Program-made: the position numbers and the translations under genes
Shown: positions 1 through 64,000 of the stretch, one piece after another
How the letters are laid out: the number at the start of each line of letters is the position of its first letter
Position numbering within the stretch: position 1 is the first letter of the stretch
Notes under the pieces: generated by a model
Told to the model about the DNA's origin: nothing
Databases searched by the model: none
What the model saw: the letters and a program-made list of their open reading frames with translations, nothing else
Assembly: GCA_000995065.1 (NCBI GenBank)
Contig: LBWX01000001.1
Span: 223,563-287,562 of the forward strand
Length of the DNA: 64,000 nt
Origin: a candidate division CPR2 bacterium GW2011_GWC2_39_35
GTDB taxonomy: Bacteria > Patescibacteriota > CPR2
Direction: 5' to 3'

Positions 1-1030
1 TACTCCGCAAGACGAAGCGGCAGCCGAAAAACTGCGAAAGCTAAATAAACCATGCATACTTATAGTAAATAAGGTAGATAATCCGGAAATAGAGAAGGAG
101 TTGTCAGAGTTCTATTCATTGGGCCTTGGCGAACCGTATCCGGTTTCTGCTATTCACGGCAGAGGAATCGGGGACTTTTTAGATAAGCTAATAAAAGATC
201 TAAAATCAATTGCTGGCAAAAAAATCGAGATACCGGACGCTGATATTTCCATTGCCCTAGTGGGTAGGCCAAATGTAGGAAAATCATCCATTATTAACCA
301 GATATCGGGCCAAAAAAGGGCAATTGTATCAGACATTCCGGGAACAACCAGGGATATTAATATTATTTATGACCAGATTGATGACCTAAAAACAAAGATT
401 ATCGATACCGCCGGCATAAGAAGAAGAGGGAAGATAGGAACAGGAATAGAGAAATTTAGCGTTTTAAGGGCTTTTAAGGCGGTTGACAGCTCCGACACCA
501 CCCTTTTGATACTTGACGCCACAGAAGGCGTTGTAGCCCAGGATCTGCATATTGCCGGCTTTACCAAAGATCTGGGAAAGGGCCTAATCATTATTGTTAA
601 CAAATGGGACCTCATAGAAAAAGACGAAAAAACTATGGATAAATATCTAGCTATGCTTAGAAGCAAGTTCGATTTTGTTTATTTTGCTCCGGTGATATTT
701 GCCTCAGCCTTAACGGGTAAAAATATTGATAAAATTGGACCGCTAGTTAAGCATATTTTTGACGAACAGAATAAAAAGATCTCGACAAGTAAAATCAATT
801 CCCTTATTGAGAAATTGATCCTGAAAAGACCGCCGGGAATGAAAAGAGGAATCCGACCCAAGCTTTTTTACACCACGCAAACAGGTGTTAAGCCACCAAC
901 TTTTACTATTTTCTCGAACCACCCGGAAATGATACACTTTTCTTATATGAGATATTTAGAGAACAATTTTAGAGCCGAATTTGGTTTTGACGGCACACCG
1001 ATAAAGTTTATCTTAAAGGAGAGAGCTTAA
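1..1030 (+). CDS. der: GTPase Der/EngA (double-GTPase ribosome assembly factor), 5'-partial; gene continues upstream of window
   Basis: Frame from nt 2 reads ...LIVNKVDN (G4 of first G-domain), then second G-domain with P-loop GRPNVGKSS, DIPGTTRD, NKWD and a C-terminal KH-like tail; stop at 1030. Confidence 0.9.
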   Translation, partial: TPQDEAAAEKLRKLNKPCILIVNKVDNPEIEKELSEFYSLGLGEPYPVSAIHGRGIGDFLDKLIKDLKSIAGKKIEIPDADISIALVGRPNVGKSSIINQISGQKRAIVSDIPGTTRDINIIYDQIDDLKTKIIDTAGIRRRGKIGTGIEKFSVLRAFKAVDSSDTTLLILDATEGVVAQDLHIAGFTKDLGKGLIIIVNKWDLIEKDEKTMDKYLAMLRSKFDFVYFAPVIFASALTGKNIDKIGPLVKHIFDEQNKKISTSKINSLIEKLILKRPPGMKRGIRPKLFYTTQTGVKPPTFTIFSNHPEMIHFSYMRYLENNFRAEFGFDGTPIKFILKERA

Positions 1031-1584
1031 TGATTGTGTTAGTAGGCCTTGGAAATCCAGGCAGAAAATACGTGAATACAAGACATAATGTTGGTTTCCA
1101 ATTTTTAGATTATTTGGCCAGAGAGGAGCGAACTGACTTTGTTTTAAATAAATACTTTAACGCCGAGATTGCCAGAACCACCATTAAGGATCAGGATATC
1201 TTTATGGTTAAGCCTCAGTCATTTATGAACTTGTCCGGCGCCAGTGTTCAGGGAGTAATAAGCTACTTTCATGTGCCGGTTGATAAGGTTTGGGTAATTT
1301 ACGATGATGTCGACTTGGACCTTGAAACAATACGAGTGAGAAAAGAGGGCTCTTCTGGGGGGCACAAGGGTCTGCAATCTATTATTGATTGTCTTGGAAG
1401 CGCTGCCATTCCTAGGTTTAGAATTGGAGTTAAGACAAAAGCTTTGGAAAAAATTCCCACCGAGAAATATGTCCTTCAGAAATTTTCGCCGGAAGAACAA
1501 AGGACTATCGATAAGGTATTAGAAAAGACAAGAGAGCTTATTCTTAAAGCTCTAAAAGAGGGGATTGCGGACGTCAGCAAGTGA
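1030..1584 (+). CDS. pth: peptidyl-tRNA hydrolase
   Basis: MIVLVGLGNPG...NVGFQ N-terminal signature of Pth, 184 aa, start overlaps der stop (ATGA). Confidence 0.9.
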   Translation: MIVLVGLGNPGRKYVNTRHNVGFQFLDYLAREERTDFVLNKYFNAEIARTTIKDQDIFMVKPQSFMNLSGASVQGVISYFHVPVDKVWVIYDDVDLDLETIRVRKEGSSGGHKGLQSIIDCLGSAAIPRFRIGVKTKALEKIPTEKYVLQKFSPEEQRTIDKVLEKTRELILKALKEGIADVSK

Positions 1585-1686
1585 GATGGGTTAATTGGTT
1601 AATGGGTAAATAGGTGATAGGATATTTAAAGATTTTTTATATTTATAAAGCGATCTATGTATATAGCACAGAAATCAGAAACAAAG

Positions 1687-1716
1687 AAAAAACCCGACTT
1701 ACGCCGGGTTTTTTCC
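1687..1716 (+). terminator. rho-independent terminator downstream of pth (A-run/hairpin/T-run, potentially bidirectional)
   Basis: aaaaaacccgacttacgccgggtttttt: GC stem cccg/cggg flanked by A6 and T6. Confidence 0.6.
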
Positions 1717-2215
1717 GAGTTTGCAAAGGCCTCCCAAATTGCAACAACTGTCGGTTTGACTTGATCTGCCTCTAGTATAATACTAGGCAGACGTGTTGCT
1801 GGGAGAACATTACTAACGAGTGGCCTTAAGGAGGGTGGTTAAGGTCCCGCTCGTTAGTAGGGTTCTCCAAACAACTTTGACCCTTGAAACTTTTTAAAAG
1901 ATATCGGTTACTAATTAATCGACTAGTTATATTATCATATTTTTGTTTTCTTGTCAAGCACTTTTTTATTTACCAACCGTAACAACCGGTCGACGTAGCA
2001 TATTATCAAACTTTCGCTTTATTGTCAAGTGTTTTTTTAAAGCCCCGTTAAAAAAGGTCTTTTTTTAAATAGAAATTGAAAAATAGAATTGAAGTATCTA
2101 AGATTATATTCTTAGTTAGAAACCAGAACTTTCACAGCTACCGGATAGAGCACCATAACCAGCAAAACATCATAATTAGAAAACACTCAGTTCTGTTTTA
2201 AAAGAGTACACAAAA

Positions 2216-2262
2216 AAAATTGCCTTCTGTTCAAGTTAGACTTGTAACAGAAGGCAATCTAA
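2216..2262 (-). terminator. rho-independent terminator of the minus-strand 3973->2279 operon
   Basis: perfect 13-bp inverted repeat attgccttctgtt / aacagaaggcaat with 14-nt loop; on the minus strand it is followed by T8 (plus-strand a8 at ~2208-2215). Confidence 0.75.
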
Positions 2263-2278
2263 GCCCCGAGTAATCGAT

Positions 2279-2827
2279 TTAGAGCCTAGTAGTAACGCCT
2301 TCTAGCGTTTTCTTTAATCGCAATGCGTTATCCTCCAATTGGTGACACTCCATGATTTCTTGTTCAATCTCCGGGATAGCATTAGTAAGAACGGTGTTGC
2401 TTTGTTCAGCACTGTCTTTTCGTGCTTTGACGCGACTTCTTTGTTCTTGGACTTTTGCCGTAACAAGCAAATGATTTTTTTCCGCCATAAACTCGGCAAT
2501 AAACTGCTTCTTAAGAGCAGGCAAGGCCTTCTTTATGTCTAATATCTTTGCATTTGCATAGGCTTCGGCTTCATCCTCCAGCTTCCTAAGCATCTTAAGC
2601 TCGTTGTCTTCGGCGGCCCGCTTGAGCGTTTCTCGTGAACGATAGCGATTTATAACAACAACAAGCAGTACTATCACGATCGGAATTAAAAAGATCGCAA
2701 TATTTGTCGCCATCGCTTTTGTAGAAATAGCGGCTTCAGCGGCTTTTTGAGCAGTACCGGTATCAACCAAAACGGAAGACGGAACTGCGCCCAAAACGAA
2801 CCTTCTTAAATACTCTTTCATTTCCAA
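2279..2827 (-). CDS. hypothetical membrane-anchored coiled-coil protein (one predicted TM segment ~res 40-60, then heptad-like charged region)
   Basis: 182-aa ORF; hydrophobic IAIFLIPIVIVLLVVVI segment followed by K/E/A-rich region; co-oriented 10 nt downstream of the amidase/SLT gene. Confidence 0.5.
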   Translation of the reverse strand: MEMKEYLRRFVLGAVPSSVLVDTGTAQKAAEAAISTKAMATNIAIFLIPIVIVLLVVVINRYRSRETLKRAAEDNELKMLRKLEDEAEAYANAKILDIKKALPALKKQFIAEFMAEKNHLLVTAKVQEQRSRVKARKDSAEQSNTVLTNAIPEIEQEIMECHQLEDNALRLKKTLEGVTTRL

Positions 2828-2836
2828 ACACCCTTT

Positions 2837-3973
2837 CTAGTCCTTATTAGACATTTCTTCTGCAGATTCCTGAAGTGCGATCTTGATTTTGTGCACGTAT
2901 TGAAGCGTCTCCTTATAGGGAGGCACTTTGCCGTATTTAACAACGGCTCCCGGGCCAGCATTATAAGCAGCAAGTGCTAAACTTGAATAGCCGAAAGTTT
3001 CAACTTGCTCTGACAAATAGTTAGCAGCAGCATCAAGCTGGATATCCGGACTGTCTTTATAAGCTGACAAGTCATACTTATTCCCATTCGCGTCTTTCAT
3101 GTTCGCGAGTGTACTCGGCATAACTTGACCAAGACCTAATGCTCCTGATCGCGATCTTGCTTTATAATTCCAACTACTCTCCTTTGACACAAGTTGTTCG
3201 AGTAAAGCAGGGGAGACGCCATACCTAACAGCCTTCCTGTTTACTATCTCAGAATAATACTCGTTGTCCGTCTTTGTCTTTAGCTCCAGCAAATAAGTGT
3301 CAATGTCGTAGGCGTATGCCCAGAGCCGATACCAGGGAAAATTCCTAGCCGGATCTACTTTCCGCCCCTTTGGCCTCGCTGCACGACGATGACTTATCAC
3401 GTTACCTCTTGGAACATCATACTTTTGAGCAATCCACGCAGCACTCTTAATTTGTTCGTCAGTATATGGATCGTATCCGTTACCTAAATTAACAAATTCA
3501 ACACCTATAGTGCTAGTGTTATTAAAGCGCGAATTACTAACGTCACCTGCATGATTTGCTTTGTACCAAGGCGGAACAATGACATAGATCGTCCCATCTT
3601 TGTCGATAAGATAATTGCACGAGATCTTGCTTTCGGTCAGCCACTTTTGGGAGGATTTAAGATCGCCGGCAGTATGATGTAACATCATTCTGTCTGGAAC
3701 CTTCCGCCTCATCGCATTAAGATTGCCTGTCTGCCTGATTTCAACATTAAGTTTCTGCTGAAACCTCTTATTTACAGCCATCACAATCCGTGGCTCACGC
3801 ACCTTCTCTTCTGGACCTTGTGCAATATCAGTTATTCCAACCCGATCACCAACTTCTTTAAGCACATCTATTACTACTGAAGCGTCGATCATTGCACTAA
3901 ACCAGATACAAAGCACCAGGGCTACCAAAAGACACTTAAGCAGCTTTTCAGGTATATTCCTAATGTTTTTCAC
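2837..3973 (-). CDS. secreted bifunctional peptidoglycan hydrolase: N-terminal N-acetylmuramoyl-L-alanine amidase (amidase_2/PGRP-like) + C-terminal lytic transglycosylase (SLT) domain
   Basis: Signal/anchor LLKCLLVALVLCIWF; amidase_2-like HHTAG...CNYLIDKDGTIY...HAG...GVEFVN; SLT motifs ESSWNYKARSRSGALGLGQVMPST and AAYNAGPGAV; locally higher G+C than flanks. Confidence 0.7.
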   Translation of the reverse strand: MKNIRNIPEKLLKCLLVALVLCIWFSAMIDASVVIDVLKEVGDRVGITDIAQGPEEKVREPRIVMAVNKRFQQKLNVEIRQTGNLNAMRRKVPDRMMLHHTAGDLKSSQKWLTESKISCNYLIDKDGTIYVIVPPWYKANHAGDVSNSRFNNTSTIGVEFVNLGNGYDPYTDEQIKSAAWIAQKYDVPRGNVISHRRAARPKGRKVDPARNFPWYRLWAYAYDIDTYLLELKTKTDNEYYSEIVNRKAVRYGVSPALLEQLVSKESSWNYKARSRSGALGLGQVMPSTLANMKDANGNKYDLSAYKDSPDIQLDAAANYLSEQVETFGYSSLALAAYNAGPGAVVKYGKVPPYKETLQYVHKIKIALQESAEEMSNKD

Positions 3974-4362
3974 CTCCTCCTAATCACCAAAAAGAACTAT
4001 TTTACTTTTAATGTGCATGCTAGAACTATTTCCAGCAGCCGAAGCGACCTACTCGAGGTGAAGCCAGTAGGCCGTTTCGACGGCTCGAAGATTAAAAACA
4101 AAAAAGACCCGAGCGGGTCAAGTGGTGATACAAAAGAAAATTTGTACAAAAAAATGCGACCGGTTTCACCACTAGCTCCCCGTGACCATAAGGTGACCAA
4201 ATAATAGGTCACGGATCGAAGCTTCCGCTTTATCCTGCGGGATATTTGCATATCCGTAAGGGATAAAATAATTCTAATTTAAAGTTGTTAACACCGCTAT
4301 TTTAACATTTGGTTGTTTATGTGTCAATAGTTTTCCTGAACCATTTCCTGAACCATTCCTGA

Positions 4363-4506
4363 ACCACCCTCACTTTTTTGTCATCCCCGTGAATACTTAG
4401 GATCCAGAAGGCTTGGGGACATAGTGAGCTTCCCGGATTCCCGCCTGCTCGGGAATGACAACTAGCGTTACTTTTCTTGTTTTTTAAAAAGTGAGGGTGG
4501 TTCAGG
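4363..4506. repeat. G+C-rich ~100-nt palindromic element (copy A, minus orientation relative to copy B) nested inside a perfect 18-bp inverted repeat gaaccaccctcactttttt / aaaaagtgagggtggttc followed by T-run
   Basis: Reverse complement of ~4382-4480 aligns at roughly 80% with ~10015-10112 (gtcattcccg..gcgggaatcc..ggaagc..ccaagccttctggatcc..cacggggatgac); termini gtcat...atgac inverted. Confidence 0.7.
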
Positions 4507-4655
4507 GTTTTTTCTCGGTAATTCCTCACAACCCCCTCGTCACTCAGAGAAGTTCAGACGACGAAGCAATCTCTATTTGATTTGCAAACAGAATACGGCT
4601 ATAGACGTGAAGAGAGGGCCTTCGGTTGAAGACCCTCCTGGGGTAAGCGTTGCTG

Positions 4656-4853
4656 TTATTTCTTGTATGTTAGGTCCCATGCGTCTCGCATGGAAATAAA
4701 TCCGCCCTCACTTTCTACTTCCTTTTGAATTTTTATCGCCTCCCTATGACGATCCATTTCCTCCTTATCTCTTGCAGCCAGAGCGGCAAGAGAAAGATGT
4801 ATTACTACTGCAATCGCAGCAATAATTACGACGGCGTTCATCAGCTTTTTCAT
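4656..4853 (-). CDS. small single-pass membrane protein (65 aa from ATG with AGGGGGAA SD)
   Basis: MKKLMNAVVIIAAIAVVIHLSLAALAA then charged tail; SD agggggaa 6 nt upstream of ATG at 4853; ORF-track version starts further upstream. Confidence 0.45.
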   Translation of the reverse strand: MKKLMNAVVIIAAIAVVIHLSLAALAARDKEEMDRHREAIKIQKEVESEGGFISMRDAWDLTYKK

Positions 4854-5035
4854 AAAAGATTCCCCCTTGAAAGTTTGAGTTTTACAGTGAACGGCTGATT
4901 CGAACCTAATCCCCATTTATTAAATAACAGACAGCAACTTACCCTCTGTCTCTTAATGAGATGAAAATACACTACCACAAAAAACCAAATATGTCAATAC
5001 TATTTTAACCGAGCGATTTGTAATATATTGGTTTA

Positions 5036-6106
5036 ATGGATGACGAAGACCTAAAATATTGGCTTGCAATAGACAAAACTCAAATTATAGGGCCCAAGAG
5101 GATGCCAATATTGTTGGAATATTTTAAAGAAGTTAAAAACATATGGGAAGCACCGGAACAAGAACTCTTAAGGGTCGGTCTCAACAGGACTACTGCCAAA
5201 CTTTTTCTCGAAAAAAAGAGAACAATCTGTCCAGATAAACTGCTACCCATCTTAGAAAAATTAAAAGTAAAACCCATCACCCTTAATAATCCGGATTATC
5301 CCATTTTACTAAAACATATCCCTGATCCACCGATAGTTATCTATATTAGAGGGAATACTAATCTGAATGTAGAAGGAGTCGGCATTGTCGGCACCAGGAA
5401 AGCGACTAATTATGGCCATTCTATTGCCTTCGAATTTGCCAGAGAGATATCTAAATATGGCATATCTATAAACTCCGGCCTTGCCATCGGTATCGATTCC
5501 TACTCCCATAAAGGCGCCTTAGATTCTAAAGGCAGAACCATTGCCGTTCTAGGGTCGAGCATTGACCGCATCTACCCGGCGGTAAATTTCCAAATCGCTC
5601 AAAAAATTCTAGGACATGAGGGCTCCATTATTTCCGAATATCCGCCTGGCACTCCCGGAGGAAAATACCAGTTCGTGGGTAGAAATCGGATTATTGCCGG
5701 ACTCTCTAAGGGCGTTCTTGTAGTGGAAGCACCCGAAAAATCGGGCGCCTTAATTACCGCCGACTTCGCCCTGGAACAGGGAAGAGAAGTCTACGCTATT
5801 CCGGGAGATATTTTAAACAAAAATTCCATTGGACCCAATAATTTAATAAAAAATGGCGCCAAGATAGTTACCAAAGCTCTAGATATCTTGGAAGACTTTG
5901 ATATCAAAGAGAATGAAAAAGCATCGATAAACCTTTCCGAGCTAGAAGAGAGGATTTTAGAATGCTTAAACGAGCCCAAAGGCATTAACGAGATCGTCAA
6001 AGAATTGAGCTTGAATGTTACGGATATTGGATCTCAAATGACCCTTATGGAGCTTGACGGCTTAGTTACAAACCGAGGCGGCTCGATGTATTCCAAAAAT
6101 ATCTAG
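5036..6106 (+). CDS. dprA: DNA processing protein DprA (Smf)
   Basis: GIVGTRKATNYG, AIGIDSYSHKGAL, IAVLGSSIDRIYP, KSGALITA...EQGREVYAIPG Rossmann-fold DprA motifs; C-terminal wHTH-like extension. Confidence 0.9.
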   Translation: MDDEDLKYWLAIDKTQIIGPKRMPILLEYFKEVKNIWEAPEQELLRVGLNRTTAKLFLEKKRTICPDKLLPILEKLKVKPITLNNPDYPILLKHIPDPPIVIYIRGNTNLNVEGVGIVGTRKATNYGHSIAFEFAREISKYGISINSGLAIGIDSYSHKGALDSKGRTIAVLGSSIDRIYPAVNFQIAQKILGHEGSIISEYPPGTPGGKYQFVGRNRIIAGLSKGVLVVEAPEKSGALITADFALEQGREVYAIPGDILNKNSIGPNNLIKNGAKIVTKALDILEDFDIKENEKASINLSELEERILECLNEPKGINEIVKELSLNVTDIGSQMTLMELDGLVTNRGGSMYSKNI

Positions 6107-6152
6107 AACTAAGCCATTGTGTTAAAACCACTTTAGCTTTAATATTAAATTT

Positions 6153-6893
6153 ATGAAAATCAAATTTCTAGGAACAAGCTCTGCCTTGCCGCTACCAAGA
6201 ATTAACTGTCAAGGAAGACAAATTTGCCTGTCAAAAGACCCCAAAGATCAGCGGCTTAGATCGAGCCTTCTTATTGATAATCGAATACTCGTAGATTGCG
6301 GACCGGATGTTTACACGCAGCTTCTCCGCGCCGGCATGCCCGTTATCGAAGCAATTATTTTTACTCATAGACACGGCGACCATATAAATGGATTCAAGCT
6401 GAATTTTAAAGAACCGCAAACCGCAGAAGTAAAACTTTACGGACCAAAGGAAGTCTTTAAGCGAATTAGAAACGAATATAAGTTTAAGAATTCGGCCCAT
6501 ATATATAAGAATGGGGAAGCGTTGGATTTTGACGCCTTTACCGTAAATCCGCTAAAGATTGATCACGAGGGACTGGATAATTACGGTCTCCTAATATCAA
6601 CGAACAAAAGACTTTTTTACGCGCCGGACATCGAAGCAATCCCAAAAATAACGCTAGAAGTAATAAAAGAGGCCGATATCTTGGTTGTCGACGGTTCTAT
6701 ACTAAATGGGCCGCATTACGGACATATTGGAATCGACCGTCTCTTAGAGATAATAAAACCCTTAAATAAGGAAACTTACTTTACTCATATTGGCATAGGA
6801 AATCCACCTCACAAAGAGCTGGTTAAGTACGTAAAGGAGAAAGGTGGAGACAATTTTAACGTTGCCTTTGATGGCATGGAGCTAGAAATATGA
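6153..6893 (+). CDS. MBL-fold metallo-hydrolase (PhnP/RNase Z-like family)
   Basis: FTHRHGDH (HxHxDH) motif, later D and H ligands (HIGIG); 246 aa. Confidence 0.7.
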   Translation: MKIKFLGTSSALPLPRINCQGRQICLSKDPKDQRLRSSLLIDNRILVDCGPDVYTQLLRAGMPVIEAIIFTHRHGDHINGFKLNFKEPQTAEVKLYGPKEVFKRIRNEYKFKNSAHIYKNGEALDFDAFTVNPLKIDHEGLDNYGLLISTNKRLFYAPDIEAIPKITLEVIKEADILVVDGSILNGPHYGHIGIDRLLEIIKPLNKETYFTHIGIGNPPHKELVKYVKEKGGDNFNVAFDGMELEI

Positions 6894-7810
6894 TTCACTA
6901 TTATCCATTCAGGAAGGGCTACAAAAAACATCCTTATCTCGGAATTACTTATGCTGTTTCGGCAATGCTTGCCGGCTCTATTGCAACTGTGATTATAAAA
7001 TTCTTTAATCACATTCCCAGCCTCCAGATTACCGCTTATTGGCTTTTTATCGGCTCCTTAATTTCTTTAACACTTAACTATTTTAAAGATAGGGAAACGA
7101 AAGTGCTTAAAATTATCAAAAAAAAGCCGAGGTTGCTAATATTACAAACCGTAACTGCTACTTTATCAGCTTTTTTCTTTGTAAATGCCATAAGCCTCTT
7201 AAATCCATCGACTGCAATTTTCGTTTACTCAACAACATTTATTGTAGCCTGCACCTTAATCGGCAAATATTCGTTTGACGATAAATTATCAAAAATCCAA
7301 TATTTTTCCATGTTCGGAGCCTTAGCCGGCCTAACCATTATTACTAAAGATAATTTAGTCGTAAATTCCAACTCTGGATTTATCTCCATCTTTTTAGCCG
7401 CCATCTCGCTCAGTATTAGCGGTTCTATCGTAAAAAAGCATTTTACTCCCGAAGAAACCTTTTCTCTAAACTCACTTAGGAGCTTCTTGGGTGGCGGCTT
7501 CTTATTATTATTAGCTTTGCTCTTACAAGAACCGGTCTTTCCATCGATATCAGCACTCCCGTTATTTTTATTAGGTTTGATGCTCGCTAATGTGATTCAA
7601 TACTCATTTCAATACAAAGCTTATGATTTAGAAAAACTGGAAGTTGTTTCTATTATCGATTCAATGAGGCCTTTTATTGTGCTTATCTTAGCCTTCTTTT
7701 TTTTACAAATTATGCCTAAGGGAACCGAAATTCTAGGCGGAATTATCATGATTGTTTCCGCTTCTTTGTTAATCTTAGGTAATAAAAAACTTGACGAAAT
7801 CGAAAATTAA
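6890..7810 (+). CDS. EamA/DMT-family transporter (10 TM helices)
   Basis: two repeated 5-TM halves, ~300 aa polytopic membrane protein; start overlaps upstream stop (ATGA). Confidence 0.65.
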   Translation: MIHYYPFRKGYKKHPYLGITYAVSAMLAGSIATVIIKFFNHIPSLQITAYWLFIGSLISLTLNYFKDRETKVLKIIKKKPRLLILQTVTATLSAFFFVNAISLLNPSTAIFVYSTTFIVACTLIGKYSFDDKLSKIQYFSMFGALAGLTIITKDNLVVNSNSGFISIFLAAISLSISGSIVKKHFTPEETFSLNSLRSFLGGGFLLLLALLLQEPVFPSISALPLFLLGLMLANVIQYSFQYKAYDLEKLEVVSIIDSMRPFIVLILAFFFLQIMPKGTEILGGIIMIVSASLLILGNKKLDEIEN

Positions 7811-7825
7811 AATATCCTTATACTT

Positions 7826-9901
7826 ATGGCAAAGAACTTACTTATAGTAGAATCGCCTGCAAAGGCCAAGACAATTGAAAAATATTTAGGAAAAGATTAC
7901 CAAGTCAAAGCAAGTTTTGGGCATATTAGAGACCTGCCAAAATCAAAGCTAGGCATTGATATTCATGACAATTTTAAACCTGAGTATATTATTCCCAAAA
8001 AATCCCAAAAAACTGTTAATGAACTAAAAAAATCGGTGTCAGCAGCTAAAAAAGTATATTTAGCCACAGACTTGGACAGAGAAGGCGAGGCTATTTCTTG
8101 GCATATACTAAAAGCAACCGGGTTAGATCATAAATCAGATAAAGTAGATCGAATTACTTTTCACGAAATTACCAAAGATGCAATCCTAGACGCTTTGGCG
8201 CACCCAAGAAAAATAAATAAAGACTTAGTAGACGCCCAGCAAGCAAGGCGAGTCTTAGATAGACTCGTGGGCTACAAGTTAAGCCCGCTTTTGTGGTCTA
8301 AGATAAGAAGAGGCTTGTCGGCCGGTAGAGTTCAGTCAATCGCCTTAAAACTTATTATTGATAGGGAAAGAGAAATTGATAAATTTGTCCCAAAGGAATA
8401 TTGGTCAATCGATGCCATCCTAGAAAAGAAAAAGAAAGAGTTTAAAGCCAGTCTTATATCCAAAAATGAGAAGAAATTAGAGATACATAACGAGAGTGAA
8501 GCAAAAGGCATCTTAAAAGATTTAGAGAATGCGGATTATATAGTTCGAGATGTAATCAAAAAAGAAGTCAAAAGAAATCCTGTAGCACCTTTTATAACCA
8601 GCACCTTGCAGCAAGATGCCGGCCGAAAATTAGGTTTTTCGGCAAAAAAAACCATGATGCTTGCCCAGCAGCTTTATGAAGGAATCGATTTGGGTCCGGA
8701 AAGTCATGTCGGCCTTATTACTTATATGAGGACAGACAGCACCAGTCTATCTGACGCAGCAATTGCAAACATCAGAAAATTAATCGAGTCCAAATACGGA
8801 AAAGAATATGTGCCTTCAAAACCAAGAGTTTTTAAAAAAGCAAAAGCGGCTCAAGAAGCACATGAAGCCATCAGGCCAACTCATATAGAAAAGGAACCGG
8901 ATAAAGTAAAACAATACTTATCAAAAGATCAATATCGCCTCTATGCTCTTATTTGGAAAAGAGCACTAGCCTCACAAATGGAGAGCGCCGTCTTAGATCA
9001 AACTTCTATCGATATAAAAGCCAGTGACTATATCTTTAGAACCACTGGGTCTATCATAAAATTTCCGGGTTTTACCAAAGTTTACGAGGAAAGTAAAGCC
9101 AGGGAAGAGCAAGAAGAAAAGAATGTTCTCCCAGAACTAGACAAAGGAGAAAAATTAAAGCTAGTTTCTCTTACCCCAAATCAGCATTTTACTTTAGCCC
9201 CGCCAAGATATTCCGAAGCAAGTTTAATTAAAGTCCTAGAAGAAGAGGGAATCGGCCGGCCATCAACTTACGCTCCGACTTTAAGCACCTTGAAGGATAG
9301 AGGCTATATTGATGTTATAGACAGAAAACTTCATCCCAAAGAGATTGGTTTTATCGTAAACGATCTTTTAGTAGAAAACTTTTCTAATATCATAAACCTT
9401 TCCTTTACGGCCCAAATGGAAAAAGAGTTTGACGAAATTGCTGAAGGCGACGTCGCCTGGCAGGAAGTGATCAAGCATTTTTGGGATCCTTTTTCTAAGC
9501 AGCTAGAAGAAAAACAAGACACAATTAAAAAAGTAGAAATGCCGGTCCAGATGACCGATGAGATCTGTCCTGATAGCGGCCACCCAATGATAATAAAGCA
9601 GGGAAGATACGGCGAATTCATGGCGTGTTCGGGTTGGCCGGAATGTAAATTTACCAAGCCCTTAGTTAAAGACTTGGGTGTTAAATGTCCGGATTGCCAA
9701 GAAGGGGACATTATCGAGAGAAGAACTAAAAAGGGCCGGATTTTTTACGGCTGTTCTACATTTCCGAAATGTAAATTTGCTTCTTGGGATAAGCCAGCGA
9801 CTAAACCATGTCCGGACTGCGAGGGTTTAATGGTTGAAAAAGGAAAAACATTGCGCTGCATAAAATGCGGTCACGAAGAACAAAAAGAAGATAATAAATA
9901 G
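7826..9901 (+). CDS. topA: DNA topoisomerase I
   Basis: MAKNLLIVESPAKAKTIEKYLG...GHIRDL Toprim, active-site region GLITYMRTDS, C-terminal multiple Cys4 zinc ribbons (CPDSG..C, CPDC..C, CPDCEG..C). Confidence 0.95.
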   Translation: MAKNLLIVESPAKAKTIEKYLGKDYQVKASFGHIRDLPKSKLGIDIHDNFKPEYIIPKKSQKTVNELKKSVSAAKKVYLATDLDREGEAISWHILKATGLDHKSDKVDRITFHEITKDAILDALAHPRKINKDLVDAQQARRVLDRLVGYKLSPLLWSKIRRGLSAGRVQSIALKLIIDREREIDKFVPKEYWSIDAILEKKKKEFKASLISKNEKKLEIHNESEAKGILKDLENADYIVRDVIKKEVKRNPVAPFITSTLQQDAGRKLGFSAKKTMMLAQQLYEGIDLGPESHVGLITYMRTDSTSLSDAAIANIRKLIESKYGKEYVPSKPRVFKKAKAAQEAHEAIRPTHIEKEPDKVKQYLSKDQYRLYALIWKRALASQMESAVLDQTSIDIKASDYIFRTTGSIIKFPGFTKVYEESKAREEQEEKNVLPELDKGEKLKLVSLTPNQHFTLAPPRYSEASLIKVLEEEGIGRPSTYAPTLSTLKDRGYIDVIDRKLHPKEIGFIVNDLLVENFSNIINLSFTAQMEKEFDEIAEGDVAWQEVIKHFWDPFSKQLEEKQDTIKKVEMPVQMTDEICPDSGHPMIIKQGRYGEFMACSGWPECKFTKPLVKDLGVKCPDCQEGDIIERRTKKGRIFYGCSTFPKCKFASWDKPATKPCPDCEGLMVEKGKTLRCIKCGHEEQKEDNK

Positions 9902-9912
9902 CTTCACATCAA

Positions 9913-9947
9913 AAAAATCGCCACGCAAAACTTGATGGCGGTTTTTT
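9913..9947 (+). terminator. probable intrinsic terminator after topA
   Basis: aaaaaaatcgccacgcaaaacttgatggcggtttttt: stem cgcca/tggcg, T-run. Confidence 0.5.
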
Positions 9948-10014
9948 ATTTAGCCAAAAAAATCTGCCAAAAGATCTAAAACACCTACACTTTTTATAAA
10001 TATAAAAGAAGCTC

Positions 10015-10112
10015 CAGTTGTCATTCCCGCGGAGGCGGGAATCCAGGAAGCACGTTGCACTTCCAAGCCTTCTGGATCCCCGTCTTCACGGGGATGACGG
10101 AAAGTGGGGGTG
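10015..10112. repeat. G+C-rich palindromic element, copy B (inverted relative to copy A at 4382-4480)
   Basis: contains hairpins attcccgc-GGAG-gcgggaat and atccccgt-cttc-acggggat; termini gtcattcccg / cggggatgac inverted; generates spurious ORFs 9950..10141(-) and 10018..10239(+). Confidence 0.7.
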
Positions 10113-10126
10113 TTCCAAGCCAAAGA

Positions 10127-10155
10127 TGTTGACAAAGTCAAATCTTAATGCTATA
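10127..10155 (+). promoter_or_regulatory. sigma-70-type promoter (TTGACA-17-TATAAT) for the 10193..14341 operon
   Basis: ttgaca aagtcaaatcttaatgc tataat, ~40 nt upstream of the start codon. Confidence 0.65.
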
Positions 10156-10192
10156 ATTTACTTGTTTATTTTTAAGCCGCTTTGCAAGCGAG

Positions 10193-11212
10193 GTGAAAAT
10201 GTCTGCTACTACCAACAAAGAAGAATTAGATTTGAATAAATTAGCCAGAGAAACTTTAGAGCTTTTAAAGAAAGAGAGAAGCCGAGAAGTTCTCTCGCTT
10301 CGTTTTGGCTTAGAAGTGCCAAAAACAACCCTCGAAAAAATTGGCCAAAGGTATGGCATTACCAGAGAGAGAGTAAGACAAATCGAAAAGGCGGCTCTAA
10401 CCAGGTTGAAAAATAATAATCTGGACAATTCAAATTCTCATAAAGAACTTTTTGATACTATTAAAGACCGTGGCGTAATTTTGCATACCGAAATAGAAAA
10501 AGACTTCGGCGCGCATCAACTAAATGCAATTCGGTTGCTTTTAAATTTATCTAACGAAATCTTAGAGGTCATTGAGGACGACAAAAAACACTCAACATTT
10601 ATACATGCCCAATACTCTCTAAAAGAAATCGAGAGTCTAATTAAACACACTTTAGATATCTTAAAAGAAACCGAAGAAGCAATCCATATAAATAAATTAC
10701 ATCAGAAACTAAAAGACAAATCTCAAATTGATTTATCGGATAATTTAGTCGAGAAGTCATTAAAAATTAGCAAGGATATTATTATTGATGATAGCTATGT
10801 TGGTCTTTCCGTATGGCCGACTATTAATCCTAAGAGCATAAAAGATAAGACATACTACGTTTTAAAAAAGGAAGGTAAGCCTCTTCACTTTTCAGAAATT
10901 GCAAACCGAGTAAGAAGCCTTTCCCAAAAACCTATCACCAAACAGGCAGTACATAACGAACTCATCAGAGATAATCGATTTGTGCTTATTGGTAGGGGAA
11001 TTTACGCACTTTCAGAATGGGGATACAATTCCGGAACAGTTGGAGATATTATTTATGACATCCTTAAAAAAGAGGAAGTTCTCCATAAAAATGATATTAT
11101 AGAAAGAGTACTGGAAAGAAGAATTGTAAAAGAAACTACAATTATCTTAAACCTTCAAAACAAAAACAAATTCAAAAGAGTAGGCAAGGCTACCTACTCC
11201 GTAAAGGAGTAA
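10193..11212 (+). CDS. DNA-binding protein with N-terminal sigma-70 region-4-like HTH and C-terminal HARE-HTH-like winged helix (probable start ATG 10199 after GAGGTG SD)
   Basis: N-term LSLRFGL..TLEKIGQRYGITRERVRQIEKAALTRLKN resembles sigma-70 region 4.2; C-term HFSEIANRV...DNRFVLIGRGIYALSEWGY resembles HARE-HTH (RpoE-delta/ASXL type) ending motif. Confidence 0.55.
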   Translation: MKMSATTNKEELDLNKLARETLELLKKERSREVLSLRFGLEVPKTTLEKIGQRYGITRERVRQIEKAALTRLKNNNLDNSNSHKELFDTIKDRGVILHTEIEKDFGAHQLNAIRLLLNLSNEILEVIEDDKKHSTFIHAQYSLKEIESLIKHTLDILKETEEAIHINKLHQKLKDKSQIDLSDNLVEKSLKISKDIIIDDSYVGLSVWPTINPKSIKDKTYYVLKKEGKPLHFSEIANRVRSLSQKPITKQAVHNELIRDNRFVLIGRGIYALSEWGYNSGTVGDIIYDILKKEEVLHKNDIIERVLERRIVKETTIILNLQNKNKFKRVGKATYSVKE

Positions 11213-11215
11213 CAA

Positions 11216-14200
11216 ATGTCTTTAGAATTAATAGTATCAATCTTTCAGGGAATTTTTAGCGTTCTTGTTTTTGTATTTACTTATACCTGGTGGATAATCG
11301 CCGCCATTTTGGCCTGGGAAACTTACCAGAATTACCGGAAAAAGGGTTGGGTAGAAAACCTTGAACATATGCTGTTAAAAGTGGAAATACCTAAAAATAA
11401 CGATAAAGGCCCCGTAGCGGCCGAAATGATGTTTGCTTCACTTCATGGGATTTTAAAAGACAAAACCGAGCAGCAAAAAGAGGGAAGCATTCAAGAGCAC
11501 ATTTCGTTTGAGATTGTTGCCACCTTAAATTCAATCCAATTTTATATTTGGGTACCGGTACATCTAAGAGATTATTTAGAAGGCCAGCTTTATGCCCAGT
11601 ATCCCTCGGCAGAAATAACAGTCGTAGATGATTATTCAACGGATATCGATATTGATGACGACGGTATTGACGACTGCGTCGCTTCTACCGAACTCGTTCT
11701 AGAAAAAGAAGACCTGCTTCCTATAAAAACTTTTCAGAGCTTTGAAGTCGATCCACTAGCCGGCATCACCAGTGTTTTAAGTAAGCTTGACGATCCTAAA
11801 GAGCAGGTTTGGATTCAAATTCTTGCTAAGCCTCATGATAATTCTTGGCAAACGAGAGCCCAAGAATATACCGACAGCACAAGAACCGGAGGTTCGGGCG
11901 GACTTAGCATTGCTTCAATTATGGGATCCATTAAAAGAGCGCCGATTTCACTTCCAAAAACTTTAATTTCAATGGCCTTAAGAGCTCCTGAACCAGCTGC
12001 CCCGACTACTGCCCCAAAACTTTCGAAGCATGAAGAAGCCGAACTAACAGCCATAGACACTAAGGCTAATAAGCTTGGCTACGACGTCAAAATTAGAATA
12101 ATGTACCTCGCCAAAACGAAAGAAAAAGCGAAGTATCGCCTTCAAGCCGTGGTTGGCAGTTTTAAGCAGTTTAATACCACCCTAAATGGTTTCACTTCCA
12201 CCGGATTAAATGAAGGCAGGGGTCCTTTAGACGAATACCGGGCCCGCTATTTTGACGCTGGTTATCTTCTAAACATCGAGGAGCTAGCCAGCATTTATCA
12301 TCTTCCCCATATCTCCGTAGAGACTCCAAATATCAATTGGGTTTCTTCTAAAAAAGCTGAGCCACCGGCAACCTTACCCGTAGAAGGATCAGCTCCACCG
12401 GACGAACTAACTCTCTTTGCTCAGACAAACTTTAGAGGAGTTAGACAAAAATTTGGCATTAAGATGGATGATCGCCGAAGACATACCTATGTAATAGGTA
12501 AGTCCGGCGTCGGTAAATCGTGGCTTCTTGCCTTACTATCTATTTCGGATATTTACGCCGGTAAAGGCGTCTGTATTATTGATCCTCATGGTGATCTAGC
12601 CGAAAAGGTTATAACCTACGTTCCGGAACATCGCATCAAGGATGTTGTTTACTTTAATCCTTCCGACACCAATTTTCCAATTGGTTTTAATACTATGGAA
12701 TGCCCAAATCCGGACTTTAAAGAAACCATCGCCTCCGGATTCGTATCTATTTTTAAAAAGCAATTCGGGTATAGCTGGGGTCCAAGACTTGAATACGTTC
12801 TAAGATACACGATCTTGGCCCTTTTAGATACTCCGGAGACCACCATGCTTGGTGTTATAAGAATGCTTACCGAAAAAAACTTTAGACAAAAAGTCATTAA
12901 GAACATTAAAGACCCGGTCGTAAAAAACTTTTGGGAAAAAGAATATGCCACTTATAATGACAGGTTTGCCACAGAAGCAGTTGCTCCGATATTAAACAAG
13001 GTTGGTCAGTTTATTGCTTCTCCTCTTATAAGAAACATAGTAGGTCAACCAATAAGCACTTTTGATATCAGAGAAATTATGGATGAGGAAAAAATATTAA
13101 TCATTAATCTTTCTTCCGGAAGAATAGGGGAGGACAACTCAGCCTTGCTCGGTGCTATGATGATAACTAAGATTCAGCTCGCCGCCATGTCGAGAGCAGA
13201 TGTTTCAGAAGAAAAACGAAAAGATTTTTATCTATATGTCGACGAGTTCCAGAACTTCGCCACAGACTCCTTTGCTAAGATATTATCAGAAGCTAGAAAA
13301 TATCGCTTAAACTTAATTGTCGCCAACCAATACATTGCTCAGATGGATGAAACAGTTAGAGACGCTGTTTTTGGAAACGTTGGAACTCTAGTATCTTATA
13401 GAGTTGGTGCTAAAGACGCCACATTCTTAGAAAACGAGTTTAGCGGCATATTTGAGTCACATGACCTAATCAATCTAGATAATCAGCATATCTATCTAAA
13501 AATGCTTATTGATGGCGTTACCAGACAGCCATTTTCGGGCAAAATATTAAACCTGCCGGAAGCCAAACTCGACCTAACAACCCAAATTTTGCAAAACTCA
13601 AGAGAACAGTATACCAAGCCCAAAACCGAGGTCGAAGAAATGATTGCCAAACTAAGCACCCAAGGAGGGCAACCGCAAAACGAAGACGGCGAGGATATTA
13701 GAGAAGAGAGAAAAGATAATAGATACGACAACAGGCCAAACTACAACAACTCGAATAACCCTAAAAGGGATTTTACGCCGCCTGCTGTAAGCGCCGAGAA
13801 CAGAATAAAGAATGCTCCTTTAAATAGACAAACGCCAAGGGATAGAGTGGAACCAGGGCATAGCGACAAATACATTGCAAGAAGTAACCAAGAAAAACCA
13901 CCCATGAAACAACCCGTGAAACATTCGTCAAATTCTTATGTCAAAACAGATCATGCCAATAATATTCATCATGATAAAAGACCAATGGGCCAAAAAAATC
14001 CTAGTGATCGCTCCTCCAATGATCAAAGAAATCAAAAGAAATTAGATGAAGAAAATATCCGTAAAGCAATTAGGGAGGCTTTAAGTAAGAAAGAGCAGAC
14101 GTCAAACCATGAAAACCGCCAGACCGAGGTAAAGGTAAAACCTGCTCATGAGCATAAACAAACCACCGAAGACAAACCAAAACATGAATCACAAAACAAT

Positions 14201-14341
14201 AACAATAAGGTAATTACGCATGAAAACTTTAAGGATATTAATGTGATCCATCCTCATGAAAAAATAATCGTTGCCGGTAACAACGTCAAAAATCCTAAAG
14301 AGTTAAATCCCGGAGAAACAATAGTATTTAATGATAAATAA
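11216..14341 (+). CDS. membrane-anchored P-loop ATPase of the VirD4/TraD/TrwB (type IV coupling protein-like) family with ~330-aa N/Q/K/E/H-rich disordered C-terminal tail
   Basis: N-terminal hydrophobic segment; Walker A IGKSGVGKS followed by CIIDPHGDL (T4CP-like P-loop...DPxG arrangement); Walker B LYVDEFQNF; tail NRYDNRPNYNNSNNPKRD...HEHKQTTEDKPKHESQNNNNK; AAGGAG SD; 3-nt gap to upstream gene. Confidence 0.5.
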   Translation: MSLELIVSIFQGIFSVLVFVFTYTWWIIAAILAWETYQNYRKKGWVENLEHMLLKVEIPKNNDKGPVAAEMMFASLHGILKDKTEQQKEGSIQEHISFEIVATLNSIQFYIWVPVHLRDYLEGQLYAQYPSAEITVVDDYSTDIDIDDDGIDDCVASTELVLEKEDLLPIKTFQSFEVDPLAGITSVLSKLDDPKEQVWIQILAKPHDNSWQTRAQEYTDSTRTGGSGGLSIASIMGSIKRAPISLPKTLISMALRAPEPAAPTTAPKLSKHEEAELTAIDTKANKLGYDVKIRIMYLAKTKEKAKYRLQAVVGSFKQFNTTLNGFTSTGLNEGRGPLDEYRARYFDAGYLLNIEELASIYHLPHISVETPNINWVSSKKAEPPATLPVEGSAPPDELTLFAQTNFRGVRQKFGIKMDDRRRHTYVIGKSGVGKSWLLALLSISDIYAGKGVCIIDPHGDLAEKVITYVPEHRIKDVVYFNPSDTNFPIGFNTMECPNPDFKETIASGFVSIFKKQFGYSWGPRLEYVLRYTILALLDTPETTMLGVIRMLTEKNFRQKVIKNIKDPVVKNFWEKEYATYNDRFATEAVAPILNKVGQFIASPLIRNIVGQPISTFDIREIMDEEKILIINLSSGRIGEDNSALLGAMMITKIQLAAMSRADVSEEKRKDFYLYVDEFQNFATDSFAKILSEARKYRLNLIVANQYIAQMDETVRDAVFGNVGTLVSYRVGAKDATFLENEFSGIFESHDLINLDNQHIYLKMLIDGVTRQPFSGKILNLPEAKLDLTTQILQNSREQYTKPKTEVEEMIAKLSTQGGQPQNEDGEDIREERKDNRYDNRPNYNNSNNPKRDFTPPAVSAENRIKNAPLNRQTPRDRVEPGHSDKYIARSNQEKPPMKQPVKHSSNSYVKTDHANNIHHDKRPMGQKNPSDRSSNDQRNQKKLDEENIRKAIREALSKKEQTSNHENRQTEVKVKPAHEHKQTTEDKPKHESQNNNNKVITHENFKDINVIHPHEKIIVAGNNVKNPKELNPGETIVFNDK

Positions 14342-14804
14342 ATAATTAAAATAGGTCGGGGGAGTGACAGAGAACTAAAGGAATGTACGACCAGAAGTAA
14401 TCCATGGCTTATGTCGCACAATGTATCTTATGCGACACTGAGTAATTATCGAATTAGACGATAAGTAAGTCATCTATTTAAATACTAGAAATGGCCCTAT
14501 AAGCGTAAAATAGCCATTTTTACATCTTTTTAACTAGTATATTATTTGCAATCATGCCCTACATTAAACATGTCTCTGTTTTATTTTTAAAAATCCTTGA
14601 GTTGCTTAAAAATTTTCTTACTAATTTATCAAAATATTTTTAAGTCTTTACTTGCTTCTCTAGCCTACTAAAAATTATTTTTCACAAAAGAATTAATTAA
14701 CAGTAACAAGGGCTTTAATTATTAATAATTAAATATTTAAATTTAAATAGCACTCCACCCTTTTTTGTGAAACAGACACTGTTTCACAGGTTTAAAACCC
14801 AAAT

Positions 14805-15611
14805 TTATTTATAGAAGATTCTATTTTCTACTCTAAGGTCAATGTATTCGATGGTTCGATTTTCTTTTTTAACTTCTTTTAAAACCCGTCCCAAGCTTTC
14901 GATCTGACTTAAAGGATCTCTAGTAGTATCAAAAAATACCTGAAAATTGCCATCGGTTTTTATTTTAAGTTCTCTCTTAAATTCATTGGTAATATTTATT
15001 TCGACTATCTTGTATCCAGTTTGGGGGAAACTGGAATTTACTTTTTCGATAAATAGCATTAAATCCGGGGTACCTACCCTATCCCCCGGACGGAGCAGCA
15101 AATTGTTGCTATCAATTACATTTATGGCATTTTCTTTAGTCTTACCCATCTCCACTACTACACCTTCGCGATCAACAACATATTTTTCACCCATAGCTTG
15201 CCAATTAAATGCTATGTCTCTTAAGGAGGCTTTTATAGATATGTCTTTTTCTTTTGCCTCTTTTGTTACCGTAACTTCTTTTAATTCCGGCATATTACTT
15301 TTTAAATGTTTCTCGAGGCTGCTTTTCGAGATAAAATAATAGTTTTTTTTAAAAAAGCCTTTACTAAAATCAGATACTTGGCTCTTTAGCTGGATGGATT
15401 GCTCGTCGCTTAGGCCGGTTATCTTCACTTCTTTTACTTGAAAGGCGCTTGAAACGAAAAACCAATAAAACAAGGTGAGGCTGCCGATTACAAAAATTCT
15501 AAAAAGATAGGCCTTAAAAGGAATTTTCTTTTTATTTGAAAAACTTCTCTTGGTCGGCTTATGAAGTAACTGCCTTCGCCCAACTTGTCTTCTTTTTCTA
15601 TTTCTTCTCAT
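14805..15611 (-). CDS. ftsQ: cell division protein FtsQ/DivIB (POTRA domain)
   Basis: basic N-terminus, single TM, POTRA-like VKEVKITGLSDEQ region; last gene of dcw-type cluster. Confidence 0.65.
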   Translation of the reverse strand: MRRNRKRRQVGRRQLLHKPTKRSFSNKKKIPFKAYLFRIFVIGSLTLFYWFFVSSAFQVKEVKITGLSDEQSIQLKSQVSDFSKGFFKKNYYFISKSSLEKHLKSNMPELKEVTVTKEAKEKDISIKASLRDIAFNWQAMGEKYVVDREGVVVEMGKTKENAINVIDSNNLLLRPGDRVGTPDLMLFIEKVNSSFPQTGYKIVEINITNEFKRELKIKTDGNFQVFFDTTRDPLSQIESLGRVLKEVKKENRTIEYIDLRVENRIFYK

Positions 15612-16956
15612 TTATAGACTCTTTAATTCCCTTAGCTATCTTCCAAACGTCGCCGGCTCCCATTGTTACAATGACGTCATTTCTATTATTTAAGATGGCA
15701 TCGTCAATAATCTTATCAAAATCCTCTATGTGTTCAGCATTTCCACCCTCATTGTTAATTGCGTCTACCAGCATAGAAGCACTTACTTTATTTTTATCTT
15801 TCTCACTATCGCGCGACTCATATATGTTTGGAATAATGACTCTATCGACTGCCCTTAGAGCCTTAGAAAATTCTTTAATTAGAAGGGCGGTCCTAGAAAA
15901 CTGATGAGGCTGAAAAATACAGCAAATTTTTTTATTTGGATACATTTCCCTTAAAGCGCTGATCGTCGCTTCGATTTCTGTTGGATGATGACCATAATCA
16001 TCGTAAACAACGGGGTTGTCACTAATTTTATCAAGCCTTCTCTTAGCACCTTTAAAGTCCTTGAAGGCACTTTTTACAGATTCCACATTTATATTCAAAA
16101 ATTTAGATGCTGCAAAAACGGTAGCCGCATTAAAAGCATTATGCTTCCCGGATACTCCCAATTGAATGTCAGAGCTTTCCGCATCATGATTAATATTAAA
16201 TTTCACCCCCTTGTTATCTGATTTTACATTACCTAACTTGTAGTCGTTACTTATTCCAAAACCCACAAAAAAAACCTGACACTTGGCCCGCTCTGCGATA
16301 TGACGGCAAACTTCGGAGTCACCATTTATTACTAAAAAGCCATCTTTTTGAATCTGACCCACAAAGCTAGAAAAGGCCTCAATGATGTCGCCTAAATCCT
16401 TAAAATAATCCAGATGATCGGCTTCAACATTAGTGATGATGGCGCCAAAGGGTTTGATATCCAAGAAAGATCGGTTATATTCACAAGCTTCTGCCACAAA
16501 ATAATCTCCCTCACCCGATAAGTAACTCGTATTTAGACTTTGAATCTCTCCTCCAACCACAGCAATCGGATCTAAATCAGCCCTCTTTAAAACTAAAGCT
16601 ATTAAAGAAGAAGTTGTGGTTTTACCGTGGGTACCAGAAATTGCAATTCCCTTTTTAAGAGCCATTAGGTTTCCCAGAAGTTCTGACCTTTGAATAACTT
16701 TTTTATTCAACTTCTTGGCTTTTTCAAGTTCCGGATTACTAGCAGGAATTGCCGGCGTTACCACGACAACATCGACATCTTGAGGAAGATTCTCTTTGCT
16801 GTGCCCAATAAAAACCGTCGCTCCTTTATCTTTTAATTTTCTGACATTTCCCGACTCCTCCATATCAGAACCCGTAACCCTTTCGCCTCTATCTAGCATA
16901 ATATTAGCAAGAGGAGACATCCCGGAACCGCCAATTCCTATAAAATGATAGTTCAT
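15598..16956 (-). CDS. murC: UDP-N-acetylmuramate--L-alanine ligase
   Basis: MNYHFIGIGGSGMSPLA Rossmann start, GTHGKTTTSS P-loop, Mur ligase middle and C domains. Confidence 0.92.
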   Translation of the reverse strand: MNYHFIGIGGSGMSPLANIMLDRGERVTGSDMEESGNVRKLKDKGATVFIGHSKENLPQDVDVVVVTPAIPASNPELEKAKKLNKKVIQRSELLGNLMALKKGIAISGTHGKTTTSSLIALVLKRADLDPIAVVGGEIQSLNTSYLSGEGDYFVAEACEYNRSFLDIKPFGAIITNVEADHLDYFKDLGDIIEAFSSFVGQIQKDGFLVINGDSEVCRHIAERAKCQVFFVGFGISNDYKLGNVKSDNKGVKFNINHDAESSDIQLGVSGKHNAFNAATVFAASKFLNINVESVKSAFKDFKGAKRRLDKISDNPVVYDDYGHHPTEIEATISALREMYPNKKICCIFQPHQFSRTALLIKEFSKALRAVDRVIIPNIYESRDSEKDKNKVSASMLVDAINNEGGNAEHIEDFDKIIDDAILNNRNDVIVTMGAGDVWKIAKGIKESINEKK

Positions 16957-18140
16957 TTCTTTCTCCTGGACGCCTTGGTTATTTCTTTTTCTTCCTCTTC
17001 ATTATTTAATCTTGCATATTCCATTATAACTTCAGCCATCGATTCCGAAGCGTCTTCTTTTCCAAATTCTTTGCTTTTTTTAGCCAAGAAAGCTAGCTCG
17101 CCGGGCTTTTCGAAAATAAGCTTTATCTGTCTTATAAAGACATCTCTTGATAAATCATCCTCGGTTAAAGTATAAGCTGCTCCAAACCTTGTTACAATTT
17201 GAGCATTTCTAAACTGGTGAGCCGAACTGCTAACGCCAAGAGGTATTAAAAGCATTGGCTTTCCTATTGCCGAAGCTTCGGATATGAAATTCTGACCGGC
17301 TCTGCCTATTACCAAATCGCTAACCGCAAAAGCATCCCGAAGCTCATTTGACAAAAAACTAAAAACTTTATATTTATTTTTAAGATCATCTTCTAATTGG
17401 GATTTTAAATATAAAAGCCATGATATATCATTATCGCCACAAACGTGAATTATTTGAAAATCCTTTAATAATTCCGAAAGTGATTCGGCGATTAAAGAAT
17501 TAATAAAATGAGAACCTTGGCTCCCACCCACTATCAACAAAACCGGTTCTTTAATATTTAACTCAAAGACTTCTCTACCCTCCTTTAAGCTGCCTGTTAA
17601 CATCTCTTTTCTTATAGGATTGCCGGTATAAACCACTTTAGCTCGCGGCAAATCGTGATAATAATTTTCTGGATAAGAAACCATTATCCGAGATGCAAAT
17701 CGCGACAATATTCTATTGGCAAGCCCCAAAATGCTATCAGATTCGTGGATGATTATCGGATAATTTAAAGATGCCGCTGCAAAACCAATAGGCAGTCCGA
17801 CATAGCCGCCTTTTATAAAAACAAGATCGGGATCATATTCTTTAATAATGGCCCGACTCTCAAAAAAACCCTTTATAACCTTAAAAAAATCAATCAAATT
17901 CTTAAAAATTGTTGTCGGATCAACAATATTTAATAGCAGGTTGTTATGATATCGGCGAAATTTTCCAGCAGAGACAAAATGATAATTCAAACCAAGTTGT
18001 GGAATAACCTTTGTCTCCATCCCTTCGCTGGAACCAATATATATTATGTCTTTAACGCCTTTTTTTTCTAGTTCTTCTACTACCGCTAAAGTAGGATAAA
18101 TATGACCCCCAGTTCCCCCGCCAGCTACCAGAATTCGCAT
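16953..18140 (-). CDS. murG: UDP-GlcNAc:lipid I GlcNAc transferase MurG (GT28) with acidic/basic C-terminal extension
   Basis: MRILVAGGGTGGHIYP N-terminal motif; GT-B fold; C-terminal NNEEEEKEITKASRRKK tail. Confidence 0.9.
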   Translation of the reverse strand: MRILVAGGGTGGHIYPTLAVVEELEKKGVKDIIYIGSSEGMETKVIPQLGLNYHFVSAGKFRRYHNNLLLNIVDPTTIFKNLIDFFKVIKGFFESRAIIKEYDPDLVFIKGGYVGLPIGFAAASLNYPIIIHESDSILGLANRILSRFASRIMVSYPENYYHDLPRAKVVYTGNPIRKEMLTGSLKEGREVFELNIKEPVLLIVGGSQGSHFINSLIAESLSELLKDFQIIHVCGDNDISWLLYLKSQLEDDLKNKYKVFSFLSNELRDAFAVSDLVIGRAGQNFISEASAIGKPMLLIPLGVSSSAHQFRNAQIVTRFGAAYTLTEDDLSRDVFIRQIKLIFEKPGELAFLAKKSKEFGKEDASESMAEVIMEYARLNNEEEEKEITKASRRKK

Positions 18141-19272
18141 GAATAACCTCCTCTTTAGTATATTTGGAAATGTTTAGTAAAATACCGACTGCAAATAAAG
18201 AAAATAAAAGTGATGAACCGCCGAAACTAACAAAAATCAGAGGGACGCCGGTGAGCGGTAATATTGATACCATTGCTCCTATATTAATAAAGATTTGCAC
18301 TAAAAACCAGGTAGAAATCCCGACTGCAACGAATCTGGAGAAATCATCCGGAGCATTTTTTGCAATTTTGTACCCTCTGATAATTAAGACTAGGAACAAT
18401 CCCAGGATAAGAAGGGATCTTAAAAATCCTAATTCTTCGGCAATAATCGGAAAAATGGCATCCGTTGTAACTTCTGGAAGATAAAGAAATTTTTGCCTGC
18501 TTTGATTAAAACCAACGCCAAAAAGCCCCCCATTGCCAACCGCGATCAAGCTCTGAGTTATCTGATAGCCAAGTCCCGATGGATCTGCTTCGGGATTTAA
18601 GAAAACGGATAACCGAGCGAGACGATAGCTTTCTAGTTTAATAAGCCCCATAACGGCAAAGAAGCCACCAACCAAAAATGTCCCCAAGATTCTAAAATTG
18701 GCACCGGCAATAAAATAAATTACAAGCCCGGTTGCCGCAATGATTAAGGTTGTCGAAAGATTGGGCTGCATTAAAATTAGTACAGAAAGTGCCGCCAACA
18801 TCAACATAAAGGGCAGAATTACTTCAAAAGTATTAATCTTAGCTAATCTCTGCTCAAACCATAACGAAAGATAAACAATAAAAGCTACCTTGATAGCTTC
18901 TGCCGGCTGAAAAGAGATTATTCCAAAATCTAGCCACCTCTGAGCCCCACCAGCGACTCTACCGGTAACTAAGACCAAGATCAGTAGGAATACCGTTATA
19001 GCAAAGAATTTTGTACCAATTTTACGCCAATGAGGATAATCAATCCTGTAAGACAAGGCCCAACCAAAGATACCTAATGCCAATGATGCTACTTGATGGT
19101 AAAGAAATTTAGTTGTAGTTTCGCCTCCTGTTACCGCATAGCTTTTTACAACCGAAGCAGAAAAAACCATAACTAAGCCTACTAAACATAAAATAAAAAC
19201 CATTAAAGCTAAGATATAATCCGGCCGATGAGGTCGCGGCAATCTGGTTTGATAATTATTTCGATTGTTCAC
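18052..19272 (-). CDS. ftsW: SEDS-family peptidoglycan glycosyltransferase FtsW/RodA
   Basis: 10-TM protein, GGAQRWLDFGIISFQPAE SEDS signature; 3' end overlaps murG by 89 nt. Confidence 0.85.
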   Translation of the reverse strand: MNNRNNYQTRLPRPHRPDYILALMVFILCLVGLVMVFSASVVKSYAVTGGETTTKFLYHQVASLALGIFGWALSYRIDYPHWRKIGTKFFAITVFLLILVLVTGRVAGGAQRWLDFGIISFQPAEAIKVAFIVYLSLWFEQRLAKINTFEVILPFMLMLAALSVLILMQPNLSTTLIIAATGLVIYFIAGANFRILGTFLVGGFFAVMGLIKLESYRLARLSVFLNPEADPSGLGYQITQSLIAVGNGGLFGVGFNQSRQKFLYLPEVTTDAIFPIIAEELGFLRSLLILGLFLVLIIRGYKIAKNAPDDFSRFVAVGISTWFLVQIFINIGAMVSILPLTGVPLIFVSFGGSSLLFSLFAVGILLNISKYTKEEVIHANSGSWRGNWGSYLSYFSGSRRTRKKRR

Positions 19273-20351
19273 TATAGCTTACCTAATAAATTTAAGACGA
19301 TACCAAAAACTGCAGATATGGCCCCGATAACCCAGAATCTCATTGTTACCTTCGGTTCCGGCCATCCCTTGGCCTCTAAATGATGATGAATCGGAGCAGA
19401 AAGAAAAACTTTTTTACCAAAAAATTTTTTAGAGATTAGCTGGATGATAACCGAAAGAGTTTCAAAAACGAACACGCTAGCGATAATTGGCAAAAGAAAA
19501 ACGGTATCAGTAAGCATCGCCACCACACCTAAGGTTGCCCCCAGCGACACCGCCCCGGTATCCCCCATAAAAAATCTTGCCGGAAAAATATTAAACCAAG
19601 TATAAGAAAGTACCGCCCCCACAATAGACGCACAAAATGCCGCGATTCCATAATAACCTTGGAGTAAAGAGATGATAGAATAAGCCCCAAATGCCAATAT
19701 TAGTAAGCCTCCCGACAGACCATCTAGGCCATCGGTTATATTTACTGCATTTGCCGCCGAGACCACCACAAGTATAAACAACGGAATGTACCAATATTTA
19801 ATATTCACAACACCAATAATAGGAATATCAATAAAGGATCTGCCTAGCTTAAAATAAAACCAAAAAGCGCCTGCAAAACTGATGGCTAGAAGCCAGCCAA
19901 TTTTTACTTTCGCCTTGATTCCTGCAATTCCGGCGCCTAATCCTTTTATATTAATATAATCATCAATAAGCCCTAAAATGCCCACAGAAACTAGCGCAAA
20001 TAAGAGTAGCCAGGTCTGAGTCCTGTCAAAATTCGTCACCAACGTTATGATCGCAACAGGGATCCAAATTAAGATTCCAGCCATTGTTGGGATATGACGC
20101 TTGTGTTTGCTACTATGAAGACTCGAGTAAACCTCTGCATCTTCTTTCCCATTACTAATCCAAGTTGTAGTTCTGGCATTCTTCCACCACTTATTTTTAT
20201 ATGCAAAATAGGTAAAAAGCGGTGTTAGAGTCATTGATAAGGCAAACGTAATAAAAGCCGTCAAGCCCGCTCTTAAGAATTGCTGTAAGATAAATTGATC
20301 GATAAATAACATAACTTTTAAGATTTTACCCCATTTAACCCTTAATAACAA
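19272..20351 (-). CDS. mraY: phospho-N-acetylmuramoyl-pentapeptide transferase
   Basis: polytopic membrane protein with MraY motifs (NAVNITDGLDGL, DTGAVSLG-type Asp-rich loops). Confidence 0.88.
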   Translation of the reverse strand: MLLRVKWGKILKVMLFIDQFILQQFLRAGLTAFITFALSMTLTPLFTYFAYKNKWWKNARTTTWISNGKEDAEVYSSLHSSKHKRHIPTMAGILIWIPVAIITLVTNFDRTQTWLLLFALVSVGILGLIDDYINIKGLGAGIAGIKAKVKIGWLLAISFAGAFWFYFKLGRSFIDIPIIGVVNIKYWYIPLFILVVVSAANAVNITDGLDGLSGGLLILAFGAYSIISLLQGYYGIAAFCASIVGAVLSYTWFNIFPARFFMGDTGAVSLGATLGVVAMLTDTVFLLPIIASVFVFETLSVIIQLISKKFFGKKVFLSAPIHHHLEAKGWPEPKVTMRFWVIGAISAVFGIVLNLLGKL

Positions 20352-20370
20352 TGTCCTACCATATATTTTG

Positions 20371-22125
20371 TCACTTTTCGTCTGGTGGAATTTGATAATA
20401 CTTTAGCAGATTATCTGCAATATCGTGAAATACCGGAGCAGCAGTGGACTCCGCCCAGATAACGTCTTTGGGATTATCTATTTTAGCGAATATAACAAAC
20501 CTTGGATTTGAAGCCGGCGCAAAACCTACGAAAGAACCAATTGTCTTGCTTTGATCGTAACCACCGTTTTTGGGGTCTGGAACTTGAGCTGTTCCCGTTT
20601 TTCCCGCAGTTTTATATCCCTGAACTTTTGCCTGTTTTCCATGACCTTTTTCAACTGTACTTACCATCATAGTTGTCAAATTTCTAGAAGCTTCTTCAGA
20701 TATGACCCTCTTGATGGTTTCTGTTTGCTTTTTTAAATCTTTTTTGCCCTCTTTTACAAAAGAGTCAATTAGCCTTGGTCTTACTAGATTTCCCCCGTTA
20801 GCAACTGCTGACATCGCAGCCGTAATTTGAAGCGGCGTGACTGTAATTGCCTGGCCAAAACTCATCGAAGCATAGGCATGATCGTTAACGTCCTTGGGTT
20901 TACTAACATAACCTTCATCCTCGACACTAAGCTCGATCCCTGCCTTAGTGCCAAAACCAAATTTATTAGTAATATATTCGTAAAATGGTTCCTTGCCGAT
21001 CTTTTGCATAATATAAGTTGTGCCCAAATTTAAAGACTGCTCCAAGATATAGCTCATCGAAACAATGCCATGAGCTTTCTGATCCGAATTCATTATTTTA
21101 TGTCCGTCGATGACAATCTGACCCTTATCCTCAAATGTATCCTCCGGTTTAATTTTCCCGGAATCAAGTCCCGCCGCCATGGTGATTATCTTAAAAATTG
21201 AGCCAGGTTCATACTGCCTTAAAGTCTTATTATCAAAAAATCCATAATCAGTGATTTTCTGATAGTTATTTAAGTCTACATCCTCTTGTTTTAGCGCATA
21301 ATTAGCCATCGCTATAATTCCACCCGAATATGGATCCATAACAATAACACTGCCGCCATCAGCTTTATGGCTTTCCACGGCTTTCTTAAGCACTTCTTCC
21401 GTATTCGCTTGAATATTTTTATCAATTGTTAATACTAAATCATCACCATCCTTAGGACTCACTAAAACATTGTCGCCATTAGCGATTCTGACTCCCGTAG
21501 CATCGGTTTCTGCCTTTAATTTACCGGGGACACCCGATAGCTCTTTATCAAAATCTTGCTCCAAGCCATACTGCCCTTTTCCATCCATGTTAACAAATCC
21601 CAAAACCTGAGCTAAAAGTGACTTTTCCGGCCAAAAACGCCAAGATTCAGGCACCAAGACCAATCCGTAAACATCGAGCTTCCCTATTTTTTCAGATTCT
21701 TCGTCGGTAAGCTTATGTTTTAAGGGTACATAATGATCTGAATTCGATAGCATTTCTAATATCTTATCTTTAGGAATGCCGATTATTGGCGAGAGCTTTT
21801 CTGCGGCTTCTCCCAAATCCCCTTTTTTCTTAATTTCATTTGGCACCGCATACAACAAATCAAGAGTGTTATTCATAGCGACAACAGATTTTCCATCATC
21901 CGAATACTTGTCCTTTAGGTATATTTTACCTCTCTTGGCGGGAAGCTCGGATTGCCTATAGTATTGGTTTTTTGCTAAATCGGCATAGTGATCGTGTCTT
22001 AAAATTTGCAAGAAAAAAAGGCGACCTCCCAAAACAAACATCGCAAATATCGCCATTAATTTAAGCAAAGAGATTCGTCTTTTTATATTATGATTTCCAT
22101 AGCTTGACATCAATTTAGAGTTCAA
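20371..22125 (-). CDS. ftsI: peptidoglycan D,D-transpeptidase, class B PBP (FtsI/PBP2)
   Basis: N-terminal TM anchor + dimerisation domain; SxxK (GSIFK), SxN (SLN), KTG(T) (KTGTA) motifs. Confidence 0.85.
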   Translation of the reverse strand: MNSKLMSSYGNHNIKRRISLLKLMAIFAMFVLGGRLFFLQILRHDHYADLAKNQYYRQSELPAKRGKIYLKDKYSDDGKSVVAMNNTLDLLYAVPNEIKKKGDLGEAAEKLSPIIGIPKDKILEMLSNSDHYVPLKHKLTDEESEKIGKLDVYGLVLVPESWRFWPEKSLLAQVLGFVNMDGKGQYGLEQDFDKELSGVPGKLKAETDATGVRIANGDNVLVSPKDGDDLVLTIDKNIQANTEEVLKKAVESHKADGGSVIVMDPYSGGIIAMANYALKQEDVDLNNYQKITDYGFFDNKTLRQYEPGSIFKIITMAAGLDSGKIKPEDTFEDKGQIVIDGHKIMNSDQKAHGIVSMSYILEQSLNLGTTYIMQKIGKEPFYEYITNKFGFGTKAGIELSVEDEGYVSKPKDVNDHAYASMSFGQAITVTPLQITAAMSAVANGGNLVRPRLIDSFVKEGKKDLKKQTETIKRVISEEASRNLTTMMVSTVEKGHGKQAKVQGYKTAGKTGTAQVPDPKNGGYDQSKTIGSFVGFAPASNPRFVIFAKIDNPKDVIWAESTAAPVFHDIADNLLKYYQIPPDEK

Positions 22126-22131
22126 AACACA

Positions 22132-22464
22132 TTATTTAACCGCAACCGTAGAAGTCCAAGGAACATAGTTGATTTTCTTTACCGTCTCCAAGCTACTTGC
22201 AGTTGTGCTTCTTTGAATTTCGGTAATAGACTGGAGTCTGGCAACCTCTAATTCGAGCTTCTCGCTTTCTAGCTCTATTTCCGCCTTCTTCTTTTCTAGG
22301 GCCGCTAGATCATAACCCCTTACCGCCAAACGGCTAGACTGGGCTAAATATAAAAGAATTAGCACAACAACAATTGTTATAACCATAAATGACATGCTTA
22401 CTGGACCTAAGATCATGCTTTTTTGATACTGTTTGTTAATCTTGGGATTTCTCTTCGAATTCAA
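22132..22464 (-). CDS. ftsL: cell division protein FtsL (septum formation initiator-like; TM + coiled coil)
   Basis: 110 aa, single TM VITIVVVLILLYL then leucine-zipper-like ELESEKLELEVARLQ; position between mraZ and ftsI. Confidence 0.65.
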   Translation of the reverse strand: MNSKRNPKINKQYQKSMILGPVSMSFMVITIVVVLILLYLAQSSRLAVRGYDLAALEKKKAEIELESEKLELEVARLQSITEIQRSTTASSLETVKKINYVPWTSTVAVK

Positions 22465-22560
22465 TTCTGCTCCTAAATTTTTATTTTTGTTTTTCTCTAT
22501 GAAATAGAGTCCCTATATGAGGGACTCTATTATGGGACCTAAACCACCCTCCTGTAGCTT

Positions 22561-22735
22561 ATGTCTTCAAGCATCTAGCAGTCAGATTTGTTTTTGTTTT
22601 TATTTTTTCTTCGCCATTTGGGCGAATCTTGTGGTGGAAAGTTTTGTGAAAGAGGTGGATTTTATTAAAAGAGATGGATTTTAAATTTTGAGGTGCATAG
22701 GATCTGACTCCTGACTGCTAGATGTCTTAAGACAT
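22561..22735. repeat. ~175-nt element bounded by long imperfect inverted repeats (atgtcttcaagcatctagcagtcag ... ctgactgctagatgtcttaagacat) where rsmH is normally located
   Basis: 22/25 matching positions between left arm and reverse complement of right arm, including a perfect 14-bp block catctagcagtcag; loop contains GTGG-type direct repeats and a cgccatttgggcg hairpin. Confidence 0.55.
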
Positions 22736-22762
22736 ATATTTTCTATTTAATTGTCAAGGTTC

Positions 22763-23194
22763 TTATATACCTAAATTTCCTAAATGCTCTGCAATTTCGT
22801 TGCTTTCTTTCTCGGTTTCCGCTTTGTAAGCTCCCCACTTATCCTGGCTCCAGATTTCTATCCGATTAAACAAGCCAGCGACAACAACTTCTTTGACTAC
22901 GCCAGCATAATCTCTTAAATAAGCTGGTAAGATAATTCTACCTTGTTTATCAATATCTACTTCCATGGCTCCGGCTAACATCAGTCTAGAAAATGCCCTA
23001 GCGCTAGCTTGGCTAATTGGTAACTCGCTTAACCTTTCGGCCAGTTTTTGCCATTCGTCTTTTGTATAAAGAAACAAACAGCTATCCAAACCTCTCGTTA
23101 CCACTGCCCCACCAGCAAGACTTGCCCTGAACTTAGAAGGAACCGCGAGTCGTCCCTTGTCATCTATATTATGCTGATATTCTCCGATAAACAT
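22763..23194 (-). CDS. mraZ: transcriptional regulator MraZ
   Basis: MFIGEYQHNIDDKGRLAVPSKFR and second DxxxR repeat (DKQGRIILPAYLR). Confidence 0.92.
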   Translation of the reverse strand: MFIGEYQHNIDDKGRLAVPSKFRASLAGGAVVTRGLDSCLFLYTKDEWQKLAERLSELPISQASARAFSRLMLAGAMEVDIDKQGRIILPAYLRDYAGVVKEVVVAGLFNRIEIWSQDKWGAYKAETEKESNEIAEHLGNLGI

Positions 23195-23231
23195 TTATCC
23201 CCTTTTCAGGCAGGTTATCCACTATTTTCTA

Positions 23232-23257
23232 CCACTTATCCCCACTTCCTACCACTT
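23232..23257 (-). promoter_or_regulatory. putative MraZ operator: three direct repeats AAGTGG (coding-strand sense) with exact 10-bp periodicity, 38-63 nt upstream of mraZ
   Basis: plus-strand CCACTT at 23232, 23242, 23252 (further CCAC(T) copies at 23219 and 23272); matches the architecture of MraZ boxes (direct GTGG-type repeats) described in E. coli and Mollicutes. Confidence 0.5.
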
Positions 23258-23569
23258 GAAACCATTATATACCACAAGCCCTCCCCCGGTCAACACTTTT
23301 TAATAAAAAACTTTTAAAAGATACTTAAATCTTTTGGAAAAATAAACAGCAACCGCTATACGTGATAACGATTGCTTAATGAATAATAAGCGTTGGCATT
23401 TATGTTGCTTGATCAAACTCTGATTCGGTAATCTCAGAAAGGAATCAAGAATAATGAATTAAGAGAGAATGAAGAATAAGAGAATATAGCAATAACTAGT
23501 TTTAAATTCTTAACACTTAATTCTAGACTCTTAATTCTTTATTCTATGGCTTTGTCGTATCTGCCAAAC

Positions 23570-24982
23570 TTAACAAAACTTCTCCCCTAAATATTCTTTG
23601 AGGCTCCCAATCCCCACTCTATCTTGCTTCATTGTATCTCTATCCCTTACAGTCACAGCATTATCTTTAAGAGTGTTAAAATCTATTGTCACACAATACG
23701 GGGTGCCGATTTCATCTTGTCTTCTATATCTTTTGCCGATGCTCTGGGTTTCATCGTAATCGCACATATAACTGGTTTTTAGCAGATCAAAAACTTCTTT
23801 AGCTTTAGAAATCAGGTCTTCATTTTTAGAAAGTGGTAGGATTGCAATCTTGTATGGCGCCAATTCTTTTGGTAGCTTTAAAACGGTCCTTATTTCGATC
23901 TTATCACCAGACCCAATCTCTTCTTCCTCATATGCCGATAGCAAAGCCACTAACATGGTTCTCTCAACCCCAAAAGTTGGTTCGATAACATGGGGAATAA
24001 ATTTCTGATTTGTCACTGGATCTACATACACTATATCTTCACCAGAAGCCTTTTCGTGATGACTTAGGTCATAATCGGTTCTATAAGCAAGCCCCCACAA
24101 TTCTTTGGTTCCAAATGGGTATTTAAATTCAACATCGATTGTTCTTTTTGAATAATGAGCTCTCTTCTCGGCTGGAATCTCATGAAGATAAATATCTTCA
24201 TCCTTAAGACCAATGGCTTTAGCAAATCTTTGCATCTCCTTTAGCCAGAACTCGAAACTCTTTTCCCAATCCTTGGGATTTATAAAATATTCGATTTCCA
24301 TCTGCTCAAATTCTCTGGTTCTAAAAACAAAATTACCAGGCGTCACCTCATTCCTAAAAGCCTTGCCAATCTGTCCAATTCCGAATGGTATTCTTTTTCT
24401 GGTAGAAGCTAAAACATTTTTAAAATTAACAAAAATTCCCTGAGCTGTCTCCGGTCTTAAATAAGCCGCCGATTTAGTATCCTCGACAACCCCAATATAT
24501 GTTTTAAACATGAGACCAAATGACCTGGCATCCGTCCAGTTTATAGATTTGCAATTGGGACAAGCAATCTTATCCTTTTGGATAATTCTAGATATTTCCT
24601 CTAAGGATTTTCCCTCTACGTCCTCCCCAGTTGTGTCTTCAACAAGATGATCTGCCCTGAAACGAAGCTTGCAATTTAAACAATCAACCAAGGCATCTGC
24701 AAAGCCGCCAACGTGACCAGAAGCCTCCCAAACTTTAGGATTTAAAATAATAGCGCTATCAAGACCAACCATGTCCATTCTTTCCTGAACAAAGTGCTGC
24801 CACCATAGCTTTTTGATATTATTTTTAAGCTCAATACCCAAAGGCCCAAAATCCCATGTATTAGCAAAGCCGCCATAAATTTCTGACGATGGATATATAA
24901 AGCCTCTTTGCTTTGCAAGGGATTGAATTTTCTCCATCGTCACTTTTTCTGTTTTTTCCATGAGAACTCCTTTAAAAATCAA
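23570..24982 (-). CDS. glyQS: glycyl-tRNA synthetase, dimeric class II (GlyQS-type)
   Basis: IQSLAKQRGFIYPSSEIYGGFANTWDFGPLG N-terminal signature; class II motifs; anticodon-binding C-terminal domain; true start probably the internal MEK... Confidence 0.9.
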   Translation of the reverse strand: MIFKGVLMEKTEKVTMEKIQSLAKQRGFIYPSSEIYGGFANTWDFGPLGIELKNNIKKLWWQHFVQERMDMVGLDSAIILNPKVWEASGHVGGFADALVDCLNCKLRFRADHLVEDTTGEDVEGKSLEEISRIIQKDKIACPNCKSINWTDARSFGLMFKTYIGVVEDTKSAAYLRPETAQGIFVNFKNVLASTRKRIPFGIGQIGKAFRNEVTPGNFVFRTREFEQMEIEYFINPKDWEKSFEFWLKEMQRFAKAIGLKDEDIYLHEIPAEKRAHYSKRTIDVEFKYPFGTKELWGLAYRTDYDLSHHEKASGEDIVYVDPVTNQKFIPHVIEPTFGVERTMLVALLSAYEEEEIGSGDKIEIRTVLKLPKELAPYKIAILPLSKNEDLISKAKEVFDLLKTSYMCDYDETQSIGKRYRRQDEIGTPYCVTIDFNTLKDNAVTVRDRDTMKQDRVGIGSLKEYLGEKFC

Positions 24983-25358
24983 AAAAATCGGTATTTCTTA
25001 ACTCTTCAAACGCTTCTTCATCTAATTTTCCTAGGCTAACTAGATATTCCAAATCTTGAACAAAATCTTTATACAACGCATGGAATAGCTCCAGGTTTTC
25101 TTCTTTTATCACCGAAAAGGCCCTAAAGTTTTCAGAAACCCATTCCTCGACTTCCCTTTCAGTCATCATCTTGCCTTCTGTCTTAGAAGGGTTATTTAGC
25201 ATTCTGTCTGGCACGTCGCAACCCCAAAATTCGTAATCCTCAACATTCCAAGCTAGTTCGCTTTTTCCTGTCGGATACTTTTTTTTCCAAGCATCTTGGC
25301 GCTTTGACTTTTCCTTTTGCATGTGCCTTATTTTACTCTTTTTTAGCTTCCAGGTCAA
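24972..25358 (-). CDS. hypothetical protein inserted between recO and glyQS
   Basis: 128-aa ORF, basic N-terminus, no recognisable motif; start overlaps... 3' end overlaps glyQS start by 11 nt. Confidence 0.35.
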   Translation of the reverse strand: MTWKLKKSKIRHMQKEKSKRQDAWKKKYPTGKSELAWNVEDYEFWGCDVPDRMLNNPSKTEGKMMTEREVEEWVSENFRAFSVIKEENLELFHALYKDFVQDLEYLVSLGKLDEEAFEELRNTDFFDF

Positions 25359-26098
25359 TTTATAATATTTACTTTGGCAATAAATTGCTTAGATTTTAAA
25401 GACCGATGAAGTATCTTTTCGATGTACGATTCATTAAATTTTTTAATTTCCATAAGCAGTTCGTCCAAATTGGAAACCTTTATGATAATGTCTTGATCAA
25501 ATCTAAGCATCATTCTCATAAGCTTAATAGCATTATCACTTACGGCATATGCTTCTGGATCTTTTCTAAAACAATCGTGGCACAAAACCCCTCCAAAATT
25601 CTTGCTTAGGCTGCATTTTCCAGGATCTAAAGATTCATGGCAATTAACGCAAGACTCCAGTTCCGGGCCAAAGCCAAGTTTTGAGAAGATTCTAATTTCA
25701 AAGATACTTAATGCTAATTCGGGACTTATTTTAAGACCGTTTAAAGCCTTAATAAATTCTCTATAAACCGCAGGGTTTGGCTCCCTATCGGGAATAATCT
25801 TATCTAAAATCTCTGCCAGATAATAAGCCTTGCCCAACTTTCCTAAATCTTCTCGTAAAAACAAAAATCTTTCCTTTGTTTCTGCCGAACACAAAGTGTC
25901 AAAGTTCTTCCCCTCTGCAAACATAAAATTATTTAAATAAAAAAGATCGAGGCTGCCAGCCATTTTGCTCTTAATTTTTCTAGCTCCTTTGGAAATCACG
26001 GTTATTTTACCTTTTGCAGGAGTAAAAACTTTAAGAAGTAAATCTGCTTCTTTAAAGCTGGATCTTTTTATAATAATTCCTTCTGTTTTATACGTCAC
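25355..26098 (-). CDS. recO: DNA repair protein RecO
   Basis: N-terminal OB-fold (GIIIKRSSFKEADLLLKVFT), Cys4 zinc motif CVNC...C..C; recO-glyS linkage as in era-recO-glyQS clusters. Confidence 0.85.
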   Translation of the reverse strand: MTYKTEGIIIKRSSFKEADLLLKVFTPAKGKITVISKGARKIKSKMAGSLDLFYLNNFMFAEGKNFDTLCSAETKERFLFLREDLGKLGKAYYLAEILDKIIPDREPNPAVYREFIKALNGLKISPELALSIFEIRIFSKLGFGPELESCVNCHESLDPGKCSLSKNFGGVLCHDCFRKDPEAYAVSDNAIKLMRMMLRFDQDIIIKVSNLDELLMEIKKFNESYIEKILHRSLKSKQFIAKVNIIN

Positions 26099-26486
26099 TT
26101 AGAGGAAGAACCTTTCTTATCTTTTCTACGACCTCGTCGGGAGTGTGCCTGGATTTAATCAGATAATCTCTAACGCCAAGGGCATAAATAAGCTCCTGAT
26201 TCATGTCGATCTTAGCTTCTCCGAGATTTGTGAGCATGATTACCGGAATCGATCTATAATCCGGAATCTTTTTCATTTCCTTTAAGACTTCGAAACCATT
26301 TACATCCGGCATCAGTATGTCTAAAAGAATTAAATCTGGTACTAATTTCCCCTTCAACTTCTCTAGAGCTTCCTTACCGGAATGAGCTAATTCTACTCTG
26401 TAGCCCTCCATTTCCAATTTGGTCTCATACATCTCCACCAAAATGATATCATCTTCGACTAATAAAACTGTTTGTTTCTTTGACAT
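26088..26486 (-). CDS. single-domain response regulator (CheY-like receiver only), start at ATG 26486 after GAGGAGG
   Basis: MSKKQTVLLVEDD...LDILMPDVNGFEVLKEMK...IPVIMLTN; receiver D/D/K positions present; no output domain; ORF-track N-terminal extension overlaps the kinase and is not credible. Confidence 0.8.
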   Translation of the reverse strand: MSKKQTVLLVEDDIILVEMYETKLEMEGYRVELAHSGKEALEKLKGKLVPDLILLDILMPDVNGFEVLKEMKKIPDYRSIPVIMLTNLGEAKIDMNQELIYALGVRDYLIKSRHTPDEVVEKIRKVLPLSDV

Positions 26487-26502
26487 TATGCCTCCTCTAA
26501 AA

Positions 26503-28515
26503 TTAATTATATAATGGCAAGGTAAAAGTAAAATTCGAACCCTTGCCTTTTTCGCTTTCGGCCCAGACTTTTCCTCCCTGCGTTTCAACCAGACTCTTAG
26601 TGATATAGAGTCCCAAACCCGAACCGCCGGCCTTAACACTAAGCTCATTTTGAATTCTACTAAACTTTTTGAATAATTTATCCATATCAAATTCCGAAAT
26701 TCCGACTCCCTGATCCTTTATACTTACCTCCGCCATCCCCTCATCATTTATTTTTACATCAACTCTTACTTTCGATCCGGCTTGACTATACTTAATAGCG
26801 TTACCAATAAGATTATATAGGATTTGTTTAAGCCGGTCAGCATCCGCCGAAACATTAGAAAAATTCTGAGGAATGTAAACTCTCACCCTAATATTTTTTG
26901 AGAGACTCTTTATGGTAAGTTCATCTATAACTTCCTGAAGCACTCTATTTAAAGAAATAGGTTTAATAGTTACAGATACCTTTTCAGTCTCGATCCTATT
27001 AATAACTAAAAGATCTTCGACAAGCAAAACCATTCTTTCTGTACTTTGGTAAACTCGATTTAAAAAATGAAGCTGTTTTGCTTCCAAGTCTCCAACATCA
27101 CCCTTAATAATCATCGAGAGAAACCCTTTAATGGCCGTTAATGGAGTACGAAGCTCATGAGAAACAATCGAGGTAAAATCTTTTTTCAGTTGATCGACTT
27201 CTTTTAGCTTCGTAATATCTCTTACGGTTATTATAATAAGCGACTCGCGCTCTATTTCTTTTTTAAGAACAGATAACGACACCTGTCCCCAAAACTCGCT
27301 ATTGTCTTTTCTTTTAAGAACAATTTCTATAGTCTCACTCTGATAATTTTTCTTCTCAATTTTTTGTAAGGCTTCGGAAATTGGACAATTTTTACAAATA
27401 CCCTTACTATCAACTTCAAGCCCGACATAACAATGAAAATCTTTTCCAAGCATTTCTTCTTCTTTATAGCCTACCATCTTTTCTAGGGCCGGGTTAGCAG
27501 CCAGTATTTTCCTGGTAGTTTTATTCACCACCAACACCCCATCACCGGTATGGTCAAAAACCGCTTGCCACTTTTCTTTTTCGAGCAATGCCTCTTTTTT
27601 CTGATTTTCAATATCAGTTACGTCTCTAAAATTGCTGGTGACACCAATAATTTTATTGCCGCGTTTAATTGGCGACAATCTAGTCTGTAGCGTTCTTGTT
27701 TCTTTAGAAAGCTTAAGACTAGAAAAATACTCTTGAGTTTTGCCGGTCTCAACCACTTTCGAAAAAACTTCATTCGGGTCTCTTTGTGAATCAACGCGTT
27801 GATTAAAATGTGCGCTTTGATTACTTAAGTAGTCTTTTCTAATTAATCCCCTGATATCCTTTTTCATTCCTAATATCCGCTCTGCCGCTTTATTATAATC
27901 AATTACCTTCCCTCCTATATCAAATAAAATCAGCCCGTCCTCGATAGCATCTTGAACCGTCTCCAGCTTTAATTTCTCGGACCTTATTTTTCGAATTAGT
28001 TTTTGGTTATTAATTGCAAAAGCTATTTGAGAAGCAAGGAGGGATAAGATATAAATTTGTTTGGCATTAAAAAGATTTTTGCCGTCACCGTAAATAGTTA
28101 GAACACCAACTAATTCGTCATTAATAATCATTGGCGCCGAAGCCATCGAAACAACATTTTCTTTTTCCAATTCTTTTTTCATTGATAGCGGCATGTCCTC
28201 TAATTCATGAATGTTGCTAGCCATCATTACCTTCTTATTGGAGATTGCTTTCAAAATAGGGCTGCTCTTAATCGAATTAAATGGCAACTCATGCAAACTA
28301 TCTTTAGAAAAACCGCTTACCGCCATCTTCTGTGAAATCCCGCTTTCAAAAAAAATAACACTGCTTTTTTTGACTCCCGTAAGCTTAGTTATTTTGTCTA
28401 CCGAAAGCCTTAAAATTTCATCAACGCTATAACCAAAAACATTAATCTTAGTACTCTCTTGAATTAAAAGATCTACTTCTTCTCTGGTTAGATCGGGGGT
28501 TTTAGTTCTTGTCAT
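26503..28515 (-). CDS. cytoplasmic sensor histidine kinase (GAF + PAS domains, HisKA, HATPase_c); no TM segment
   Basis: H-box SHELRTPLTAIKGF, N-box/G-boxes ...NLIGNAIKYS..., GLGLYITKSLVETQGGKVWAESEKGKGSNFTF; N-terminal GAF-like and PAS-like regions. Confidence 0.85.
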   Translation of the reverse strand: MTRTKTPDLTREEVDLLIQESTKINVFGYSVDEILRLSVDKITKLTGVKKSSVIFFESGISQKMAVSGFSKDSLHELPFNSIKSSPILKAISNKKVMMASNIHELEDMPLSMKKELEKENVVSMASAPMIINDELVGVLTIYGDGKNLFNAKQIYILSLLASQIAFAINNQKLIRKIRSEKLKLETVQDAIEDGLILFDIGGKVIDYNKAAERILGMKKDIRGLIRKDYLSNQSAHFNQRVDSQRDPNEVFSKVVETGKTQEYFSSLKLSKETRTLQTRLSPIKRGNKIIGVTSNFRDVTDIENQKKEALLEKEKWQAVFDHTGDGVLVVNKTTRKILAANPALEKMVGYKEEEMLGKDFHCYVGLEVDSKGICKNCPISEALQKIEKKNYQSETIEIVLKRKDNSEFWGQVSLSVLKKEIERESLIIITVRDITKLKEVDQLKKDFTSIVSHELRTPLTAIKGFLSMIIKGDVGDLEAKQLHFLNRVYQSTERMVLLVEDLLVINRIETEKVSVTIKPISLNRVLQEVIDELTIKSLSKNIRVRVYIPQNFSNVSADADRLKQILYNLIGNAIKYSQAGSKVRVDVKINDEGMAEVSIKDQGVGISEFDMDKLFKKFSRIQNELSVKAGGSGLGLYITKSLVETQGGKVWAESEKGKGSNFTFTLPLYN

Positions 28516-28756
28516 GTCCCTAAACTACTCTAACTAGCCCAAAAATTCAATCATAAGCAAGATAACAGAAATGAATATTGGACAATAATTAGACTTCCGG
28601 CTTAATTATAAAGCTAGCCAAACAATCCATTTTTTAATTTTTATTTGTAATTTTGAGTTTTGACTTTTGAGTTTTGAATTGGTTAGATAGTAAGTAATGC
28701 TTTATGAATATTAAAAAGATCATTAATAGATTTTTAAACAGAGGGTAAAATAAAAT

Positions 28757-29422
28757 ATGTTCCCGCTTCGTGACAATATTCCATCTCGAAAACTTCCGTT
28801 TGTAACCATAGGAATAATCTTAATAAATATAGCCGTATTTGTTTATGAACTTTCTCTGGGTAATTTGGGATTAGAAGAATTTGTTCTTTTGTACGGATTA
28901 GTACCAGGCAACGTTGATTTTAATAACACGGAGACGCTTTACCCTTTTATTTCAAGCGCCTTCTTGCATGGCGGCTGGCTTCATATTATTTCCAATATGT
29001 GGTTTTTATGGGTATTTGGAGACAATGTCGAAGATTATTTTGGACATTTTAGTTTTCTTTTTTTCTACATCCTGTCCGGCATTGCGGCTGCTATTGCCCA
29101 ATACATAATCGATCCTACATCAACAATTCCGATGATTGGAGCATCCGGCGCAGTAGCCGGAGTTCTTGGAAGTTATCTGTTACTGTTTCCGCGTTCCAAA
29201 GTCCTTACCTTGGTATTTATCTTTATATTTATTACCGCAATAGAAATTCCCGCCCCTATCATGCTGGGTCTTTGGTTCGCGCTCCAGGTTTTAAGCGGAA
29301 TTGCATCACTCGACACCGGCCTAGTTGTAGGAGGTCTCATTGCCTATTGGGCACACATTGCCGGCTTTATTTACGGCCTAGTTATAGCAGCGATAAGTAA
29401 ATTTTCAAACCCTAAAGTTTAA
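28757..29422 (+). CDS. rhomboid-family intramembrane serine protease
   Basis: FLHGGWLHIISNMWFLWVFG, catalytic GASGAVAG (GxSG) and downstream AHIAGF His. Confidence 0.85.
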   Translation: MFPLRDNIPSRKLPFVTIGIILINIAVFVYELSLGNLGLEEFVLLYGLVPGNVDFNNTETLYPFISSAFLHGGWLHIISNMWFLWVFGDNVEDYFGHFSFLFFYILSGIAAAIAQYIIDPTSTIPMIGASGAVAGVLGSYLLLFPRSKVLTLVFIFIFITAIEIPAPIMLGLWFALQVLSGIASLDTGLVVGGLIAYWAHIAGFIYGLVIAAISKFSNPKV

Positions 29423-29491
29423 CCTCTCATACACAAGTTTTTTATAGAAATAACTAGTTTTAATGAACCTCAGGCTCGCTATACTTTTTTT

Positions 29492-29863
29492 ATGACAATA
29501 AGAAAAAAAGCAAAAAATTTAAATGAAAAAGAAAAGGAAATTTTAAAAAAAGACCGAGAAAATGATTGGGAGCTATACCGGACATCAGGAGGCCAAGAGA
29601 TTCTTGAAGACTTAGAAAATCCCGAAGTAGACATCAATCTATATGCTGACGATCTCGATGCCGGCTGGAAATACGATGTAGAAACTGGTGAAGAAACGAT
29701 ATCAGGCACCGTACTTACTCCGGATAAAGACCAAATAGACGAAATTGGAAAAGGCATTGGCCTGACATACGACGTCGACGAAGAGCTAGATGCAGATAAA
29801 AAAATTAAATGGAAAGAGGCTCAGAGGTGGGAACCCCCAGAGCCGGAAAAGGAGGACAGATAG
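29492..29863 (+). CDS. acidic hypothetical protein translationally coupled to the downstream S2P gene
   Basis: 123 aa, D/E-rich; its stop TAG overlaps the GTG start of the next gene (TAGTG) which is preceded by AAGGAGG. Confidence 0.45.
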   Translation: MTIRKKAKNLNEKEKEILKKDRENDWELYRTSGGQEILEDLENPEVDINLYADDLDAGWKYDVETGEETISGTVLTPDKDQIDEIGKGIGLTYDVDEELDADKKIKWKEAQRWEPPEPEKEDR

Positions 29864-30981
29864 TGTTTCTAACAGGAGCTTTTAAAATTGCTAGAATCTT
29901 TGGAATTGATATTGAGATTGATTACTCCTGGCTTATAATATTTTCTCTTGTTACCTGGACCCTCTCAACCGGTTTTTATCCGATAAATTTCCCGGAGCTT
30001 TCTCTTAATACAAACATTATTCTAGGCACCGTTACTTCCATTGTTTTTTTTGCCTCCGTTATTTTTCATGAATTAGCCCATTCCTTAGTCGCAAAAATAA
30101 ACGGCCTAGAAATTCATAAAATTACGTTGTTTTTGTTCGGTGGTGCCTCGCAAATTGCCGAGGAGCCTCAAACTGCTAAAGTAGAGTTTAAAATGGCGGC
30201 TGCCGGCCCTTTATCAAGCCTTTTTCTAGCTGTTTTATTCTGGGTTGTCTCTTCTTCTTTTGCTAATTTATTACCGATTTATCGCCTTCCCCTATTATTT
30301 CTTGCCGAGATAAACTTAATTCTTGCCATATTTAATTTAGTGCCTGGATTTCCAATGGATGGCGGCCGGATACTTAGATCTATTATTTGGCATATTACAA
30401 AAGATTTCTACAAAAGCACTCGGATTGCCGCAGCCGGAGGCAAAATAGTCGCCTTTGGCCTCATCGCCTGGGGAGCTTCCAGAATTATTTTGGTTGGCGA
30501 CATTTCCGGAACTTGGATGATTCTTATTGGCTTTTTCTTAAATCAAGCGGCCTCCTCCTCTCTCCAACAACTTAAAATAAAACAAGTCCTTCAAAAAATT
30601 GAAGTCAAAGAATTGATGGAAAATCCGATCTCTATTCCCTCTGGATCCCCAATTTCAGAAGGAATAAGAGATTATGTCACAAAGTTTAAAACTGACAATT
30701 TTCCCGTAACTAAGAATAATCAAGTAATTGGTATCGTTGACTTAAATGATGCCAAGTCTGTTCCCGAAGATAAATGGGATGAAACTACTATCGATAAAAT
30801 AATGAAGCCCATCGATAGCTCTTATGTGGTAAGCGAAGAAGATAAGGCATTAAAAGCACTTTCTATAATGGATGCCAAGCATATAAGTAAAGTACCGGTC
30901 ATAAATAAGTTAAATAAATTTGTCGGACTTATAACCGATCAGGGATTAGATTATTATTTGACTCTCGAGCTTAAACCATAA
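29863..30981 (+). CDS. site-2 protease (M50 family zinc metalloprotease) with C-terminal CBS-domain pair
   Basis: HELAHSLVA (HExxH), NLVPGFPMDGGRIL (LDG-type motif), C-terminal CBS-like repeats; start assigned to GTG 29863 (in frame with the ORF-track 29809 start, AAGGAGG 7 nt upstream). Confidence 0.8.
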   Translation: MFLTGAFKIARIFGIDIEIDYSWLIIFSLVTWTLSTGFYPINFPELSLNTNIILGTVTSIVFFASVIFHELAHSLVAKINGLEIHKITLFLFGGASQIAEEPQTAKVEFKMAAAGPLSSLFLAVLFWVVSSSFANLLPIYRLPLLFLAEINLILAIFNLVPGFPMDGGRILRSIIWHITKDFYKSTRIAAAGGKIVAFGLIAWGASRIILVGDISGTWMILIGFFLNQAASSSLQQLKIKQVLQKIEVKELMENPISIPSGSPISEGIRDYVTKFKTDNFPVTKNNQVIGIVDLNDAKSVPEDKWDETTIDKIMKPIDSSYVVSEEDKALKALSIMDAKHISKVPVINKLNKFVGLITDQGLDYYLTLELKP

Positions 30982-30989
30982 GAATTCAC

Positions 30990-31018
30990 TTGAATTATTT
31001 TTCCCAACTACCTATAAT
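30990..31018 (+). promoter_or_regulatory. sigma-70-like promoter (TTGAAT-17-TATAAT) in front of second response regulator
   Basis: ttgaat tatttttcccaactacc tataat. Confidence 0.5.
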
Positions 31019-31024
31019 TTAGCT

Positions 31025-31426
31025 ATGATCAAAGTGTTAATTATAGAAGACGATACAGCTCTTGCCAAACTTTATGAAACCAAATTTACAAAGGAAGGTT
31101 TTACGGTTTTTATTGCAAATGACGGTCCATCCGGCGTAAGACTTTCAAAAGAAAATGCACCCGATATTATACTCTTAGATGTCATGCTTCCCCTAATGAA
31201 CGGCTTCCAGGTCCTAAAAAAAATCAGAAAGAATAAAGACACTAAAAAAATTCCCGTCATTATCTTAACGAATTATGGCGAAATGGATAACGTTACTGAG
31301 GGTTTTTTACAAGGCGCAACCGAGTTTATGGTAAAGGTAGAACACACACCTGAGGAAGTAGTAGATACTGTCACCCAGATTCTAGAAACAAATGGCAGTA
31401 TTGTAGGCGAAGCTTTTAAATCCTAA
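31025..31426 (+). CDS. single-domain response regulator (CheY-like), paralogue of 26088..26486
   Basis: MIKVLIIEDD...ILLDVMLPLMNGFQVLKKIRK...IPVIILTN...HTPEEVV; shares HTPEEVV and LTN.GE segments with the other receiver. Confidence 0.8.
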   Translation: MIKVLIIEDDTALAKLYETKFTKEGFTVFIANDGPSGVRLSKENAPDIILLDVMLPLMNGFQVLKKIRKNKDTKKIPVIILTNYGEMDNVTEGFLQGATEFMVKVEHTPEEVVDTVTQILETNGSIVGEAFKS

Positions 31427-31430
31427 GATA

Positions 31431-31625
31431 TTACTCTTTTTCCTCCGCCATGCCACACTGCCCTTCTTCCATCTGCTCTCCTTCCTCGATGATCCCTTTA
31501 ACCGTTTGACCGCCAACATGGCCTGCTTCTTCGGTGGTCCATTCCTCATGAGGCTTCTTTTCTAGCCCTTCCTTTATTTCAATGTCTTCAGCAATTCTTT
31601 TGGAAACATTTTTTTCTTTTTGCAT
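31431..31625 (-). CDS. small acidic hypothetical protein (64 aa)
   Basis: ATG preceded by GGAG 7 nt upstream; E/G-rich; 90 nt downstream of MBL gene, same strand. Confidence 0.3.
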   Translation of the reverse strand: MQKEKNVSKRIAEDIEIKEGLEKKPHEEWTTEEAGHVGGQTVKGIIEEGEQMEEGQCGMAEEKE

Positions 31626-31716
31626 ATAAACACTCCTCTCTCTTAGTAACTTTACTTTAATTAAAACTTTTAGAGGGTAATTTTAAAACCTCAAATCTTA
31701 CAAAATTTCCAAAATC

Positions 31717-32319
31717 TTACCTTGTAAATTCGTCAATCCACCGAATTTCATCTCTTAGAGTTGTCTGATCTCCGTGACCCGGATAAATCACTGTTTGAGG
31801 CAAGAGTTTTAAAAGACTTTTTAAAGAAATAATCATTTCTCTATGATCAGAAAAAGGCAAATCAGTTCTACCGCAGGTTCCCTTAAATAATGTATCTCCC
31901 GAAAAAAGATTGTCGCCAAATAAAAAACATACCGACCCTTTAGTATGCCCGGGCGTTTTAATTACTTTTCCGCTAAAACCATCAATCTTAACAGTATCTG
32001 TAAGATCATAATCCGGTTTTGGCGGTTCGGGAATAGAAATACCAAGAACTTCCCCATGCTCTTTCGCCACCCGATATTCATCGAGAGCCTCATTCTGAAG
32101 ATAAATCGGCACCTTAAGCTTTGCTTTTAAATCCTGCAGGGCTCCAATATGGTCAAAATGGCCGTGAGTTAAAAGAATAGCTTTGGGAAATACTCCGTTA
32201 AGCGTTGCGATTATCCTCTCGGCCTCATCTCCCGGATCAATAATTAAAGCAGCGTTTTCTTTTATAAGTAAATAACAGTTTGTCCTCAAGGGACCAACTT
32301 TAAGGGTTTTGATCTGCAT
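31717..32319 (-). CDS. MBL-fold metallo-hydrolase (glyoxalase II-like)
   Basis: LTHGHFDHIGAL (HxHxDH), later GHT, D, H ligands. Confidence 0.75.
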   Translation of the reverse strand: MQIKTLKVGPLRTNCYLLIKENAALIIDPGDEAERIIATLNGVFPKAILLTHGHFDHIGALQDLKAKLKVPIYLQNEALDEYRVAKEHGEVLGISIPEPPKPDYDLTDTVKIDGFSGKVIKTPGHTKGSVCFLFGDNLFSGDTLFKGTCGRTDLPFSDHREMIISLKSLLKLLPQTVIYPGHGDQTTLRDEIRWIDEFTR

Positions 32320-32328
32320 GAGATTATT

Positions 32329-32583
32329 TTAACAATTTAATTCCTCTTCCTCAACATCTTCCACCTGTGCCGTGTATGTTTCGCATTCCGCTATTTTAGA
32401 AGCGCCGGTATGAATATGAACATAAATATGTTTGGCAACACAATGAGGATTTGTACCATCTCTGTTATTATATTCACAATCTGTAGCCGAACAGCCTATA
32501 TCGACTCTCTCCTCCATCAATTTTTCACCCCCTCCCTTTTTAATAAAAATAAAAGAAGCGCCGATAGAAATCAACAGCGCCAT
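32329..32583 (-). CDS. small secreted Cys/His-rich protein (signal peptide + ~60-aa mature part)
   Basis: MALLISIGASFIFIK hydrophobic N-term; 5 Cys and HIYVHIHTG; start chosen at internal ATG to avoid overlap with upstream gene. Confidence 0.3.
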   Translation of the reverse strand: MALLISIGASFIFIKKGGGEKLMEERVDIGCSATDCEYNNRDGTNPHCVAKHIYVHIHTGASKIAECETYTAQVEDVEEEELNC

Positions 32584-32597
32584 AAAAAAATTTCTTC

Positions 32598-32978
32598 TTA
32601 TTTTGCAAAAAATATTGAGTAAATAGCAAAACCAATACCAGGAAGTCCGACCACAAGAAAAAATAGCCAAAAGCTTTTTTTAGTAAAAAAAGCGAGAATA
32701 TGCCCGATAGAAACAATGATTCCCAATATTATTATTCCCAAAAAAGAAAAATACACTTTGCTTGAGAGGTTTTTCGCAAAGTTATTTAAGGCCCATAAGA
32801 AGCCGGAAGACATAAAAACCGGTAATAAATAATTAACAACCATACTAATAAGGCTTCTGGTCTCAACGTCTTTTGTGTTTATTTCGCTCGAAAACTCATT
32901 GGTTTCTACGAGTTCGCCGCTTTTTCCAAACATCTGAAGGTCTTTTTTAGTTTGCGGATCTAAATCGAATTCTCCCAT
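32598..32978 (-). CDS. hypothetical membrane protein (2-3 TM)
   Basis: 126 aa, C-terminal hydrophobic helices. Confidence 0.4.
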   Translation of the reverse strand: MGEFDLDPQTKKDLQMFGKSGELVETNEFSSEINTKDVETRSLISMVVNYLLPVFMSSGFLWALNNFAKNLSSKVYFSFLGIIILGIIVSIGHILAFFTKKSFWLFFLVVGLPGIGFAIYSIFFAK

Positions 32979-33039
32979 AGCCCAATTTTAGCATACATTA
33001 ACCCTTGCAACAAAAAATTTCAAACGCCTATGTAAAAAC

Positions 33040-33513
33040 CTATTTTAGATCTTCTAACGATAATTCTTCAATCTTATCCTTAAGCCATTTGCGCGTCTTG
33101 TCAGCTTTTTCCTTAGCCTCTTTCACCAAAGTGAACCTCTCGTCCTCTTCCTCCTCCGACAATTCCTTTAAAATAGACCAATTACGATAATTTAAGGCCT
33201 CTAGCAAATAGGCTTCATATATTACTCTTAGAGCCTCATTATTACTAAAGACCCCGGCCTCAATAACCGCTTCAAAAGCTTCATTGAGATCATAAGAAAT
33301 ACTCTCTACGTTATCAATCAACTCTCCTCCTAAAGCCTCCAGCATCCCGCTTAATGTAGCCAGTAGCTCTTTTGAGGTATTTGCAAAACTTACAAATTTA
33401 TTTAAAATCTCTTCATTTGGCGCTAGCTCGCCATGAATTTGATAATTATTTAGAACAGCAGTTTCGACAACAATCATCTCATTTATCTTTGAGATCACTT
33501 TCGATTCATTCAT
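33040..33513 (-). CDS. hypothetical acidic alpha-helical protein
   Basis: 157-aa ORF with plausible spacing; no motif recognised. Confidence 0.4.
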   Translation of the reverse strand: MNESKVISKINEMIVVETAVLNNYQIHGELAPNEEILNKFVSFANTSKELLATLSGMLEALGGELIDNVESISYDLNEAFEAVIEAGVFSNNEALRVIYEAYLLEALNYRNWSILKELSEEEEDERFTLVKEAKEKADKTRKWLKDKIEELSLEDLK

Positions 33514-33623
33514 ACGGCTTTACTCCCTAATATCTAAATAAATTATCATTTCCTAGAAAAAATTAAATCAGCCAAAATCACAACCTGGCTTCGTAATCAT
33601 TAAATGAGAAATTATTATAGAAT

Positions 33624-34808
33624 TTAAGTTAAAGCCTTGAGCTTTTCTTTCTTTAAGTACATAGCTTTGGCAAAAGAAGCTTCGTAACCATCCGCATTAT
33701 GTTTTATCGAAAAAATCTTTTCTACCCTGTCTCTAGGCAACTCCGACGCAATCCGCTTTGCTCTTGGATAATATTTAGCAACCCGATCGATATATTTAAC
33801 CTGCGATTCGGTAACTTCGAGATCATTTTCATCAAGCCTCAGATCATCAACTGGCACCAAAACTCCGGAACCATTTACTACTTCGGTTAAAGCACCGAGA
33901 GAAGGCGCCATCACAGGCGTTCCGCAAGCCATAGACTCAATCGCCACCAGCCCAAATGGCTCGGCCCACAAATTTGTCATCAAAGTAGCCTCTGCATTCT
34001 GAAAAAGCTGCACTTTTTCTTCAAATGACACCAGACCCAAGACTTCATCCTTTGGCCCCAAATTATCCTTTATAAATTTATCAAAATAATCTTTTTCGTG
34101 CTTTTCGGCAATTTTTCCGGCCATTTTGATTGGCATATCCAGTTTATGAGCTACTTCCAAGGCAATATGAGCGCCTTTTTCCATGCAAAACCGTCCTAGC
34201 CACAAAAGATAATCCCCTGTTTTGTTTGGATCAATTGAATAGAGACCGGTATCCAAGGCATTATAAACTGTTCCTAAATGCTGGCCTTTTTCAATATAAG
34301 GAGTAAAACGTTTTGCCTCGTCATGGCTGATGCTTACGCAAAAATGTCCATTATCAGTTAACGTCTCAACCAATCCCACAAGATGATCTTTCGGCGGATA
34401 ATGAAGGGTCTGGATAACCGGAATATCACCGGTATCAATAAGCTCAACCGGATCCAACACAATATCTGCTTTAAACAAGAAACGTGAGTGATTTTGCCGC
34501 ATTACCTGAGCATGAACCGCTAACGTATGATCCCAAATGACATCCGGGTTTTCGGCAATTGCCATCTTATAAGCTAAGGCATTAGCCTGTTTTTCTGTTT
34601 CAAAAGAGACGCTTTGACCAATTGCTCCCTCTGCTGTTGGAACTAGCTTAGCCGAAGTTTGAGAATCACCTGAGGCAAAAAGATAAACATCATGACCCCT
34701 TTTGACTAACTCTTCCGTAGCCAGAGAAACTACCAACTCAATACCGCCATACTTTTGGTTTTTACCCAAAATCGGTATTACTGTCGGAGCGATTACGCAA
34801 ATTTTCAT
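33624..34808 (-). CDS. GT4-family glycosyltransferase (GT-B fold)
   Basis: EPFGLVAIESMACGTPVMAPSLGALTEVV (E-x7-E GT4 motif). Confidence 0.8.
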   Translation of the reverse strand: MKICVIAPTVIPILGKNQKYGGIELVVSLATEELVKRGHDVYLFASGDSQTSAKLVPTAEGAIGQSVSFETEKQANALAYKMAIAENPDVIWDHTLAVHAQVMRQNHSRFLFKADIVLDPVELIDTGDIPVIQTLHYPPKDHLVGLVETLTDNGHFCVSISHDEAKRFTPYIEKGQHLGTVYNALDTGLYSIDPNKTGDYLLWLGRFCMEKGAHIALEVAHKLDMPIKMAGKIAEKHEKDYFDKFIKDNLGPKDEVLGLVSFEEKVQLFQNAEATLMTNLWAEPFGLVAIESMACGTPVMAPSLGALTEVVNGSGVLVPVDDLRLDENDLEVTESQVKYIDRVAKYYPRAKRIASELPRDRVEKIFSIKHNADGYEASFAKAMYLKKEKLKALT

Positions 34809-34901
34809 AAGTCCTCTTTATTAGTGGACTAATTATAGCTCTTAAGTTATTTTTTTGCAAAGGGAAAAAATGGGCCCCTACCTAATTTATAATAATAAAT
34901 G

Positions 34902-34929
34902 TTGACACTAGAACAATCGTTCTATAATA
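34902..34929 (+). promoter_or_regulatory. lexA promoter with Cheo-type SOS box GAAC-N4-GTTC between -35 and -10
   Basis: TTGACA (34902-34907) ctaGAACAATCGTTCta TATAAT (34924-34929); box 34911-34922 matches CGAACnnnnGTTC consensus of Gram-positive-type LexA. Confidence 0.7.
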
Positions 34930-34936
34930 TTAACTT

Positions 34937-35515
34937 ATGCAAGAGATATATGAGCAAAGGAAAAGACTCCTCAATAAATTTTATGATGAAAATAAGCGCC
35001 TGCCTAGCTATTCAGAAATGCTTAGCTTATTCTCTTTAAAGTCCAAAAATACTATTGCCTACTTAATCCAAAAACTGATAGATGACGGATTTCTTGAGAA
35101 GGACCAAAAAGGGCGACTTATTCCTAAAAAACTATTTTCCGGCATTAAGCTATTGGGAACGGTAGAAGCCGGCTTCCCTACCCCCGCCGAAGAAGAGCTG
35201 GCTGATACCATTACTTTGGACCAATATTTAATAACCAAAAGAGAAGCCACTTTTCTTTTAAAAGTTTCCGGCGAGTCTATGACTGGCGCCGGAATTTGCC
35301 CGGGCGACTTGGTTTTAATAGAAAGAGGCCGGACTCCAAAACATGGCGACGTGGTGGTAGCTGAGGTTGATGATGAATGGACAATAAAAACTTTTGAGAA
35401 ATTGGGCGGACATATTATTTTAGTCCCCGCAAACCCCAAATTCAAAACCATTGTCCCCAAAGAAAGCCTAAATATCGCCGGAGTAGTCGTAGCAGTGGTA
35501 AGAAAATACCATTAG
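34937..35515 (+). CDS. lexA: LexA repressor (wHTH + S24 peptidase)
   Basis: N-terminal wHTH; Ala-Gly cleavage site VEAGFP; catalytic Ser in VSGESM and Lys in TIKTF. Confidence 0.85.
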   Translation: MQEIYEQRKRLLNKFYDENKRLPSYSEMLSLFSLKSKNTIAYLIQKLIDDGFLEKDQKGRLIPKKLFSGIKLLGTVEAGFPTPAEEELADTITLDQYLITKREATFLLKVSGESMTGAGICPGDLVLIERGRTPKHGDVVVAEVDDEWTIKTFEKLGGHIILVPANPKFKTIVPKESLNIAGVVVAVVRKYH

Positions 35516-35524
35516 AAGTTAAAA

Positions 35525-36847
35525 ATGTCTTGGCAGAAGGATAATGAACAACAATTTTACTCAGGCTCGGCAATCATCCATCTGGATGCAGATTCTTTCT
35601 TTGCCTCATGCGAACAAGCTATCCATCCGGAATACAGAGGCAAACCGGTTATTACCGGCAAAGAGAGAGGTATTGTTTCGGCAGCTAGTTATGAAGCAAA
35701 GAGACTGGGAATCGGCCGCGGCACTCCCCTCTTTGAGGTTAGAAAGATCTGCCCCAACGCCATAATTGTCCCATCAGATTATGAGACTTACAGCCTCTTT
35801 TCTAAAAGGATTTTTACCATCATGCGCCGCTTCAGTCCTATTATTGAGGAATATTCAATAGACGAAGCCTTTGCCGATATCTCGGGTTTAAGGCGCCCCC
35901 TAAACATGTCTTACCCTCAAATTGCTCTCCGGATAAAAGAAACTGTCGAAAAAGAGCTTGGAATTACCGTTTCTGTAGGCCTTGCCCCCACCAAAGTTCT
36001 AGCTAAAGTCGGCTCCAAATGGAATAAACCATCAGGTCTCACCATAATCTCCAAAGAAGATATCCGTCTTTACTTAGAAAATTTACCAGTAGAAAAGGTT
36101 TGGGGTATCGGACCCCAAACCACCAAACATCTAAATAAACACGGTATTAAAACGGCTCTCGAATTTGTTAAAACCCCCTACCCTTGGATCAAGGCAAATC
36201 TTACCAAACCCCATGTCGAAATCTGGCTGGAACTTCGAGGCGAAAGCGTGTACCCGGTAAGCTCAGAGCTAAAGGAAGATTACTCGTCCGTTAGTAAATT
36301 TAAAACATTTACTCCCCCATCTAAAGACAGAAACTTTATATTCTCCCAGCTTTCTAAAAACCTAGAAAACGCCTTTATAAAAGCCCGTCGCCACAACCTT
36401 GCCACCCAAAAAATAGTAGCCATTTTAAGAACCCAAGAATTTAAACATGCTTCCTTAGAAGCAAAGCTTAACAGACCCACTTCTTTCCCAAACGAAGCCA
36501 TTCCGATGGTCAAAAAAATGTTTGAACAAATTTATTATTCAGGGACTCTTTACCGAGCTACAGGAATCATCTTATTAAGCCTTGAAGAAAATAATTCTAC
36601 TCAACTTACTCTCTTTGAGGACCCGTTAAAGTTTGGGAAGATCGAAAAATTATATGCCTCTATCGATGAACTAGCGACTCGCTATGGCAAACACACCATT
36701 TTTCTAGGGTCTAGTTATTATGCTAATAATCTCAAATCCCACCTAAGCGAACGTGGCGACATTCCCGATACTCAAAAAACTAGGATCGGGCAAGTTAACG
36801 AACGTAAGTTTTTGAACTTACCAATATTTATGAATAAATTAGATTAA
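35525..36847 (+). CDS. dinB: Y-family translesion DNA polymerase (DinB/UmuC-like)
   Basis: IIHLDADSFFASCE, SIDEAFADIS catalytic motifs; palm/fingers/thumb/little-finger length (440 aa); 10 nt after lexA. Confidence 0.85.
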   Translation: MSWQKDNEQQFYSGSAIIHLDADSFFASCEQAIHPEYRGKPVITGKERGIVSAASYEAKRLGIGRGTPLFEVRKICPNAIIVPSDYETYSLFSKRIFTIMRRFSPIIEEYSIDEAFADISGLRRPLNMSYPQIALRIKETVEKELGITVSVGLAPTKVLAKVGSKWNKPSGLTIISKEDIRLYLENLPVEKVWGIGPQTTKHLNKHGIKTALEFVKTPYPWIKANLTKPHVEIWLELRGESVYPVSSELKEDYSSVSKFKTFTPPSKDRNFIFSQLSKNLENAFIKARRHNLATQKIVAILRTQEFKHASLEAKLNRPTSFPNEAIPMVKKMFEQIYYSGTLYRATGIILLSLEENNSTQLTLFEDPLKFGKIEKLYASIDELATRYGKHTIFLGSSYYANNLKSHLSERGDIPDTQKTRIGQVNERKFLNLPIFMNKLD

Positions 36848-37004
36848 AAAATAAAACCGTTCAGGTACACGTTGATAAACTAAACCCCCAACTAATACTC
36901 AAAATCGGATTAGCACGTAATGCTCGCTCTTTTTAGAATTTTAATGGACTCTAGACGAATTTTAAAATCAAGATCATTGCTGCATCGAAACACTTGAAAA
37001 ATAA

Positions 37005-37682
37005 TTACTTTTTGTTTACAAACATCCCTGCAAATAGGTTGATAAATCCAATGGTCATTAGAATCTGAGACAACACTACCAGACTATCATACCTAACAGC
37101 AACCATTAAGGGGCCTGATACACTAATCATAAAGAAAGCCGTCCCCATAAAAAAATAATGGCTCCTTTCGCGTTTTGGTGCCTTAAGACCGGTACTAAAA
37201 AAGATGAAGCTGGTTGGTACCCACATCATAAGAGCGCCTATGTAGAGCGTCCAGGAAGATACGGGATTTAGATTCCAATATATAATTCCGGCATCATTTA
37301 GCAGTGGCCTCGGCAACATAAAAATATTAAGCATGATGCTCAAAAAAGTAATAATTAGAAGCGCAACAAAAGGGATTTTTGGATTGATCTTTGGATATTT
37401 CATTACAAAGGGAATCTTGATGCCAAAAGAAAAGCTTAAATAAAGAAAGGCATCGCCTATAATCTTAAGCCAACTAAACAAAAAGGGATTTTGGTTATAA
37501 AACAAGATAGCTACAGTAAATACTAAATACGAAGAGGTTAAGATTAAAATAGTCGGCAAAAAAATATTAACAATTTTATTTTCAGGATCTTTCTTTTTGG
37601 CGCTCCTAAGCTTGTAATAAAAAACCCCGAGAATAACCGTGTCTATTAAAAAAACTAATCCGGAAAATGAAAACATTTTCAT
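37005..37682 (-). CDS. hypothetical polytopic membrane protein (operonic with ABC transporter)
   Basis: 6 predicted TM segments; 4-nt overlap with upstream permease. Confidence 0.45.
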   Translation of the reverse strand: MKMFSFSGLVFLIDTVILGVFYYKLRSAKKKDPENKIVNIFLPTILILTSSYLVFTVAILFYNQNPFLFSWLKIIGDAFLYLSFSFGIKIPFVMKYPKINPKIPFVALLIITFLSIMLNIFMLPRPLLNDAGIIYWNLNPVSSWTLYIGALMMWVPTSFIFFSTGLKAPKRERSHYFFMGTAFFMISVSGPLMVAVRYDSLVVLSQILMTIGFINLFAGMFVNKK

Positions 37683-38488
37683 ACCGCAATGTCTCTCTTA
37701 GTAAACCAGAACAGCCCGAGTAAAGTGAATAACAGCGCCGTTCCTAAAAATACTGGATAAGCCAGCTTATCGATTTGGGTATGCACTAACGCTCCGGTAG
37801 CATTGTAATAATAAAAGAAAGAAGCGTAATGCAAATCTTTTAAATTATCCTTTAAGTTCGCCACAATATTTAAGACATACATTAAAATGAGTATTCCGCC
37901 GGTTAAAAAGTAAACTTTACCTTTATCCGAAAAAATGCTGGCAAAAAAAGAAGCGATACTAAGAACGGCCAGGCCGAAAATAAAGCTTAAGAAAGATGCC
38001 ACAAAGTATGAATTTAAGTTATAGTCTATTCCAAAAAACGCAGCAATCGGAACAATCGAGATAATCGGAATTACCGAAAAAATAAGCATCCCAAAAACTC
38101 CTGCCAAATATTTGCCAAAAAATATCTTAGCCCTCGAAACCGGCTGAGAAAGCACAATTTCTATTGTTCCTTTTTCAATTTCACCGGCAATTGCCGTTCC
38201 GGGCAAAGAGCAAGCTAAAATTACCGCCATTATAGGCCAAATGAAGCTAAAAAACTCTGTAGCTATAAATCCCTCTAAACTAGAAAGCATCGTCTGGACG
38301 CTATCAACGCCAAAAGCCTTCATCATCGATTCCGGATAGGCTTCCATCGCCTGAATTAATTGTTCAGAAGATTTTTGAATTGATGGAAACAGAGCCACAT
38401 ACATTAATGCAAAACCAACTGCGGAGACCGCAAAAGCCGTTATTGCTATTCTTTTATTTTTAATTGTTCGCCAGAGAATTGGAAACAT
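37679..38488 (-). CDS. ABC-2-type transporter permease
   Basis: 6-TM protein directly downstream of ABC ATPase with overlap. Confidence 0.6.
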   Translation of the reverse strand: MFPILWRTIKNKRIAITAFAVSAVGFALMYVALFPSIQKSSEQLIQAMEAYPESMMKAFGVDSVQTMLSSLEGFIATEFFSFIWPIMAVILACSLPGTAIAGEIEKGTIEIVLSQPVSRAKIFFGKYLAGVFGMLIFSVIPIISIVPIAAFFGIDYNLNSYFVASFLSFIFGLAVLSIASFFASIFSDKGKVYFLTGGILILMYVLNIVANLKDNLKDLHYASFFYYYNATGALVHTQIDKLAYPVFLGTALLFTLLGLFWFTKRDIAV

Positions 38489-39365
38489 TTTCTTTCCTTT
38501 CGTAATATTCTAAGAAAATATCTTCTAAACTTGCATGATTTATTTCGACGTCTTTAACCTCATATTTAGAGATCTCTCTTAAAATCTGATTAATATCCCC
38601 TTTTACGTTTAAGACGAGACCGCCTGGTACTTCTTTTTGTATGCTTATACCATCACCCTTAAAGCTACTTTTACTAAATTTACCGGCAAAAGATACATTT
38701 ACAACATGAATCTTTTTGCCTTTTAAGTTTTGGATGTTTTCGGTGGTAATCATCTTCCCTTGTTTAATAATGCCAACTCGACTGCAAACTCTTTCTACCT
38801 CCGCCAAATTATGAGAAGACATAAAAACCGTTCGGCCCTTTTCGCTAAAGCTCTTTATAACATCATAAACGGCGTTTTGAAGCAGCGGATCTAGAGCTGT
38901 TGTCGGCTCATCAAGGATTAAAACCTCGGGTTCCGACATAAAAGCTAAAATTAAACCCAACTTTTGTTTATTTCCCGAGGAAAGATTTTTTACTTTAATC
39001 TTAGGATTATAATCAAAATCCTTTGCAAGTTTCAATAGACTTTTTGATTTACCTCTAATATTTTGGATAAACTCAAAATGCTCTTCTCCGGTCCAGTTTT
39101 CGTAAAGCCGAACATCACCAGAGAGATAACCAATTTTACCTTTTAACTCTTCGGAATTTGCCTGCGTATCAAGCTCTAAGACAGAAATGTTGCCGGCCGT
39201 TGGCCGCACAAAATCCATAATACAACGTATAGTGGTAGTTTTGCCGGCGCCGTTTGGCCCTAGAAAACCAAAAACCTCGCCCTTCTCTACATCAAAACAG
39301 ATGCCTTGAACCGCCTTTGTATTCCCATAATGCTTCTCTAAATTTTTAACTTCTATAACTGCCAT
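38460..39365 (-). CDS. ABC transporter ATP-binding protein
   Basis: Walker A GPNGAGKTTT, signature-like LSSGNKQK, Walker B VLILDEPT, H-loop. Confidence 0.88.
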   Translation of the reverse strand: MAVIEVKNLEKHYGNTKAVQGICFDVEKGEVFGFLGPNGAGKTTTIRCIMDFVRPTAGNISVLELDTQANSEELKGKIGYLSGDVRLYENWTGEEHFEFIQNIRGKSKSLLKLAKDFDYNPKIKVKNLSSGNKQKLGLILAFMSEPEVLILDEPTTALDPLLQNAVYDVIKSFSEKGRTVFMSSHNLAEVERVCSRVGIIKQGKMITTENIQNLKGKKIHVVNVSFAGKFSKSSFKGDGISIQKEVPGGLVLNVKGDINQILREISKYEVKDVEINHASLEDIFLEYYERKENVSNSLANN

Positions 39366-39549
39366 CGATCCCTCTTTTATCGTTTTTGTTACTTAAACAT
39401 TTTTTCACCTTTTTTAAAAAAAGTCAAAAAGATAAAAAGATAAAGAATTGCATAATTTGGCTTATGCTTGCCAAAAATTGTTATTTTGAATATAATTGTC
39501 ACAAACCTTGGCTGCCAGCCTTTTAAAAATAAGATCGGGAGGGATTAGA

Positions 39550-39843
39550 ATGGTAAAATTTAAAACTGGTAGTTCCTCAATACCACGAGGCGTAGAAATA
39601 ACAGTGAGCGATATTACCGAAAGCATCAAACTTTTTAACGGCACAATGTACTTATCAAAAACAGATGCTCTCATTTTGTTGGCAATATATGCAGCATTAA
39701 ATATTGATAATATGGAGAGCTTTACTAAGGCCGTAGAAATCATAAAAGATGCAAAGACTAAGAGAAAACAAATTCCCGCAAAAGCGCTAAAACTCCTAGC
39801 AAATAGTATTACCACCAAAATCAAGAGACAAAAAACCGCTTGA
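39550..39843 (+). CDS. hypothetical basic protein (97 aa)
   Basis: GGGAGGGA SD 5 nt before ATG 39550; ends inside a perfect bidirectional terminator; antisense ORF 39462..39851 judged spurious. Confidence 0.5.
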   Translation: MVKFKTGSSSIPRGVEITVSDITESIKLFNGTMYLSKTDALILLAIYAALNIDNMESFTKAVEIIKDAKTKRKQIPAKALKLLANSITTKIKRQKTA

Positions 39844-39860
39844 AATACCAAGCGGTTTTT
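39829..39860. terminator. bidirectional rho-independent terminator
   Basis: aaaaaccgcttg-aaatacc-aagcggttttt, perfect 7-bp GC-rich stem flanked by A5 and T5. Confidence 0.8.
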
Positions 39861-39876
39861 CTCTTTTATCTATCTA

Positions 39877-40452
39877 TTAACAATCTTTCTTTTTTGCAAT
39901 TTCCGAGAGGACTTTTTCTATTTTTTGATGTAAGTCCGCTAAGGTTCCATCATTCACAATTTCATAATCAGCCATGGCGATTGATTCAGATATTATTTGT
40001 GCATTGGGATTTAAATTAACCATTTCCACCTCTTCTTGAGCCTTAAACTTTTCGAATGTTACATCATCACCCAACCTACCGCGTGCCTTAAGCCTCTTAT
40101 AACGAATCTCTATCGGAGCTAAAACTGCGATAATAAAACCACCTTTTTTCTTAACTGCATCAACTTCGTGAGGATTTCTTAGGCCGCTAACCACTAATTT
40201 GTTAGCCTCTTCTTCAAGCGCAAGCCTGGCCAGATAATCAGCCCCGTGCTCTGCTCTTAAAAAATTAGCAGTTGATCTTTCCAAATCTCTATCTATTGTA
40301 CCAAGCTGATGCTCCATAATATAAAACCTAAGCAAATCTCCGGTAGCAACATGAACAAAACCATGCTCCTCTACTAAAAAGGCAGATACAGTATCCTTAC
40401 CACTAGACAACTCGCCTGTTATTCCGATAATAACATCGTAAAGATCTTTCAT
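39877..40452 (-). CDS. P-loop nucleoside/nucleotide kinase-family protein (dephospho-CoA kinase / dNMP kinase-like)
   Basis: N-terminal GITGELSSGKDTV P-loop resembling CoaE-type GxTGxxGSGKST; ~190 aa. Confidence 0.45.
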   Translation of the reverse strand: MKDLYDVIIGITGELSSGKDTVSAFLVEEHGFVHVATGDLLRFYIMEHQLGTIDRDLERSTANFLRAEHGADYLARLALEEEANKLVVSGLRNPHEVDAVKKKGGFIIAVLAPIEIRYKRLKARGRLGDDVTFEKFKAQEEVEMVNLNPNAQIISESIAMADYEIVNDGTLADLHQKIEKVLSEIAKKKDC

Positions 40453-40453
40453 T

Positions 40454-40882
40454 CTACTTACCTTTCATCTTTTTATACACTTCTATTGCCTCCAAGGTTG
40501 TTTGATTAACATTTTCCGGAAGGTCATTGATATTAAACCAGCCAATCTCATCAATTTTATGTGGTTCCATATTGGTAGGCTTGCCATTTACAATCTCTGC
40601 CAGATAATTAAATCCAATCCAATGCTGTCCCTCATTTTTTATAATGTGATCACTATAACCTAAGAAATCTAGAATTTCAATTTCGATTCCAAGCTCTTCT
40701 TTAGCTTCCCTCTTTATGGCATCCTCAACCCTTTCATTAAACTCAACTTCTCCTCCCGGTTTCTGCCAAAACCCGACTTCATTTTTCGAGCTTGCCCCTC
40801 TTTTAAGTAAAAGTGTTTCGTTTTTATCGTTTACGATGAGCGGACCGCAACCGACCCCAATATAATCTTTCCCTGCCTTCAT
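40454..40882 (-). CDS. NUDIX hydrolase
   Basis: Nudix box GGEVEFNERVEDAIKREAKEELGI (Gx5Ex7REUxEExGU). Confidence 0.85.
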   Translation of the reverse strand: MKAGKDYIGVGCGPLIVNDKNETLLLKRGASSKNEVGFWQKPGGEVEFNERVEDAIKREAKEELGIEIEILDFLGYSDHIIKNEGQHWIGFNYLAEIVNGKPTNMEPHKIDEIGWFNINDLPENVNQTTLEAIEVYKKMKGK

Positions 40883-40884
40883 TA

Positions 40885-41244
40885 TTATTCTTCCCTCTTT
40901 TTGTAAGTCGTTTCATGAGGATCTAAAATTAGCGGATAGACATCCAAGGCGATCTCCTCATAAGGGTGAACTTTATTTATCGCCCTTATTACTTTATCCA
41001 AATTTTTTTTAAAGCAAACTGTTTCGATTCTTTCTTCCGCTACTTCTTCCAGCCTCCCCACCTCGCCGATTGATGGATTGGCGCCCTTAAGAGGAAGAAA
41101 TCTACCGGTACCTTTAACCGAAAAACTGCAATACTTATAATTACCAATTAGTCCTGCACCCGCCTTGCCCATAGCTTCTCTAACCACATTGGCATGCGTT
41201 TCTGGAACAAAAACAACTATTTTAACGGCTTCATCTGAATTCAT
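40885..41244 (-). CDS. small PII/CutA-like alpha/beta protein resembling the NIF3 (YqfO) insert domain (recalled from memory, not verified)
   Basis: VVFVPETHANVVREAMGKAGAG.IGNY..CSF...HPYEE pattern resembles the NIF3 (YqfO) inserted domain. Confidence 0.3.
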   Translation of the reverse strand: MNSDEAVKIVVFVPETHANVVREAMGKAGAGLIGNYKYCSFSVKGTGRFLPLKGANPSIGEVGRLEEVAEERIETVCFKKNLDKVIRAINKVHPYEEIALDVYPLILDPHETTYKKREE

Positions 41245-41325
41245 GCACTCATGTTAACAAAAAATGCCCAAATGGGCAATTTTGTTTATCTTGGATAGGT
41301 TTTTGCTATATCACTTCTACTATTT

Positions 41326-41694
41326 CTACACCTTTTTGCTTTTGATCAGCAGCTCATACAAAATAGCTGGAATTTTTCGAGACTTGTTAATCACTGCGTG
41401 AGGAATTTGAGACGGAATTATAAATAAGTATAGTTCTCCTTGCGGATTCATTTCTTCTTCGTGCTTTTGGCCTTGATCATCCAGCCAAATAAATCTTAAA
41501 TTTTCACCAAGGCCAATAAATGCTTCCTTTCTAGGATGCTTATGATTGCCTCCAAATTGCTGTGGCGGAAAGTATGTAATATATTTCTCGCGAACCTCAA
41601 AATCGTCTGGTAATTCAATTGTTCCTAAATCTAATACCCAAAGTCCGTTTTCTTTTTTGTAAGCAGGTTGAATGTGCGTTCTTGTTATAGCCAT
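41326..41694 (-). CDS. cupin-domain protein
   Basis: cupin motif 1 GGNHKHPRKEAFIGLG and motif 2 PSQIPHAVIN; start at MAITRTH. Confidence 0.6.
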   Translation of the reverse strand: MAITRTHIQPAYKKENGLWVLDLGTIELPDDFEVREKYITYFPPQQFGGNHKHPRKEAFIGLGENLRFIWLDDQGQKHEEEMNPQGELYLFIIPSQIPHAVINKSRKIPAILYELLIKSKKV

Positions 41695-41778
41695 GGATTT
41701 ATTATAACAAGAATTTACTGCAAACAAAAAATACTCCGTCTAATTGTATATTTAGCGACATTAATATAAACTGGCAAT

Positions 41779-42636
41779 ATGCAAAAAGAATTTGCAATAA
41801 AAGAAAAGTGGATAGATGTAAATGGATACAATATCCATTATTTTGTTGTTGGCAAAGGAAAGCCGTTGGTGTGCCTTCATGGAACTGGCCAAGCCTCAGC
41901 CTGGATAACATTTAAGAATGTACTTAAAGAATTTCCTGGCAATTTTCAGGTTATTGCTCTAGATTGGCCTGGCTATGGAAAAAGCAGCCAAATTTATATT
42001 CCTCATACAGTCGAATTCTTTATAAAAATTTTGGAAACATTTGTAAAGAAACTAGATTTAGAAAAATTTTCGCTTGTCGGACACTCAATGGGTGGAGCAA
42101 TTACCATCGGCTTTACGCTAAAATTTCCAGAAAAAGTAGAAAAATTAGTCCTTGTGGATAGTTATGGACTGGGAAATAAATTGAATAGACATCTATTAAT
42201 GGCACTTGGCCTTAAATTGCCAATGGCTTATGATGTTGGATGGCATTTAATGAGTAAAAATAATTTCGTATCAAAAAGCCTTATCCGCGCATCACTCGTA
42301 AATAAAGAGGCTGCAACCGATGAATATGTTAAAGAAATTCAAGAAGCAATGAAGGATAATAAACTAAGAGATGCCTGCAAATTATGGGCTAAGGAAGAAA
42401 TAAGGCTACATGGCACTACTACAAACTATTCAGGACAGCTATCTAAACTAAAACTTCCCATTTTCTTCCTTCATGGACGCAAAGATCGGCTTTTCCCCGT
42501 AAAGTGGTCTCAAAATGCTCATCAAAATCTTCCTAATTCGAAAATCAAGGTTTTTGAAAATACTGGGCATATAACACTAACCGATAGACCATCAGAAGCC
42601 AACCATCTTATCTTAAACTTTTTGTTAGATAAATAA
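41779..42636 (+). CDS. alpha/beta-fold hydrolase
   Basis: nucleophile elbow LVGHSMGG, HGxxD and C-terminal His (ENTGH). Confidence 0.8.
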   Translation: MQKEFAIKEKWIDVNGYNIHYFVVGKGKPLVCLHGTGQASAWITFKNVLKEFPGNFQVIALDWPGYGKSSQIYIPHTVEFFIKILETFVKKLDLEKFSLVGHSMGGAITIGFTLKFPEKVEKLVLVDSYGLGNKLNRHLLMALGLKLPMAYDVGWHLMSKNNFVSKSLIRASLVNKEAATDEYVKEIQEAMKDNKLRDACKLWAKEEIRLHGTTTNYSGQLSKLKLPIFFLHGRKDRLFPVKWSQNAHQNLPNSKIKVFENTGHITLTDRPSEANHLILNFLLDK

Positions 42637-42641
42637 TTAGA

Positions 42642-43052
42642 TTAAATTCCTTTTTTATAACCCAAATATAAGAATAGAATAATTATTAAATCAATTACAA
42701 TTATAGCAGTGCCTGGATAACCAAACTCCGGAAATAAAGTATTTACCAAAAAACCAATCATAGTTGTTGTTACCAAAACAATAATCGAATGTAACCAAGC
42801 ATTCTTAAAATTACGTAAAACTCTTACCCCAAAGATAACTTGCAGAATACCAATAGCGAACGTTGTCACATCATTTATAGTAAAGCTTAATAATATATTA
42901 AAAGGAACCTCTGATCCCGACAATTTACTCTGGGCTAACAGAACATAAAGAAAAGCAACAAAAATTGTTAAAGCTCCGAGTAATATCTCTAGAACCCCAG
43001 CTAGTGCAAGGTAACCATTATTTTTTTGATCAAAAGTCTTTTCTTCTACCAT
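42642..43052 (-). CDS. hypothetical membrane protein (4 TM)
   Basis: 136 aa hydrophobic. Confidence 0.4.
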   Translation of the reverse strand: MVEEKTFDQKNNGYLALAGVLEILLGALTIFVAFLYVLLAQSKLSGSEVPFNILLSFTINDVTTFAIGILQVIFGVRVLRNFKNAWLHSIIVLVTTTMIGFLVNTLFPEFGYPGTAIIVIDLIIILFLYLGYKKGI

Positions 43053-43151
43053 TTCAACCTCTTTCTGTGCCTATTATATATTTATTATCACGAAAAATTA
43101 ATTATTGTTGTAGGTCCAATTTGAATTGTAAGCCATAAGAAATCCTTTACC

Positions 43152-43559
43152 TTACCTCGACAATAAAGCATGTATAGCGCCAGTCACAAGTTCGATGGAT
43201 TCGGGATTTTGCCCGGTAATAACACGCTCATCAACTGCAAGATGTGGCTCACGAAGTCCAGATGATTCAAATATTGCCCCTTGCTCGATAAGTTTTGATT
43301 CCAAAAGAAACGGCATATCTTGATAATGTGGTGTGGCTTTTTCTTCGGCATTCGTAAAACTATTTATTCTTTTGCCGCTAACAAGAAAATTGCCATTTTT
43401 ATCTTTGGCCCCCACAAATGCCGCTGGACCATGACACACGGCAGCCAAAATACCTCCTTCAGCATATGTTTTTGACATTATATTTTCCAAAGTTTCATTA
43501 TTTGATTTATTCATAGTGAAATTATACAATTTTTTTCTGAAAATGGAAGCTACTCCCAA
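43152..43559 (-). pseudogene. N-terminally truncated DJ-1/PfpI-family (class I glutamine amidotransferase-like) gene remnant
   Basis: retains GGILAAVCHGP nucleophile-elbow motif and C-terminal half, but only ~50 residues precede the Cys (normally ~100); 5' end overlaps gpt. Confidence 0.5.
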
Positions 43560-43975
43560 GGGAAAACAGGTAGAACCTCGACTTCCTTAAGATAAAAATC
43601 GGGTTTTATTTCCGAAATTGACATAACATAGAAACAAACCGTTTTCACATTTGCGCCTTTATTAAGGAGATAATCTTCGGCTACCTTCAAGCTCCTACCG
43701 GTCTCAAGCATATCTTCCACTAGTAAAATGTTTTTGTTATTAAAATCTTCTTTTATCTCACTCATCACTTTTCTTTCTTCGCCAACTTTTTTAACCGTAA
43801 GGCAATACATATCCTTTACCTTTAAAGATTTTGATAGCAACCGCGCCGGCACCAAACCGCCTCTAACAATTCCAACAATAATATCGGGTGTAAAATCGAT
43901 TTTTTGAGAGAGAGTATTTAATTCTTCTTCAAATTCCTGCCAAGTCATATGATTATTATAACAAACTTTGGGCAT
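43550..43975 (-). CDS. gpt: xanthine-guanine phosphoribosyltransferase-like (type I PRTase)
   Basis: TWQEFEEEL..IIVGIVRGGLVPARLL and PRPP-binding ILLVEDMLETGRSL, C-terminal VFPWE; gpt-like arrangement recalled from memory. Confidence 0.7.
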   Translation of the reverse strand: MPKVCYNNHMTWQEFEEELNTLSQKIDFTPDIIVGIVRGGLVPARLLSKSLKVKDMYCLTVKKVGEERKVMSEIKEDFNNKNILLVEDMLETGRSLKVAEDYLLNKGANVKTVCFYVMSISEIKPDFYLKEVEVLPVFPWE

Positions 43976-44516
43976 TAGGGTAACGCTTCACCCCGTAAAC
44001 CCATTTGTGCTTATTTCTTAAAATCAAGGCTTTTCTTAAATACTCAAAAATGCGTTGAAGGTTTAGAGATTTTTTAATGATATTAAGCCGGATAGCGATA
44101 GGGAGTTGATAAATCTTTAGTAAAGGGATTTTTTCATCTTTCATCCACTTTACAACTATAGGATTTCGACTAACAACATATAAATTTCTCTTTCTTTCCT
44201 TAATCGAATTTAAGGCAGTTTTAAACAAATCAAGACCTATCCCCTGATCTCGATACTCTTCTTTGACAAATAGAATCTTTACTTCCGTCCAATCCTGCCA
44301 AAAATCTTTATTTACAACAACGCCGATGAATTTACCCTCTATTTCAGCTACCCAAACTTCCTTAAATCTTTTAAGATCTTTTTTTGTATAAGCGATAATG
44401 CCCGGCAAGGATCTAATTTCTCTTATCAAAAGCTCTGCTTCTTTGTCGGTTAAAGATCTTTTGGTTGTTTGATAGCTGAGATTATTCTTCATGAAAATAA
44501 CACCCGTATTTGGCAT
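43956..44516 (-). CDS. GNAT-family N-acetyltransferase
   Basis: acetyl-CoA motif RDQGIGLDLF (Q/RxxGxG/A) in ~180-aa protein. Confidence 0.6.
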   Translation of the reverse strand: MPNTGVIFMKNNLSYQTTKRSLTDKEAELLIREIRSLPGIIAYTKKDLKRFKEVWVAEIEGKFIGVVVNKDFWQDWTEVKILFVKEEYRDQGIGLDLFKTALNSIKERKRNLYVVSRNPIVVKWMKDEKIPLLKIYQLPIAIRLNIIKKSLNLQRIFEYLRKALILRNKHKWVYGVKRYPNAQSLL

Positions 44517-44671
44517 AATATTTAACGTATTCCATTTCCCTGAAATAGCTTTAGTTTTTCTAGTTTAATTTTATGAAACATTTGTTGTTCTCCAAAGTTA
44601 AAATTTCTAACCTAAATTTATCTTTTCAATTAGACCCAGGACTTTTTTATTATGACTACGTGTTACAAATA

Positions 44672-45040
44672 TTATTTAAAATCTAACTGATAATCAGGTA
44701 TGCCCAAACCAGCTCCGTGTTGCTTTGCTTCTTCATACTGTTGTTTGTCTTTTCTATCGATTAAAAAAACCTCATCTCTAAAGATCACGTAATGATAATC
44801 TTCATTTCTATAATCCGCATACCAAGCGTGATCAGGGTCAAGAGAATCTTTAATTTGCTCTGCAATTTTTTCGGCATCGCTTTCAGGCACTTCAACTAGA
44901 TACATTGTCCATTGTGAAACCCAAGGAGTTTTGTGTCTCTCTGTCACTTGAGAAGTCTCAGTAGATATAACCTTTACTTTATTTAGAACCTCTTTACTTA
45001 CAAGAGATTCTTCAATAATCGTTCCTTGAAAATTTATCAT
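44672..45040 (-). CDS. hypothetical protein
   Basis: 122-aa ORF, no motif recognised. Confidence 0.35.
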   Translation of the reverse strand: MINFQGTIIEESLVSKEVLNKVKVISTETSQVTERHKTPWVSQWTMYLVEVPESDAEKIAEQIKDSLDPDHAWYADYRNEDYHYVIFRDEVFLIDRKDKQQYEEAKQHGAGLGIPDYQLDFK

Positions 45041-45093
45041 AATACCCCTTTCCCATCTATAATTAAACCAAATAAAAGAAAAGCAATTTGAGC

Positions 45094-45543
45094 CTATTCC
45101 CAGCGATATTCGGAGAAGAAAATTTTATTTTTGTAATTTTCTAAAGCAACTCTTACATTTTCTACTGTATTTTCCGGTAGGTCATCAAGGGGAAACCAAG
45201 ATAGATCACTGCATTTTTGCGGCTCCATTATTTTCGGTTCTCCTTGCCAATTGTCAGCTGTTAGATAAAAATCAACAAATTCATAGCTACTTATATGATG
45301 AACAACATGTACCACTTTTAAATCTTCGGATTTAATTTCTAATCCCGCTTCTTCTTTGGCTTCTCTTGCCATTGCCTCTGCAACAGTTTCATTACCGTCA
45401 AGATGTCCGGCAACTAAGCTATATTCACCATCTTTCCAGCCGGCATTAGCCCTTCTAAGAAGCAAGATTTGATTACCCTTGAGCAGTATTAGATAAACTG
45501 CTCCGCGTAATGTAAATTTCTGTTTTGACATTACTATCTCCAT
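45094..45543 (-). CDS. NUDIX hydrolase
   Basis: Nudix box GHLDGNETVAEAMAREAKEEAGLEI. Confidence 0.85.
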   Translation of the reverse strand: MEIVMSKQKFTLRGAVYLILLKGNQILLLRRANAGWKDGEYSLVAGHLDGNETVAEAMAREAKEEAGLEIKSEDLKVVHVVHHISSYEFVDFYLTADNWQGEPKIMEPQKCSDLSWFPLDDLPENTVENVRVALENYKNKIFFSEYRWE

Positions 45544-45560
45544 TCTTCAACATTTTTCCT

Positions 45561-45965
45561 TTAAATAATCGCTAACTTCTTTAAAAGCCTGATACTCGGC
45601 TCATTATGATTATATTTGCCTATTTCATCTGCCGACAGCCAAATAATTTCTTTTGCATCATCGCCCGGTTTTGCTTCTCCGCTTTGGTAATCAGCCAGAA
45701 ATCTAAGAAATATTAGCTGGGTTGGCACTCCTTTATAGTTTAAAATATCAGAGTCAAAGTCAAAAGGTTGAACATTGGTTATTTCCAAATTAGTTTCTTC
45801 TTTAATTTCTCTTTTTACTGCTTCTGTTAAATCTTCACTGGTGTCTAGTCCACCGCCAGGAATATGTAAAGTGTTTGGATATGCTCCACCTTCTTTATTT
45901 TGCTTGATAAAGAGATATTTATCATCTTTTTTAATTAAAGCGCTTACAATTATTCTTTGGTTCAC
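45561..45965 (-). CDS. NUDIX hydrolase
   Basis: Nudix box GGGLDTSEDLTEAVKREIKEETNLEI. Confidence 0.85.
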   Translation of the reverse strand: MNQRIIVSALIKKDDKYLFIKQNKEGGAYPNTLHIPGGGLDTSEDLTEAVKREIKEETNLEITNVQPFDFDSDILNYKGVPTQLIFLRFLADYQSGEAKPGDDAKEIIWLSADEIGKYNHNEPSIRLLKKLAII

Positions 45966-45974
45966 TTTACTTAT

Positions 45975-46565
45975 TCACCTCTCAACCTTCACCACTCCCC
46001 CATGTCCGGGGATTATCCAGTCGGCAAGTTCTAGAATTTTTTTGCGACTCCCTTCTAAGGCTTCCGGATTGCTGATATACGGATCATCAACGGGGGTAAA
46101 ATCTTCATACCACCAAAGGTCGCCGGCAACACACACCACACCTTTATCCGTATCAACAAGCAATGAAGCATGCTGGTCTTCTTGCCCGTGGCCCGGAGTG
46201 GCAATTCTCTTAACGCCCGGAGCAATTCCCAATTCTTTACTTTCGTCAAAACGGTGTTCGTCCGCTTTATGAAAACCTACACCATCAATTACCGTGGCAT
46301 TCTTAAAGAAAGGGATGTCTCTTGTGTGGTCTAAATGCTCATGGGTTGTAAATACGTGGGTTATGTCATCCGGGGTTAAATTGAACTTCTTTAAAGCTTG
46401 CACATACAGATCTGTTGACTTATGGGTTCCCGGATCAACAACAATATTAAATTCGCCCGATCTTACCAAAGTAGTGGTTGAGGCGTATTTGTGCAATTCT
46501 TCACTTACCTCTTGGTTGTAGCCTTTAATTAAAATGTCTACTTGCGCCATATTTAATCTCCCCAT
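45975..46565 (-). CDS. MBL-fold metallo-hydrolase
   Basis: FTTHEHLDHTRD (HxHxDH), later PGHG. Confidence 0.75.
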   Translation of the reverse strand: MGRLNMAQVDILIKGYNQEVSEELHKYASTTTLVRSGEFNIVVDPGTHKSTDLYVQALKKFNLTPDDITHVFTTHEHLDHTRDIPFFKNATVIDGVGFHKADEHRFDESKELGIAPGVKRIATPGHGQEDQHASLLVDTDKGVVCVAGDLWWYEDFTPVDDPYISNPEALEGSRKKILELADWIIPGHGGVVKVER

Positions 46566-46678
46566 TTAATACTGCCTACCCCCTCCTGTAACGATTATGA
46601 GTTTATCTTTTAGTAACACAGTAATCTCTTTTTTTATCTCCGATAATTATAATATTTTCAGCCGAAAACAAGAGATAT

Positions 46679-47275
46679 TTACAAGCCTACCTCTTCGACT
46701 ATTCCTTTCATGGAATTCAGGCAGATTTCAATAAATTTTTCCAATGGCATATTTAGACCTTCTGGGTTTTGGCACATAGCCACTTCGTCCCTTCTGGTGC
46801 CGGCGGCAAAGCTTGGCTGCTTTAGGAAACGTTTTGTTACTGATGATAGTTTGACGTCCTCTAATTTTTTGGAAGGCAAAATAAGGGCAACGGCAACAAT
46901 AAGTCCGGTAAGGCTATCGCAGCAAAAAATTGACCAATCGGCTTTAGAATCGAGCGGCTCATTAGTGTATCTGGCAGCATGGGCTTTGATAATGCTTATC
47001 ACAGCTTCCGGAGCCCCAAGGCCATATTTCTCCAGAGCTTCTTTAGTCTTATAAGGGTGTTCATCCTTAAATTCCCCGGCATAGTCAATGTCGTGTAAAA
47101 GTCCGGCCAAAAGCCAATCTTCCCTTGGGGGCTCATTTGTGTCTAACAAGCCATTGGATTCAAAATAATCATACAATCCACCCATACAGGCTTCTACCGC
47201 CAAAGAATGGTTTAAAATATTAGGCTCCAATTGTTCTTTTAAAACCTGAAGATAATTTTGACGATTGTATGCCAT
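46679..47275 (-). CDS. HD-domain phosphohydrolase
   Basis: H...HSLAV and LLHDIDY (HD motif). Confidence 0.7.
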   Translation of the reverse strand: MAYNRQNYLQVLKEQLEPNILNHSLAVEACMGGLYDYFESNGLLDTNEPPREDWLLAGLLHDIDYAGEFKDEHPYKTKEALEKYGLGAPEAVISIIKAHAARYTNEPLDSKADWSIFCCDSLTGLIVAVALILPSKKLEDVKLSSVTKRFLKQPSFAAGTRRDEVAMCQNPEGLNMPLEKFIEICLNSMKGIVEEVGL

Positions 47276-47842
47276 ATTTTCTCCTAATTATAATTGCATC
47301 AGCTGTGCCTTATTATAGCATAAATCTCATTTTATGATTTTTAAATCAAATAAATCTAGACCAAAAAAACGTACGATCATGAGCTTTTGCACTGGATATT
47401 AACCCCTAATACCTTTAAACTACAAAGAAATTATCTATAATGTTAACAAATACCCCACGATCGTGGAGTATTTTTAATGAAAAAACAGAAGTACTTTTCT
47501 TAAGCTGTCACTTGGAACCTTACCCTCACACCCCCAAAAGAATAAAAATGCCTCAAAGGGCATTTCAATTTTTCTTGGCTGCCTAAATGCACTTTCTTTC
47601 GAACTCTTTTTGGAGTGGGTTGATAGGATAAGGAAGGTGTATAAACAGCTGAATTAAGTATCACTAAATAAAAAGCGCCCAGACAAGACCATTGATTGAG
47701 ATATGATTCCTCAATATAGTCCCATCTGGGCACACTTGCATGCTGAGTATATTCTTGCTATTTCGCCTCGATTAAATCTCAAGACTATTTCTATAAAGTC
47801 GCTCCCAGAAAATCCAACAGATATGTCATCAAGGTAATACCG

Positions 47843-48256
47843 TTACAGCCCGAGTTCCTTTGCACCATTCTCTAAAGCTTTGCTTCCTATTTCTCCGGGA
47901 AGCCCAGCGAAAGAAAAGATGTAGACACCAGCCCTCACAACTCTAATAGCTGTGGTCACTGAGTCTAAGGCAGGACTATTGATGATCCGGTAAGCATCGG
48001 GATGATGCGTAAGCAGAAAAGCAACGTCTCGCACGGCCTCGTAATACCTCTCGGCGGCAACCAAAGTAACTTCGCCTATAAGCCCAGAGTACAGAGGCAG
48101 CTTTATCCTTGCGCTTTCCTCGGTGAAAACGCCTACATAACCGCCTTTATACATCGGGTCGTTAAGCTCCTCGATCGCTTTTAACAGTGATTTGAAAAGC
48201 GTTTCAATAACCACTCCAAGGTCATTATTCCCGACCGTATCCGATAGCTTTTTCAA
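47843..48256 (-). CDS. hypothetical protein in G+C-richer islet
   Basis: 137-aa ORF overlapping proB-like gene by 32 nt; no motif recognised. Confidence 0.35.
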   Translation of the reverse strand: MKKLSDTVGNNDLGVVIETLFKSLLKAIEELNDPMYKGGYVGVFTEESARIKLPLYSGLIGEVTLVAAERYYEAVRDVAFLLTHHPDAYRIINSPALDSVTTAIRVVRAGVYIFSFAGLPGEIGSKALENGAKELGL

Positions 48257-49067
48257 TTAAGTTCACCTCCTCTTGACAATAGAATTCTGTTCCGTAATGT
48301 GCTCCATTAAGAAGCAGGCCTGTAATCAAACCTGGCTTATTAATATTTAAGACGTATGCCTTTCTCTCGCCTGGTTTTGCTGAAACAAAGTCCCAACAAT
48401 ACCTTACTTTTGTCACCATTCCGCCCGTTCCAACTGCGCTGCAATCTCCAGTAGCAATGCAACGGATTTCATCTGAAAGTTCACGAACGTATGGGATCAG
48501 CTTTGCATCTGGATTGCCGTTGGGGTTATCTGTATGCAAGCCATCCACATTAGTGAATAAAGCCAGGGTACCAGCATCAATTGCTTCAGCAATCATGTAT
48601 GCCGTGTGATCGTTGCCATTGAGTTTTTCCTCAGCCTCTAATTCTTCACTCGCGACAAAATCGTTGTAGTTGAAAATCGGTATAGCGCCCATCGACCATG
48701 TCTCGAATACTGAGTCTCGAATGTCTGCCATGGCTTTAGCGGTTTTAAAGTTATCCTCGGTTACTAGGCCTTGAATAACCAATGTATTACCAAAGTGCTT
48801 TTGATAGATATTCATCAGCTTGCACTGGCCGACACCTGAAAGTACTCGTCTTTTAACTTGATCGCTAGGGATGCCCCATAAACCGACGATTTCAGCACCT
48901 ATTGATAATGCGCCAGAAGTGACAATTGCCACTCTGTAACCATTTTGCGACAGGTTCTTTACATCTTCTACGATATGGGAAATAACGTCTTCATTCACTC
49001 CTCCGGGATCAGTCAGGCCTTCGCTGCCGAATTTTAAGACAATCCTCTTATTCTTATTGCCGTTCAA
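48225..49067 (-). CDS. proB: glutamate 5-kinase-like amino-acid kinase (short form, no PUA domain)
   Basis: VGQCKLMNIYQKHF, PIFNYNDFVASEE, NGNDHTAYMIAEAIDAGTLALFTNVDGLHTDNP, GTGGMVTK; matches ProB family motifs recalled from memory. Confidence 0.65.
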   Translation of the reverse strand: MNGNKNKRIVLKFGSEGLTDPGGVNEDVISHIVEDVKNLSQNGYRVAIVTSGALSIGAEIVGLWGIPSDQVKRRVLSGVGQCKLMNIYQKHFGNTLVIQGLVTEDNFKTAKAMADIRDSVFETWSMGAIPIFNYNDFVASEELEAEEKLNGNDHTAYMIAEAIDAGTLALFTNVDGLHTDNPNGNPDAKLIPYVRELSDEIRCIATGDCSAVGTGGMVTKVRYCWDFVSAKPGERKAYVLNINKPGLITGLLLNGAHYGTEFYCQEEVNLIEKAIGYGRE

Positions 49068-49320
49068 TTATTACCCCTCCCATAACAAGAATATTTTTTA
49101 TAATGACAAGCTGCCTTCAAACGCTTAAAGGCAATTTGCCATTATAAAGCAGGGGCATTTTTTAAGGAACTGTTGACTGCTAATCATACCATAATTTTGT
49201 TGATTTGGCGAGGTTTTTGCGGAATTTTGAGTAACTGACTAAAGCCAAGAGTTCGAATCCCGTTTACCTTAACAACCATTTGAGGGTGAATTGCCTGTTT
49301 TTAAAGAAATTAATCGAACT

Positions 49321-49582
49321 CAAAAAAAGACCCATTTCAAGGTCTTTCTATATTTCAGCCGGGGTGCGTCCCTTTTAGCTGGGGAGGAGGCCGGCCTTCG
49401 GCCGATCACCCGTAGGGCGAGATTCTCACCGCAGCTCACTGCTTTTAGCTATATTATCCGAATGTTTATCAAATTCTAAGCGCTTTAGGTATCACCATTG
49501 TCATCTTGAACGTTTATCTCGGGGGTCTCACCCTCCATCCCCAAAGAAAATAAATACACCCTCTCGGGTGTCTTCATTTTCT
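49321..49582 (-). ncRNA. candidate structured G+C-rich RNA co-oriented with and immediately 3' of tRNA-Gln, ending at an intrinsic terminator
   Basis: Minus-strand read-out contains long-range pairing GGGGATGGAGG...CCTCCTCCCC, hairpins acaccc-gagag-ggtgt and ggcc-gaa-ggcc, and terminator agacc-ttgaaatg-ggtct-TTTTTTT (plus 49321-49347); G+C well above flanking DNA; no protein ORF. Confidence 0.35.
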
Positions 49583-49657
49583 TGGCTGGGGTGGTAGGAC
49601 TCGAACCTACGAATGGCGGCTCCAAAAACCGCTGCCTTACCACTTGGCTACACCCCA
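49583..49657 (-). tRNA. tRNA-Gln (anticodon UUG)
   Basis: minus-strand sequence TGGGGTG-TA-GCC..GGC-A-GCGGT-TTTTGGA-GCCGC-CATTC-GTAGG-TTCGAGT-CCTAC-CACCCCA-G-CCA; 7-bp acceptor with U1:A72, G73 discriminator (Gln identity), anticodon loop uU-UUG-GA, encoded CCA. Confidence 0.9.
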
Positions 49658-50344
49658 TTAAATATTTTTACTAATTCCTTTTATCCAGCCAGCAATCTGT
49701 CGATTAAAATTTGTACTCTTACTGACACACACTCTTATCAATCCATAATAATTTTTATTTATGTGCCTATTTGTCTTTGGCCGATGCCTTTTAAAAATCG
49801 TTTTTTCGAATTCTTCGATCGGAATATTAAGTTCGTTAGACCAATATTCTAAAGCTTTGACTTCATCAGCTGACTCATGAATATGTAATCTGCATTTTAT
49901 ATCTTTTGGTGAAATATCGCAAATTTTGGTTAGCCACATTAGAAACACTTTTAACATATCCGGATCGGAATTCCCAAAGAAAACTCTCTCGGAAACATTG
50001 TATTCTTTTTGTTTTGCGCCTTCAGCCCAATAAAGACAAACACCTATAAGCCAAAGCTCTCTTTTGCTTAAATTTCCAATTTCTTTCTGGGATCTCTCCA
50101 TGATTTCATTTGTTAACTTTATTCTTTTGTGTTTTATAGTTTCAATCGCTTTAAGATGCGCTTGCTTTCTTTTTTGGGTTAGTTTTTGTTTTTGTTTGTC
50201 AGCTAATCCAATATCTCTCAACCATAACGATAAGGACGATTTAGCAACCGGAACTTCAGCCAAGATTTCATTATAAGAATATCCTTGCTGTCTTAATTTT
50301 ATCGCTTGTAATCTTTCCTCGGTTTTAGAAATCATTTGAACCAC
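49658..50344 (-). CDS. HTH-domain protein of unknown function (possible degenerate LAGLIDADG-like/homing-endonuclease-like C-terminal part, weak)
   Basis: N-terminal HTH GYSYNEILAEVPVAKSSLSLWLRD (sigma-r4/transposase-OrfA-like); downstream LIGVCLYWAEGAK segment; stop codon abuts the 5' end of tRNA-Gln. Confidence 0.4.
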   Translation of the reverse strand: MVQMISKTEERLQAIKLRQQGYSYNEILAEVPVAKSSLSLWLRDIGLADKQKQKLTQKRKQAHLKAIETIKHKRIKLTNEIMERSQKEIGNLSKRELWLIGVCLYWAEGAKQKEYNVSERVFFGNSDPDMLKVFLMWLTKICDISPKDIKCRLHIHESADEVKALEYWSNELNIPIEEFEKTIFKRHRPKTNRHINKNYYGLIRVCVSKSTNFNRQIAGWIKGISKNI

Positions 50345-50424
50345 ATTTATCTATATAAGATTATAATATTTATGGTTCATAGCTGTCAATCCTTTTAGCT
50401 TTTTATGCTAACAGCTTGTCTATT

Positions 50425-51747
50425 TTAAAACAAAACATTGATTTTGGCAATATTTTCTTTCTTGGCAGGAAACTTGCTCATTAGCATTAGCTCATCTCGA
50501 ATAAGTCTTGGGGTCAAAAAGTATTTCGAAACGATCTGCTTTCCGGCCCTCCCCATCTTTAAGCGAAGATGAGTATCTTCTAAGATCATGGCCATTCTCT
50601 TTGCGCATTCCATCGGCGAGTCAACCAAGCATCCGTTCTTGCCGTCAACAATTTGCAGTCTGATTCCTCCAACATTTCCGCCTATAACCGGCGTTTCTTT
50701 AAACATTGCCTCCGAAACCGTAAGCCCAAATCCCTCTTTAATGGATTTTTGCAAAATAATTTGCGATATGGTTTGAAAAGCATTAACTTGCTCCTCTGTT
50801 AGATCCTTAAGAATTTTTATATCCTTTTCTGTCTTAACATAATCCTTTAACTGCCTATAAATTGCCATGCCCTCAGGATCATCCGAAGCCGCCGAACCAA
50901 CTAAAGCTAGCTGAAGTTCTGGTATCCTTTTTTTAGTTATAATATAGGCCTTAATGACTCCTAGAGGATCTTTCCAGAGATCAAAGCGCGAGACCTGAGT
51001 TACAAGAGGCCGTCTGGTATCAACCCCCAATTTTTCAACAATTTTTCTTGCTCTAAGCTCGTCCATTTTTTTATTTTTTGGTGTTAAGGGATCGATAGCC
51101 GGAGGGATAACAAACCTTTTTTTGATTGGTAAGTCTCCAGGGATAAATTCCTTTAGAGAGAAAATACCGGCATCATACTCGTCTAAAAATCTTTTTAGGT
51201 AATCCCAAACAGCTTTGTTATTTGGGCTGACATGGATATGGCAGCGCCAAATAGCATTAAAATCCTTGCCGTCATAAAAGTGCGGTATTGCTAAAGGCTG
51301 AGGATCATGGAAAAAGACAAAATCCCATTGCTCTTTTTTCGCTTTTAATAAGTGCGCATTGTAAGCATTAACTCTTTCGTATAATTTCCTAGATTCCGAG
51401 TTTAAAACTATTTTGCCATTTCCCTGAAGCGCGTTATGCATGCCTTTAGTAATATCAAAGAATTCTTTTCCCGCCTCAATAACCTGCCAAGAGACATCTA
51501 AGCCCAAGTCGTGAAGCAATGGGACCTCGGAGCGCAGAATTTCGGCAACCCCTCCCCCGTTTGAGGTTGAATTAATATGAAGAATCCGAGCGCCTTTTAG
51601 GGGCTTTGCAAGCTCAATTAATTCCGAATAAAGCTCATCGGAAATAAGCCCCTTATAACTTCTTATGGATTTCGGATAGACCCTCACTTTTCGCATAGCT
51701 AGATATTCCCTCATATTTACGTTATAGGGCAAATGCTTACGTGTCAA
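50425..51747 (-). CDS. treT: GT4 glycosyltransferase of the trehalose synthase (TreT)-like family
   Basis: LAKPLKGARILHINSTSNGGGVAEILRSEVPLLHDLGLDVSWQVI...HNALQGN N-terminal region, which I recall as highly similar to archaeal/bacterial TreT; C-terminal GT4 E-x7-E region (EGFGLTVSEAMFKETPVIGGNVGG); likely start at internal ATG (~51714). Confidence 0.65.
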   Translation of the reverse strand: MTRKHLPYNVNMREYLAMRKVRVYPKSIRSYKGLISDELYSELIELAKPLKGARILHINSTSNGGGVAEILRSEVPLLHDLGLDVSWQVIEAGKEFFDITKGMHNALQGNGKIVLNSESRKLYERVNAYNAHLLKAKKEQWDFVFFHDPQPLAIPHFYDGKDFNAIWRCHIHVSPNNKAVWDYLKRFLDEYDAGIFSLKEFIPGDLPIKKRFVIPPAIDPLTPKNKKMDELRARKIVEKLGVDTRRPLVTQVSRFDLWKDPLGVIKAYIITKKRIPELQLALVGSAASDDPEGMAIYRQLKDYVKTEKDIKILKDLTEEQVNAFQTISQIILQKSIKEGFGLTVSEAMFKETPVIGGNVGGIRLQIVDGKNGCLVDSPMECAKRMAMILEDTHLRLKMGRAGKQIVSKYFLTPRLIRDELMLMSKFPAKKENIAKINVLF

Positions 51748-51906
51748 GAATCAACTCTAACACAACCGAAACCGACGAATGAAGAATTAGGAATTAAGTA
51801 TTAAGTGTTTGGAATATTGAATATAGAATAAAGTGCGAGAGTTGCTAAATTTTTTTGTTCTGTATTCCTATGCTTTATTCTTTATACATTATTCTTGATT
51901 CTGTTT

Positions 51907-53343
51907 TTAACCCTTGATTTTCTTCCACCTTACCCCCTTAGAGGTGTCTTCCAGCTCTATTCCGTGACGCAATAGCTCATCTCTGATCCTATCCGCTGTT
52001 TCCCAATCTTTTCTCCTTCTTGCATCTTCTCTTTCTAGGATCAGCTCGTCTAAGAATTCCGGCAAATCCTTGGAAGAAGGTCTTATCTTATCTAATCTTA
52101 GCTGCAAAACCTCATCCAAGTCGTACAGAAATGCCAGAATTGATTCCGACTGAGTTGTGTTAAGCTGAGTAAAAATTTTATTCACTTCTTTTATAAGCCC
52201 AAATATTTTTGACAAAGCAAGCGGCGTATTAAAATCATCATCCATCGACTGAATAAAATCTTCTCTCGTTTTAAGCGTTATTCCGCTAACATCTAAATTA
52301 TTAGGCTTGTCAGAGTCTACCAACTGTAATCTAGCCATAAAATCGTGCAATCCTTCAATCGAATTCTGACTTTCTTCAAACATTTTTTCATTAAAATCTA
52401 TTGTAGATCGATAGTGAGATTTTAATATCGCATATCTTATCACTTCCGGATCATGTTTTTGAAGTAATTCTCTTACTGTTGTAAAATTTCCTTTTGATTT
52501 ACTCATCTTTTCGCCACCAATATTGACCAAATTATAAAGCACCCAGTAATTAGCCATTGGCTTTCCAGTATAGGCCTCTGATTGAGCTTTCTCGTCTTCG
52601 TTGTGAGGAAAAATATTGTCTATTCCTCCACCGTGGATATCAAAAGTATCCCCAAGGTACTTGTAACTCATAACCGAACATTCGATATGCCAACCGGGGT
52701 AACCCAAACTCCAGGGGCTTTCCCATTTTAAAATGTGTTCTGGCTCTGCCTTTATCCACAAAGCAAAATCGGCCGGGTTTTGCTTCTCTTCTCGTATCTC
52801 GACTCTTGCTCCCGCTTCCATCTCTTCTAGTTTCCTGCCGGATAATTTGCCGTAATCCTTAAACTTTGCGACATCAAAATAGACCGATCCGTTAACCTCG
52901 TAAGCATACTTTTTTTGAATTAAAACTTTAACAAACTCTATTATCTCTTCTATGTGCTGACTGGGACGAGGAGCGATAGTTGCATCTTTTACCTGAAGCG
53001 CCCTAAAGTCCTCATAATAAGCATTAATATACTGATCGACTAACTCCATTGGATCGACTTTAGTTTCTTTGGCTCTCTTTTCGATCTTGTCTTCCCCCTC
53101 ATCTGCGTCGTCCGTTAAATGTCCGACATCCGTAAAATTCTGCACATAAGTAACTGCGTAGCCTCGCCATTCTAAATAACGCCTGATAACGTCCATCGAA
53201 ACATAACCTTTGGCATGACCTAAATGCGAATAATCGTAAACCGTTGGACCGCACACATACATCTTAATCTTCGTATCCTCAATCGGTTTAAATTCTTCCT
53301 TTGTCTTAGAAAGCGTATTGTAGATTTTCATGCCATTCTCCAT
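51907..53343 (-). CDS. cysS: cysteinyl-tRNA synthetase
   Basis: class I HIGH (HLGHA) and KMSKS (KMSKSKGN) motifs, CysRS-type Zn-binding Cys (YVCGPT...); likely start MKIYNTLS. Confidence 0.92.
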   Translation of the reverse strand: MENGMKIYNTLSKTKEEFKPIEDTKIKMYVCGPTVYDYSHLGHAKGYVSMDVIRRYLEWRGYAVTYVQNFTDVGHLTDDADEGEDKIEKRAKETKVDPMELVDQYINAYYEDFRALQVKDATIAPRPSQHIEEIIEFVKVLIQKKYAYEVNGSVYFDVAKFKDYGKLSGRKLEEMEAGARVEIREEKQNPADFALWIKAEPEHILKWESPWSLGYPGWHIECSVMSYKYLGDTFDIHGGGIDNIFPHNEDEKAQSEAYTGKPMANYWVLYNLVNIGGEKMSKSKGNFTTVRELLQKHDPEVIRYAILKSHYRSTIDFNEKMFEESQNSIEGLHDFMARLQLVDSDKPNNLDVSGITLKTREDFIQSMDDDFNTPLALSKIFGLIKEVNKIFTQLNTTQSESILAFLYDLDEVLQLRLDKIRPSSKDLPEFLDELILEREDARRRKDWETADRIRDELLRHGIELEDTSKGVRWKKIKG

Positions 53344-53460
53344 TTATTATAAATTTAAAAACTGCTCTCCTTTAAAAAACAAAATACAATCTTTTTAAGA
53401 GTTACAAATTTAGTAGTTTTTGTCAATGTAAAAAGTAATCCCTAAAGCTATATTTAAAAC

Positions 53461-55584
53461 ATGAGAAAAAAGAAAGGAATCTTAAAAAAGGGAAATGTGT
53501 TTTATGACTCGCTACTAAGTTATTCGCATAACAAACGCTCTTTTACTGTTTATGGCCCACGTTCTTATGCAGATATTCTAATAAGGTCATTTTATGATTT
53601 TTCCCAAATGCTTAAAAAAATATTTTATAGTGTTTTATTCTTGTTCGGTTCCCTAGTTTTGGGGGGCACTATTTTATTCGGTTCAATTTTCTTCATTTAT
53701 TATAAATTTCTACCAACTCCAGCTTTAGCTGATCTCAGAAACATCCAGGCCAAAGGAGCAAGTATTTATGATAGGAATGGAGTGCTATTATACGATCTCC
53801 AAGATGGTGCCGAACATAAAAGGATGAAACTGTCAGAAGTGCCGGATACCCTCATTAAAGCGACCTTGGCAGTTGAAGACAAAGATTTTTACAACCATCG
53901 CGGCTTTGATCCAAGAGGAATCACGAGAGCAGCCTTAAATAACTTTACAAATAATGACAATATCCAGGGCGGATCTACTATTACTCAACAGCTAGTTAAA
54001 AATACGATTGTTGGCAACGAAGTAAGTATAAACAGAAAAATTAAAGAACTGGCCTTAGCCGTTAAAATTGATCGGGATTATGAAAAAAATGATGTTCTAG
54101 AAGCCTATCTAAATGATGTCTTTTACGGAAATAATTCGTGGGGTATTTCGGAAGCATCCGATCATTATTTTAACAAAACCCCCGCGGAGCTAACACTGTC
54201 AGAATCAGCCCTAATTGCCAGTTTGCCGACGGCTCCCACCAGATATTCTCCGTTATCTAGCATTGAGATAGCAAAAGAAAGGCAATCCGAGGCCTTAAAT
54301 CGAATGGTTAATCTTAATTATATAACCCCCGAAGAAGCCGAAAAAGCCGAAAAAGAACCAATTATTTTCAGCAACTTTCAAAACGAGATTAAAGCACCTC
54401 ATTTTGTAATGAAAGTTCTGGATATGATTGCCGATGAATTTGGTGAAGAAGAAATCACTAGAGAAGGGTTTAAAATTTATACAACCCTAGACTTAGCAAA
54501 ACAAGAAGCCGCCGAGGACATCCTAGCACGCCAAGTTAAAAGCTTAGCCAACCAAAATGTTTCTAACGGCGCTTTAGTGTCTATGGATCCAAAAACCGGC
54601 GAAATACTCTCTTATGTGGGCGGCGCCAATTGGTTTGATGACTTGAATTATGGCAAAGTCAATAATGCTGAAGCCAAGAATCAACCCGGATCCGCCATCA
54701 AACCGTTTGTCTATCTAAAAGCTTTCCAGACCGGAATGACAACCGGCACGGTTTTACATGATAAATCAACTGATTTTGGAGGCGGATATAAACCCAGAAA
54801 CTATGACGGAAAATTTAGAGGCAACGTACTGCCAAGAAGAGCCCTATCAAACTCTCTAAACATTCCGGCCGTAGAAGTATTAAAAAAAGTTGGAGTAGAA
54901 TCAGCTCTAGATACCCTAAGAAGTTTTGGAATAAATACCCTTGCCGATCCAACAAACTATGGTCTATCTCTAGTTCTTGGAGGCGGCGACGTAAAACTAA
55001 CCGAACTTGTTTTTGCGTACAGCGTCCTCGCTAATAATGGGGTAAAACAAGATCCAAACTTTGTAATCAGAATTGAAAATTCCAGAGGAGAAATTGTAAA
55101 GAATAGGAAAGATACTGTGCCTCAAAAAGTAATCGAACCGGAATATGCTTATTTAATTACCAATATCCTTTCTGACAATAACGCCAGAATCGAGATTTTT
55201 GGCCCGAATAGCCCCTTAAAATTATCCAGACCGGCCGCTGCTAAAACCGGAACAACCGATGATTACAAAGATTGCTGGACTATTGGATTTACTCCGGAAC
55301 TTGTAACCGGCGTTTGGATCGGCAATCCCAATAATGCCAAAATGGGCGGAGTAGCCGGAGCCATGGGTGCTGCGCCTATTTGGCATGATTTCATGGAAGC
55401 TGCCTTAAAAAATACTCCGCCCAGCAATTTTGAGATACCGGCCAATATTGTCTCGTTAAACATCTGTTTGGACGGCAAGAAAGCCGCTACCGGTGGAATT
55501 CAGGAAGTTTTTATTAAGGGAACTGAGCCAACGGCCGCCTGTAATATTTTAAAAAATAACAATAATCCCAAAAAAGCTCCTTAA
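53461..55584 (+). CDS. class A penicillin-binding protein (bifunctional glycosyltransferase GT51 / transpeptidase, PBP1A-type)
   Basis: GT51 motifs EDKDFYNHRGFD and GGSTITQQLVKN; TP motifs SAIKP (SxxK), SLN, KTGTT; N-terminal TM anchor. Confidence 0.9.
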   Translation: MRKKKGILKKGNVFYDSLLSYSHNKRSFTVYGPRSYADILIRSFYDFSQMLKKIFYSVLFLFGSLVLGGTILFGSIFFIYYKFLPTPALADLRNIQAKGASIYDRNGVLLYDLQDGAEHKRMKLSEVPDTLIKATLAVEDKDFYNHRGFDPRGITRAALNNFTNNDNIQGGSTITQQLVKNTIVGNEVSINRKIKELALAVKIDRDYEKNDVLEAYLNDVFYGNNSWGISEASDHYFNKTPAELTLSESALIASLPTAPTRYSPLSSIEIAKERQSEALNRMVNLNYITPEEAEKAEKEPIIFSNFQNEIKAPHFVMKVLDMIADEFGEEEITREGFKIYTTLDLAKQEAAEDILARQVKSLANQNVSNGALVSMDPKTGEILSYVGGANWFDDLNYGKVNNAEAKNQPGSAIKPFVYLKAFQTGMTTGTVLHDKSTDFGGGYKPRNYDGKFRGNVLPRRALSNSLNIPAVEVLKKVGVESALDTLRSFGINTLADPTNYGLSLVLGGGDVKLTELVFAYSVLANNGVKQDPNFVIRIENSRGEIVKNRKDTVPQKVIEPEYAYLITNILSDNNARIEIFGPNSPLKLSRPAAAKTGTTDDYKDCWTIGFTPELVTGVWIGNPNNAKMGGVAGAMGAAPIWHDFMEAALKNTPPSNFEIPANIVSLNICLDGKKAATGGIQEVFIKGTEPTAACNILKNNNNPKKAP

Positions 55585-55646
55585 AAAACTATAGAGACTT
55601 TAAAGACAGAGTTTTGATTATGACTATAACAATAAATACGCTCGAG

Positions 55647-56243
55647 CTAAACCTCTACCCGACCCTCTAAGGCTCTTGAGACCGTTAGCTGATCGGCATA
55701 TTCTAAGTCTGCTCCCATCGGCAGGCCAGAAGCAAGCCTTGTAACTCTTATCCCTAAAGGCAAAATCAATTTTTGCAGATATAAAGCCGTGGCCTCGCCC
55801 TCAAGATTGGGATTAGTGGCAATTATGACTTCCACGACCCCCCGATCCAGACGCTTCATAAGATGACCGATAGTTAAATCTTCCGGACCCATACCTTCAA
55901 TTGGAGAAATCACGCCGTTTAAGACATGATACTGGCCCCTAAATTGCCCTGTATTCTCGATCGCCAAGATGTCTAAAGGTTCTTCAACAACACAAATGAG
56001 ATTTTGGTCACGCCTTAGATCGTCGCAAATTTGGCAAGAATCACTATCGGTTAAACTACAACAAGAAGAGCAGCTATTGATGCCTTCAGTTATCCTTAGG
56101 ACTGCCTCGCCAAGTAGTCTCACATTGTCTTTGCTTTCCTTTAGCAAATAAAAGGCCAGACGTCCCGCAGTTTTTGGGCCAACACCCGGAAGTTTTGACA
56201 GTTCGTCAATTAAATTTTGTACAGATTTTGGTATAACTTGCAT
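55647..56243 (-). CDS. recR: recombination protein RecR
   Basis: HhH LPGVGPKTAGRLAFYLL, Cys4 zinc finger CSSCCSLTDSDSCQIC, Toprim domain. Confidence 0.92.
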   Translation of the reverse strand: MQVIPKSVQNLIDELSKLPGVGPKTAGRLAFYLLKESKDNVRLLGEAVLRITEGINSCSSCCSLTDSDSCQICDDLRRDQNLICVVEEPLDILAIENTGQFRGQYHVLNGVISPIEGMGPEDLTIGHLMKRLDRGVVEVIIATNPNLEGEATALYLQKLILPLGIRVTRLASGLPMGADLEYADQLTVSRALEGRVEV

Positions 56244-56564
56244 TTAAAAAATGTTCTTAAAACTTAAGTATATCGACTCAAAGAATTTCTCCCCTGCAAG
56301 GACAAAGTAAGAAACTATGAGCATAAGAGTTACAAAGGAAATCTTAACTAACTTATTGCCTCGGACAAATCCCTTAAAAGATCCTCGGCCTTCTTCATGG
56401 TATAAGTAATTCCAGACTGCGTAAAGAATAACAAAGAATATAACACACACCGGAATTAAGTAAAGCACCAAAACCAAGATAGCCCCGAAAGAGTTAAGAA
56501 CAATATTAACAAGACCAAGCAGAAAGTTTACTAAAAAATCAAAAAACTTCGGAATCGATTTCAT
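56244..56564 (-). CDS. small membrane protein (2 TM), hypothetical
   Basis: 106 aa, between ybaB and recR, no gap to recR. Confidence 0.4.
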   Translation of the reverse strand: MKSIPKFFDFLVNFLLGLVNIVLNSFGAILVLVLYLIPVCVIFFVILYAVWNYLYHEEGRGSFKGFVRGNKLVKISFVTLMLIVSYFVLAGEKFFESIYLSFKNIF

Positions 56565-56581
56565 ATGTATCCTCTTTTAAA

Positions 56582-56854
56582 CTAAAAGCCTAAACCCATT
56601 CCTTTTGCAATATTGGCTGCAATTTGCTGAGACTTTGTCACGGCCTGCTCTAAGGCCGACTTGATCTCTCTTTCTAGTTTCTCTAAGTTATTAACATCAA
56701 TTTGAGCTTTATCAATATTTACAGACTGAACTTTTTGCTCGCCATTTATAACTATATTAACAGCACCGGCATTAACTTCTACCACTTCCGCTCTTAATTT
56801 TTTCTGAAGTTCCTTAGCTTTTTTTACTAAATCGTACTTGTCTTTTAAGCTCAT
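56582..56854 (-). CDS. ybaB: nucleoid-associated protein YbaB/EbfC
   Basis: ~90-aa helical protein with C-terminal GMGLGF, conserved dnaX-ybaB-recR context. Confidence 0.75.
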   Translation of the reverse strand: MSLKDKYDLVKKAKELQKKLRAEVVEVNAGAVNIVINGEQKVQSVNIDKAQIDVNNLEKLEREIKSALEQAVTKSQQIAANIAKGMGLGF

Positions 56855-56908
56855 CGTCTCTCCTTATGGTTAATATGAAATTCTTGTTCTGATTATAGCA
56901 AAAGAGAA

Positions 56909-59224
56909 CTATCTTGTATACAGAGTGGCCTTAATTCCCTTATCTTTATTTTCCTCAAAAACCACTCTCTTATTCCAATTACTTAAAATGTCTTTTAGGG
57001 ATGGATCTTCCTCTCCCCTTCTTCCGATTATCCAAATTCTATTTCCAGAGTTTAACATGTTTCCTTTTTTTACCATGTAATCCTCGGGCCTGTCCCAAAA
57101 GAGAGATGATTCTCCATAACCGCTCGCCTTTTCATAAATAAGCTTTATTTCTTTGTCCCCAAAATAGTAGGTAGAATTTAAAAAAGTATAAAGACTTTCA
57201 GAAAAAACGACGTCACCCTCCTTTTTTTCGACAATTACTCTTTTATAAAGCTCATCCATGGGGATATCCATTTCTTTATGCATAAAATTAATCCCTATCG
57301 AAAAAACAATTAGAAACCCCAACCCAGACACCAATCTTAACTTTTTATCTGACACACTAGAAACAGCGCTTCCCCAAATAATTAACAATGCAACCCCAGA
57401 AAAAACAAAATAGCGATTCTCATACACCGGAACCACAAATAAGGAGAACAAAAACACAATCACCATTGGCAAATAGGCATAAATAAACATCAAAAAAGCC
57501 TCTTTAAATGGCTTTTTAAAGAATAAGAAAGTCGTAATTAAAACTAAGAAAATCCCTAAGACCCCGTAGATAAAATTAATATTGGATTCGTTGCCTACAA
57601 AACTATTAAAAGTTGCAAAACCTAAAACGCTTTTGGGAATAGTTTCAATAGTCATCCATTCCGGCAAGATCCAATAGTCGGATTTTATATGCTGAAACTG
57701 ACGCAAAACGACAGAAAACCAGGGCCCGTAAAAAATTATAATTATCAAATTAACTATAATCCATTTAAAATTGTAAATGCTTAATTTACCAATAAATCCT
57801 TTTATGCCAGGTTTCGATGAATAAGCTAATACTATAAACCAATGAACAATAATAGCCAAAAAAGCATAATATTGGGTATAAACAGCTAAAATCATGGCAA
57901 TAAGATAAGCCAAAAGAAAATTATCATTTTTATCTTTAACGTAGCAAAACAAAAAATATGTCCCGAGAGTCACTAAAAAAGCAACCAAACCGTACATCCG
58001 CGCTTCTTGCCCAGAATGAATCATTAAAGGCGAAAATGCAGCAAACAAGGAGGACCAAAAAGCAGCTCTTTTATTAAATATCTTTTGAACCAGAATGTAT
58101 ACCAAATAGATTGTTCCAATCGAAACAACAAGAGACAAACCCCTTATGGCCAGAATGGATCCCCCAAATAGAAAGGTCCAAAGTTTTACCACCATGTAAT
58201 AAAAAGGAGGATGAACATCCCGCGCCGTTCTCAGAATTATATCTTCTAAGTTAAAATGAGATAGCCACAGCGTATAACCTTCGTCATGAGAGACACCGGA
58301 ACCAATCTTATATAATCGTAAAAATAAACCGATTAGAACCGGATAAATCCAGCTATTTAGATAGACTTTTTTACGACTGATAACTTCATCTTTTAAGCTC
58401 TTCTTATTATAATAACCTCTAAAAAGCTTCCATTGAATTTCTATGATTTCAAAAAACGATTTAAATACATCTTTTACAGTGATGTTTGAGTCTTTCTCTT
58501 CATCATTCCAGTCCACCGGAACCTCAACAATCGAGAAACCGTATTTTTTAGCAATTACTAAAACCTCAGTATCAAAGCCAAATCCCGGCAGGGTAACCAG
58601 AGGAAAAATTGTATCCGCTGCTTTTTTTGAAAATATTTTAAATCCGCAACGACTATCCGTAAAACATTGACCCAGCAGCACAGTAAAAGCCAAATTTCCT
58701 CCCCGAGAAATAAATTGCCTTACCCGGCCTTGTTTTAGTCCGGCAGTATAGCTCCTGGCATGACCATAAATTAAAACGTCAATCACGTCCTTTGAGGCTC
58801 TAAAAAAAGACGGAAACCATTTTTTTGTCGGCACATTCAGATTATCCGTATATCTCGAGCCGATAACAATATCGTACTCGCGAACATATTTTAAAAGCTT
58901 ATCTACTTGGTTAAAATTTGTCGAATTATCGGCATCCATAAACATTTTAAAATCGCCCTTCGACTTGTAAATACCAGACTTGACTGCCGAACCCTTACCG
59001 CCTTTTCCGGGAGGATCAACGAAGACCTCAAATCTCGAAATTTTATTTTTTTTAGAGTTGGCGATTTTTACGGAACCATCGGAAGAGTGGCCATCCACAT
59101 AAATAATTTCGACATTGTAAGGTAACTTCGGAACATGCTTTATAATGTCATCAATTGTTTTCCCTAGCTCTACGGCCTGATTTTTACCAGGAATCACCAC
59201 TGATAGAAGTTCTTTTCGAACCAC
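56909..59224 (-). CDS. fusion protein: N-terminal GT2 polyprenol-phosphate sugar synthase (DPM1/GtrB-like) + GT-C-fold polytopic glycosyltransferase (PMT/ArnT-like) + C-terminal soluble domain
   Basis: GT2: VIPGKNQ, YVDGHSSDGS, FMDADNS, IGSRY; membrane part: first-loop HDEGY (DE motif), HPPFYYMVV (hPPl-type) and >10 TM helices. Confidence 0.7.
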   Translation of the reverse strand: MVRKELLSVVIPGKNQAVELGKTIDDIIKHVPKLPYNVEIIYVDGHSSDGSVKIANSKKNKISRFEVFVDPPGKGGKGSAVKSGIYKSKGDFKMFMDADNSTNFNQVDKLLKYVREYDIVIGSRYTDNLNVPTKKWFPSFFRASKDVIDVLIYGHARSYTAGLKQGRVRQFISRGGNLAFTVLLGQCFTDSRCGFKIFSKKAADTIFPLVTLPGFGFDTEVLVIAKKYGFSIVEVPVDWNDEEKDSNITVKDVFKSFFEIIEIQWKLFRGYYNKKSLKDEVISRKKVYLNSWIYPVLIGLFLRLYKIGSGVSHDEGYTLWLSHFNLEDIILRTARDVHPPFYYMVVKLWTFLFGGSILAIRGLSLVVSIGTIYLVYILVQKIFNKRAAFWSSLFAAFSPLMIHSGQEARMYGLVAFLVTLGTYFLFCYVKDKNDNFLLAYLIAMILAVYTQYYAFLAIIVHWFIVLAYSSKPGIKGFIGKLSIYNFKWIIVNLIIIIFYGPWFSVVLRQFQHIKSDYWILPEWMTIETIPKSVLGFATFNSFVGNESNINFIYGVLGIFLVLITTFLFFKKPFKEAFLMFIYAYLPMVIVFLFSLFVVPVYENRYFVFSGVALLIIWGSAVSSVSDKKLRLVSGLGFLIVFSIGINFMHKEMDIPMDELYKRVIVEKKEGDVVFSESLYTFLNSTYYFGDKEIKLIYEKASGYGESSLFWDRPEDYMVKKGNMLNSGNRIWIIGRRGEEDPSLKDILSNWNKRVVFEENKDKGIKATLYTR

Positions 59225-59227
59225 TCG

Positions 59228-60760
59228 CTAGCTCCCTTTTACAGTGTAAATGTTAAATAAAACTCTCTTAGAATATGGGGAAACATACCACCCCACGTCG
59301 CCACCTGGAAACTTTTCTTGGATTTTGGCTAGATACGGCTTGTCTGCTTCTGAAAAAACAAAAGTATTCTTATTAGAACTTAGTTTCAATTCCGGCAAGG
59401 AATTTAAAGAGACTTCTTTCATTTCTTTTGTCTCGAGTGCCTTAATAATATTACTTCTATCATTTTGCCAATAATATTTCGAGCTTTCATTGGGCAATCC
59501 ATTCAAAAATTGTGTCGCCGCCACCAAATCTTCGTTAAAAACTTGATAAACCTCAGGACTTCCTCGCCAAGCCCAAAAATATTTTTCTATATTGAATATA
59601 GCCGTCGTTGTCATCAGCCCCGCAAAGACGATCGCAGCTAAAGCTTTTGCCAATTTATTAAACGGAAATATCTTAGCCCAACTTGCAAGCGTCCAATCTA
59701 TTGCGAGTCCCGAAAAAATAAAAACAAAAGGAATGGCGCCAACGGCCTTAAAAACATAAAGATAATTATGAGAAAAAGCTGCCGGCATGAGGCTGGCAAA
59801 AAAACCTAAAATCAAGAATTGGTATTTAGTGCTATGAAAATATTTTAAAGCAATAATAAAACCGGATAAAAAGGATATGCCAACAAACGGATCCAATAAC
59901 GGTTCGTCTTTTAAATTAGTATGCCAGATAGCCGGCGTCTCAATATTAAATAGAAGCAAACTCTTAAAAACATTTTTAGCTAAGTTTATCGGCCCAGGCC
60001 AAAAAGAAAAAGCTATTTCCGGATGCCAGATCAAATATATAACCCCCGGAAGCATAAAGCTCATAACCAAGATCTCAAAAACAAATATTTCTTTCTCATA
60101 TTTTTTGAGTATTTTTGGCTTCTTATAAAAAGCATAAATAAAAATCGGTAAAAATAAAACGGGAATAAGCCAAAAAACTAAGCTCGAGTAAAAACCTAAC
60201 CCAACCAAAACCCCTAAGACAGCGAAATAAGATTTCCTTTTTTCCCTAAAAGCTAAGGAACCGAAAATCATCATAAGTAAAAATAACACCGGGATTATAT
60301 TGGCGTGGACAATAGACCTTGATACTAGTATCGGCCAAAAAGAGAATGCTGCTAAAAAAGATGCAACTAAAGCAATTCTCTGATTAAACCAAAGCCGGCC
60401 TAATAAATAGATAAGAAAAACCGTGAGAACACCTAAGATGGCTGAAAAAAACCTCAAGGCCATCAAATGGTTACCACCAAACAAATGACTAAAACCAAGA
60501 ACTCCCGCCCTAAATAGCATGTCAGGACCTATCTTAAAGCGATCTATCGACTGAAGGATCAATACCGCTTCGTCATTGTAAAGTCCGGGCGGTACCGAAT
60601 TTAAATCTATAAAACGGATAAAAATAGATGCGAGCAATATTGCAGAGAAAGTAAGTTCATGTTTGTAGGATTTTAAGAAAGCTAAAATAACGGGCCATAA
60701 CCCTATTTTAAACTTAATCCATATAATCTTTAATTTAGTTTTTATTTTGTAAATGCCCAT
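59228..60760 (-). CDS. GT-C-fold glycosyltransferase (ArnT/PMT-like, GT39/GT83 type)
   Basis: first periplasmic loop GLYNDEAVLI (DE motif), 12-13 TM helices, C-terminal soluble domain. Confidence 0.65.
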   Translation of the reverse strand: MGIYKIKTKLKIIWIKFKIGLWPVILAFLKSYKHELTFSAILLASIFIRFIDLNSVPPGLYNDEAVLILQSIDRFKIGPDMLFRAGVLGFSHLFGGNHLMALRFFSAILGVLTVFLIYLLGRLWFNQRIALVASFLAAFSFWPILVSRSIVHANIIPVLFLLMMIFGSLAFREKRKSYFAVLGVLVGLGFYSSLVFWLIPVLFLPIFIYAFYKKPKILKKYEKEIFVFEILVMSFMLPGVIYLIWHPEIAFSFWPGPINLAKNVFKSLLLFNIETPAIWHTNLKDEPLLDPFVGISFLSGFIIALKYFHSTKYQFLILGFFASLMPAAFSHNYLYVFKAVGAIPFVFIFSGLAIDWTLASWAKIFPFNKLAKALAAIVFAGLMTTTAIFNIEKYFWAWRGSPEVYQVFNEDLVAATQFLNGLPNESSKYYWQNDRSNIIKALETKEMKEVSLNSLPELKLSSNKNTFVFSEADKPYLAKIQEKFPGGDVGWYVSPYSKRVLFNIYTVKGS

Positions 60761-61221
60761 TTTTTGTAAAGGTTAAAGTTCCATACCATGCCAAAACCAA
60801 TCCCCCAGCATTTGGCAAAATTGTTTAATACAAATGAATAATTAAAAAAATTTGATAACCCGATTGATGATACTGCTTCATATGCCAAGTTGCCCGGAAA
60901 AATCCAGATTCTAGTTAAAAAATAAATAACCAATGTTTGAATACCATATACCCCAATAACAGTAACTAATAAAAACCTTACAATCTGACTAATTTTATAT
61001 TTACCGTCGCTCGCGTTAAAAGTCCAATTTTTATTGAAGTAAAAACTGTTGGCCATTGCAATACTTCCGGAAATCATGGAGGCAACATAAGGCGTTAAAA
61101 TTAAAATATTTATTGCCAAGTTATAGAATAAGATGTCTATAAAGGTGCTAGTTATCCCAACAACCGAAAATCTGCCCACTTCCTTTTTTGTCTTGCCGTC
61201 ACCAAAGGGCCTTAAAGTCAT
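60742..61221 (-). CDS. GtrA-family small membrane protein (polyprenol-phosphate-sugar flippase-like)
   Basis: 4 TM helices, FYFNKNWTF motif typical of GtrA-like proteins. Confidence 0.65.
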   Translation of the reverse strand: MTLRPFGDGKTKKEVGRFSVVGITSTFIDILFYNLAINILILTPYVASMISGSIAMANSFYFNKNWTFNASDGKYKISQIVRFLLVTVIGVYGIQTLVIYFLTRIWIFPGNLAYEAVSSIGLSNFFNYSFVLNNFAKCWGIGFGMVWNFNLYKKWAFTK

Positions 61222-61277
61222 TTAAGAAGATATCCTTTACTCATTAACTATCTTTTATATTATCAGAGATGTCATTA

Positions 61278-62639
61278 TTACGCACGTTTCTTTTCAAGAT
61301 TTTTAAAAGCCATCTGATCAGCCACGAAATAAAGTTCCACCTCACCCGTTGGTCCATTTCGATGTTTTCTAATTAGAATCTCGGCGATATTCTTTTTTTC
61401 CGTCTCCTTATTATAGACGGCATCTCTATAAACAAATAATACAACATCGGCGTCTTGCTCAATCGATCCGGATTCCCTTAGATCTGATAATTGTGGCCGC
61501 TTGTCGGGTCGATTTTCAAGCTGTCTTGAAAGCTGGGATAAAGCCACTACCGGAACATTTAATTCTCTAGCAAGACCCTTCAAGGACCTTGATATCTCAG
61601 AAATTTCCTGAACTCGATTGTCCGGATTTCGTCCCGTCATAAGCTGCAAATAGTCAACAATAACAAGCCCCAAACCGTGTTCTCTCTGAAGCCTTCTCGC
61701 TTTTGCTCTCATCTCCAAAACCGTAACTCCCGGTGAATCATCAATATAGAGCGGGGCTTCCGATAAAGTAGCCATTGCATGACCAATCTTTGGAAAATCA
61801 TCGTCATTTAGATTGCCCGTGCGGAGTTTCCAAGAATCAATTCCGGCTTCCGAACAGAGCAACCTATCCACAAGTTGCTCCTTTGACATTTCTAAGGAAA
61901 AAACACCAACCGGAATTCCTTCTTTTGAGGCGACGTGCTGAGCGATATTCATAGCAAGAGAGGTTTTACCCATCGATGGTCTACCGCCAATAATAATCAA
62001 ATCTGATGCTTGCAAACCAGCAAGCTTATTATCTAGTTCTTTATACCCGGTTGGTACACCTCTCAAGCTATCCTTATCCTTATGTAGCTGGTCTAACTTC
62101 TCAAAAGTATCAGTAAGAACAGACTTAATAGATAAAAAAGTTTGTTTATGATGCTTTTGGGAAACTGAAAACAAATTTTGTTCAGCTTTGTCTAAAATTT
62201 GATCCACATCGCTATCTTCGTCAGCAGTAAAAGCAATGATGTTTCCGGCTGCATCGATAAGGCGCCGTAAAATGGCTTTATCGGCTACAATCTTGGCATA
62301 GTTTTCTATATGCGCCGAGGAAATGACCGCACCGGCGAGACCGGCCAGATAAGAAGAACCGCCTATATTTTCCAACTCTCCTTTTCCACTTAGCCTGTTT
62401 GATAAAGTAATAAGATCAATTGGCTCTCTTTTTTCAAAAAGTTCCAACATGGCCCCGTAAATTTTTTCGTGCGTTCCTTTATAAAAATCTTCGGCTGCTA
62501 AGATATCGACAATCTTAATGATGGCATCTTTATCAATTAAGAGACATCCTAAAACCGAAACTTCAGCTTCAACATTTTGAGGCGGAATCTCTCTTAACCC
62601 CTCCACTTTATCCGGTTTTTTTCTTTGATTCTCTGCCAT
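61278..62639 (-). CDS. dnaB: replicative DNA helicase DnaB
   Basis: N-terminal DnaB domain, Walker A GGRPSMGKTS, H2-H4 motifs, RecA-like fold. Confidence 0.92.
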   Translation of the reverse strand: MAENQRKKPDKVEGLREIPPQNVEAEVSVLGCLLIDKDAIIKIVDILAAEDFYKGTHEKIYGAMLELFEKREPIDLITLSNRLSGKGELENIGGSSYLAGLAGAVISSAHIENYAKIVADKAILRRLIDAAGNIIAFTADEDSDVDQILDKAEQNLFSVSQKHHKQTFLSIKSVLTDTFEKLDQLHKDKDSLRGVPTGYKELDNKLAGLQASDLIIIGGRPSMGKTSLAMNIAQHVASKEGIPVGVFSLEMSKEQLVDRLLCSEAGIDSWKLRTGNLNDDDFPKIGHAMATLSEAPLYIDDSPGVTVLEMRAKARRLQREHGLGLVIVDYLQLMTGRNPDNRVQEISEISRSLKGLARELNVPVVALSQLSRQLENRPDKRPQLSDLRESGSIEQDADVVLFVYRDAVYNKETEKKNIAEILIRKHRNGPTGEVELYFVADQMAFKNLEKKRA

Positions 62640-64000
62640 TATCCTACTATTTCGCCTCCAAAAATTTCAATTGATTTAGCTACGATGTCCGATTTTTTAT
62701 CTTCTTCCTTTTTCATTTTTTCGCCTTTTTTTAGAACACATTTTACCCTAAGCGGCTCGCCATAAACTTTTGCAATTGCTTTTTCCAAGATCATTTTATT
62801 TTTAACGTCTTCAATTCTTTCTTTATGAAATTGGTAAAGAAAAGCGAGTACTAGGACTCCCTTATCTATTTCCGGATCAGCTGCTTTTAAGAAAGCGTGA
62901 ACAGAGTGATTTGAAGATTTAATCTCCAAAAGAAGCTCTTCCCACTTGTTGGAACCCGTATCCGTTATCATTTCTTTGGATGACTTTTCGGACACTTTCT
63001 TTTCTATTATCCCCTCGTATATTTGACCGCGTATTGACATCCCGATTTTGACTAAGGCAATCTCTAAAGGTAATTGCGGCAGGGACGAGAGCTTACTTTG
63101 TTTTTCTACATTAGCAAGAATTTCCAATATGTCAATTAGTTCCCTTTCTGAGGTTGCATTCGAAACTTTTTCTAAGTACTCTTTAGGGATTTTTTCACTC
63201 TCCCTCCTTGCTAGCTTAAATAGAAAAACTTCCCTTAAAAACTCTAAAAGATTTTTTACAAATTGATTAACGTCACCGCCCCTCAAGACTAAGTCATTAA
63301 TTATATCTAATGGCTCTTTCGTTTTACCCTTTGCCATAAGTAAGGCAACATTGAATATTTGCTCTAAATCGGCCCGTCCAATAATAGATTTTATTTCCAT
63401 TTCAGTAATTTTTTTAGCGTTAAATGAGGAAACCTGATCAAGAAGAGAGATAGCATCTCTTAAACCGCCACTGGCTTCGACAGCAATCATTTCTAAGGCT
63501 TTTAATTCGTATTCAAATCCTTCTTTTTTAGAGATATCTTCCAAACGAGCTGTAATAAGCTTAGTGTTTATTCTTTCAAAATCAAATCTCTGACATCTGG
63601 AAATTATGGTATCGGGAACTTTGTGGATTTCGGTTGTCGCTAAAACAAAAATGGCGTGAGCTGGCGGCTCTTCCAAGGTCTTTAGAAGCGCATTAAAGGC
63701 TTCTTTGGTAAGCATATGGACTTCGTCTATTATAAAAACTTTGTATTTAGCTTGGTTCGGCGCAAATTTTATTTTATCTCTTAGATCCCTAATCTCATCA
63801 ATGCCCCTGTTAGACGCCGCGTCAATCTCTATCATATCGATGGCCTTGCCGTCAATAAAAGACTTGCACATCACGCATTTATTGCAAGCCTCACCCTTTT
63901 TTATGTCCTTACAATTAATGGTTTTGGCAAAGATTCTGGCAATCGAAGTTTTACCCACCCCTCTTGGGCCCGTAAAAAGATAGGCATGAGAAATTTGCCC
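62639..64000 (-). CDS. dnaX: DNA polymerase III subunit gamma/tau, 5'-partial (N-terminus beyond window end)
   Basis: minus-strand translation at window end reads ...ISHAYLFTGPRGVGKTSIARIFAK.. then Zn module C..C..C, box VII DEVHML, SRC-like region; stop overlaps dnaB start. Confidence 0.9.
   Translation of the reverse strand, partial: GQISHAYLFTGPRGVGKTSIARIFAKTINCKDIKKGEACNKCVMCKSFIDGKAIDMIEIDAASNRGIDEIRDLRDKIKFAPNQAKYKVFIIDEVHMLTKEAFNALLKTLEEPPAHAIFVLATTEIHKVPDTIISRCQRFDFERINTKLITARLEDISKKEGFEYELKALEMIAVEASGGLRDAISLLDQVSSFNAKKITEMEIKSIIGRADLEQIFNVALLMAKGKTKEPLDIINDLVLRGGDVNQFVKNLLEFLREVFLFKLARRESEKIPKEYLEKVSNATSERELIDILEILANVEKQSKLSSLPQLPLEIALVKIGMSIRGQIYEGIIEKKVSEKSSKEMITDTGSNKWEELLLEIKSSNHSVHAFLKAADPEIDKGVLVLAFLYQFHKERIEDVKNKMILEKAIAKVYGEPLRVKCVLKKGEKMKKEEDKKSDIVAKSIEIFGGEIVG

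Follow-up and report, generated by a model that had tools for sequence, protein, structure and literature searches.

Kinase, receiver and intramembrane protease genes beside recO in a candidate division CPR2 bacterium: probably two separate sets side by side

Genes and promoter-like elements of the locus

We analyzed a 64-kb window (the whole stretch of DNA studied here) from a candidate division CPR2 (Patescibacteria) bacterium, in which the gene order recO<-RR1<-HK | rhomboid->DUF6335->S2P->RR2 is found. We confirmed that the six genes beside recO are real and match their earlier description, and Pfam matches and motif reading showed unbroken catalytic motifs in all six products. recO (25355–26098, minus strand) was assigned by Pfam RecO_N/RecO_C and synteny and is followed downstream by a gene for a conserved 128-aa unknown protein and then by glyS. 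RR1 and recO overlap by 11 nt, recO and the next gene by 4 nt, and that gene and glyS by 11 nt.

HK (26503–28515, minus strand), assigned by Pfam, motifs and orthologues, ends 16 nt before the start of RR1 and encodes a 670-aa histidine kinase. Pfam places a GAF domain at residues 30–168, PAS domains at 189–301 and 314–436, HisKA at 444–510 (E=1e-16) and HATPase_c at 558–669 (E=9e-30). The H-box SHELRTPL (with H453), NLIGNA (with N568), the G1 box DQGVGI at 601 and the G2 box GGSGLGL at 630 make up the H-box, N, G1 and G2 set of a class I (HisKA) sensor kinase. A segment scan of the 670 aa detected no hydrophobic or TM-like segment, in agreement with the initial annotation of a soluble enzyme; HK is a GAF-PAS-PAS cytoplasmic kinase and not a hybrid kinase. 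Its orthologues in the loci L088, L171, L174 and L177 are 38–49% identical.

RR1 (26088–26486, minus strand; 132 aa; Pfam Response_reg E=4e-22, orthologue alignment) and RR2 (31025–31426, plus strand; 133 aa; Pfam E=2e-23, orthologues and alignment) are both CheY-like single-domain receivers. Response_reg is the sole Pfam match of each, with no output domain, and the phospho-acceptor site residues are all kept (D12/D13, D56, T86 and K111 in RR1; D9/D10, D52, T82 and K104 in RR2, by sequence reading). The two are paralogues with 41% identity (E=1e-32), as had been proposed; the HTPEEVV motif that they were said to share is not common to both, since RR1 reads HTPDEVV. Alignment showed similar alpha-1 residues in the two proteins, L-[VA]-x-[ML]-Y-x-T-K-[LF]. 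RR1 carries the KIDMN insertion that characterizes its orthologues, and a C-terminal tail, GS[IM][IV]GxAFK, is conserved in RR2. By sequence, RR2 matches RR468 (3DGE, E=2.5e-19), and it also resembles Spo0F and DivK.

The rhomboid gene (28757–29422, plus strand; 221 aa; Pfam E=2e-35) encodes the motifs H71-x4-H76-x3-N80, GASG with S130 and AHIAG with H200, together with multiple hydrophobic segments; the Ser-His dyad and polytopic core are those expected of a rhomboid intramembrane serine protease. It matches the GlpG equivalog only distantly (37 bits; cut-off 250). The acidic 123-aa protein that follows (29492–29863, plus strand; pI 4.4, 36 D+E) belongs to Pfam DUF6335 (51.3 bits against a gathering cut-off of 25), a family of 825 representative clusters that share the conserved core GGDxDAxW...PTPDQD...GLTY...RWE. 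A hydrophobic-segment scan found no TM-like segment in it. The AF2 model (pLDDT 66) predicts a largely disordered protein with helices at 12–29, 79–89 and 101–113, the last two inside the conserved core.

The S2P gene (29863–30981, plus strand; 372 aa), assigned by Pfam, solved relatives and homologues, starts with a GTG at 29863 that shares one nucleotide with the TAG stop of the acidic gene (TAGTG); AAGGAGG stands at 29849–29855, exactly as first reported. The same 1-nt overlap is present in L007. This overlap is weak evidence of special coupling because overlapping genes are a general feature of this genome. The 372-aa form agrees with homologues in length and N-terminus. The zinc site comprises HELAH at 69–73 (H69, E70, H73) and NLVPGFPMDG at 158–167 (with D166), and Pfam finds Peptidase_M50 and a C-terminal CBS pair (CBS x2); HExxH, NxxPxxxxDG and C-terminal CBS together assign the protein, by its sequence, to the CBS-bearing S2P group. 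Among solved structures, it is closest to mjS2P (3B4R, E=4e-25) and then to SpoIVFB (8VJL, E=4e-10), and more than 3000 S2P-CBS homologues of about 372 aa occur across phyla.

The gap between HK and the rhomboid gene does contain the tandem repeat noted initially, with its unit corrected to TTTTGAGTTTTGAC, x1.9, at 28651–28677 (TRF). The repeat lies inside an insertion of ~140 nt specific to this genome; insertion and repeat are both absent from the 101–111-nt intergenic regions of L088, L171 and L174. Upstream of HK, the 13-nt element GCTTATGATTGAA (28546–28558, minus strand) is invariant among four genomes (the window, L088, L171 and L174). It has a single 0-mismatch occurrence in the window and occurs in the loci only at the position before HK. 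It holds a -35-like TTGAAT, and a -10-like TAGTTT stands 17 nt downstream, about 6 nt before the ATG, a layout suggesting that the element is probably the HK promoter.

A promoter-like TTGAAT-17-TATAAT box (30990–31018, plus strand), already recognized in the initial annotation, ends 6 nt before the RR2 ATG in a leaderless-type layout with no Shine-Dalgarno sequence. Matches of this type are not enriched in the AT-rich region (26 found, 18.3 +/- 4.7 expected); the box gains weight because an equivalent one recurs before RR2 in L007, L088, L171, L174 and L172. The L173 counterpart is a degenerate -10-like sequence alone. RR2 keeps its own -35/-10-like box with or without S2P upstream, S2P being deleted in L172. 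RR2 follows S2P after 43 nt in the same orientation, and read-through co-transcription of the two is possible.

Gene neighborhoods in relatives

Ten lineages with an RR2 orthologue (from 83% down to 52% identity) were compared. RR1 and RR2 stand together beside recO in every locus that allows judgement, RR1 is directly upstream of recO, its most constant neighbor, in every locus examined, and HK is beside RR1/RR2 in five of the ten lineages. The order recO<-RR1<-HK | rhomboid->S2P->RR2 recurs in the window, L088, L171 and L174, and L007 carries the protease-RR2 part up to the contig end. L177 has no protease genes and carries RR2->HK->RR1->recO, all on one strand; L173 and L176 read PBP1a->RR2->RR1->recO with neither HK nor proteases, leaving RR1 and RR2 adjacent. 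These arrangements bear out the initial assignment of RR2 to the kinase and RR1. In L172, RR1 and RR2 are unbroken around a frameshifted HATPase remnant, and the remaining HK, the rhomboid and S2P are gone; compared with its close relative L088, RR2 is 91%, RR1 81% and the neighboring MBL gene 71% identical. The receivers are also the best-conserved genes of the locus between the window and L171 (RR1 78%, RR2 73%, rhomboid 65%, S2P 56%, HK 49%, recO 47%). The conserved unit across CPR2 and sister Patescibacteria lineages is therefore HK, RR1 and RR2 beside recO.

These data support a system of one kinase and two receivers. HK would autophosphorylate on H453, and the phosphoryl group would most likely pass to D56 of RR1 and D52 of RR2; we infer transfer to both from their linkage and their similar alpha-1 residues. 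We further infer that the two receivers may act via binding other proteins, or that one may act as a phosphate sink for the other. Alternatively, RR1 and/or RR2 might, like Spo0F, be intermediate steps in a longer phosphorelay whose last member is a DNA-binding regulator with its gene at another locus. The resemblance of RR2 to Spo0F, DivK and RR468 fits this proposal, as does L175, where the gene after an RR2-like one encodes an OmpR-type regulator with Trans_reg_C. However, 52% identity leaves it uncertain whether the L175 gene is an orthologue, the kinase is not a hybrid, and the 64-kb window contains neither an Hpt/Spo0B-like phosphotransferase gene nor a third receiver or terminal output-domain regulator. 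We consider such a relay unlikely.

The protease string

The initial annotation had proposed a phosphorelay-controlled module of regulated intramembrane proteolysis (RIP). In such a model, the kinase and two receivers would control cleavage by the rhomboid and/or S2P, for example through binding of a receiver to the CBS pair, and DUF6335 would serve as substrate, adaptor or anti-sigma-like partner. The arrangement is indeed kept in five CPR2 lineages, DUF6335 and S2P overlap in two of them, and CBS-bearing S2Ps do act in signaling, as SpoIVFB does with Pro-sigmaK (PMC11486902). However, L173, L176 and L177 have no protease genes and L172 has had them deleted, yet all four retain the receivers. 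The rhomboid-S2P pair accompanies RR2 in five lineages, all of the CPR2 clade, which is collinear well beyond these genes: the region from mraZ to an ABC transporter is collinear among CPR2 genomes, as are the surrounding ~20 kb in the protease-bearing clade, and flanking housekeeping genes are equally syntenic. A shared order is therefore no special feature of the six genes. Because the proteases are not co-conserved with their supposed controlling genes, the RIP module is left unsupported by the very test that the initial annotation had set for it.

The remaining evidence on RIP control points the same way. ORFs between 22.1 and 37.7 kb of the window gave no sigma or anti-sigma family match, and no membrane-anchored substrate with a sigma factor lies alongside the protease. 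The acidic protein did not hold up as an anti-sigma-like partner: it lacks a TM segment, is a decayed remnant (pseudogene) in L088 and is absent from L171 and L174, where S2P has no CBS. RR2 comes with a conserved promoter-like box of its own. Additionally, in a distant sample of 80 S2P-CBS loci (35–43% identity), an adjacent rhomboid, HK or DUF6335 was found in none and an adjacent receiver in one. We consider RIP control by the kinase set very unlikely. The protease genes do lie between HK and RR2 in five CPR2 lineages whose proteins are just 49–78% identical, and some selection for this position is possible. One could imagine that in the CPR2 clade the ancestral kinase and its two receivers were rewired onto an inserted protease string, with a phosphorylated receiver binding S2P or the rhomboid, and with DUF6335 as partner of the CBS pair because it is present only where S2P has CBS; we give this a very small chance, and a literature search found no precedent for direct two-component control of intramembrane proteolysis. 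Within that scheme, RR2 would be the most plausible receiver via its conserved C-terminal tail.

The rhomboid, DUF6335 and the CBS-bearing S2P might instead make up a protease module of their own, independent of the two-component system. Its role might be, for instance, in quality control of membrane proteins or in envelope stress, and DUF6335 would partner the CBS pair from the cytoplasm. In L090, from another Patescibacteria lineage (S2P 48–50% and rhomboid 46–47% identical), the rhomboid gene lies 4 nt after S2P. DUF6335, 3 kb upstream and in the same orientation, shares a cluster with BON, DUF2795, MS-channel and PspC/LiaF-like genes, and the locus lacks HK and RR genes. S2P-CBS is followed by DUF6335 after a 67-nt gap in L015 (Chloroflexota), and the two are 4 kb apart in L032. 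DUF6335 also tracks the CBS pair, being found only alongside CBS-bearing S2P (the window, L007 and the L088 remnant) and missing where CBS is missing (L171 and L174). However, very few independent events lie behind this link. S2P-CBS is adjacent in only 1 of 80 DUF6335 loci, with one more about 4 kb away, and a rhomboid in 0/80; conversely, the 80 S2P-CBS loci lack adjacent DUF6335 and rhomboid genes, and L089 (S2P 50%) has neither. The L088 remnant indicates that DUF6335 can be lost while the rhomboid and S2P stay. We regard a dedicated module as doubtful, albeit conceivable.

Overall, we think it probable that two separate sets lie side by side, a branched two-component trio and a CPR2-only protease string. 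The rhomboid-(DUF6335)-S2P string between the kinase and RR2 would then encode intramembrane proteases of a general kind, from widespread families, and the conservation pattern indicates no detectable dependence of the string on the two-component genes.

Comparison with known systems

Branched systems with single-domain receivers include HK853-RR468 of Thermotoga, DivJ/PleC-DivK of Caulobacter, KinA-Spo0F, and CheA with a CheY phosphate sink in Sinorhizobium. The locus resembles them in having a HisKA/HATPase_c kinase gene beside output-less CheY-like receivers, here one kinase linked to two paralogous ones. It differs in that the kinase is wholly cytoplasmic and carries a GAF and two PAS domains, in the RR2 tail and the RR1 insertion, and in that the set is always beside recO, with no Hpt or output regulator in the window. 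A defined kinase with two single-domain receivers beside recO is of modest value in a Patescibacteria clade with few regulators, and the natural deletion variants could guide experiments.

CBS-bearing S2Ps form a large group whose defining feature is one or more C-terminal CBS domains, and the natural substrate of mjS2P (MJ0392) is still unknown (PMC11486902). Our S2P shares the M50 core, HExxH, NxxPxxxxDG and C-terminal CBS pair with mjS2P and SpoIVFB. In contrast to SpoIVFB, no Pro-sigmaK-like substrate or BofA/SpoIVFA-like inhibitor gene is near it, and in contrast to both, the orthologue of sister CPR2 lineages (240 aa, 56% identical over the core) has no CBS. That DUF6335 accompanies CBS-bearing S2Ps is a weak, testable hint. 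The rhomboid has the GxSG serine, TM6 histidine and HxxxxHxxxN of GlpG-family rhomboids, although its match to GlpG itself is distant.

As in the RIP cascades RseA/DegS/RseP and RsiW/PrsW/RasP, S2P-class and rhomboid-class proteases are encoded here. If the RIP-control model were true, it would provide the first response regulator gating an intramembrane protease and a handle on the substrates of CBS-bearing S2Ps. However, the evidence points to an ordinary juxtaposition of the kinase set and the proteases: unlike those cascades, the locus has no membrane-anchored anti-sigma factor, sigma factor or PDZ-bearing S2P, its candidate partner DUF6335 is soluble, and its kinase link is not conserved.

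Gene content of the locus

Overall, we consider that this locus is probably a juxtaposition of two units, a branched two-component system and a clade-specific protease string. The six genes proposed in the initial annotation were all found in place, and the window sequence is identical to contigs of a Rifle groundwater CPR2 bacterium (GCA_001771115.1, MESU01000052). The 670-aa histidine kinase HK (26503-28515, minus strand) matched GAF, two PAS regions, HisKA and HATPase_c in Pfam, and its H, N, G1 and G2 boxes all read as intact motifs; no hydrophobic segment was found in the protein. RR1 (26088-26486, minus strand), a bare receiver domain, starts 16 nt past the HK stop. Divergent from HK, the plus strand encodes a rhomboid protease with a Ser-His dyad and an HxxxxHxxxN motif (28757-29422), an acidic 123-aa protein of pI 4.4 that is a member of Pfam DUF6335 (29492-29863), the site-2 protease S2P, which is an M50 protein with a CBS pair (GTG start at 29863), and the receiver RR2 (31025-31426). 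The TAGTG overlap reported between the acidic gene and S2P is real, with AAGGAGG seven nt upstream of the GTG, but it is nothing special, because genes in this compact genome commonly overlap (11 nt for RR1/recO, 4 nt for recO/next gene and 11 nt for next gene/glyS).

The paralogy of RR1 and RR2 was borne out by 41% identity, although the HTPEEVV motif said to be shared by both does not hold for RR1, which has HTPDEVV. The RR2 orthologues have in common a C-terminal tail past the receiver fold, GS[IM][IV]Gx(A)FK (residues ~121-133; 31385-31426); in RR1 orthologues this tail is missing, but the LTNxGE motif is followed by an insertion of 3 residues (KIDMN). RR1 and RR2 are the sole receivers in the 64-kb window. 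A longer phosphorelay, whose end point would be an output regulator encoded elsewhere, seems to us quite unlikely; in one relative (L175) an RR2-like gene, of uncertain orthology at 52% identity, is followed by an OmpR-type regulator.

Two small neighbours are unusual. An acidic 64-aa ORF (31431-31625, minus strand) is convergent with RR2 across a gap of 4 nt and is called at the identical position in every copy of this genome. Its score only just clears the Pfam gathering cut-off of the alpha/beta-type small acid-soluble spore protein family (23.0 bits vs 22, E=8e-5), an unexpected match in a CPR bacterium. A Cys-rich 84-aa protein (32329-32583, minus strand) matches DUF1540 at 24.9 bits against a cut-off of 22.1, a domain known mainly from Firmicutes, and adjoins the MBL hydrolase gene and a small multi-TM protein (32598-32978).

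Gene order among relatives

Neighbourhoods were sampled via orthologues of DUF6335, S2P and RR2 and checked by tblastn and pairwise identity. An RR2 orthologue was present in ten lineages, with identities of 52-100%. The window and the relatives L088, L171 and L174 share the order recO←RR1←HK, divergent from rhomboid→S2P→RR2, followed by the convergent MBL hydrolase; L007 has rhomboid→DUF6335→S2P→RR2 on a contig that stops short of the kinase side. Protease genes are absent from L177, where RR2→HK→RR1→recO→128-aa gene run on a single strand, and both HK and the proteases are absent from L173 and L176 (PBP1a→RR2→RR1→recO). L172, a near relative of L088 (identity 91% for RR2, 81% for RR1 and 71% for the adjacent MBL gene), is a natural deletion variant that has lost most of HK together with rhomboid, DUF6335 and S2P. 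Two frameshifted HATPase fragments (6446-7001 of that locus; HK residues 550-654) are all that separates its intact recO-linked RR1 from its intact RR2, in the order recO←RR1, HK remnant, RR2→.

The linkage of RR1 and RR2 thus holds in every lineage where it can be judged, and HK lies beside both receivers in five lineages, plus the one remnant. We favor a conserved branched two-component system in which a cytoplasmic kinase would serve two output-less receivers, which may act by contacting other proteins or serve as a phosphate sink. The proposal of one kinase for both receivers gains support from the single-strand arrangement in L177. The rhomboid-(DUF6335)-S2P genes would form a separate, clade-specific string of general membrane proteases.

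The initial annotation had linked the two parts in a phosphorelay-controlled module of regulated intramembrane proteolysis, to be judged by co-conservation of the genes. Co-conservation failed, the proteases standing beside the receivers in the CPR2 clade only. The common gene order within that clade says little on function, because the CPR2 genomes are collinear over the whole stretch, from mraZ, ftsL and PBP2 through recO on one side to MBL, a LexA-like S24 peptidase, a Y-family polymerase and an ABC transporter on the other. Furthermore, a search for sigma or anti-sigma genes among the neighbouring genes found none. The literature searched gave no precedent for single-domain regulators tied to intramembrane proteases as proposed; a Synechocystis rhomboid paper raises Hik33-RpaB solely as a future question. 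We consider this model very unlikely.

The state of DUF6335 varies across the CPR2 clade: the window and L007 have an intact gene, L088 a decayed one, and L171 and L174 none. The L088 remnant (3019-3279), between rhomboid and S2P, has stops and frameshifts, and its 3′ half can be aligned to the window gene. The S2P of L171 and L174 is a 240-aa protein without CBS whose core is 56% identical, and the HK sensor region varies in length across the clade, between 510 and 670 aa.

Two flanking gene groups are also maintained. RR1, recO, the 128-aa protein and glyS (23570-26486, minus strand) form a tightly overlapping string kept in every sampled relative; the 128-aa protein has no family match and is 37% identical in L177. 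The LexA-like S24 peptidase, followed after 10 nt by the Y-family (IMS/DinB) polymerase (34937-36847, plus strand), is kept in CPR2 relatives and resembles a standard SOS-type pair.

Putative transcription signals

RR2 is preceded by a TTGnnn-17-TATAAT-like box 6-7 nt ahead of its start codon, with no Shine-Dalgarno sequence. The box recurs in L007, L088, L171 and L174 and also in L172, where no S2P lies upstream; L173 has a degenerate -10-like form only. Read as a promoter, as we infer, the box, retained even in L172, would probably make RR2 an independent transcription unit, perhaps with a leaderless mRNA. The rhomboid (28723-28756), HK (28516-28558) and RR2 (30990-31024) genes all show a -10-like box whose end falls 5-7 nt ahead of the start codon, again without a Shine-Dalgarno sequence, and this pattern suggests leaderless transcripts for all three. 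Unlike these genes, S2P has a strong AAGGAGG.

Two candidate regulatory elements were rejected. The invariant 13-nt motif GCTTATGATTGAA, which contains a -35-like hexamer, occurs upstream of HK in four lineages and at no other site, and was ruled out as a shared operator by that position. The tandem repeat noted in the promoter region is present, but it amounts to 1.9 copies within an insertion missing from relatives; not being kept, it was ruled out as a regulatory element.

Proteases, DUF6335 and receivers in a wider context

S2P was placed with mjS2P (3B4R, E=4e-25) and SpoIVFB (8VJL) in a large group of CBS-bearing proteins, and homologues of ~372 aa and ~40% identity are found in archaea as well as many bacterial phyla. 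Among 80 metagenome loci with S2P-CBS proteins 35-43% identical, none had a rhomboid or an adjacent HK, and one (L114) had an adjacent receiver; a re-search with a six-member HMM for rhomboids that the single-sequence search might have overlooked added nothing.

A word-index search for DUF6335 returned only 4 proteins and was replaced by an exhaustive profile search, which gave 825 representative clusters, for the most part from Chloroflexota and Acidobacteriota, with a common acidic core of ~90 aa (GGDxDAxW...PTPDQD...GLTY...RWE). No membrane segment was found in the window protein, and the literature searched does not mention the family. Its AlphaFold2 model, from a 60-sequence alignment, had low confidence (pLDDT 66, pTM 0.30) and showed mainly disorder; at such values any fold-search matches would be meaningless.

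Across 80 DUF6335 genome loci, none had a rhomboid; S2P-CBS was adjacent in one (L015, Chloroflexota) and 4 kb away in a second (L032). In the L015 MAG (6336-8348), S2P-CBS (E=3e-78) is followed after 67 nt by a same-strand 221-aa DUF6335 protein, the reverse of the window order. Clustering of the neighbours at these 80 loci gave no functional clue, reflecting Acidobacteriota housekeeping synteny (genes we take to be rpsA, IHF/HU and cmk) and many spurious high-GC ORFs. Weak 'S2P' matches 6-7 kb from DUF6335 in Vicinamibacteria proved to be a different short M50 protein, on the opposite strand and without CBS, and were discounted as a sign of linkage.

Of two nearer Patescibacteria genomes, L089 has none of the partners, and L090 has a rhomboid 4 nt after S2P, with DUF6335 3 kb upstream and neither HK nor RR in the cluster. 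There (2688-8836), DUF6335 lies on the same strand as MS_channel_1st_1, BON, DUF5335, Peptidase_M54/DUF2795 and DUF6496 genes, PspC/LiaF-like genes are divergent alongside, and S2P-CBS then rhomboid end what looks like an envelope-stress cluster. These very few independent events hint weakly at a mutual association of rhomboid, S2P-CBS and DUF6335. A protease-only module in which DUF6335 would partner the CBS pair is compatible with the juxtaposition that we favor, although we regard it as somewhat unlikely. As for the two-component half of that juxtaposition, the receivers resemble in sequence RR468, Spo0F and DivK, as well as the receiver halves of PhoB/OmpR-type regulators.

Follow-up and report, generated by a model that had tools for sequence, protein, structure and literature searches.

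CPR bacteria have tiny genomes in which, to our knowledge, few regulatory RNAs are known, and none of these bacteria is yet easily grown. That a tRNA-derived RNA in which a large insertion replaces the anticodon arm can exist is demonstrated by tmRNA. The precursors of tmRNA and of 4.5S (SRP) RNA are non-tRNA substrates of RNase P that carry tRNA-like termini (reviewed in PMC12016569). RNAs encoded beside tRNA genes include 3′ETS-leuZ of E. coli, a tRNA 3′ external-transcribed-spacer RNA, which is a short trailer without structure that is freed during processing of the tRNA and serves as a sponge for small RNAs (PMC8383071, PMC7815308). The large bacterial RNAs GOLLD and ROOL, 500–800 nt long, are likewise often located near tRNAs; they are widespread, frequently reside in prophages and show extensive covariation (PMC5737381).

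The locus described here lies in a 64-kb stretch of DNA (64,000 nt, termed the window; overall G+C content 38.1%), the proteins of which are identical to those of the CPR2 assemblies GW2011_GWC1_41_48, GWC2_39_35 and GWD1_39_7. The order is ORF225, tRNA-Gln(UUG), a hairpin, an element that is conserved in a second contig (L018, see below) and a kinase gene, and the parts relevant here are the following.

49658–50335, minus strand: open reading frame of 225 amino acids (ORF225), with a helix-turn-helix and an uncharacterised α/β domain; upstream neighbour of tRNA-Gln(UUG)
49583–49657, minus strand: tRNA-Gln(UUG), from ARAGORN, Rfam (tRNA, 66 bits) and the sequence
49546–49582, minus strand: hairpin GACACCC-GAGA-GGGUGU followed by AUUUAUUUUCUUU, directly 3′ of tRNA-Gln, from the terminator scan
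49376–49543, minus strand: conserved element of 168 nt, from U-GGGG... to ...CCCC-A-G-CUA, delimited by alignments and nhmmer; homologue at L018 3619–3787 (169 nt)
49357–49380, minus strand: lineage-specific hairpin AGCUAAAAGGGACGCACCCCGGCU, from the fold, containing the RNase P-like 'cgcaccccggctgaaat'; not conserved in L018
49322–49347, minus strand: intrinsic terminator AAAGACC-UUGAAAU-GGGUCU followed by U7, from sequence and fold

The stop codon of ORF225 is followed by a single base and then by the start of tRNA-Gln(UUG), for which ARAGORN, Rfam and the sequence agree with the initial annotation in describing a clean 75-nt molecule: its first base is U, paired as U1:A72, and its 3′ end reads ...CCCCA-G-CCA, with G73 and an encoded CCA. 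Homologues of ORF225 number 1456 across the radiation; in each of the three other lineages examined (L008–L014), such a homologue abuts or overlaps tRNA-Gln(UUG), after GtrA and dnaX. A PDB fold comparison with the predicted structure of ORF225 (pLDDT 83) yielded no match. One immediate neighbour of tRNA-Gln in L011 is a large serine recombinase.

Beyond the tRNA, the minus-strand sequence continues with the GACACCC-GAGA-GGGUGU hairpin, AUUUAUUUUCUUU and GGGGAUGGAGGGUG..., and about 160 nt further on with ...GGCCUCCUCCCCAGCUA, the hairpin AGCUAAAAGGGACGCACCCCGGCU and the terminator. The stretch 49321–49545 has a G+C content of 48.9%, placing it in the top 0.6% among 225-nt windows of the 64 kb, and its fold is more stable than that of shuffled controls (z = −4.4 for the minus and −3.6 for the plus strand). 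The region is thus G+C-rich as originally reported (48.9% against 38.1%), but the excess is contributed only by the two ends of the element (56% and 65%), its middle having 32%. The long-range complement GGGGATGGAGG / CCTCCTCCCC noticed earlier forms part of the minimum-free-energy fold, with pair probabilities of 0.8–1.0 in the window, and the local hairpins acaccc-gaga-gggtgt and ggcc-gaa-ggcc are both present.

The terminator at 49322–49347 (agacc...ggtct followed by U7) has a 7-bp stem and a 7-nt loop before its U7 tract, as expected of an intrinsic terminator; the terminator scan listed the stem at 49326–49347 for the plus strand only, and the minus-strand assignment comes from the T7 run read in the sequence. 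It had been taken for the next terminator after the tRNA, some 235 nt away, but the hairpin at 49546–49582 is itself terminator-like, on both strands according to the terminator scan, so that the tRNA transcript meets a stop signal immediately after the tRNA. The picture of a simple 3′ trailer closed by one terminator is not supported, as a terminator-like hairpin with two compensatory pairs separates tRNA and element. Nor is the proposed extent of ~235 nt: the conserved unit measures 168 nt, its end at 49376 falling about 30 nt short of the terminator stem (49347).

The homologue was found with a search pattern derived from the 3′ part of the element, exact in the presumed loops and purine/pyrimidine-coded in the stems, which matched one contig, L018. 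This is another contig of a GW2011_GWC2_39_10-type genome, i.e. of a second CPR2 lineage; L021, recovered independently by way of the NUDIX protein, is LBVV01000007, from the same assembly as L001 (GW2011_GWC2_39_10). The source is groundwater of the Rifle aquifer (GW2011 series), and both lineages are represented in samples ERZ27254739 and JGI 3300025309. In L018 the order is GluRS, an ORF, a GIY-YIG gene, tRNA-Gln(CUG), the hairpin, the element (3619–3787) and a NUDIX gene, with GluRS 1 kb upstream. The NUDIX protein is 85% identical to one encoded at 45097–45531 of the window. The flanking genes of the element differ on both sides between the window and L018, and the tRNA is the other glutamine isoacceptor; what the two loci have in common is the unit of tRNA-Gln, hairpin and element, orientation and spacing relative to the tRNA-Gln gene being equal in both full copies. 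The suggested link to tRNA-Gln is therefore upheld, the element being on the tRNA strand and its adjacency kept in L018. The initial annotation had named a lack of conservation in relatives as grounds for abandoning the RNA; with tRNA-Gln(CUG), hairpin and a 169-nt homologue in that order in L018, the opposite was found.

Alignment of the two copies divides the element into three parts.

49505–49543, minus strand: 5′ module UGGGGAUGGAGGGUGAGACCCCCGAGAUAAACGUUCAAG, about 40 nt, 80% identical to L018, 56% G+C
49445–49504, minus strand: A+U-rich middle, 60 nt, 53% identity to L018, 32% G+C, length conserved
49376–49444, minus strand: 3′ module, 69 nt, 94% identical to L018 (65/69), 65% G+C

The 3′ module consists of the hairpins CAG-UGAG-CUG, GGUGAG-AAU-CUCGCC and UCGGCC-GAA-GGCCGG, followed by CCUCCUCCCCAGCUA, and conservation ends exactly at ...CCCYAGCYA. 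With 168 and 169 nt, the copies differ by a single indel, though about half of the linker has diverged. Four-fold degenerate sites of orthologous genes, used as a neutral yardstick, have an identity of 0.67 in the NUDIX gene and 0.42 in the kinase gene, and coding DNA overall is 75–84% identical in the same comparison. At a neutral identity of 0.67, the probability of at least 65 matches in the 69 positions of the 3′ module is 6e-8. Ascertainment does not explain this conservation, since 27 of the 31 nucleotides of the module that lie outside the search pattern are also identical. The middle, at approximately the identity of four-fold sites, evolves about neutrally, and the ends are strongly constrained. 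The element is thus more than chance, and the original observation is largely right.

Several features of the window copy (the extra hairpin, the terminator and the RNase P-like segment) are without counterpart in L018. The repeat 'agctaaaag' does occur twice in the window, as stated earlier (49442–49450 and 49372–49380), but is absent from the homologue, which, as for AGCUAAAAGGGACGCACCCCGGCU and 'cgcaccccggctgaaat', makes it lineage-specific or a product of chance. The comparison draws on two independent element sequences, every other copy being 100% identical to one of them; the element is 100% identical in all other assemblies of the source organism. A target search of the window with the conserved single-stranded 5′ segment returned the element itself only.

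Partial copies occur nearby in both genomes, one of them in the window itself.

47522–47581, minus strand: truncated second copy (window-B, locus B), comprising the last 6 nt of a tRNA (CAGCCA), the hairpin and ~17 nt from the start of the element, from blastn and alignment

This copy is 95% identical to L018 3572–3632, after which similarity ends. From its sequence, window-B looks like a decayed orthologue of the L018 locus and CAGCCA like the remaining 3′ end of a tRNA-Gln(CUG) that has been lost, in which case the full copy behind tRNA-Gln(UUG) would be a second one, paralogous or relocated. An 81% copy of the 3′ module with damaged hairpins lies at L018 6798–6866, and 'AGCCATAGTTC' is repeated at L018 5304. 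The window segment 49240–49354, which spans the terminator and the 80 nt after it, is 75% identical to a different intergenic region (L018 5474–5588) and contains a tRNA T-arm-like 11-mer (49251–49261). Such scattered fragments indicate that the neighbourhood has been reshuffled repeatedly.

Miniature transposable elements (MITEs) are recognized by terminal inverted repeats, a target-site duplication and many dispersed copies, and the element might be a DNA repeat of this kind, with GGGGATGGAGG / CCTCCTCCCC as 11-bp terminal inverted repeats and ends maintained for a recombinase or transposase that inserts it beside tRNA-Gln. The inverted repeats are there, the ends are conserved around a neutral middle, fragments are scattered over nearby intergenic regions of both genomes, the T-arm-like fragment at 49251–49261 fits as well, and the serine recombinase against tRNA-Gln in L011 identifies tRNA-Gln as an integration site in the radiation. 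Against such mobility, the 64-kb window and the 12-kb L018 contain only one detected full copy each, the sequences where a target-site duplication should lie differ (CTTT and AGCT), neither genome has a transposase or integrase gene adjacent to the element, the two full copies share orientation and distance from tRNA-Gln, and a conserved end of 69 nt far exceeds a typical terminal repeat. We consider a mobile repeat rather unlikely, while granting it a real share of the probability.

The hairpin between tRNA-Gln and the element could be compared in three versions (window locus A, L018 and window locus B). Its stem differs at several positions among them with pairing kept, including two compensatory pairs; 95.8% of hairpin cells are paired across the three versions, compared with at most 58% in slid controls, and a U-rich tract follows in 3/3. 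In L018 the hairpin DNA also fits a sigma-70-type promoter, TTGAAA-N18-TATTTT, from which transcription would start at GGGG, and inspection of the sequence shows TTGAAA-N18-TATTCT at the equivalent place in locus B; a promoter scan of the locus A hairpin reported nothing, the match there being poor. An RNA from the element could accordingly be produced in one of two ways: by read-through of a leaky terminator hairpin after tRNA-Gln or, alternatively, from a promoter inside the hairpin such as that in L018. Counting against such an RNA, the hairpin has the look of a genuine terminator, no promoter is recognisable in the window copy, and the partial copies elsewhere are suggestive of a repeat family.

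Two features bear on the strand from which such an RNA would be read. Predicted G–U pairs occur in helix H2 (GGUGAG/CUCGCC), as the U–G pair closing GGCC-GAA-GGCC, and as G2–U in the terminal helix of L018; as these would be A–C mismatches on the opposite strand, an RNA, if made, is expected to be read in the direction of the tRNA. Both copies are also followed by terminators on the tRNA strand that are unrelated to each other, that of L018 being AGCCA-UAGUUC-UGGCU followed by CUUUAUUCUU and overlapping the 3′ end of the element, which points to the same strand.

The ends of the element resemble those of tRNA-Gln. Both copies start with U-GGGG and end with CCCC/CCCU-A-G-CYA, so arranged that UGGGGA pairs with UCCCCA and is followed by G and then by CCA (L018) or CUA (window), as in an acceptor stem; the pair probability of this terminal helix is 0.8–1.0 in the window and 0.6–0.7 in L018. 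The first 8 nt of the L018 element (UGGGGUGU) are those with which tRNA-Gln(UUG) of the window starts, and its end (CCUCCUCCCUAGCCA) matches the end of L018 tRNA-Gln(CUG) (CCUCCUCCCCAGCCA) at 14 of 15 positions, the corresponding match between element and tRNA 3′ ends in the window being 11 of 16. By virtue of these matching starts and ends, the terminal helix of L018 reproduces U1:A72, G2–G5/C68–C71, G73 and CCA. On this sequence resemblance the element is possibly derived from tRNA-Gln, and its tRNA-Gln-like termini may be either processing signals or a trace of descent from a tRNA-Gln gene. As processing signals, they would let the tRNA-maturation enzymes set the ends of the RNA, with RNase P acting at the 5′ end and trimming proceeding to the helix at the 3′ end.

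A repeated tRNA end would also be expected of a non-functional relic, whether a decayed duplicate of tRNA-Gln or the scar of an integration whose attachment site survives as the directly repeated tRNA 3′ end. The repeat at the 3′ end of the element (14/15 in L018, 11/16 in the window) and the truncated second copy beside the apparent end of a lost tRNA-Gln(CUG) agree with this. A relic should evolve neutrally, however, and the 3′ module is 94% identical where neutral sequence is at ~50–67% and coding sequence at 75–84%; the length of the element is conserved too. The resemblance to tRNA extends over only ~15 nt, the rest of the 3′ module being unrelated to tRNA-Gln and without a T-loop. We judge this origin improbable.

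The possible helices of the element fall, from 5′ to 3′, in cloverleaf order: the acceptor, a GAGGG-loop-CYCYC hairpin, GAGAU/AUCUC enclosing ~100 nt, a connector of 6–7 nt, a GGGUG...CCUCC stem with UCGGCC-GAA-GGCCGG as its loop, and the 3′ strand of the acceptor. In both sequences this arrangement is ~10 kcal/mol worse than the minimum free energy, and it competes with a model consisting of an 11-bp terminal helix and local hairpins. Cloverleaf and rod models were both examined, and two sequences are insufficient to choose between them. The fold of L018 stands out little from shuffled sequence (z = −0.66), and so do the modules alone (z = −2.0 to +0.5), and complementarity between 5′ and 3′ modules does not exceed that of shuffled controls (z = −1.8 and −0.3). 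Changes between the copies fit several helices (G–C to G–U, A–C to A–U), none of them compensatory; with two independent sequences, compensatory changes support none of the element's own helices, and the nearly invariant 3′ module is uninformative on structure.

Were the cloverleaf order real, the element would be a roughly tRNA-shaped RNA derived from tRNA-Gln and repurposed, as tmRNA was from tRNA-Ala, to act on the Gln-tRNA(Gln) pathway. Its acceptor (U1:A72, G73, CCA) would be accompanied by a hairpin resembling a D-arm, by a greatly lengthened arm where a tRNA has its anticodon arm, and by a T-arm with a hairpin substituted for its loop. On that pathway it could, for example, mimic the tRNA or serve as a decoy towards enzymes that recognize the acceptor end of tRNA-Gln (non-discriminating GluRS, GatCAB, RNase P or the CCA-adding enzyme), and this action would be why it is retained beside each tRNA-Gln gene; in L018 GluRS is encoded 1 kb upstream. 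We regard so specific a role as quite doubtful.

Comparison with known RNA families was carried out on both copies. Rfam at gathering thresholds, applied to the whole window, reported only the tRNA at this locus; elsewhere it placed a c-di-GMP-II riboswitch at 4149–4235. With the threshold relaxed to E ≤ 10 on a 700-nt slice, the element matched no family, the output being the true tRNA and chance-level microRNA and snoRNA hits; the L018 copy likewise matched none at E ≤ 10, and no family was common to the weak hits of the two copies. ARAGORN, run with introns allowed, in tmRNA mode and with lowered thresholds, found nothing on the sense strand of the element. The cmscan search that the initial annotation had recommended thus gave only the tRNA and chance-level hits, and its suggestion of a reduced RNase P, 6S or other known RNA finds no family at E ≤ 10 in either copy, leaving its other proposal, a new class, as possible.

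Inspection for diagnostic features led to the same outcome. A tRNA folds into a cloverleaf of D-arm, anticodon arm and a T-arm that bears the T-loop; only true tRNAs are hit by the Rfam tRNA model at E ≤ 10, and the position of the T-loop in the element is occupied by the hairpin UCGGCC-GAA-GGCCGG, so that a tRNA or intron-containing tRNA was rejected. tmRNA combines a tRNA-Ala-like domain (G3:U70, A73, T-arm) with a reading frame for the tag peptide; the element has G3:C70 and G73 and lacks both a T-loop and a conserved frame, and ARAGORN reported no tmRNA. In RNase P RNA the P4 helix is formed from the conserved regions CR-I and CR-V. No P4 strands were found in the element, nor an RNase P family at E ≤ 10, and the P4-like segment 'cgcaccccggctgaaat' on which the earlier suggestion drew, a CR-V-like sequence at 49357–49375, lies outside the conserved element and is absent from L018. 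6S RNA is a long double-stranded rod with a large central bubble; RF00013 gave no hit, and no such rod is formed because the middle of the element is A+U-rich, largely unpaired in predicted folds and unconserved. Helix 8 of SRP RNA has a GNAR tetraloop and conserved symmetric and asymmetric loops, and this motif is absent from the element on inspection of the sequence, as is any Rfam hit to SRP (4.5S) RNA.

A housekeeping RNA (6S, SRP, RNase P, tmRNA or Y RNA) so divergent that covariance models miss it would fit the outline, since ~170 nt with paired 5′ and 3′ ends is compatible with 6S or 4.5S RNA and CPR sequences are often divergent. It would nevertheless have to escape Rfam at E ≤ 10 in both copies, whose weak hits share no family, and ARAGORN in tmRNA mode, and lack SRP helix 8, the P4 strands, G3:U70, A73 and a bubbled rod. 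Housekeeping RNAs are universal, yet the element is missing beside tRNA-Gln in other CPR bacteria (L008, L011 and L013). This identity is very unlikely.

The region had been described as free of ORFs. ORFs of 39, 57 and 62 amino acids do overlap it, and the 3′ module is overlapped on both strands, but none is supported: start codons of the ORFs over the 3′ module are not conserved, they have no Shine–Dalgarno sequence or conserved ribosome-binding site, the only two substitutions in the module change the encoded amino acid in either open frame, and differences in the linker are not biased towards third positions. A search with every open frame of the 3′ module against 5.8 billion predicted proteins returned no match. 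These results weigh against a small protein gene, for which the small ORFs on both strands are the argument. A cis-regulatory leader (riboswitch or attenuator) of the downstream gene would be in keeping with the use of riboswitches in this window (c-di-GMP-II), but the gene downstream is not the same (kinase in the window, NUDIX in L018), and between the element and the kinase gene lie the terminator and a conserved promoter and leader belonging to the kinase itself (L001 homology from 49218). Leader and small protein gene together are the least probable of the alternatives considered, with hardly any credence left to them.

The element appears to be confined to CPR2. L001 shares the kinase gene, its promoter and leader with the window, homology beginning at 49218; upstream of that point L001 has dcd and tRNA-Ala and no element. 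Downstream of tRNA-Gln(UUG) in L008, L011 and L013, more distant relatives with the same arrangement of ORF and tRNA, there is a plain terminator or other genes and no element, which is the basis for the restriction to CPR2. No element was within reach in a third CPR2 lineage (L019, L020) or in NUDIX-anchored relatives at 62–65% identity (L030–L036). A metagenome scan with the tRNA sequence gave 0 hits, as did the phage, plasmid and viral collections.

Drawing on the directly observed sequence features, on the conserved ends, on the association with tRNA-Gln and on the lack of a matching known family, we give about even credence to the proposal that 49376–49543 on the minus strand is a CPR2-restricted gene for a 168-nt small non-coding RNA on the tRNA-Gln strand. 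This putative RNA would comprise two conserved G+C-rich modules joined by an A+U-rich linker in which sequence drifts and length is kept. Its 3′ module would be the functional core, probably binding a protein or another RNA. If real, the RNA would be among the first lineage-specific non-coding RNAs described in the CPR radiation, and if derived from a tRNA, possibly a second case, besides tmRNA, in which a tRNA has been converted to another use. Should the element prove to be a repeat or an integration scar, it would still mark tRNA-Gln as a hot spot of rearrangement in these genomes. With evidence from two sequences, the candidate RNA is a lead and not a discovery.

Compared with the 3′ETS RNAs, the element is similarly encoded directly downstream of a tRNA on the same strand, ends at an intrinsic terminator and may depend on transcription of the tRNA. 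Unlike 3′ETS-leuZ, to which it has no sequence relationship, it is separated from the tRNA by a terminator-like hairpin and is 168 nt long with a tRNA-like terminal helix of its own. It shares with GOLLD and ROOL the status of an unexplained structured RNA candidate adjoining a tRNA gene and possibly co-transcribed with it, but at 168 nt, in two CPR2 lineages and without covariation support it differs from them in size, distribution and evidence for structure. The direct repeat of the tRNA 3′ end downstream of the tRNA recalls attachment sites in tRNA genes, whereas the ~200 bp between the repeats, the lack of an integrase and a constraint stronger than that of neighbouring genes distinguish the locus from sites of integrative elements. 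From tmRNA and 4.5S RNA the element is set apart by having no T-loop, G3:U70 or A73 (it has G3:C70 and G73), no tag frame and no SRP helix 8; it resembles both in having 5′ and 3′ ends that form an acceptor-like helix with N-CCA after it.

The tRNA-Gln(UUG) gene of the window is coupled to a protein-coding gene on the same strand:

Window 49658–50335, minus strand: 225-aa ORF, whose product combines a helix-turn-helix at its N terminus with an uncharacterised alpha/beta domain.

The stop codon of this ORF directly adjoins or overlaps the start of the tRNA gene, both in the window and in the three other CPR lineages examined (L008–L014), in which GtrA and dnaX precede the pair. CPR genomes hold 1456 homologues of the protein, whose AlphaFold2 model (pLDDT 83) found no match in a PDB fold search; Pfam and NCBIfam gave none besides HTH_23. 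At one of these loci, in a Parcubacteria genome, the tRNA adjoins a recombinase gene:

L011 3229–4731: large serine recombinase gene.

This gene lies directly against the 3′ end of tRNA-Gln(UUG), with slight overlap, so an element has probably integrated there. Several metagenome contigs from both CPR2 lineages end inside tRNA-Gln or the 168-nt small-RNA candidate downstream of it (L006, L007, L016, L017, L025 and L026), which suggests assembly ambiguity at this site, for example from repeats or strain variation.

The hairpin between tRNA-Gln and the candidate RNA recurs, with the 5′ end of that RNA, in a truncated copy:

Window 47276–47842: intergenic region of 570 nt.
Window 47522–47581: truncated copy with the hairpin and the 5′ end of the candidate RNA, inside this region.

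Upstream of the copy, the same region contains a GTTCGAA motif that may be the remnant of a lost tRNA-Gln(CUG) gene, in which case the glutamine tRNA genes of this lineage would have been reduced from two to one. On the minus strand at window 49240–49275, the 11-mer GGGATTCGAAC matches a tRNA T-arm in reverse complement, and the 115 nt that contain it share 75% identity with another intergenic region in the second CPR2 lineage (contig L018, 5474–5588); this suggests remains of a tRNA gene that pointed the other way. Two intergenic regions of the L018 contig also have blocks in common (86% and 80% identical), which flank fragments of the candidate RNA:

L018 5356–5405 and 6737–6786: paralogous blocks.
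L018 5607–5646 and 6869–6908: paralogous blocks.

One carries CTTGACTAG...TTTTTTGATTGAAA, whereas a TATAAT promoter lies in the other; the blocks resemble members of a small family of intergenic repeats.

Two further features are potentially regulatory:

Window 49070–49218, minus strand (counterpart, L001 2850–3000): sequence preceding the amino-acid (glutamate-5-) kinase gene.
Window 4149–4235, minus strand: c-di-GMP-II riboswitch aptamer, matched by Rfam RF01786 at 71 bits (E = 5e-14).

The kinase upstream region, conserved between the two CPR2 lineages, contains a promoter-like TCGCCA-N17-TATGAT and an inverted repeat with 24-nt arms (window 49097–49148), and may be a leader or attenuator. 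The c-di-GMP-II riboswitch is an unusual sight in CPR genomes.

Follow-up and report, generated by a model that had tools for sequence, protein, structure and literature searches.

In a groundwater bacterium of the CPR2 lineage (Patescibacteria), a GT2 glycosyltransferase and a membrane glycosyltransferase of the GT-C type are encoded as a single 771-aa polypeptide. The window analyzed here is a stretch of 64,000 nucleotides, to whose positions all coordinates refer. The glycosylation cluster occupies positions 56909-61221 on the minus strand and consists of three ORFs, namely a gtrA-family gene, a gene for a stand-alone "a-type" GT-C of 510 aa, and the fusion gene, whose C-terminal domain is a "c-type" GT-C. 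The cluster likely represents a three-part cell-surface glycosylation system belonging to an old conserved gene block, in which GT2 and GT-C have been joined in frame, tethering the synthase.

The three genes are co-oriented, as an earlier note made from the DNA letters had stated; the overlap that it also ascribed to them is confined to gtrA and the 510-aa GT-C gene (19 nt), and a 3-nt gap separates the latter from the fusion gene. Upstream on the same strand (61278..63958) lie dnaB (61278-62639) and dnaX (62639 to at least 63958), identified from their ORFs and from Pfam matches on identical genes in L005. Downstream, likewise on the minus strand (55647..56854), are found ybaB (56582-56854; YbaB_DNA_bd 1.2e-11 in Pfam), a gene for a 106-aa membrane protein of unassigned function (56244-56564), and recR (55647-56243; RecR domains by Pfam). 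ORFs and Pfam matches thus confirm all four neighbors named in the earlier note. Its domain assignments for the cluster are supported by Pfam matches that all exceed the curated cut-offs, and the motifs that it quoted are present in the ORFs, those checked for conservation being kept in relatives.

The same note regarded the cluster as inserted into the dnaX-(dnaB)-ybaB-recR block. This view is contradicted by the gene order dnaB-gtrA-GT-C-GT2-GT-C-(ybaB)-recR, which recurs in sister CPR2, in Howlettbacteria, and in about 15 Saccharimonadia genomes, with dnaX and dnaB also upstream in these loci and the downstream genes as far as recR likewise kept. The shared order across lineages therefore indicates an old, conserved Patescibacteria arrangement rather than a local insertion, and the whole cluster probably belongs to an old dnaX-dnaB-...-ybaB-recR block with a core envelope function. 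The GT-C slot following GT2 varies between lineages, and a reduced form of the arrangement occurs in Southlakia epibionticum. In this cultured species, the GT39 gene between dnaB and ybaB, SEML1_0400, scored as essential by Tn-seq (calls GD/ES/ES): the input had 55 insertions, of which 4, 1, and 1 were left in the three later counts, and the downstream recR was insertion-tolerant (PMC10633639 Table S1). The comparison of SEML1_0400 with the GT-Cs of the window is one of shared slot, not of a- or c-type orthology.

The gtrA-family gene (60742..61221, minus strand), assigned from its ORF and PF04138, encodes a small multi-pass membrane protein of 159 aa, in which residues 17-157 cover the whole PF04138 profile (GtrA_DPMS_TM, 4.9e-18). 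Its sister-CPR2 orthologue (161 aa) is 46-49% identical, and Saccharimonadia loci have a GtrA gene at the equivalent place. The protein is a putative flippase for a lipid-linked sugar or, alternatively, a putative membrane subunit of the synthase; the former, a candidate role, is an assumption taken from the literature, in which GtrA-type proteins are regarded as putative flippases serving several GT-A/GT-C pairs (PMC8035078). The subunit role, although doubtful, is the alternative that survives best: GtrA would give the TM-less GT2 its missing DPMS-type transmembrane domain, and flipping would fall, with similarly limited probability, to another agent, possibly the GT-C domain or an unrelated transporter. 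The absence of a TM helix from the CPR GT2, the occurrence of GT2+GtrA fusions (P0097), and the Pfam title of PF04138, "GtrA/DPMS, transmembrane domain", are consistent with this role, whereas the literature view of GtrA and the membrane anchoring that the window GT2 already gains from its fusion argue against it, as does a comparison of the 159-aa GtrA with solved DPMS structures, which found no sequence-level match. The protein is accordingly treated below as a candidate flippase.

The stand-alone 510-aa GT-C (59228..60760, minus strand) was assigned using Pfam, an AF2 model, and Foldseek. It matches PF13231 PMT_2 (2.3e-14) and PF02366 PMT (5.2e-8), contains a first-loop D63-E64 pair and a soluble C-terminal alpha/beta domain at approximately residues 420-510, and is 48% identical to the 508-aa GT-C of sister CPR2; within its family, E64 and R148 are invariant and D63 is nearly so. 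Every Foldseek match of the model (pLDDT 73, pTM 0.75) at E<=0.001 is a GT-C (STT3, AglB, PglB, ArnT, ALG12/ALG9, and Pmt4), with the best TM-score obtained for ArnT (0.55-0.58). As judged from this model, the protein is an ArnT/STT3/PMT-like GT-C transferase.

The fusion ORF (56909-59224, minus strand) opens with a GTG start codon, with a ribosome-binding site, AAGGGAG, 8 nt upstream. Its GT2 domain of the GT-A fold (residues 1-275; 58400..59224, minus strand) was assigned from PF00535, the family profile, and Foldseek. PF00535 Glycos_transf_2 matches residues 8-138 (4e-21), the GT2 family profile finds PfDPMS as the best match in the PDB (1.1e-20), followed by ArnC and GtrB, and Foldseek on the AF2 model of the 771-aa protein (pLDDT 85.4) places the N-half with DPMS, ArnC, and GtrB. 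The family residues D49, K77, D97-A-D99, R169, D190, and K196 are invariant, and an insert of about 33-34 residues (approximately residues 130-169) is present relative to PfDPMS and other fusions. A search for a hydrophobic stretch in residues 1-290 found none; the unfused GT2 orthologues (276-282 aa) likewise have no TM helix, and other CPR GT2 variants of about 400 aa possess a C-terminal TM segment. The domain is a putative polyprenyl-phosphate hexose synthase without a transmembrane helix of its own, and the JGI name of the unfused orthologues, "dolichyl-phosphate beta-glucosyltransferase", is an automatic label.

It is improbable that this domain is instead an ordinary GT2 acting on another acceptor, such as a lipid-linked glycan or a teichoic-acid-like polymer, with the GT-C donor made elsewhere. 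Such an enzyme would fit the lack of TM helices such as GtrB, ArnC, and DPMS typically have, the NCBIfam matches, which all fall far below curated cut-offs and include the other-acceptor enzymes GpgS, TuaG, and PglI, and the presence of GpgS, MpgS, TarP, and TarS among the Foldseek matches. However, the three solved types of polyprenyl-phosphate glycosyltransferase top both the sequence-profile and the fold matches, the GT2 gene keeps strict synteny with those for GtrA and GT-C in distant lineages and has repeatedly fused to GT-C, and a search of the window for other GT2 or GtrB-type genes found none.

The synthase domain is followed by a basic, flexible linker of roughly 16 aa (residues ~276-291, SLKDEVISRKKVYLNS; 58352..58399, minus strand), delimited by pLDDT and alignment limits, with 6 K/R in residues 274-291 and pLDDT below 50 across residues 276-289. 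Unfused GT2 proteins have ends that match this GT2 C-terminus, "RGYYNKK", and the residues that follow it in the fusion match the N-tails of unfused c-type GT-Cs; by alignment, the linker corresponds to what was once the N-terminal cytoplasmic tail of the GT-C. The c-type GT-C domain itself (residues 292-771; 56912..58351, minus strand; stop codon 56909-56911), assigned from PMT_2 and Foldseek, comprises a multi-pass membrane part (292-652) and a soluble C-terminal alpha/beta domain (~656-771), and matches PF13231 PMT_2 at residues 338-465 (1.5e-10). It retains all invariant family residues, including D314-E315 in the first outer loop, the D336-V-H-P-P340 motif, and E407/R409, and is 44-47% identical to unfused 508-aa GT-Cs over the full length. 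Foldseek aligns it with ArnT 5EZM/5F15 (E 7e-8, ~590 columns, TM(target) 0.53), a likeness that rests on the predicted model because the GT-C family profile matched none of the solved structures by sequence. The predicted topology agrees with that expected in the earlier note, with GT2 cytoplasmic and the loops extracytoplasmic: residues 1-290 are not hydrophobic, the linker is basic, and the first loop, carrying D314-E315 after TM1 on the outer side, is acidic. The note's view of the cluster as a system of the GtrA/GtrB/GT-C type that includes two GT-C enzymes is likewise supported.

In the proposed mechanism, the N-terminal GT2 would act at the cytoplasmic face, where a nucleotide sugar would donate its sugar, probably a hexose, to a polyprenyl phosphate of the undecaprenyl type. 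The lipid-linked sugar would then reach the outer leaflet, a step for which the GtrA-family protein is the candidate flippase. Outside the membrane, the 510-aa GT-C and the C-terminal 480 residues of the fusion would use it to glycosylate two different acceptors or sites, possibly surface proteins or a cell-wall polymer. The fusion would most likely tether the synthase to the membrane beside its consumer and fix a 1:1 stoichiometry. Tethering, or co-localisation, appears the better account because neither the GT2 nor its unfused orthologues have a TM helix; cases in which a TM-less GT-A enzyme works with a distinct membrane protein (GacI/GacJ), and pairs of neighboring GT-A and GT-C genes, have been reviewed (PMC8035078).

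Substrate channelling, suggested in the earlier note, would mean that the fusion passes the lipid-linked sugar straight from GT2 to the active site of the fused GT-C. The two steps are consecutive, their enzymes have been fused repeatedly, and here both are co-localised in one polypeptide, but their active sites are separated by the membrane, GT2 in the cytoplasm and the D314-E315 loop outside, so that the product must first be flipped across the bilayer, and direct transfer is therefore unlikely. The flexibility of the linker, the unfused 510-aa GT-C, which presumably shares the same donor pool, and the retention of a GtrA gene next to this and other fusions also argue against channelling.

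The fused ORF is not a sequencing error, because six independent assemblies (19 contigs) carry this 2316-nt gene in copies that differ by 0-1 nt. An assembly or sequencing artefact, or a functionless accident through recent neutral or mildly harmful stop-codon loss, is very unlikely: although a single population supplies all known copies, which are almost identical, the genes are separate in every close relative, and both glycosyltransferase genes are fragmented on one low-quality JGI contig, different projects and assemblers gave the same sequence, neither half is truncated or lacks any invariant residue, the GT2 end runs cleanly and in frame into the GT-C N-tail, and a separate fused-protein family has diversified to 25-45% identity, indicating a viable architecture. 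All known copies of the window fusion ORF derive from one near-clonal population, and the ORF may be a neutral variant of recent origin.

The N-half of the fusion corresponds to whole unfused GT2 proteins (276-282 aa) at 51-63% identity, and both halves nest among unfused proteins in neighbor-joining domain trees constructed without bootstrap. Genes for GT2 and c-type GT-C are adjacent, either overlapping or one stop codon apart, in 17 GTDB genomes, and those of Saccharimonadia are tightly coupled. In the window fusion, a complete GT2 has been joined in frame to a complete GT-C, an event specific to its lineage; given full-length halves nested among unfused proteins and adjacent genes in Saccharimonadia, the fusion is therefore attributed to recent read-through between neighbors. 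The fusion is unusual, as the earlier note held, in that most relatives have separate genes, but it is not unique, since GT2->GT-C proteins of 721-768 aa make up at least 10 further clusters at 50% identity. GT2-GT-C fusion arose at least three or four times, being found in a separate clade of 9 fused clusters and in P0326, the reverse-order P0085, and L040; a GtrA gene adjoins the fusion in L017 and L020.

Three-component transmembrane glycosylation systems include GtrA/GtrB/GtrC of Shigella and Salmonella phages and the Gram-positive counterparts CsbB/GtcA/YfhO, GtlA/GtcA/GtlB, and L. lactis CsdAB/CD/EF with CflA (PMC8035078, PMC11127046). The window cluster resembles them in uniting a GT-A-fold GT2 synthase, a GtrA-family protein, and GT-Cs, in having one GtrA for more than one GT-C, and in its adjacent GT-A/GT-C genes, and its lineage-variable GT-C slot after GT2 recalls serotype-specific gtrC. 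In contrast to these systems, its GT2, which lacks a TM helix, is joined covalently to a GT-C, and the cluster lies inside a conserved Patescibacteria replication/recombination block rather than being phage-borne or accessory. In streptococci, GtrB and PgtC2 accomplish protein O-glucosylation in Ser/Thr-rich disordered regions (PMC12041528). This route, which leads from a GtrB-type lipid-phosphate glucose synthase through a GT-C to extracytoplasmic proteins and operates in bacteria that have no outer membrane, could plausibly serve as a functional model for the monoderm-like CPR cell, although GtrB and PgtC2 are separate proteins and are likened to the fusion by function, not by sequence orthology. 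A search for a Ser/Thr-rich acceptor candidate within the window found none.

ArnC, the undecaprenyl-phosphate aminoarabinose synthase, and ArnT, the lipid A transferase, resemble the N-half and C-half in fold, so the fusion amounts to ArnC-like and ArnT-like enzymes in one chain; however, the GT-C profile has no sequence-level match to ArnT, and ArnC, unlike the window GT2, has two TM helices. Lipid A would not be expected as the acceptor in the bacterium studied here. A TM-less synthase with a membrane partner is also seen in human DPM1/DPM3, and in M. tuberculosis Ppm1 the GT2 is fused to an Lnt-like domain. PfDPMS (PDB 5MLZ), a GT2 fused to a GtrA-like TM domain, combines synthase and membrane domain as the window fusion does, and GacI of S. 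pyogenes is a TM-less synthase dependent on its membrane partner GacJ (PMC8035078). In all of these, as in the window fusion, a soluble GT2 is brought to the membrane by a partner or fused domain, but here the membrane partner is the downstream-acting GT-C itself, an arrangement of which a literature search found no description.

A metagenomic family of GT2->GT-C fusions of 721-768 aa (P0256, P0257, P0259, P0267, P0271, P0273, P0276, P0281, and P0395) is a clade to itself in each of the two domain trees, in which the window protein falls instead among unfused proteins; the family lies outside the dnaB-recR block and does not have the GT2 insert of ~33-34 residues. It is nevertheless collinear with the window fusion over nearly the whole length at 23-29% identity, with the same invariant residues, a homologous C-terminal domain, and, in L017, an adjacent GtrA gene.

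A cluster encoding a GtrA-family protein, a GT-C glycosyltransferase and a GT2-GT-C fusion enzyme is confirmed in the window. On the minus strand (55647-63958), dnaX, dnaB, a 159-aa gene, a 510-aa gene (59228-60760), a 771-aa gene (56909-59224), ybaB, a 106-aa membrane-protein gene and recR follow one another in that order. The earlier note described the three glycosylation genes as overlapping, which holds for the 159-aa and 510-aa pair (19 nt) and fails for the 771-aa gene, which begins 3 nt past the 510-aa stop and has its AAGGGAG ribosome-binding site within the upstream gene. Consensus promoter and terminator scans of the cluster region returned nothing better than chance. By exact-sequence matching, the source is a candidate division CPR2 bacterium represented by groundwater MAGs. 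A phage or accessory-island origin of the cluster was considered and rejected, since base composition is ordinary throughout this region and the synteny is conserved.

The most useful result falls outside the original claim and concerns the placement of the module, which is conserved in a gene block found across the Patescibacteria, together with a hint of essentiality. The cluster had been taken for an insertion into the dnaX-(dnaB)-ybaB-recR block, a view that is not borne out, as the same gene order recurs in distant Patescibacteria. In tblastn searches of the window proteins against GTDB loci, the arrangement of DnaB, GtrA, a GT-C resembling the 510-aa enzyme, GT2, a GT-C of the kind found in the C-half of the fusion (c-type), (YbaB) and RecR was recovered in 15 loci belonging to Saccharimonadia and other Patescibacteria, with DnaB upstream in 13 and RecR downstream in 14. 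These loci, together with those of CPR2, Howlettbacteria and three further loci (L001, L002 and L021), identify the cluster as an old resident of the block and not a local insertion.

The hint of essentiality comes from the cultured Saccharibacterium Southlakia epibionticum, whose Tn-seq table lists RecR (SEML1_0398), YbaB (0399), a "glycosyltransferase family 39 protein" (0400), DnaB (0401) and DnaX (0402) (PMC10633639, Table S1). SEML1_0400, matched to the module by position and annotation, is scored GD/ES/ES, with the 55 insertions counted in the input DNA dwindling to 4, 1 and 1, values comparable to those of DnaA or tRNA ligases (PMC10633639). Polarity does not explain this result, because the downstream recR keeps 21-29 insertions (PMC10633639). 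Elsewhere in the same genome, a GtrB-type GT2 (SEML1_0898) and a GtrA (SEML1_0899) are likewise essential or defective (PMC10633639), and a second GT39 (SEML1_0705) is non-essential (PMC10633639, Table S1); none of these four glycosylation genes is discussed in the text of that paper (PMC10633639). A recognizable glycosylation system is thus tied to a syntenic block common to distant classes of the Patescibacteria, a group that comprises much of bacterial diversity but has hardly been studied with respect to its envelopes, and in the sole lineage with Tn-seq data the gene in the slot of the block behaves as essential.

The GtrA, GT2 and GT-C identities proposed for the three genes are supported by Pfam, profile searches and Foldseek. 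The GtrA-family member is the 159-aa protein encoded by the first gene of the cluster, whose match to PF04138 (GtrA_DPMS_TM, 4.9e-18) spans the full profile, and the 510-aa protein matches both PF13231 (PMT_2) and PF02366 (PMT, 5.2e-8). In the 771-aa protein, Glycos_transf_2 (PF00535, 4e-21) covers residues 8-138 and PMT_2 (PF13231) residues 338-465, the latter being the only Pfam match of the fused GT-C, which lacks PF02366. NCBIfam matches to the GT2 are all sub-threshold; the GT2 family profile (alignment A1), compared with solved structures, retrieves PfDPMS first (1.1e-20), followed by ArnC and GtrB. The AlphaFold2 model of the 771-aa protein (mean pLDDT 85.4) consists of two confident domains joined by a disordered linker (276-289), with the N-half matching DPMS, ArnC and GtrB in Foldseek and the C-half matching ArnT (5EZM/5F15, approximately 590 columns, TM-score 0.53 on target). 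For the model of the 510-aa protein (pLDDT 73, pTM 0.75), the significant Foldseek matches are exclusively GT-C enzymes, namely STT3, AglB, PglB, ArnT, ALG12, ALG9 and Pmt4, with Pmt4 and Pmt1-Pmt2 being weaker fold matches than ArnT and STT3.

Membership of the GT-Cs in the ArnT/GT83 family, whose marks are its sequence and a lipid A acceptor, was considered and rejected, since the likeness is one of fold only and the GT-C family profile finds no sequence match in the PDB at E<=1; single-sequence PDB searches with the GT-C parts and with GtrA were uninformative, and the "ArnT-like" names given to relatives by JGI are generic labels. Both enzymes have a PMT/GT39-type membrane domain, assigned by PF02366 and PF13231 in the 510-aa protein and by PF13231 in the fused one, and both conserve the acidic motif of the first outer loop (D63-E64 and D314-E315, respectively). 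Enzymes of the PMT/GT39 type transfer mannose from polyprenyl-phosphate mannose onto Ser/Thr residues of proteins, and the eukaryotic members also possess a MIR domain; Pfam reported no MIR domain in the cluster proteins. There is no sign of degenerate, non-catalytic domains. All family-invariant residues are retained in the fused GT-C (D314-E315, D336-V-H-P-P340, R361, E407, R409 and R604) as well as in the GT2 (D49, K77, D97-A-D99, R169, D190 and K196), and R148 is present in the 510-aa enzyme alongside its conserved D63-E64.

With regard to topology, no hydrophobic segment occurs in residues 1-290 of the fusion, and the GT2 is consequently not a synthase of the GtrB/ArnC/DPMS type with C-terminal transmembrane (TM) helices of its own. 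Such helices number two in GtrB and ArnC and four in PfDPMS. The unfused GT2 orthologues, 276-282 aa long, likewise lack a TM helix. The linker region (274-291) contains six Lys/Arg residues and is followed by the first membrane helix (293-308) and then by the acidic loop bearing D314-E315; after the last membrane helix, a soluble alpha/beta domain extends over residues ~656-771, as is likewise the case in ArnT. The fused GT-C is therefore predicted to serve as the membrane anchor of the GT2, and the proposed cytoplasmic GT2 and extracytoplasmic GT-C active site fit the predicted topology without the need for an extra helix. Hydrophobic-moment analysis did not distinguish putative interface helices from core helices.

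The fusion is a real single open reading frame. Its 2316-nt gene was seen on 19 contigs, and six assemblies produced by separate projects (GCA_003500505.1, GCA_001771075.1, GCA_000995395.1 and three from ENA) carry it unchanged or with a single synonymous difference, an agreement that excludes random sequencing error as the source of the joined frame. The members of the fusion cluster are 99.5-100% identical, and because every copy comes from one population, no evolutionary depth can be measured for the fusion. On a 5207-bp JGI contig, the fusion gene is split into 556 and 193 aa and the 510-aa GT-C gene into 240 and 266 aa (P0124/P0125, P0130/P0131), and the protein P0123 departs from the window sequence at residues 554-557; the split genes probably reflect assembly or indel noise near those residues.

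The fusion is unusual, as had been suggested, being rare compared with adjacency of the two genes. When 1.84 billion representatives were scanned in full with HMMER, ten other GT2->PMT_2 proteins (721-768 aa) emerged, which align collinearly with the window protein (23-30% identity), and a GtrA gene lies immediately upstream in two of them. Shared descent of the fused state with this metagenomic family was considered and not supported, since in unbootstrapped neighbor-joining trees of both domains nine of the ten form one clade, apart from the window protein and from the dnaB-block gene pairs, and the tenth (P0326) lies elsewhere, outside that clade; both trees place the window protein among unfused CPR proteins. 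In GTDB representative genomes, inspection of the reading frames resolved 17 apparent full-length fusions into pairs of neighboring genes that overlap or have a single stop codon between them, and L040 is the only single-ORF case among the full-length matches. At least three or four separate events thus lie behind the GT2-GT-C fusions, and in at least one older family the fused form is stable. Other arrangements were also encountered, including metagenomic proteins in which the order is reversed, GT-C preceding GT2 (P0085, 747 aa), or in which GT2 is fused to a GtrA domain (P0097, 455 aa). In the L017 locus (5365-10222), situated on a contig of ~1 Mb that also encodes cytochrome oxidase, a GT2 (365 aa), a GtrA and an older fusion are followed by an LPG_synthase_TM protein and a two-component system. 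No account of a GT2-GT-C fusion, or of such a system in Patescibacteria, turned up in literature searches.

The origin of the fusion can be approached through its relatives. Nearest to the N-half are stand-alone GT2 proteins, 276-282 aa in length (identity up to 63%), many of which JGI labels "dolichyl-phosphate beta-glucosyltransferase", and nearest to the C-half are stand-alone GT-Cs of ~505 aa (40-47% identity, 62% of the query covered). Both partners are near-complete in the fusion (GT2 residues 7-279 of 282, GT-C residues 20-507 of 508), with the linker consisting of the GT2 C-terminus (RGYYNKK) followed by what was once the N-terminal tail of the GT-C on the cytoplasmic side. Sister CPR2 and Howlettbacteria genomes share the synteny, but their GT2 (276 aa) is unfused and lies 10 nt upstream of a 598-aa GT-C (9842-11638 in both L011 and L014). 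This enzyme has no significant similarity to the a-type (510-aa kind), the c-type, fused one included, or the b-type, a further GT-C of other Patescibacteria, which suggests cassette-like replacement in the terminal transferase slot after GT2. In L001 and L002, the order is GtrA, GT-C(a), GT2, a small single-pass ORF, GT-C(b), GT-C(c), ybaB and recR, the c enzyme being an orthologue of the fused GT-C domain, and in Saccharimonadia a c-like GT-C directly follows GT2. The simplest history would comprise an ancestral order of gtrA, gtc(a), gt2 and gtc(c), remodeling of the slot after GT2 in some lineages, and loss of the stop between GT2 and the neighboring GT-C in the window lineage. The small ORF overlapping the TM-less GT2 (L001 5791-6243, L002 6022-6468) encodes one TM helix and a Cys-containing outer domain; CPR GT2 variants of ~400 aa (364-403; P0147, P0182, P0184, P0187, P0190 and P0192) carry a C-terminal TM helix and a small Cys-containing outer tail, a resemblance of layout alone, the homology between the two being not significant.

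[quoted passage not shown] By reference to three-component systems (PMC8035078, PMC11127046), the GT2 would charge polyprenyl phosphate with a sugar, at a guess a hexose, on the cytoplasmic side, the lipid-linked sugar would be flipped by GtrA or another factor, and the two GT-Cs would transfer it outside the membrane to proteins or a wall polymer. Peptidoglycan enzymes are encoded in the window, and the polyprenyl-phosphate carrier is thus available; no Ser/Thr-rich acceptor candidate and no GT2, GT-C or GtrA gene beyond the cluster were found in the 64-kb window. Relative to known three-component systems this one is a variant in architecture, and current models are not overturned. The interpretation offered in the earlier note stands as regards system type, fusion and topology, and gives way on insertion and on substrate channelling, which in its direct form is unlikely, since the lipid-linked sugar has to be flipped between the first reaction and the second and the domains are joined by a flexible linker. 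The benefit of the fusion most likely lies in tethering the synthase to the membrane, fixing the stoichiometry and co-localizing the synthase with its consumer, given that the GT2 has no TM helices of its own and that comparable TM-less synthases work through a separate membrane partner (GacI/GacJ; PMC8035078). The repeated fusion of donor synthase and donor-consuming GT-C provides "Rosetta-stone" evidence that the two would act as a working pair, and the single polypeptide lends itself to in vitro tests of synthase-transferase coupling. A broader reading, which is rather unlikely, would make dnaX-dnaB-gtrA-GT-C-GT2-GT-C-ybaB-recR an ancestral Patescibacteria-wide operon, the module an essential envelope modification, a role suggested by how the GT39 in this slot scores in the Southlakia Tn-seq, and the fused enzyme one end-point of a repeated drive to compact the carrier-lipid cycle; in these minimal cells a single membrane complex would then load the sugar, flip it, transfer it and locally re-use the scarce polyprenyl phosphate.

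Several further features of the window were observed. Between ybaB and recR, a 106-aa multi-pass membrane protein (56244-56564, minus strand), the stop of which directly abuts the recR start, matches no Pfam family and only weakly an NCBIfam model (DNZ54_00345 family, E 0.0045), and a 112-aa counterpart occupies the equivalent site in the sister CPR2 and Howlettbacteria loci. A 1041-aa protein (11216-14341, plus strand) with TrwB/VirD4-type coupling-protein and TraG-D_C domains suggests a type IV secretion or conjugation-like component. Downstream of cysS, a TreT-like GT1 (50425-51747, minus strand; trehalose synthase N-domain at 7e-52) is encoded at a position that is kept in the sister CPR2 and Howlettbacteria loci.
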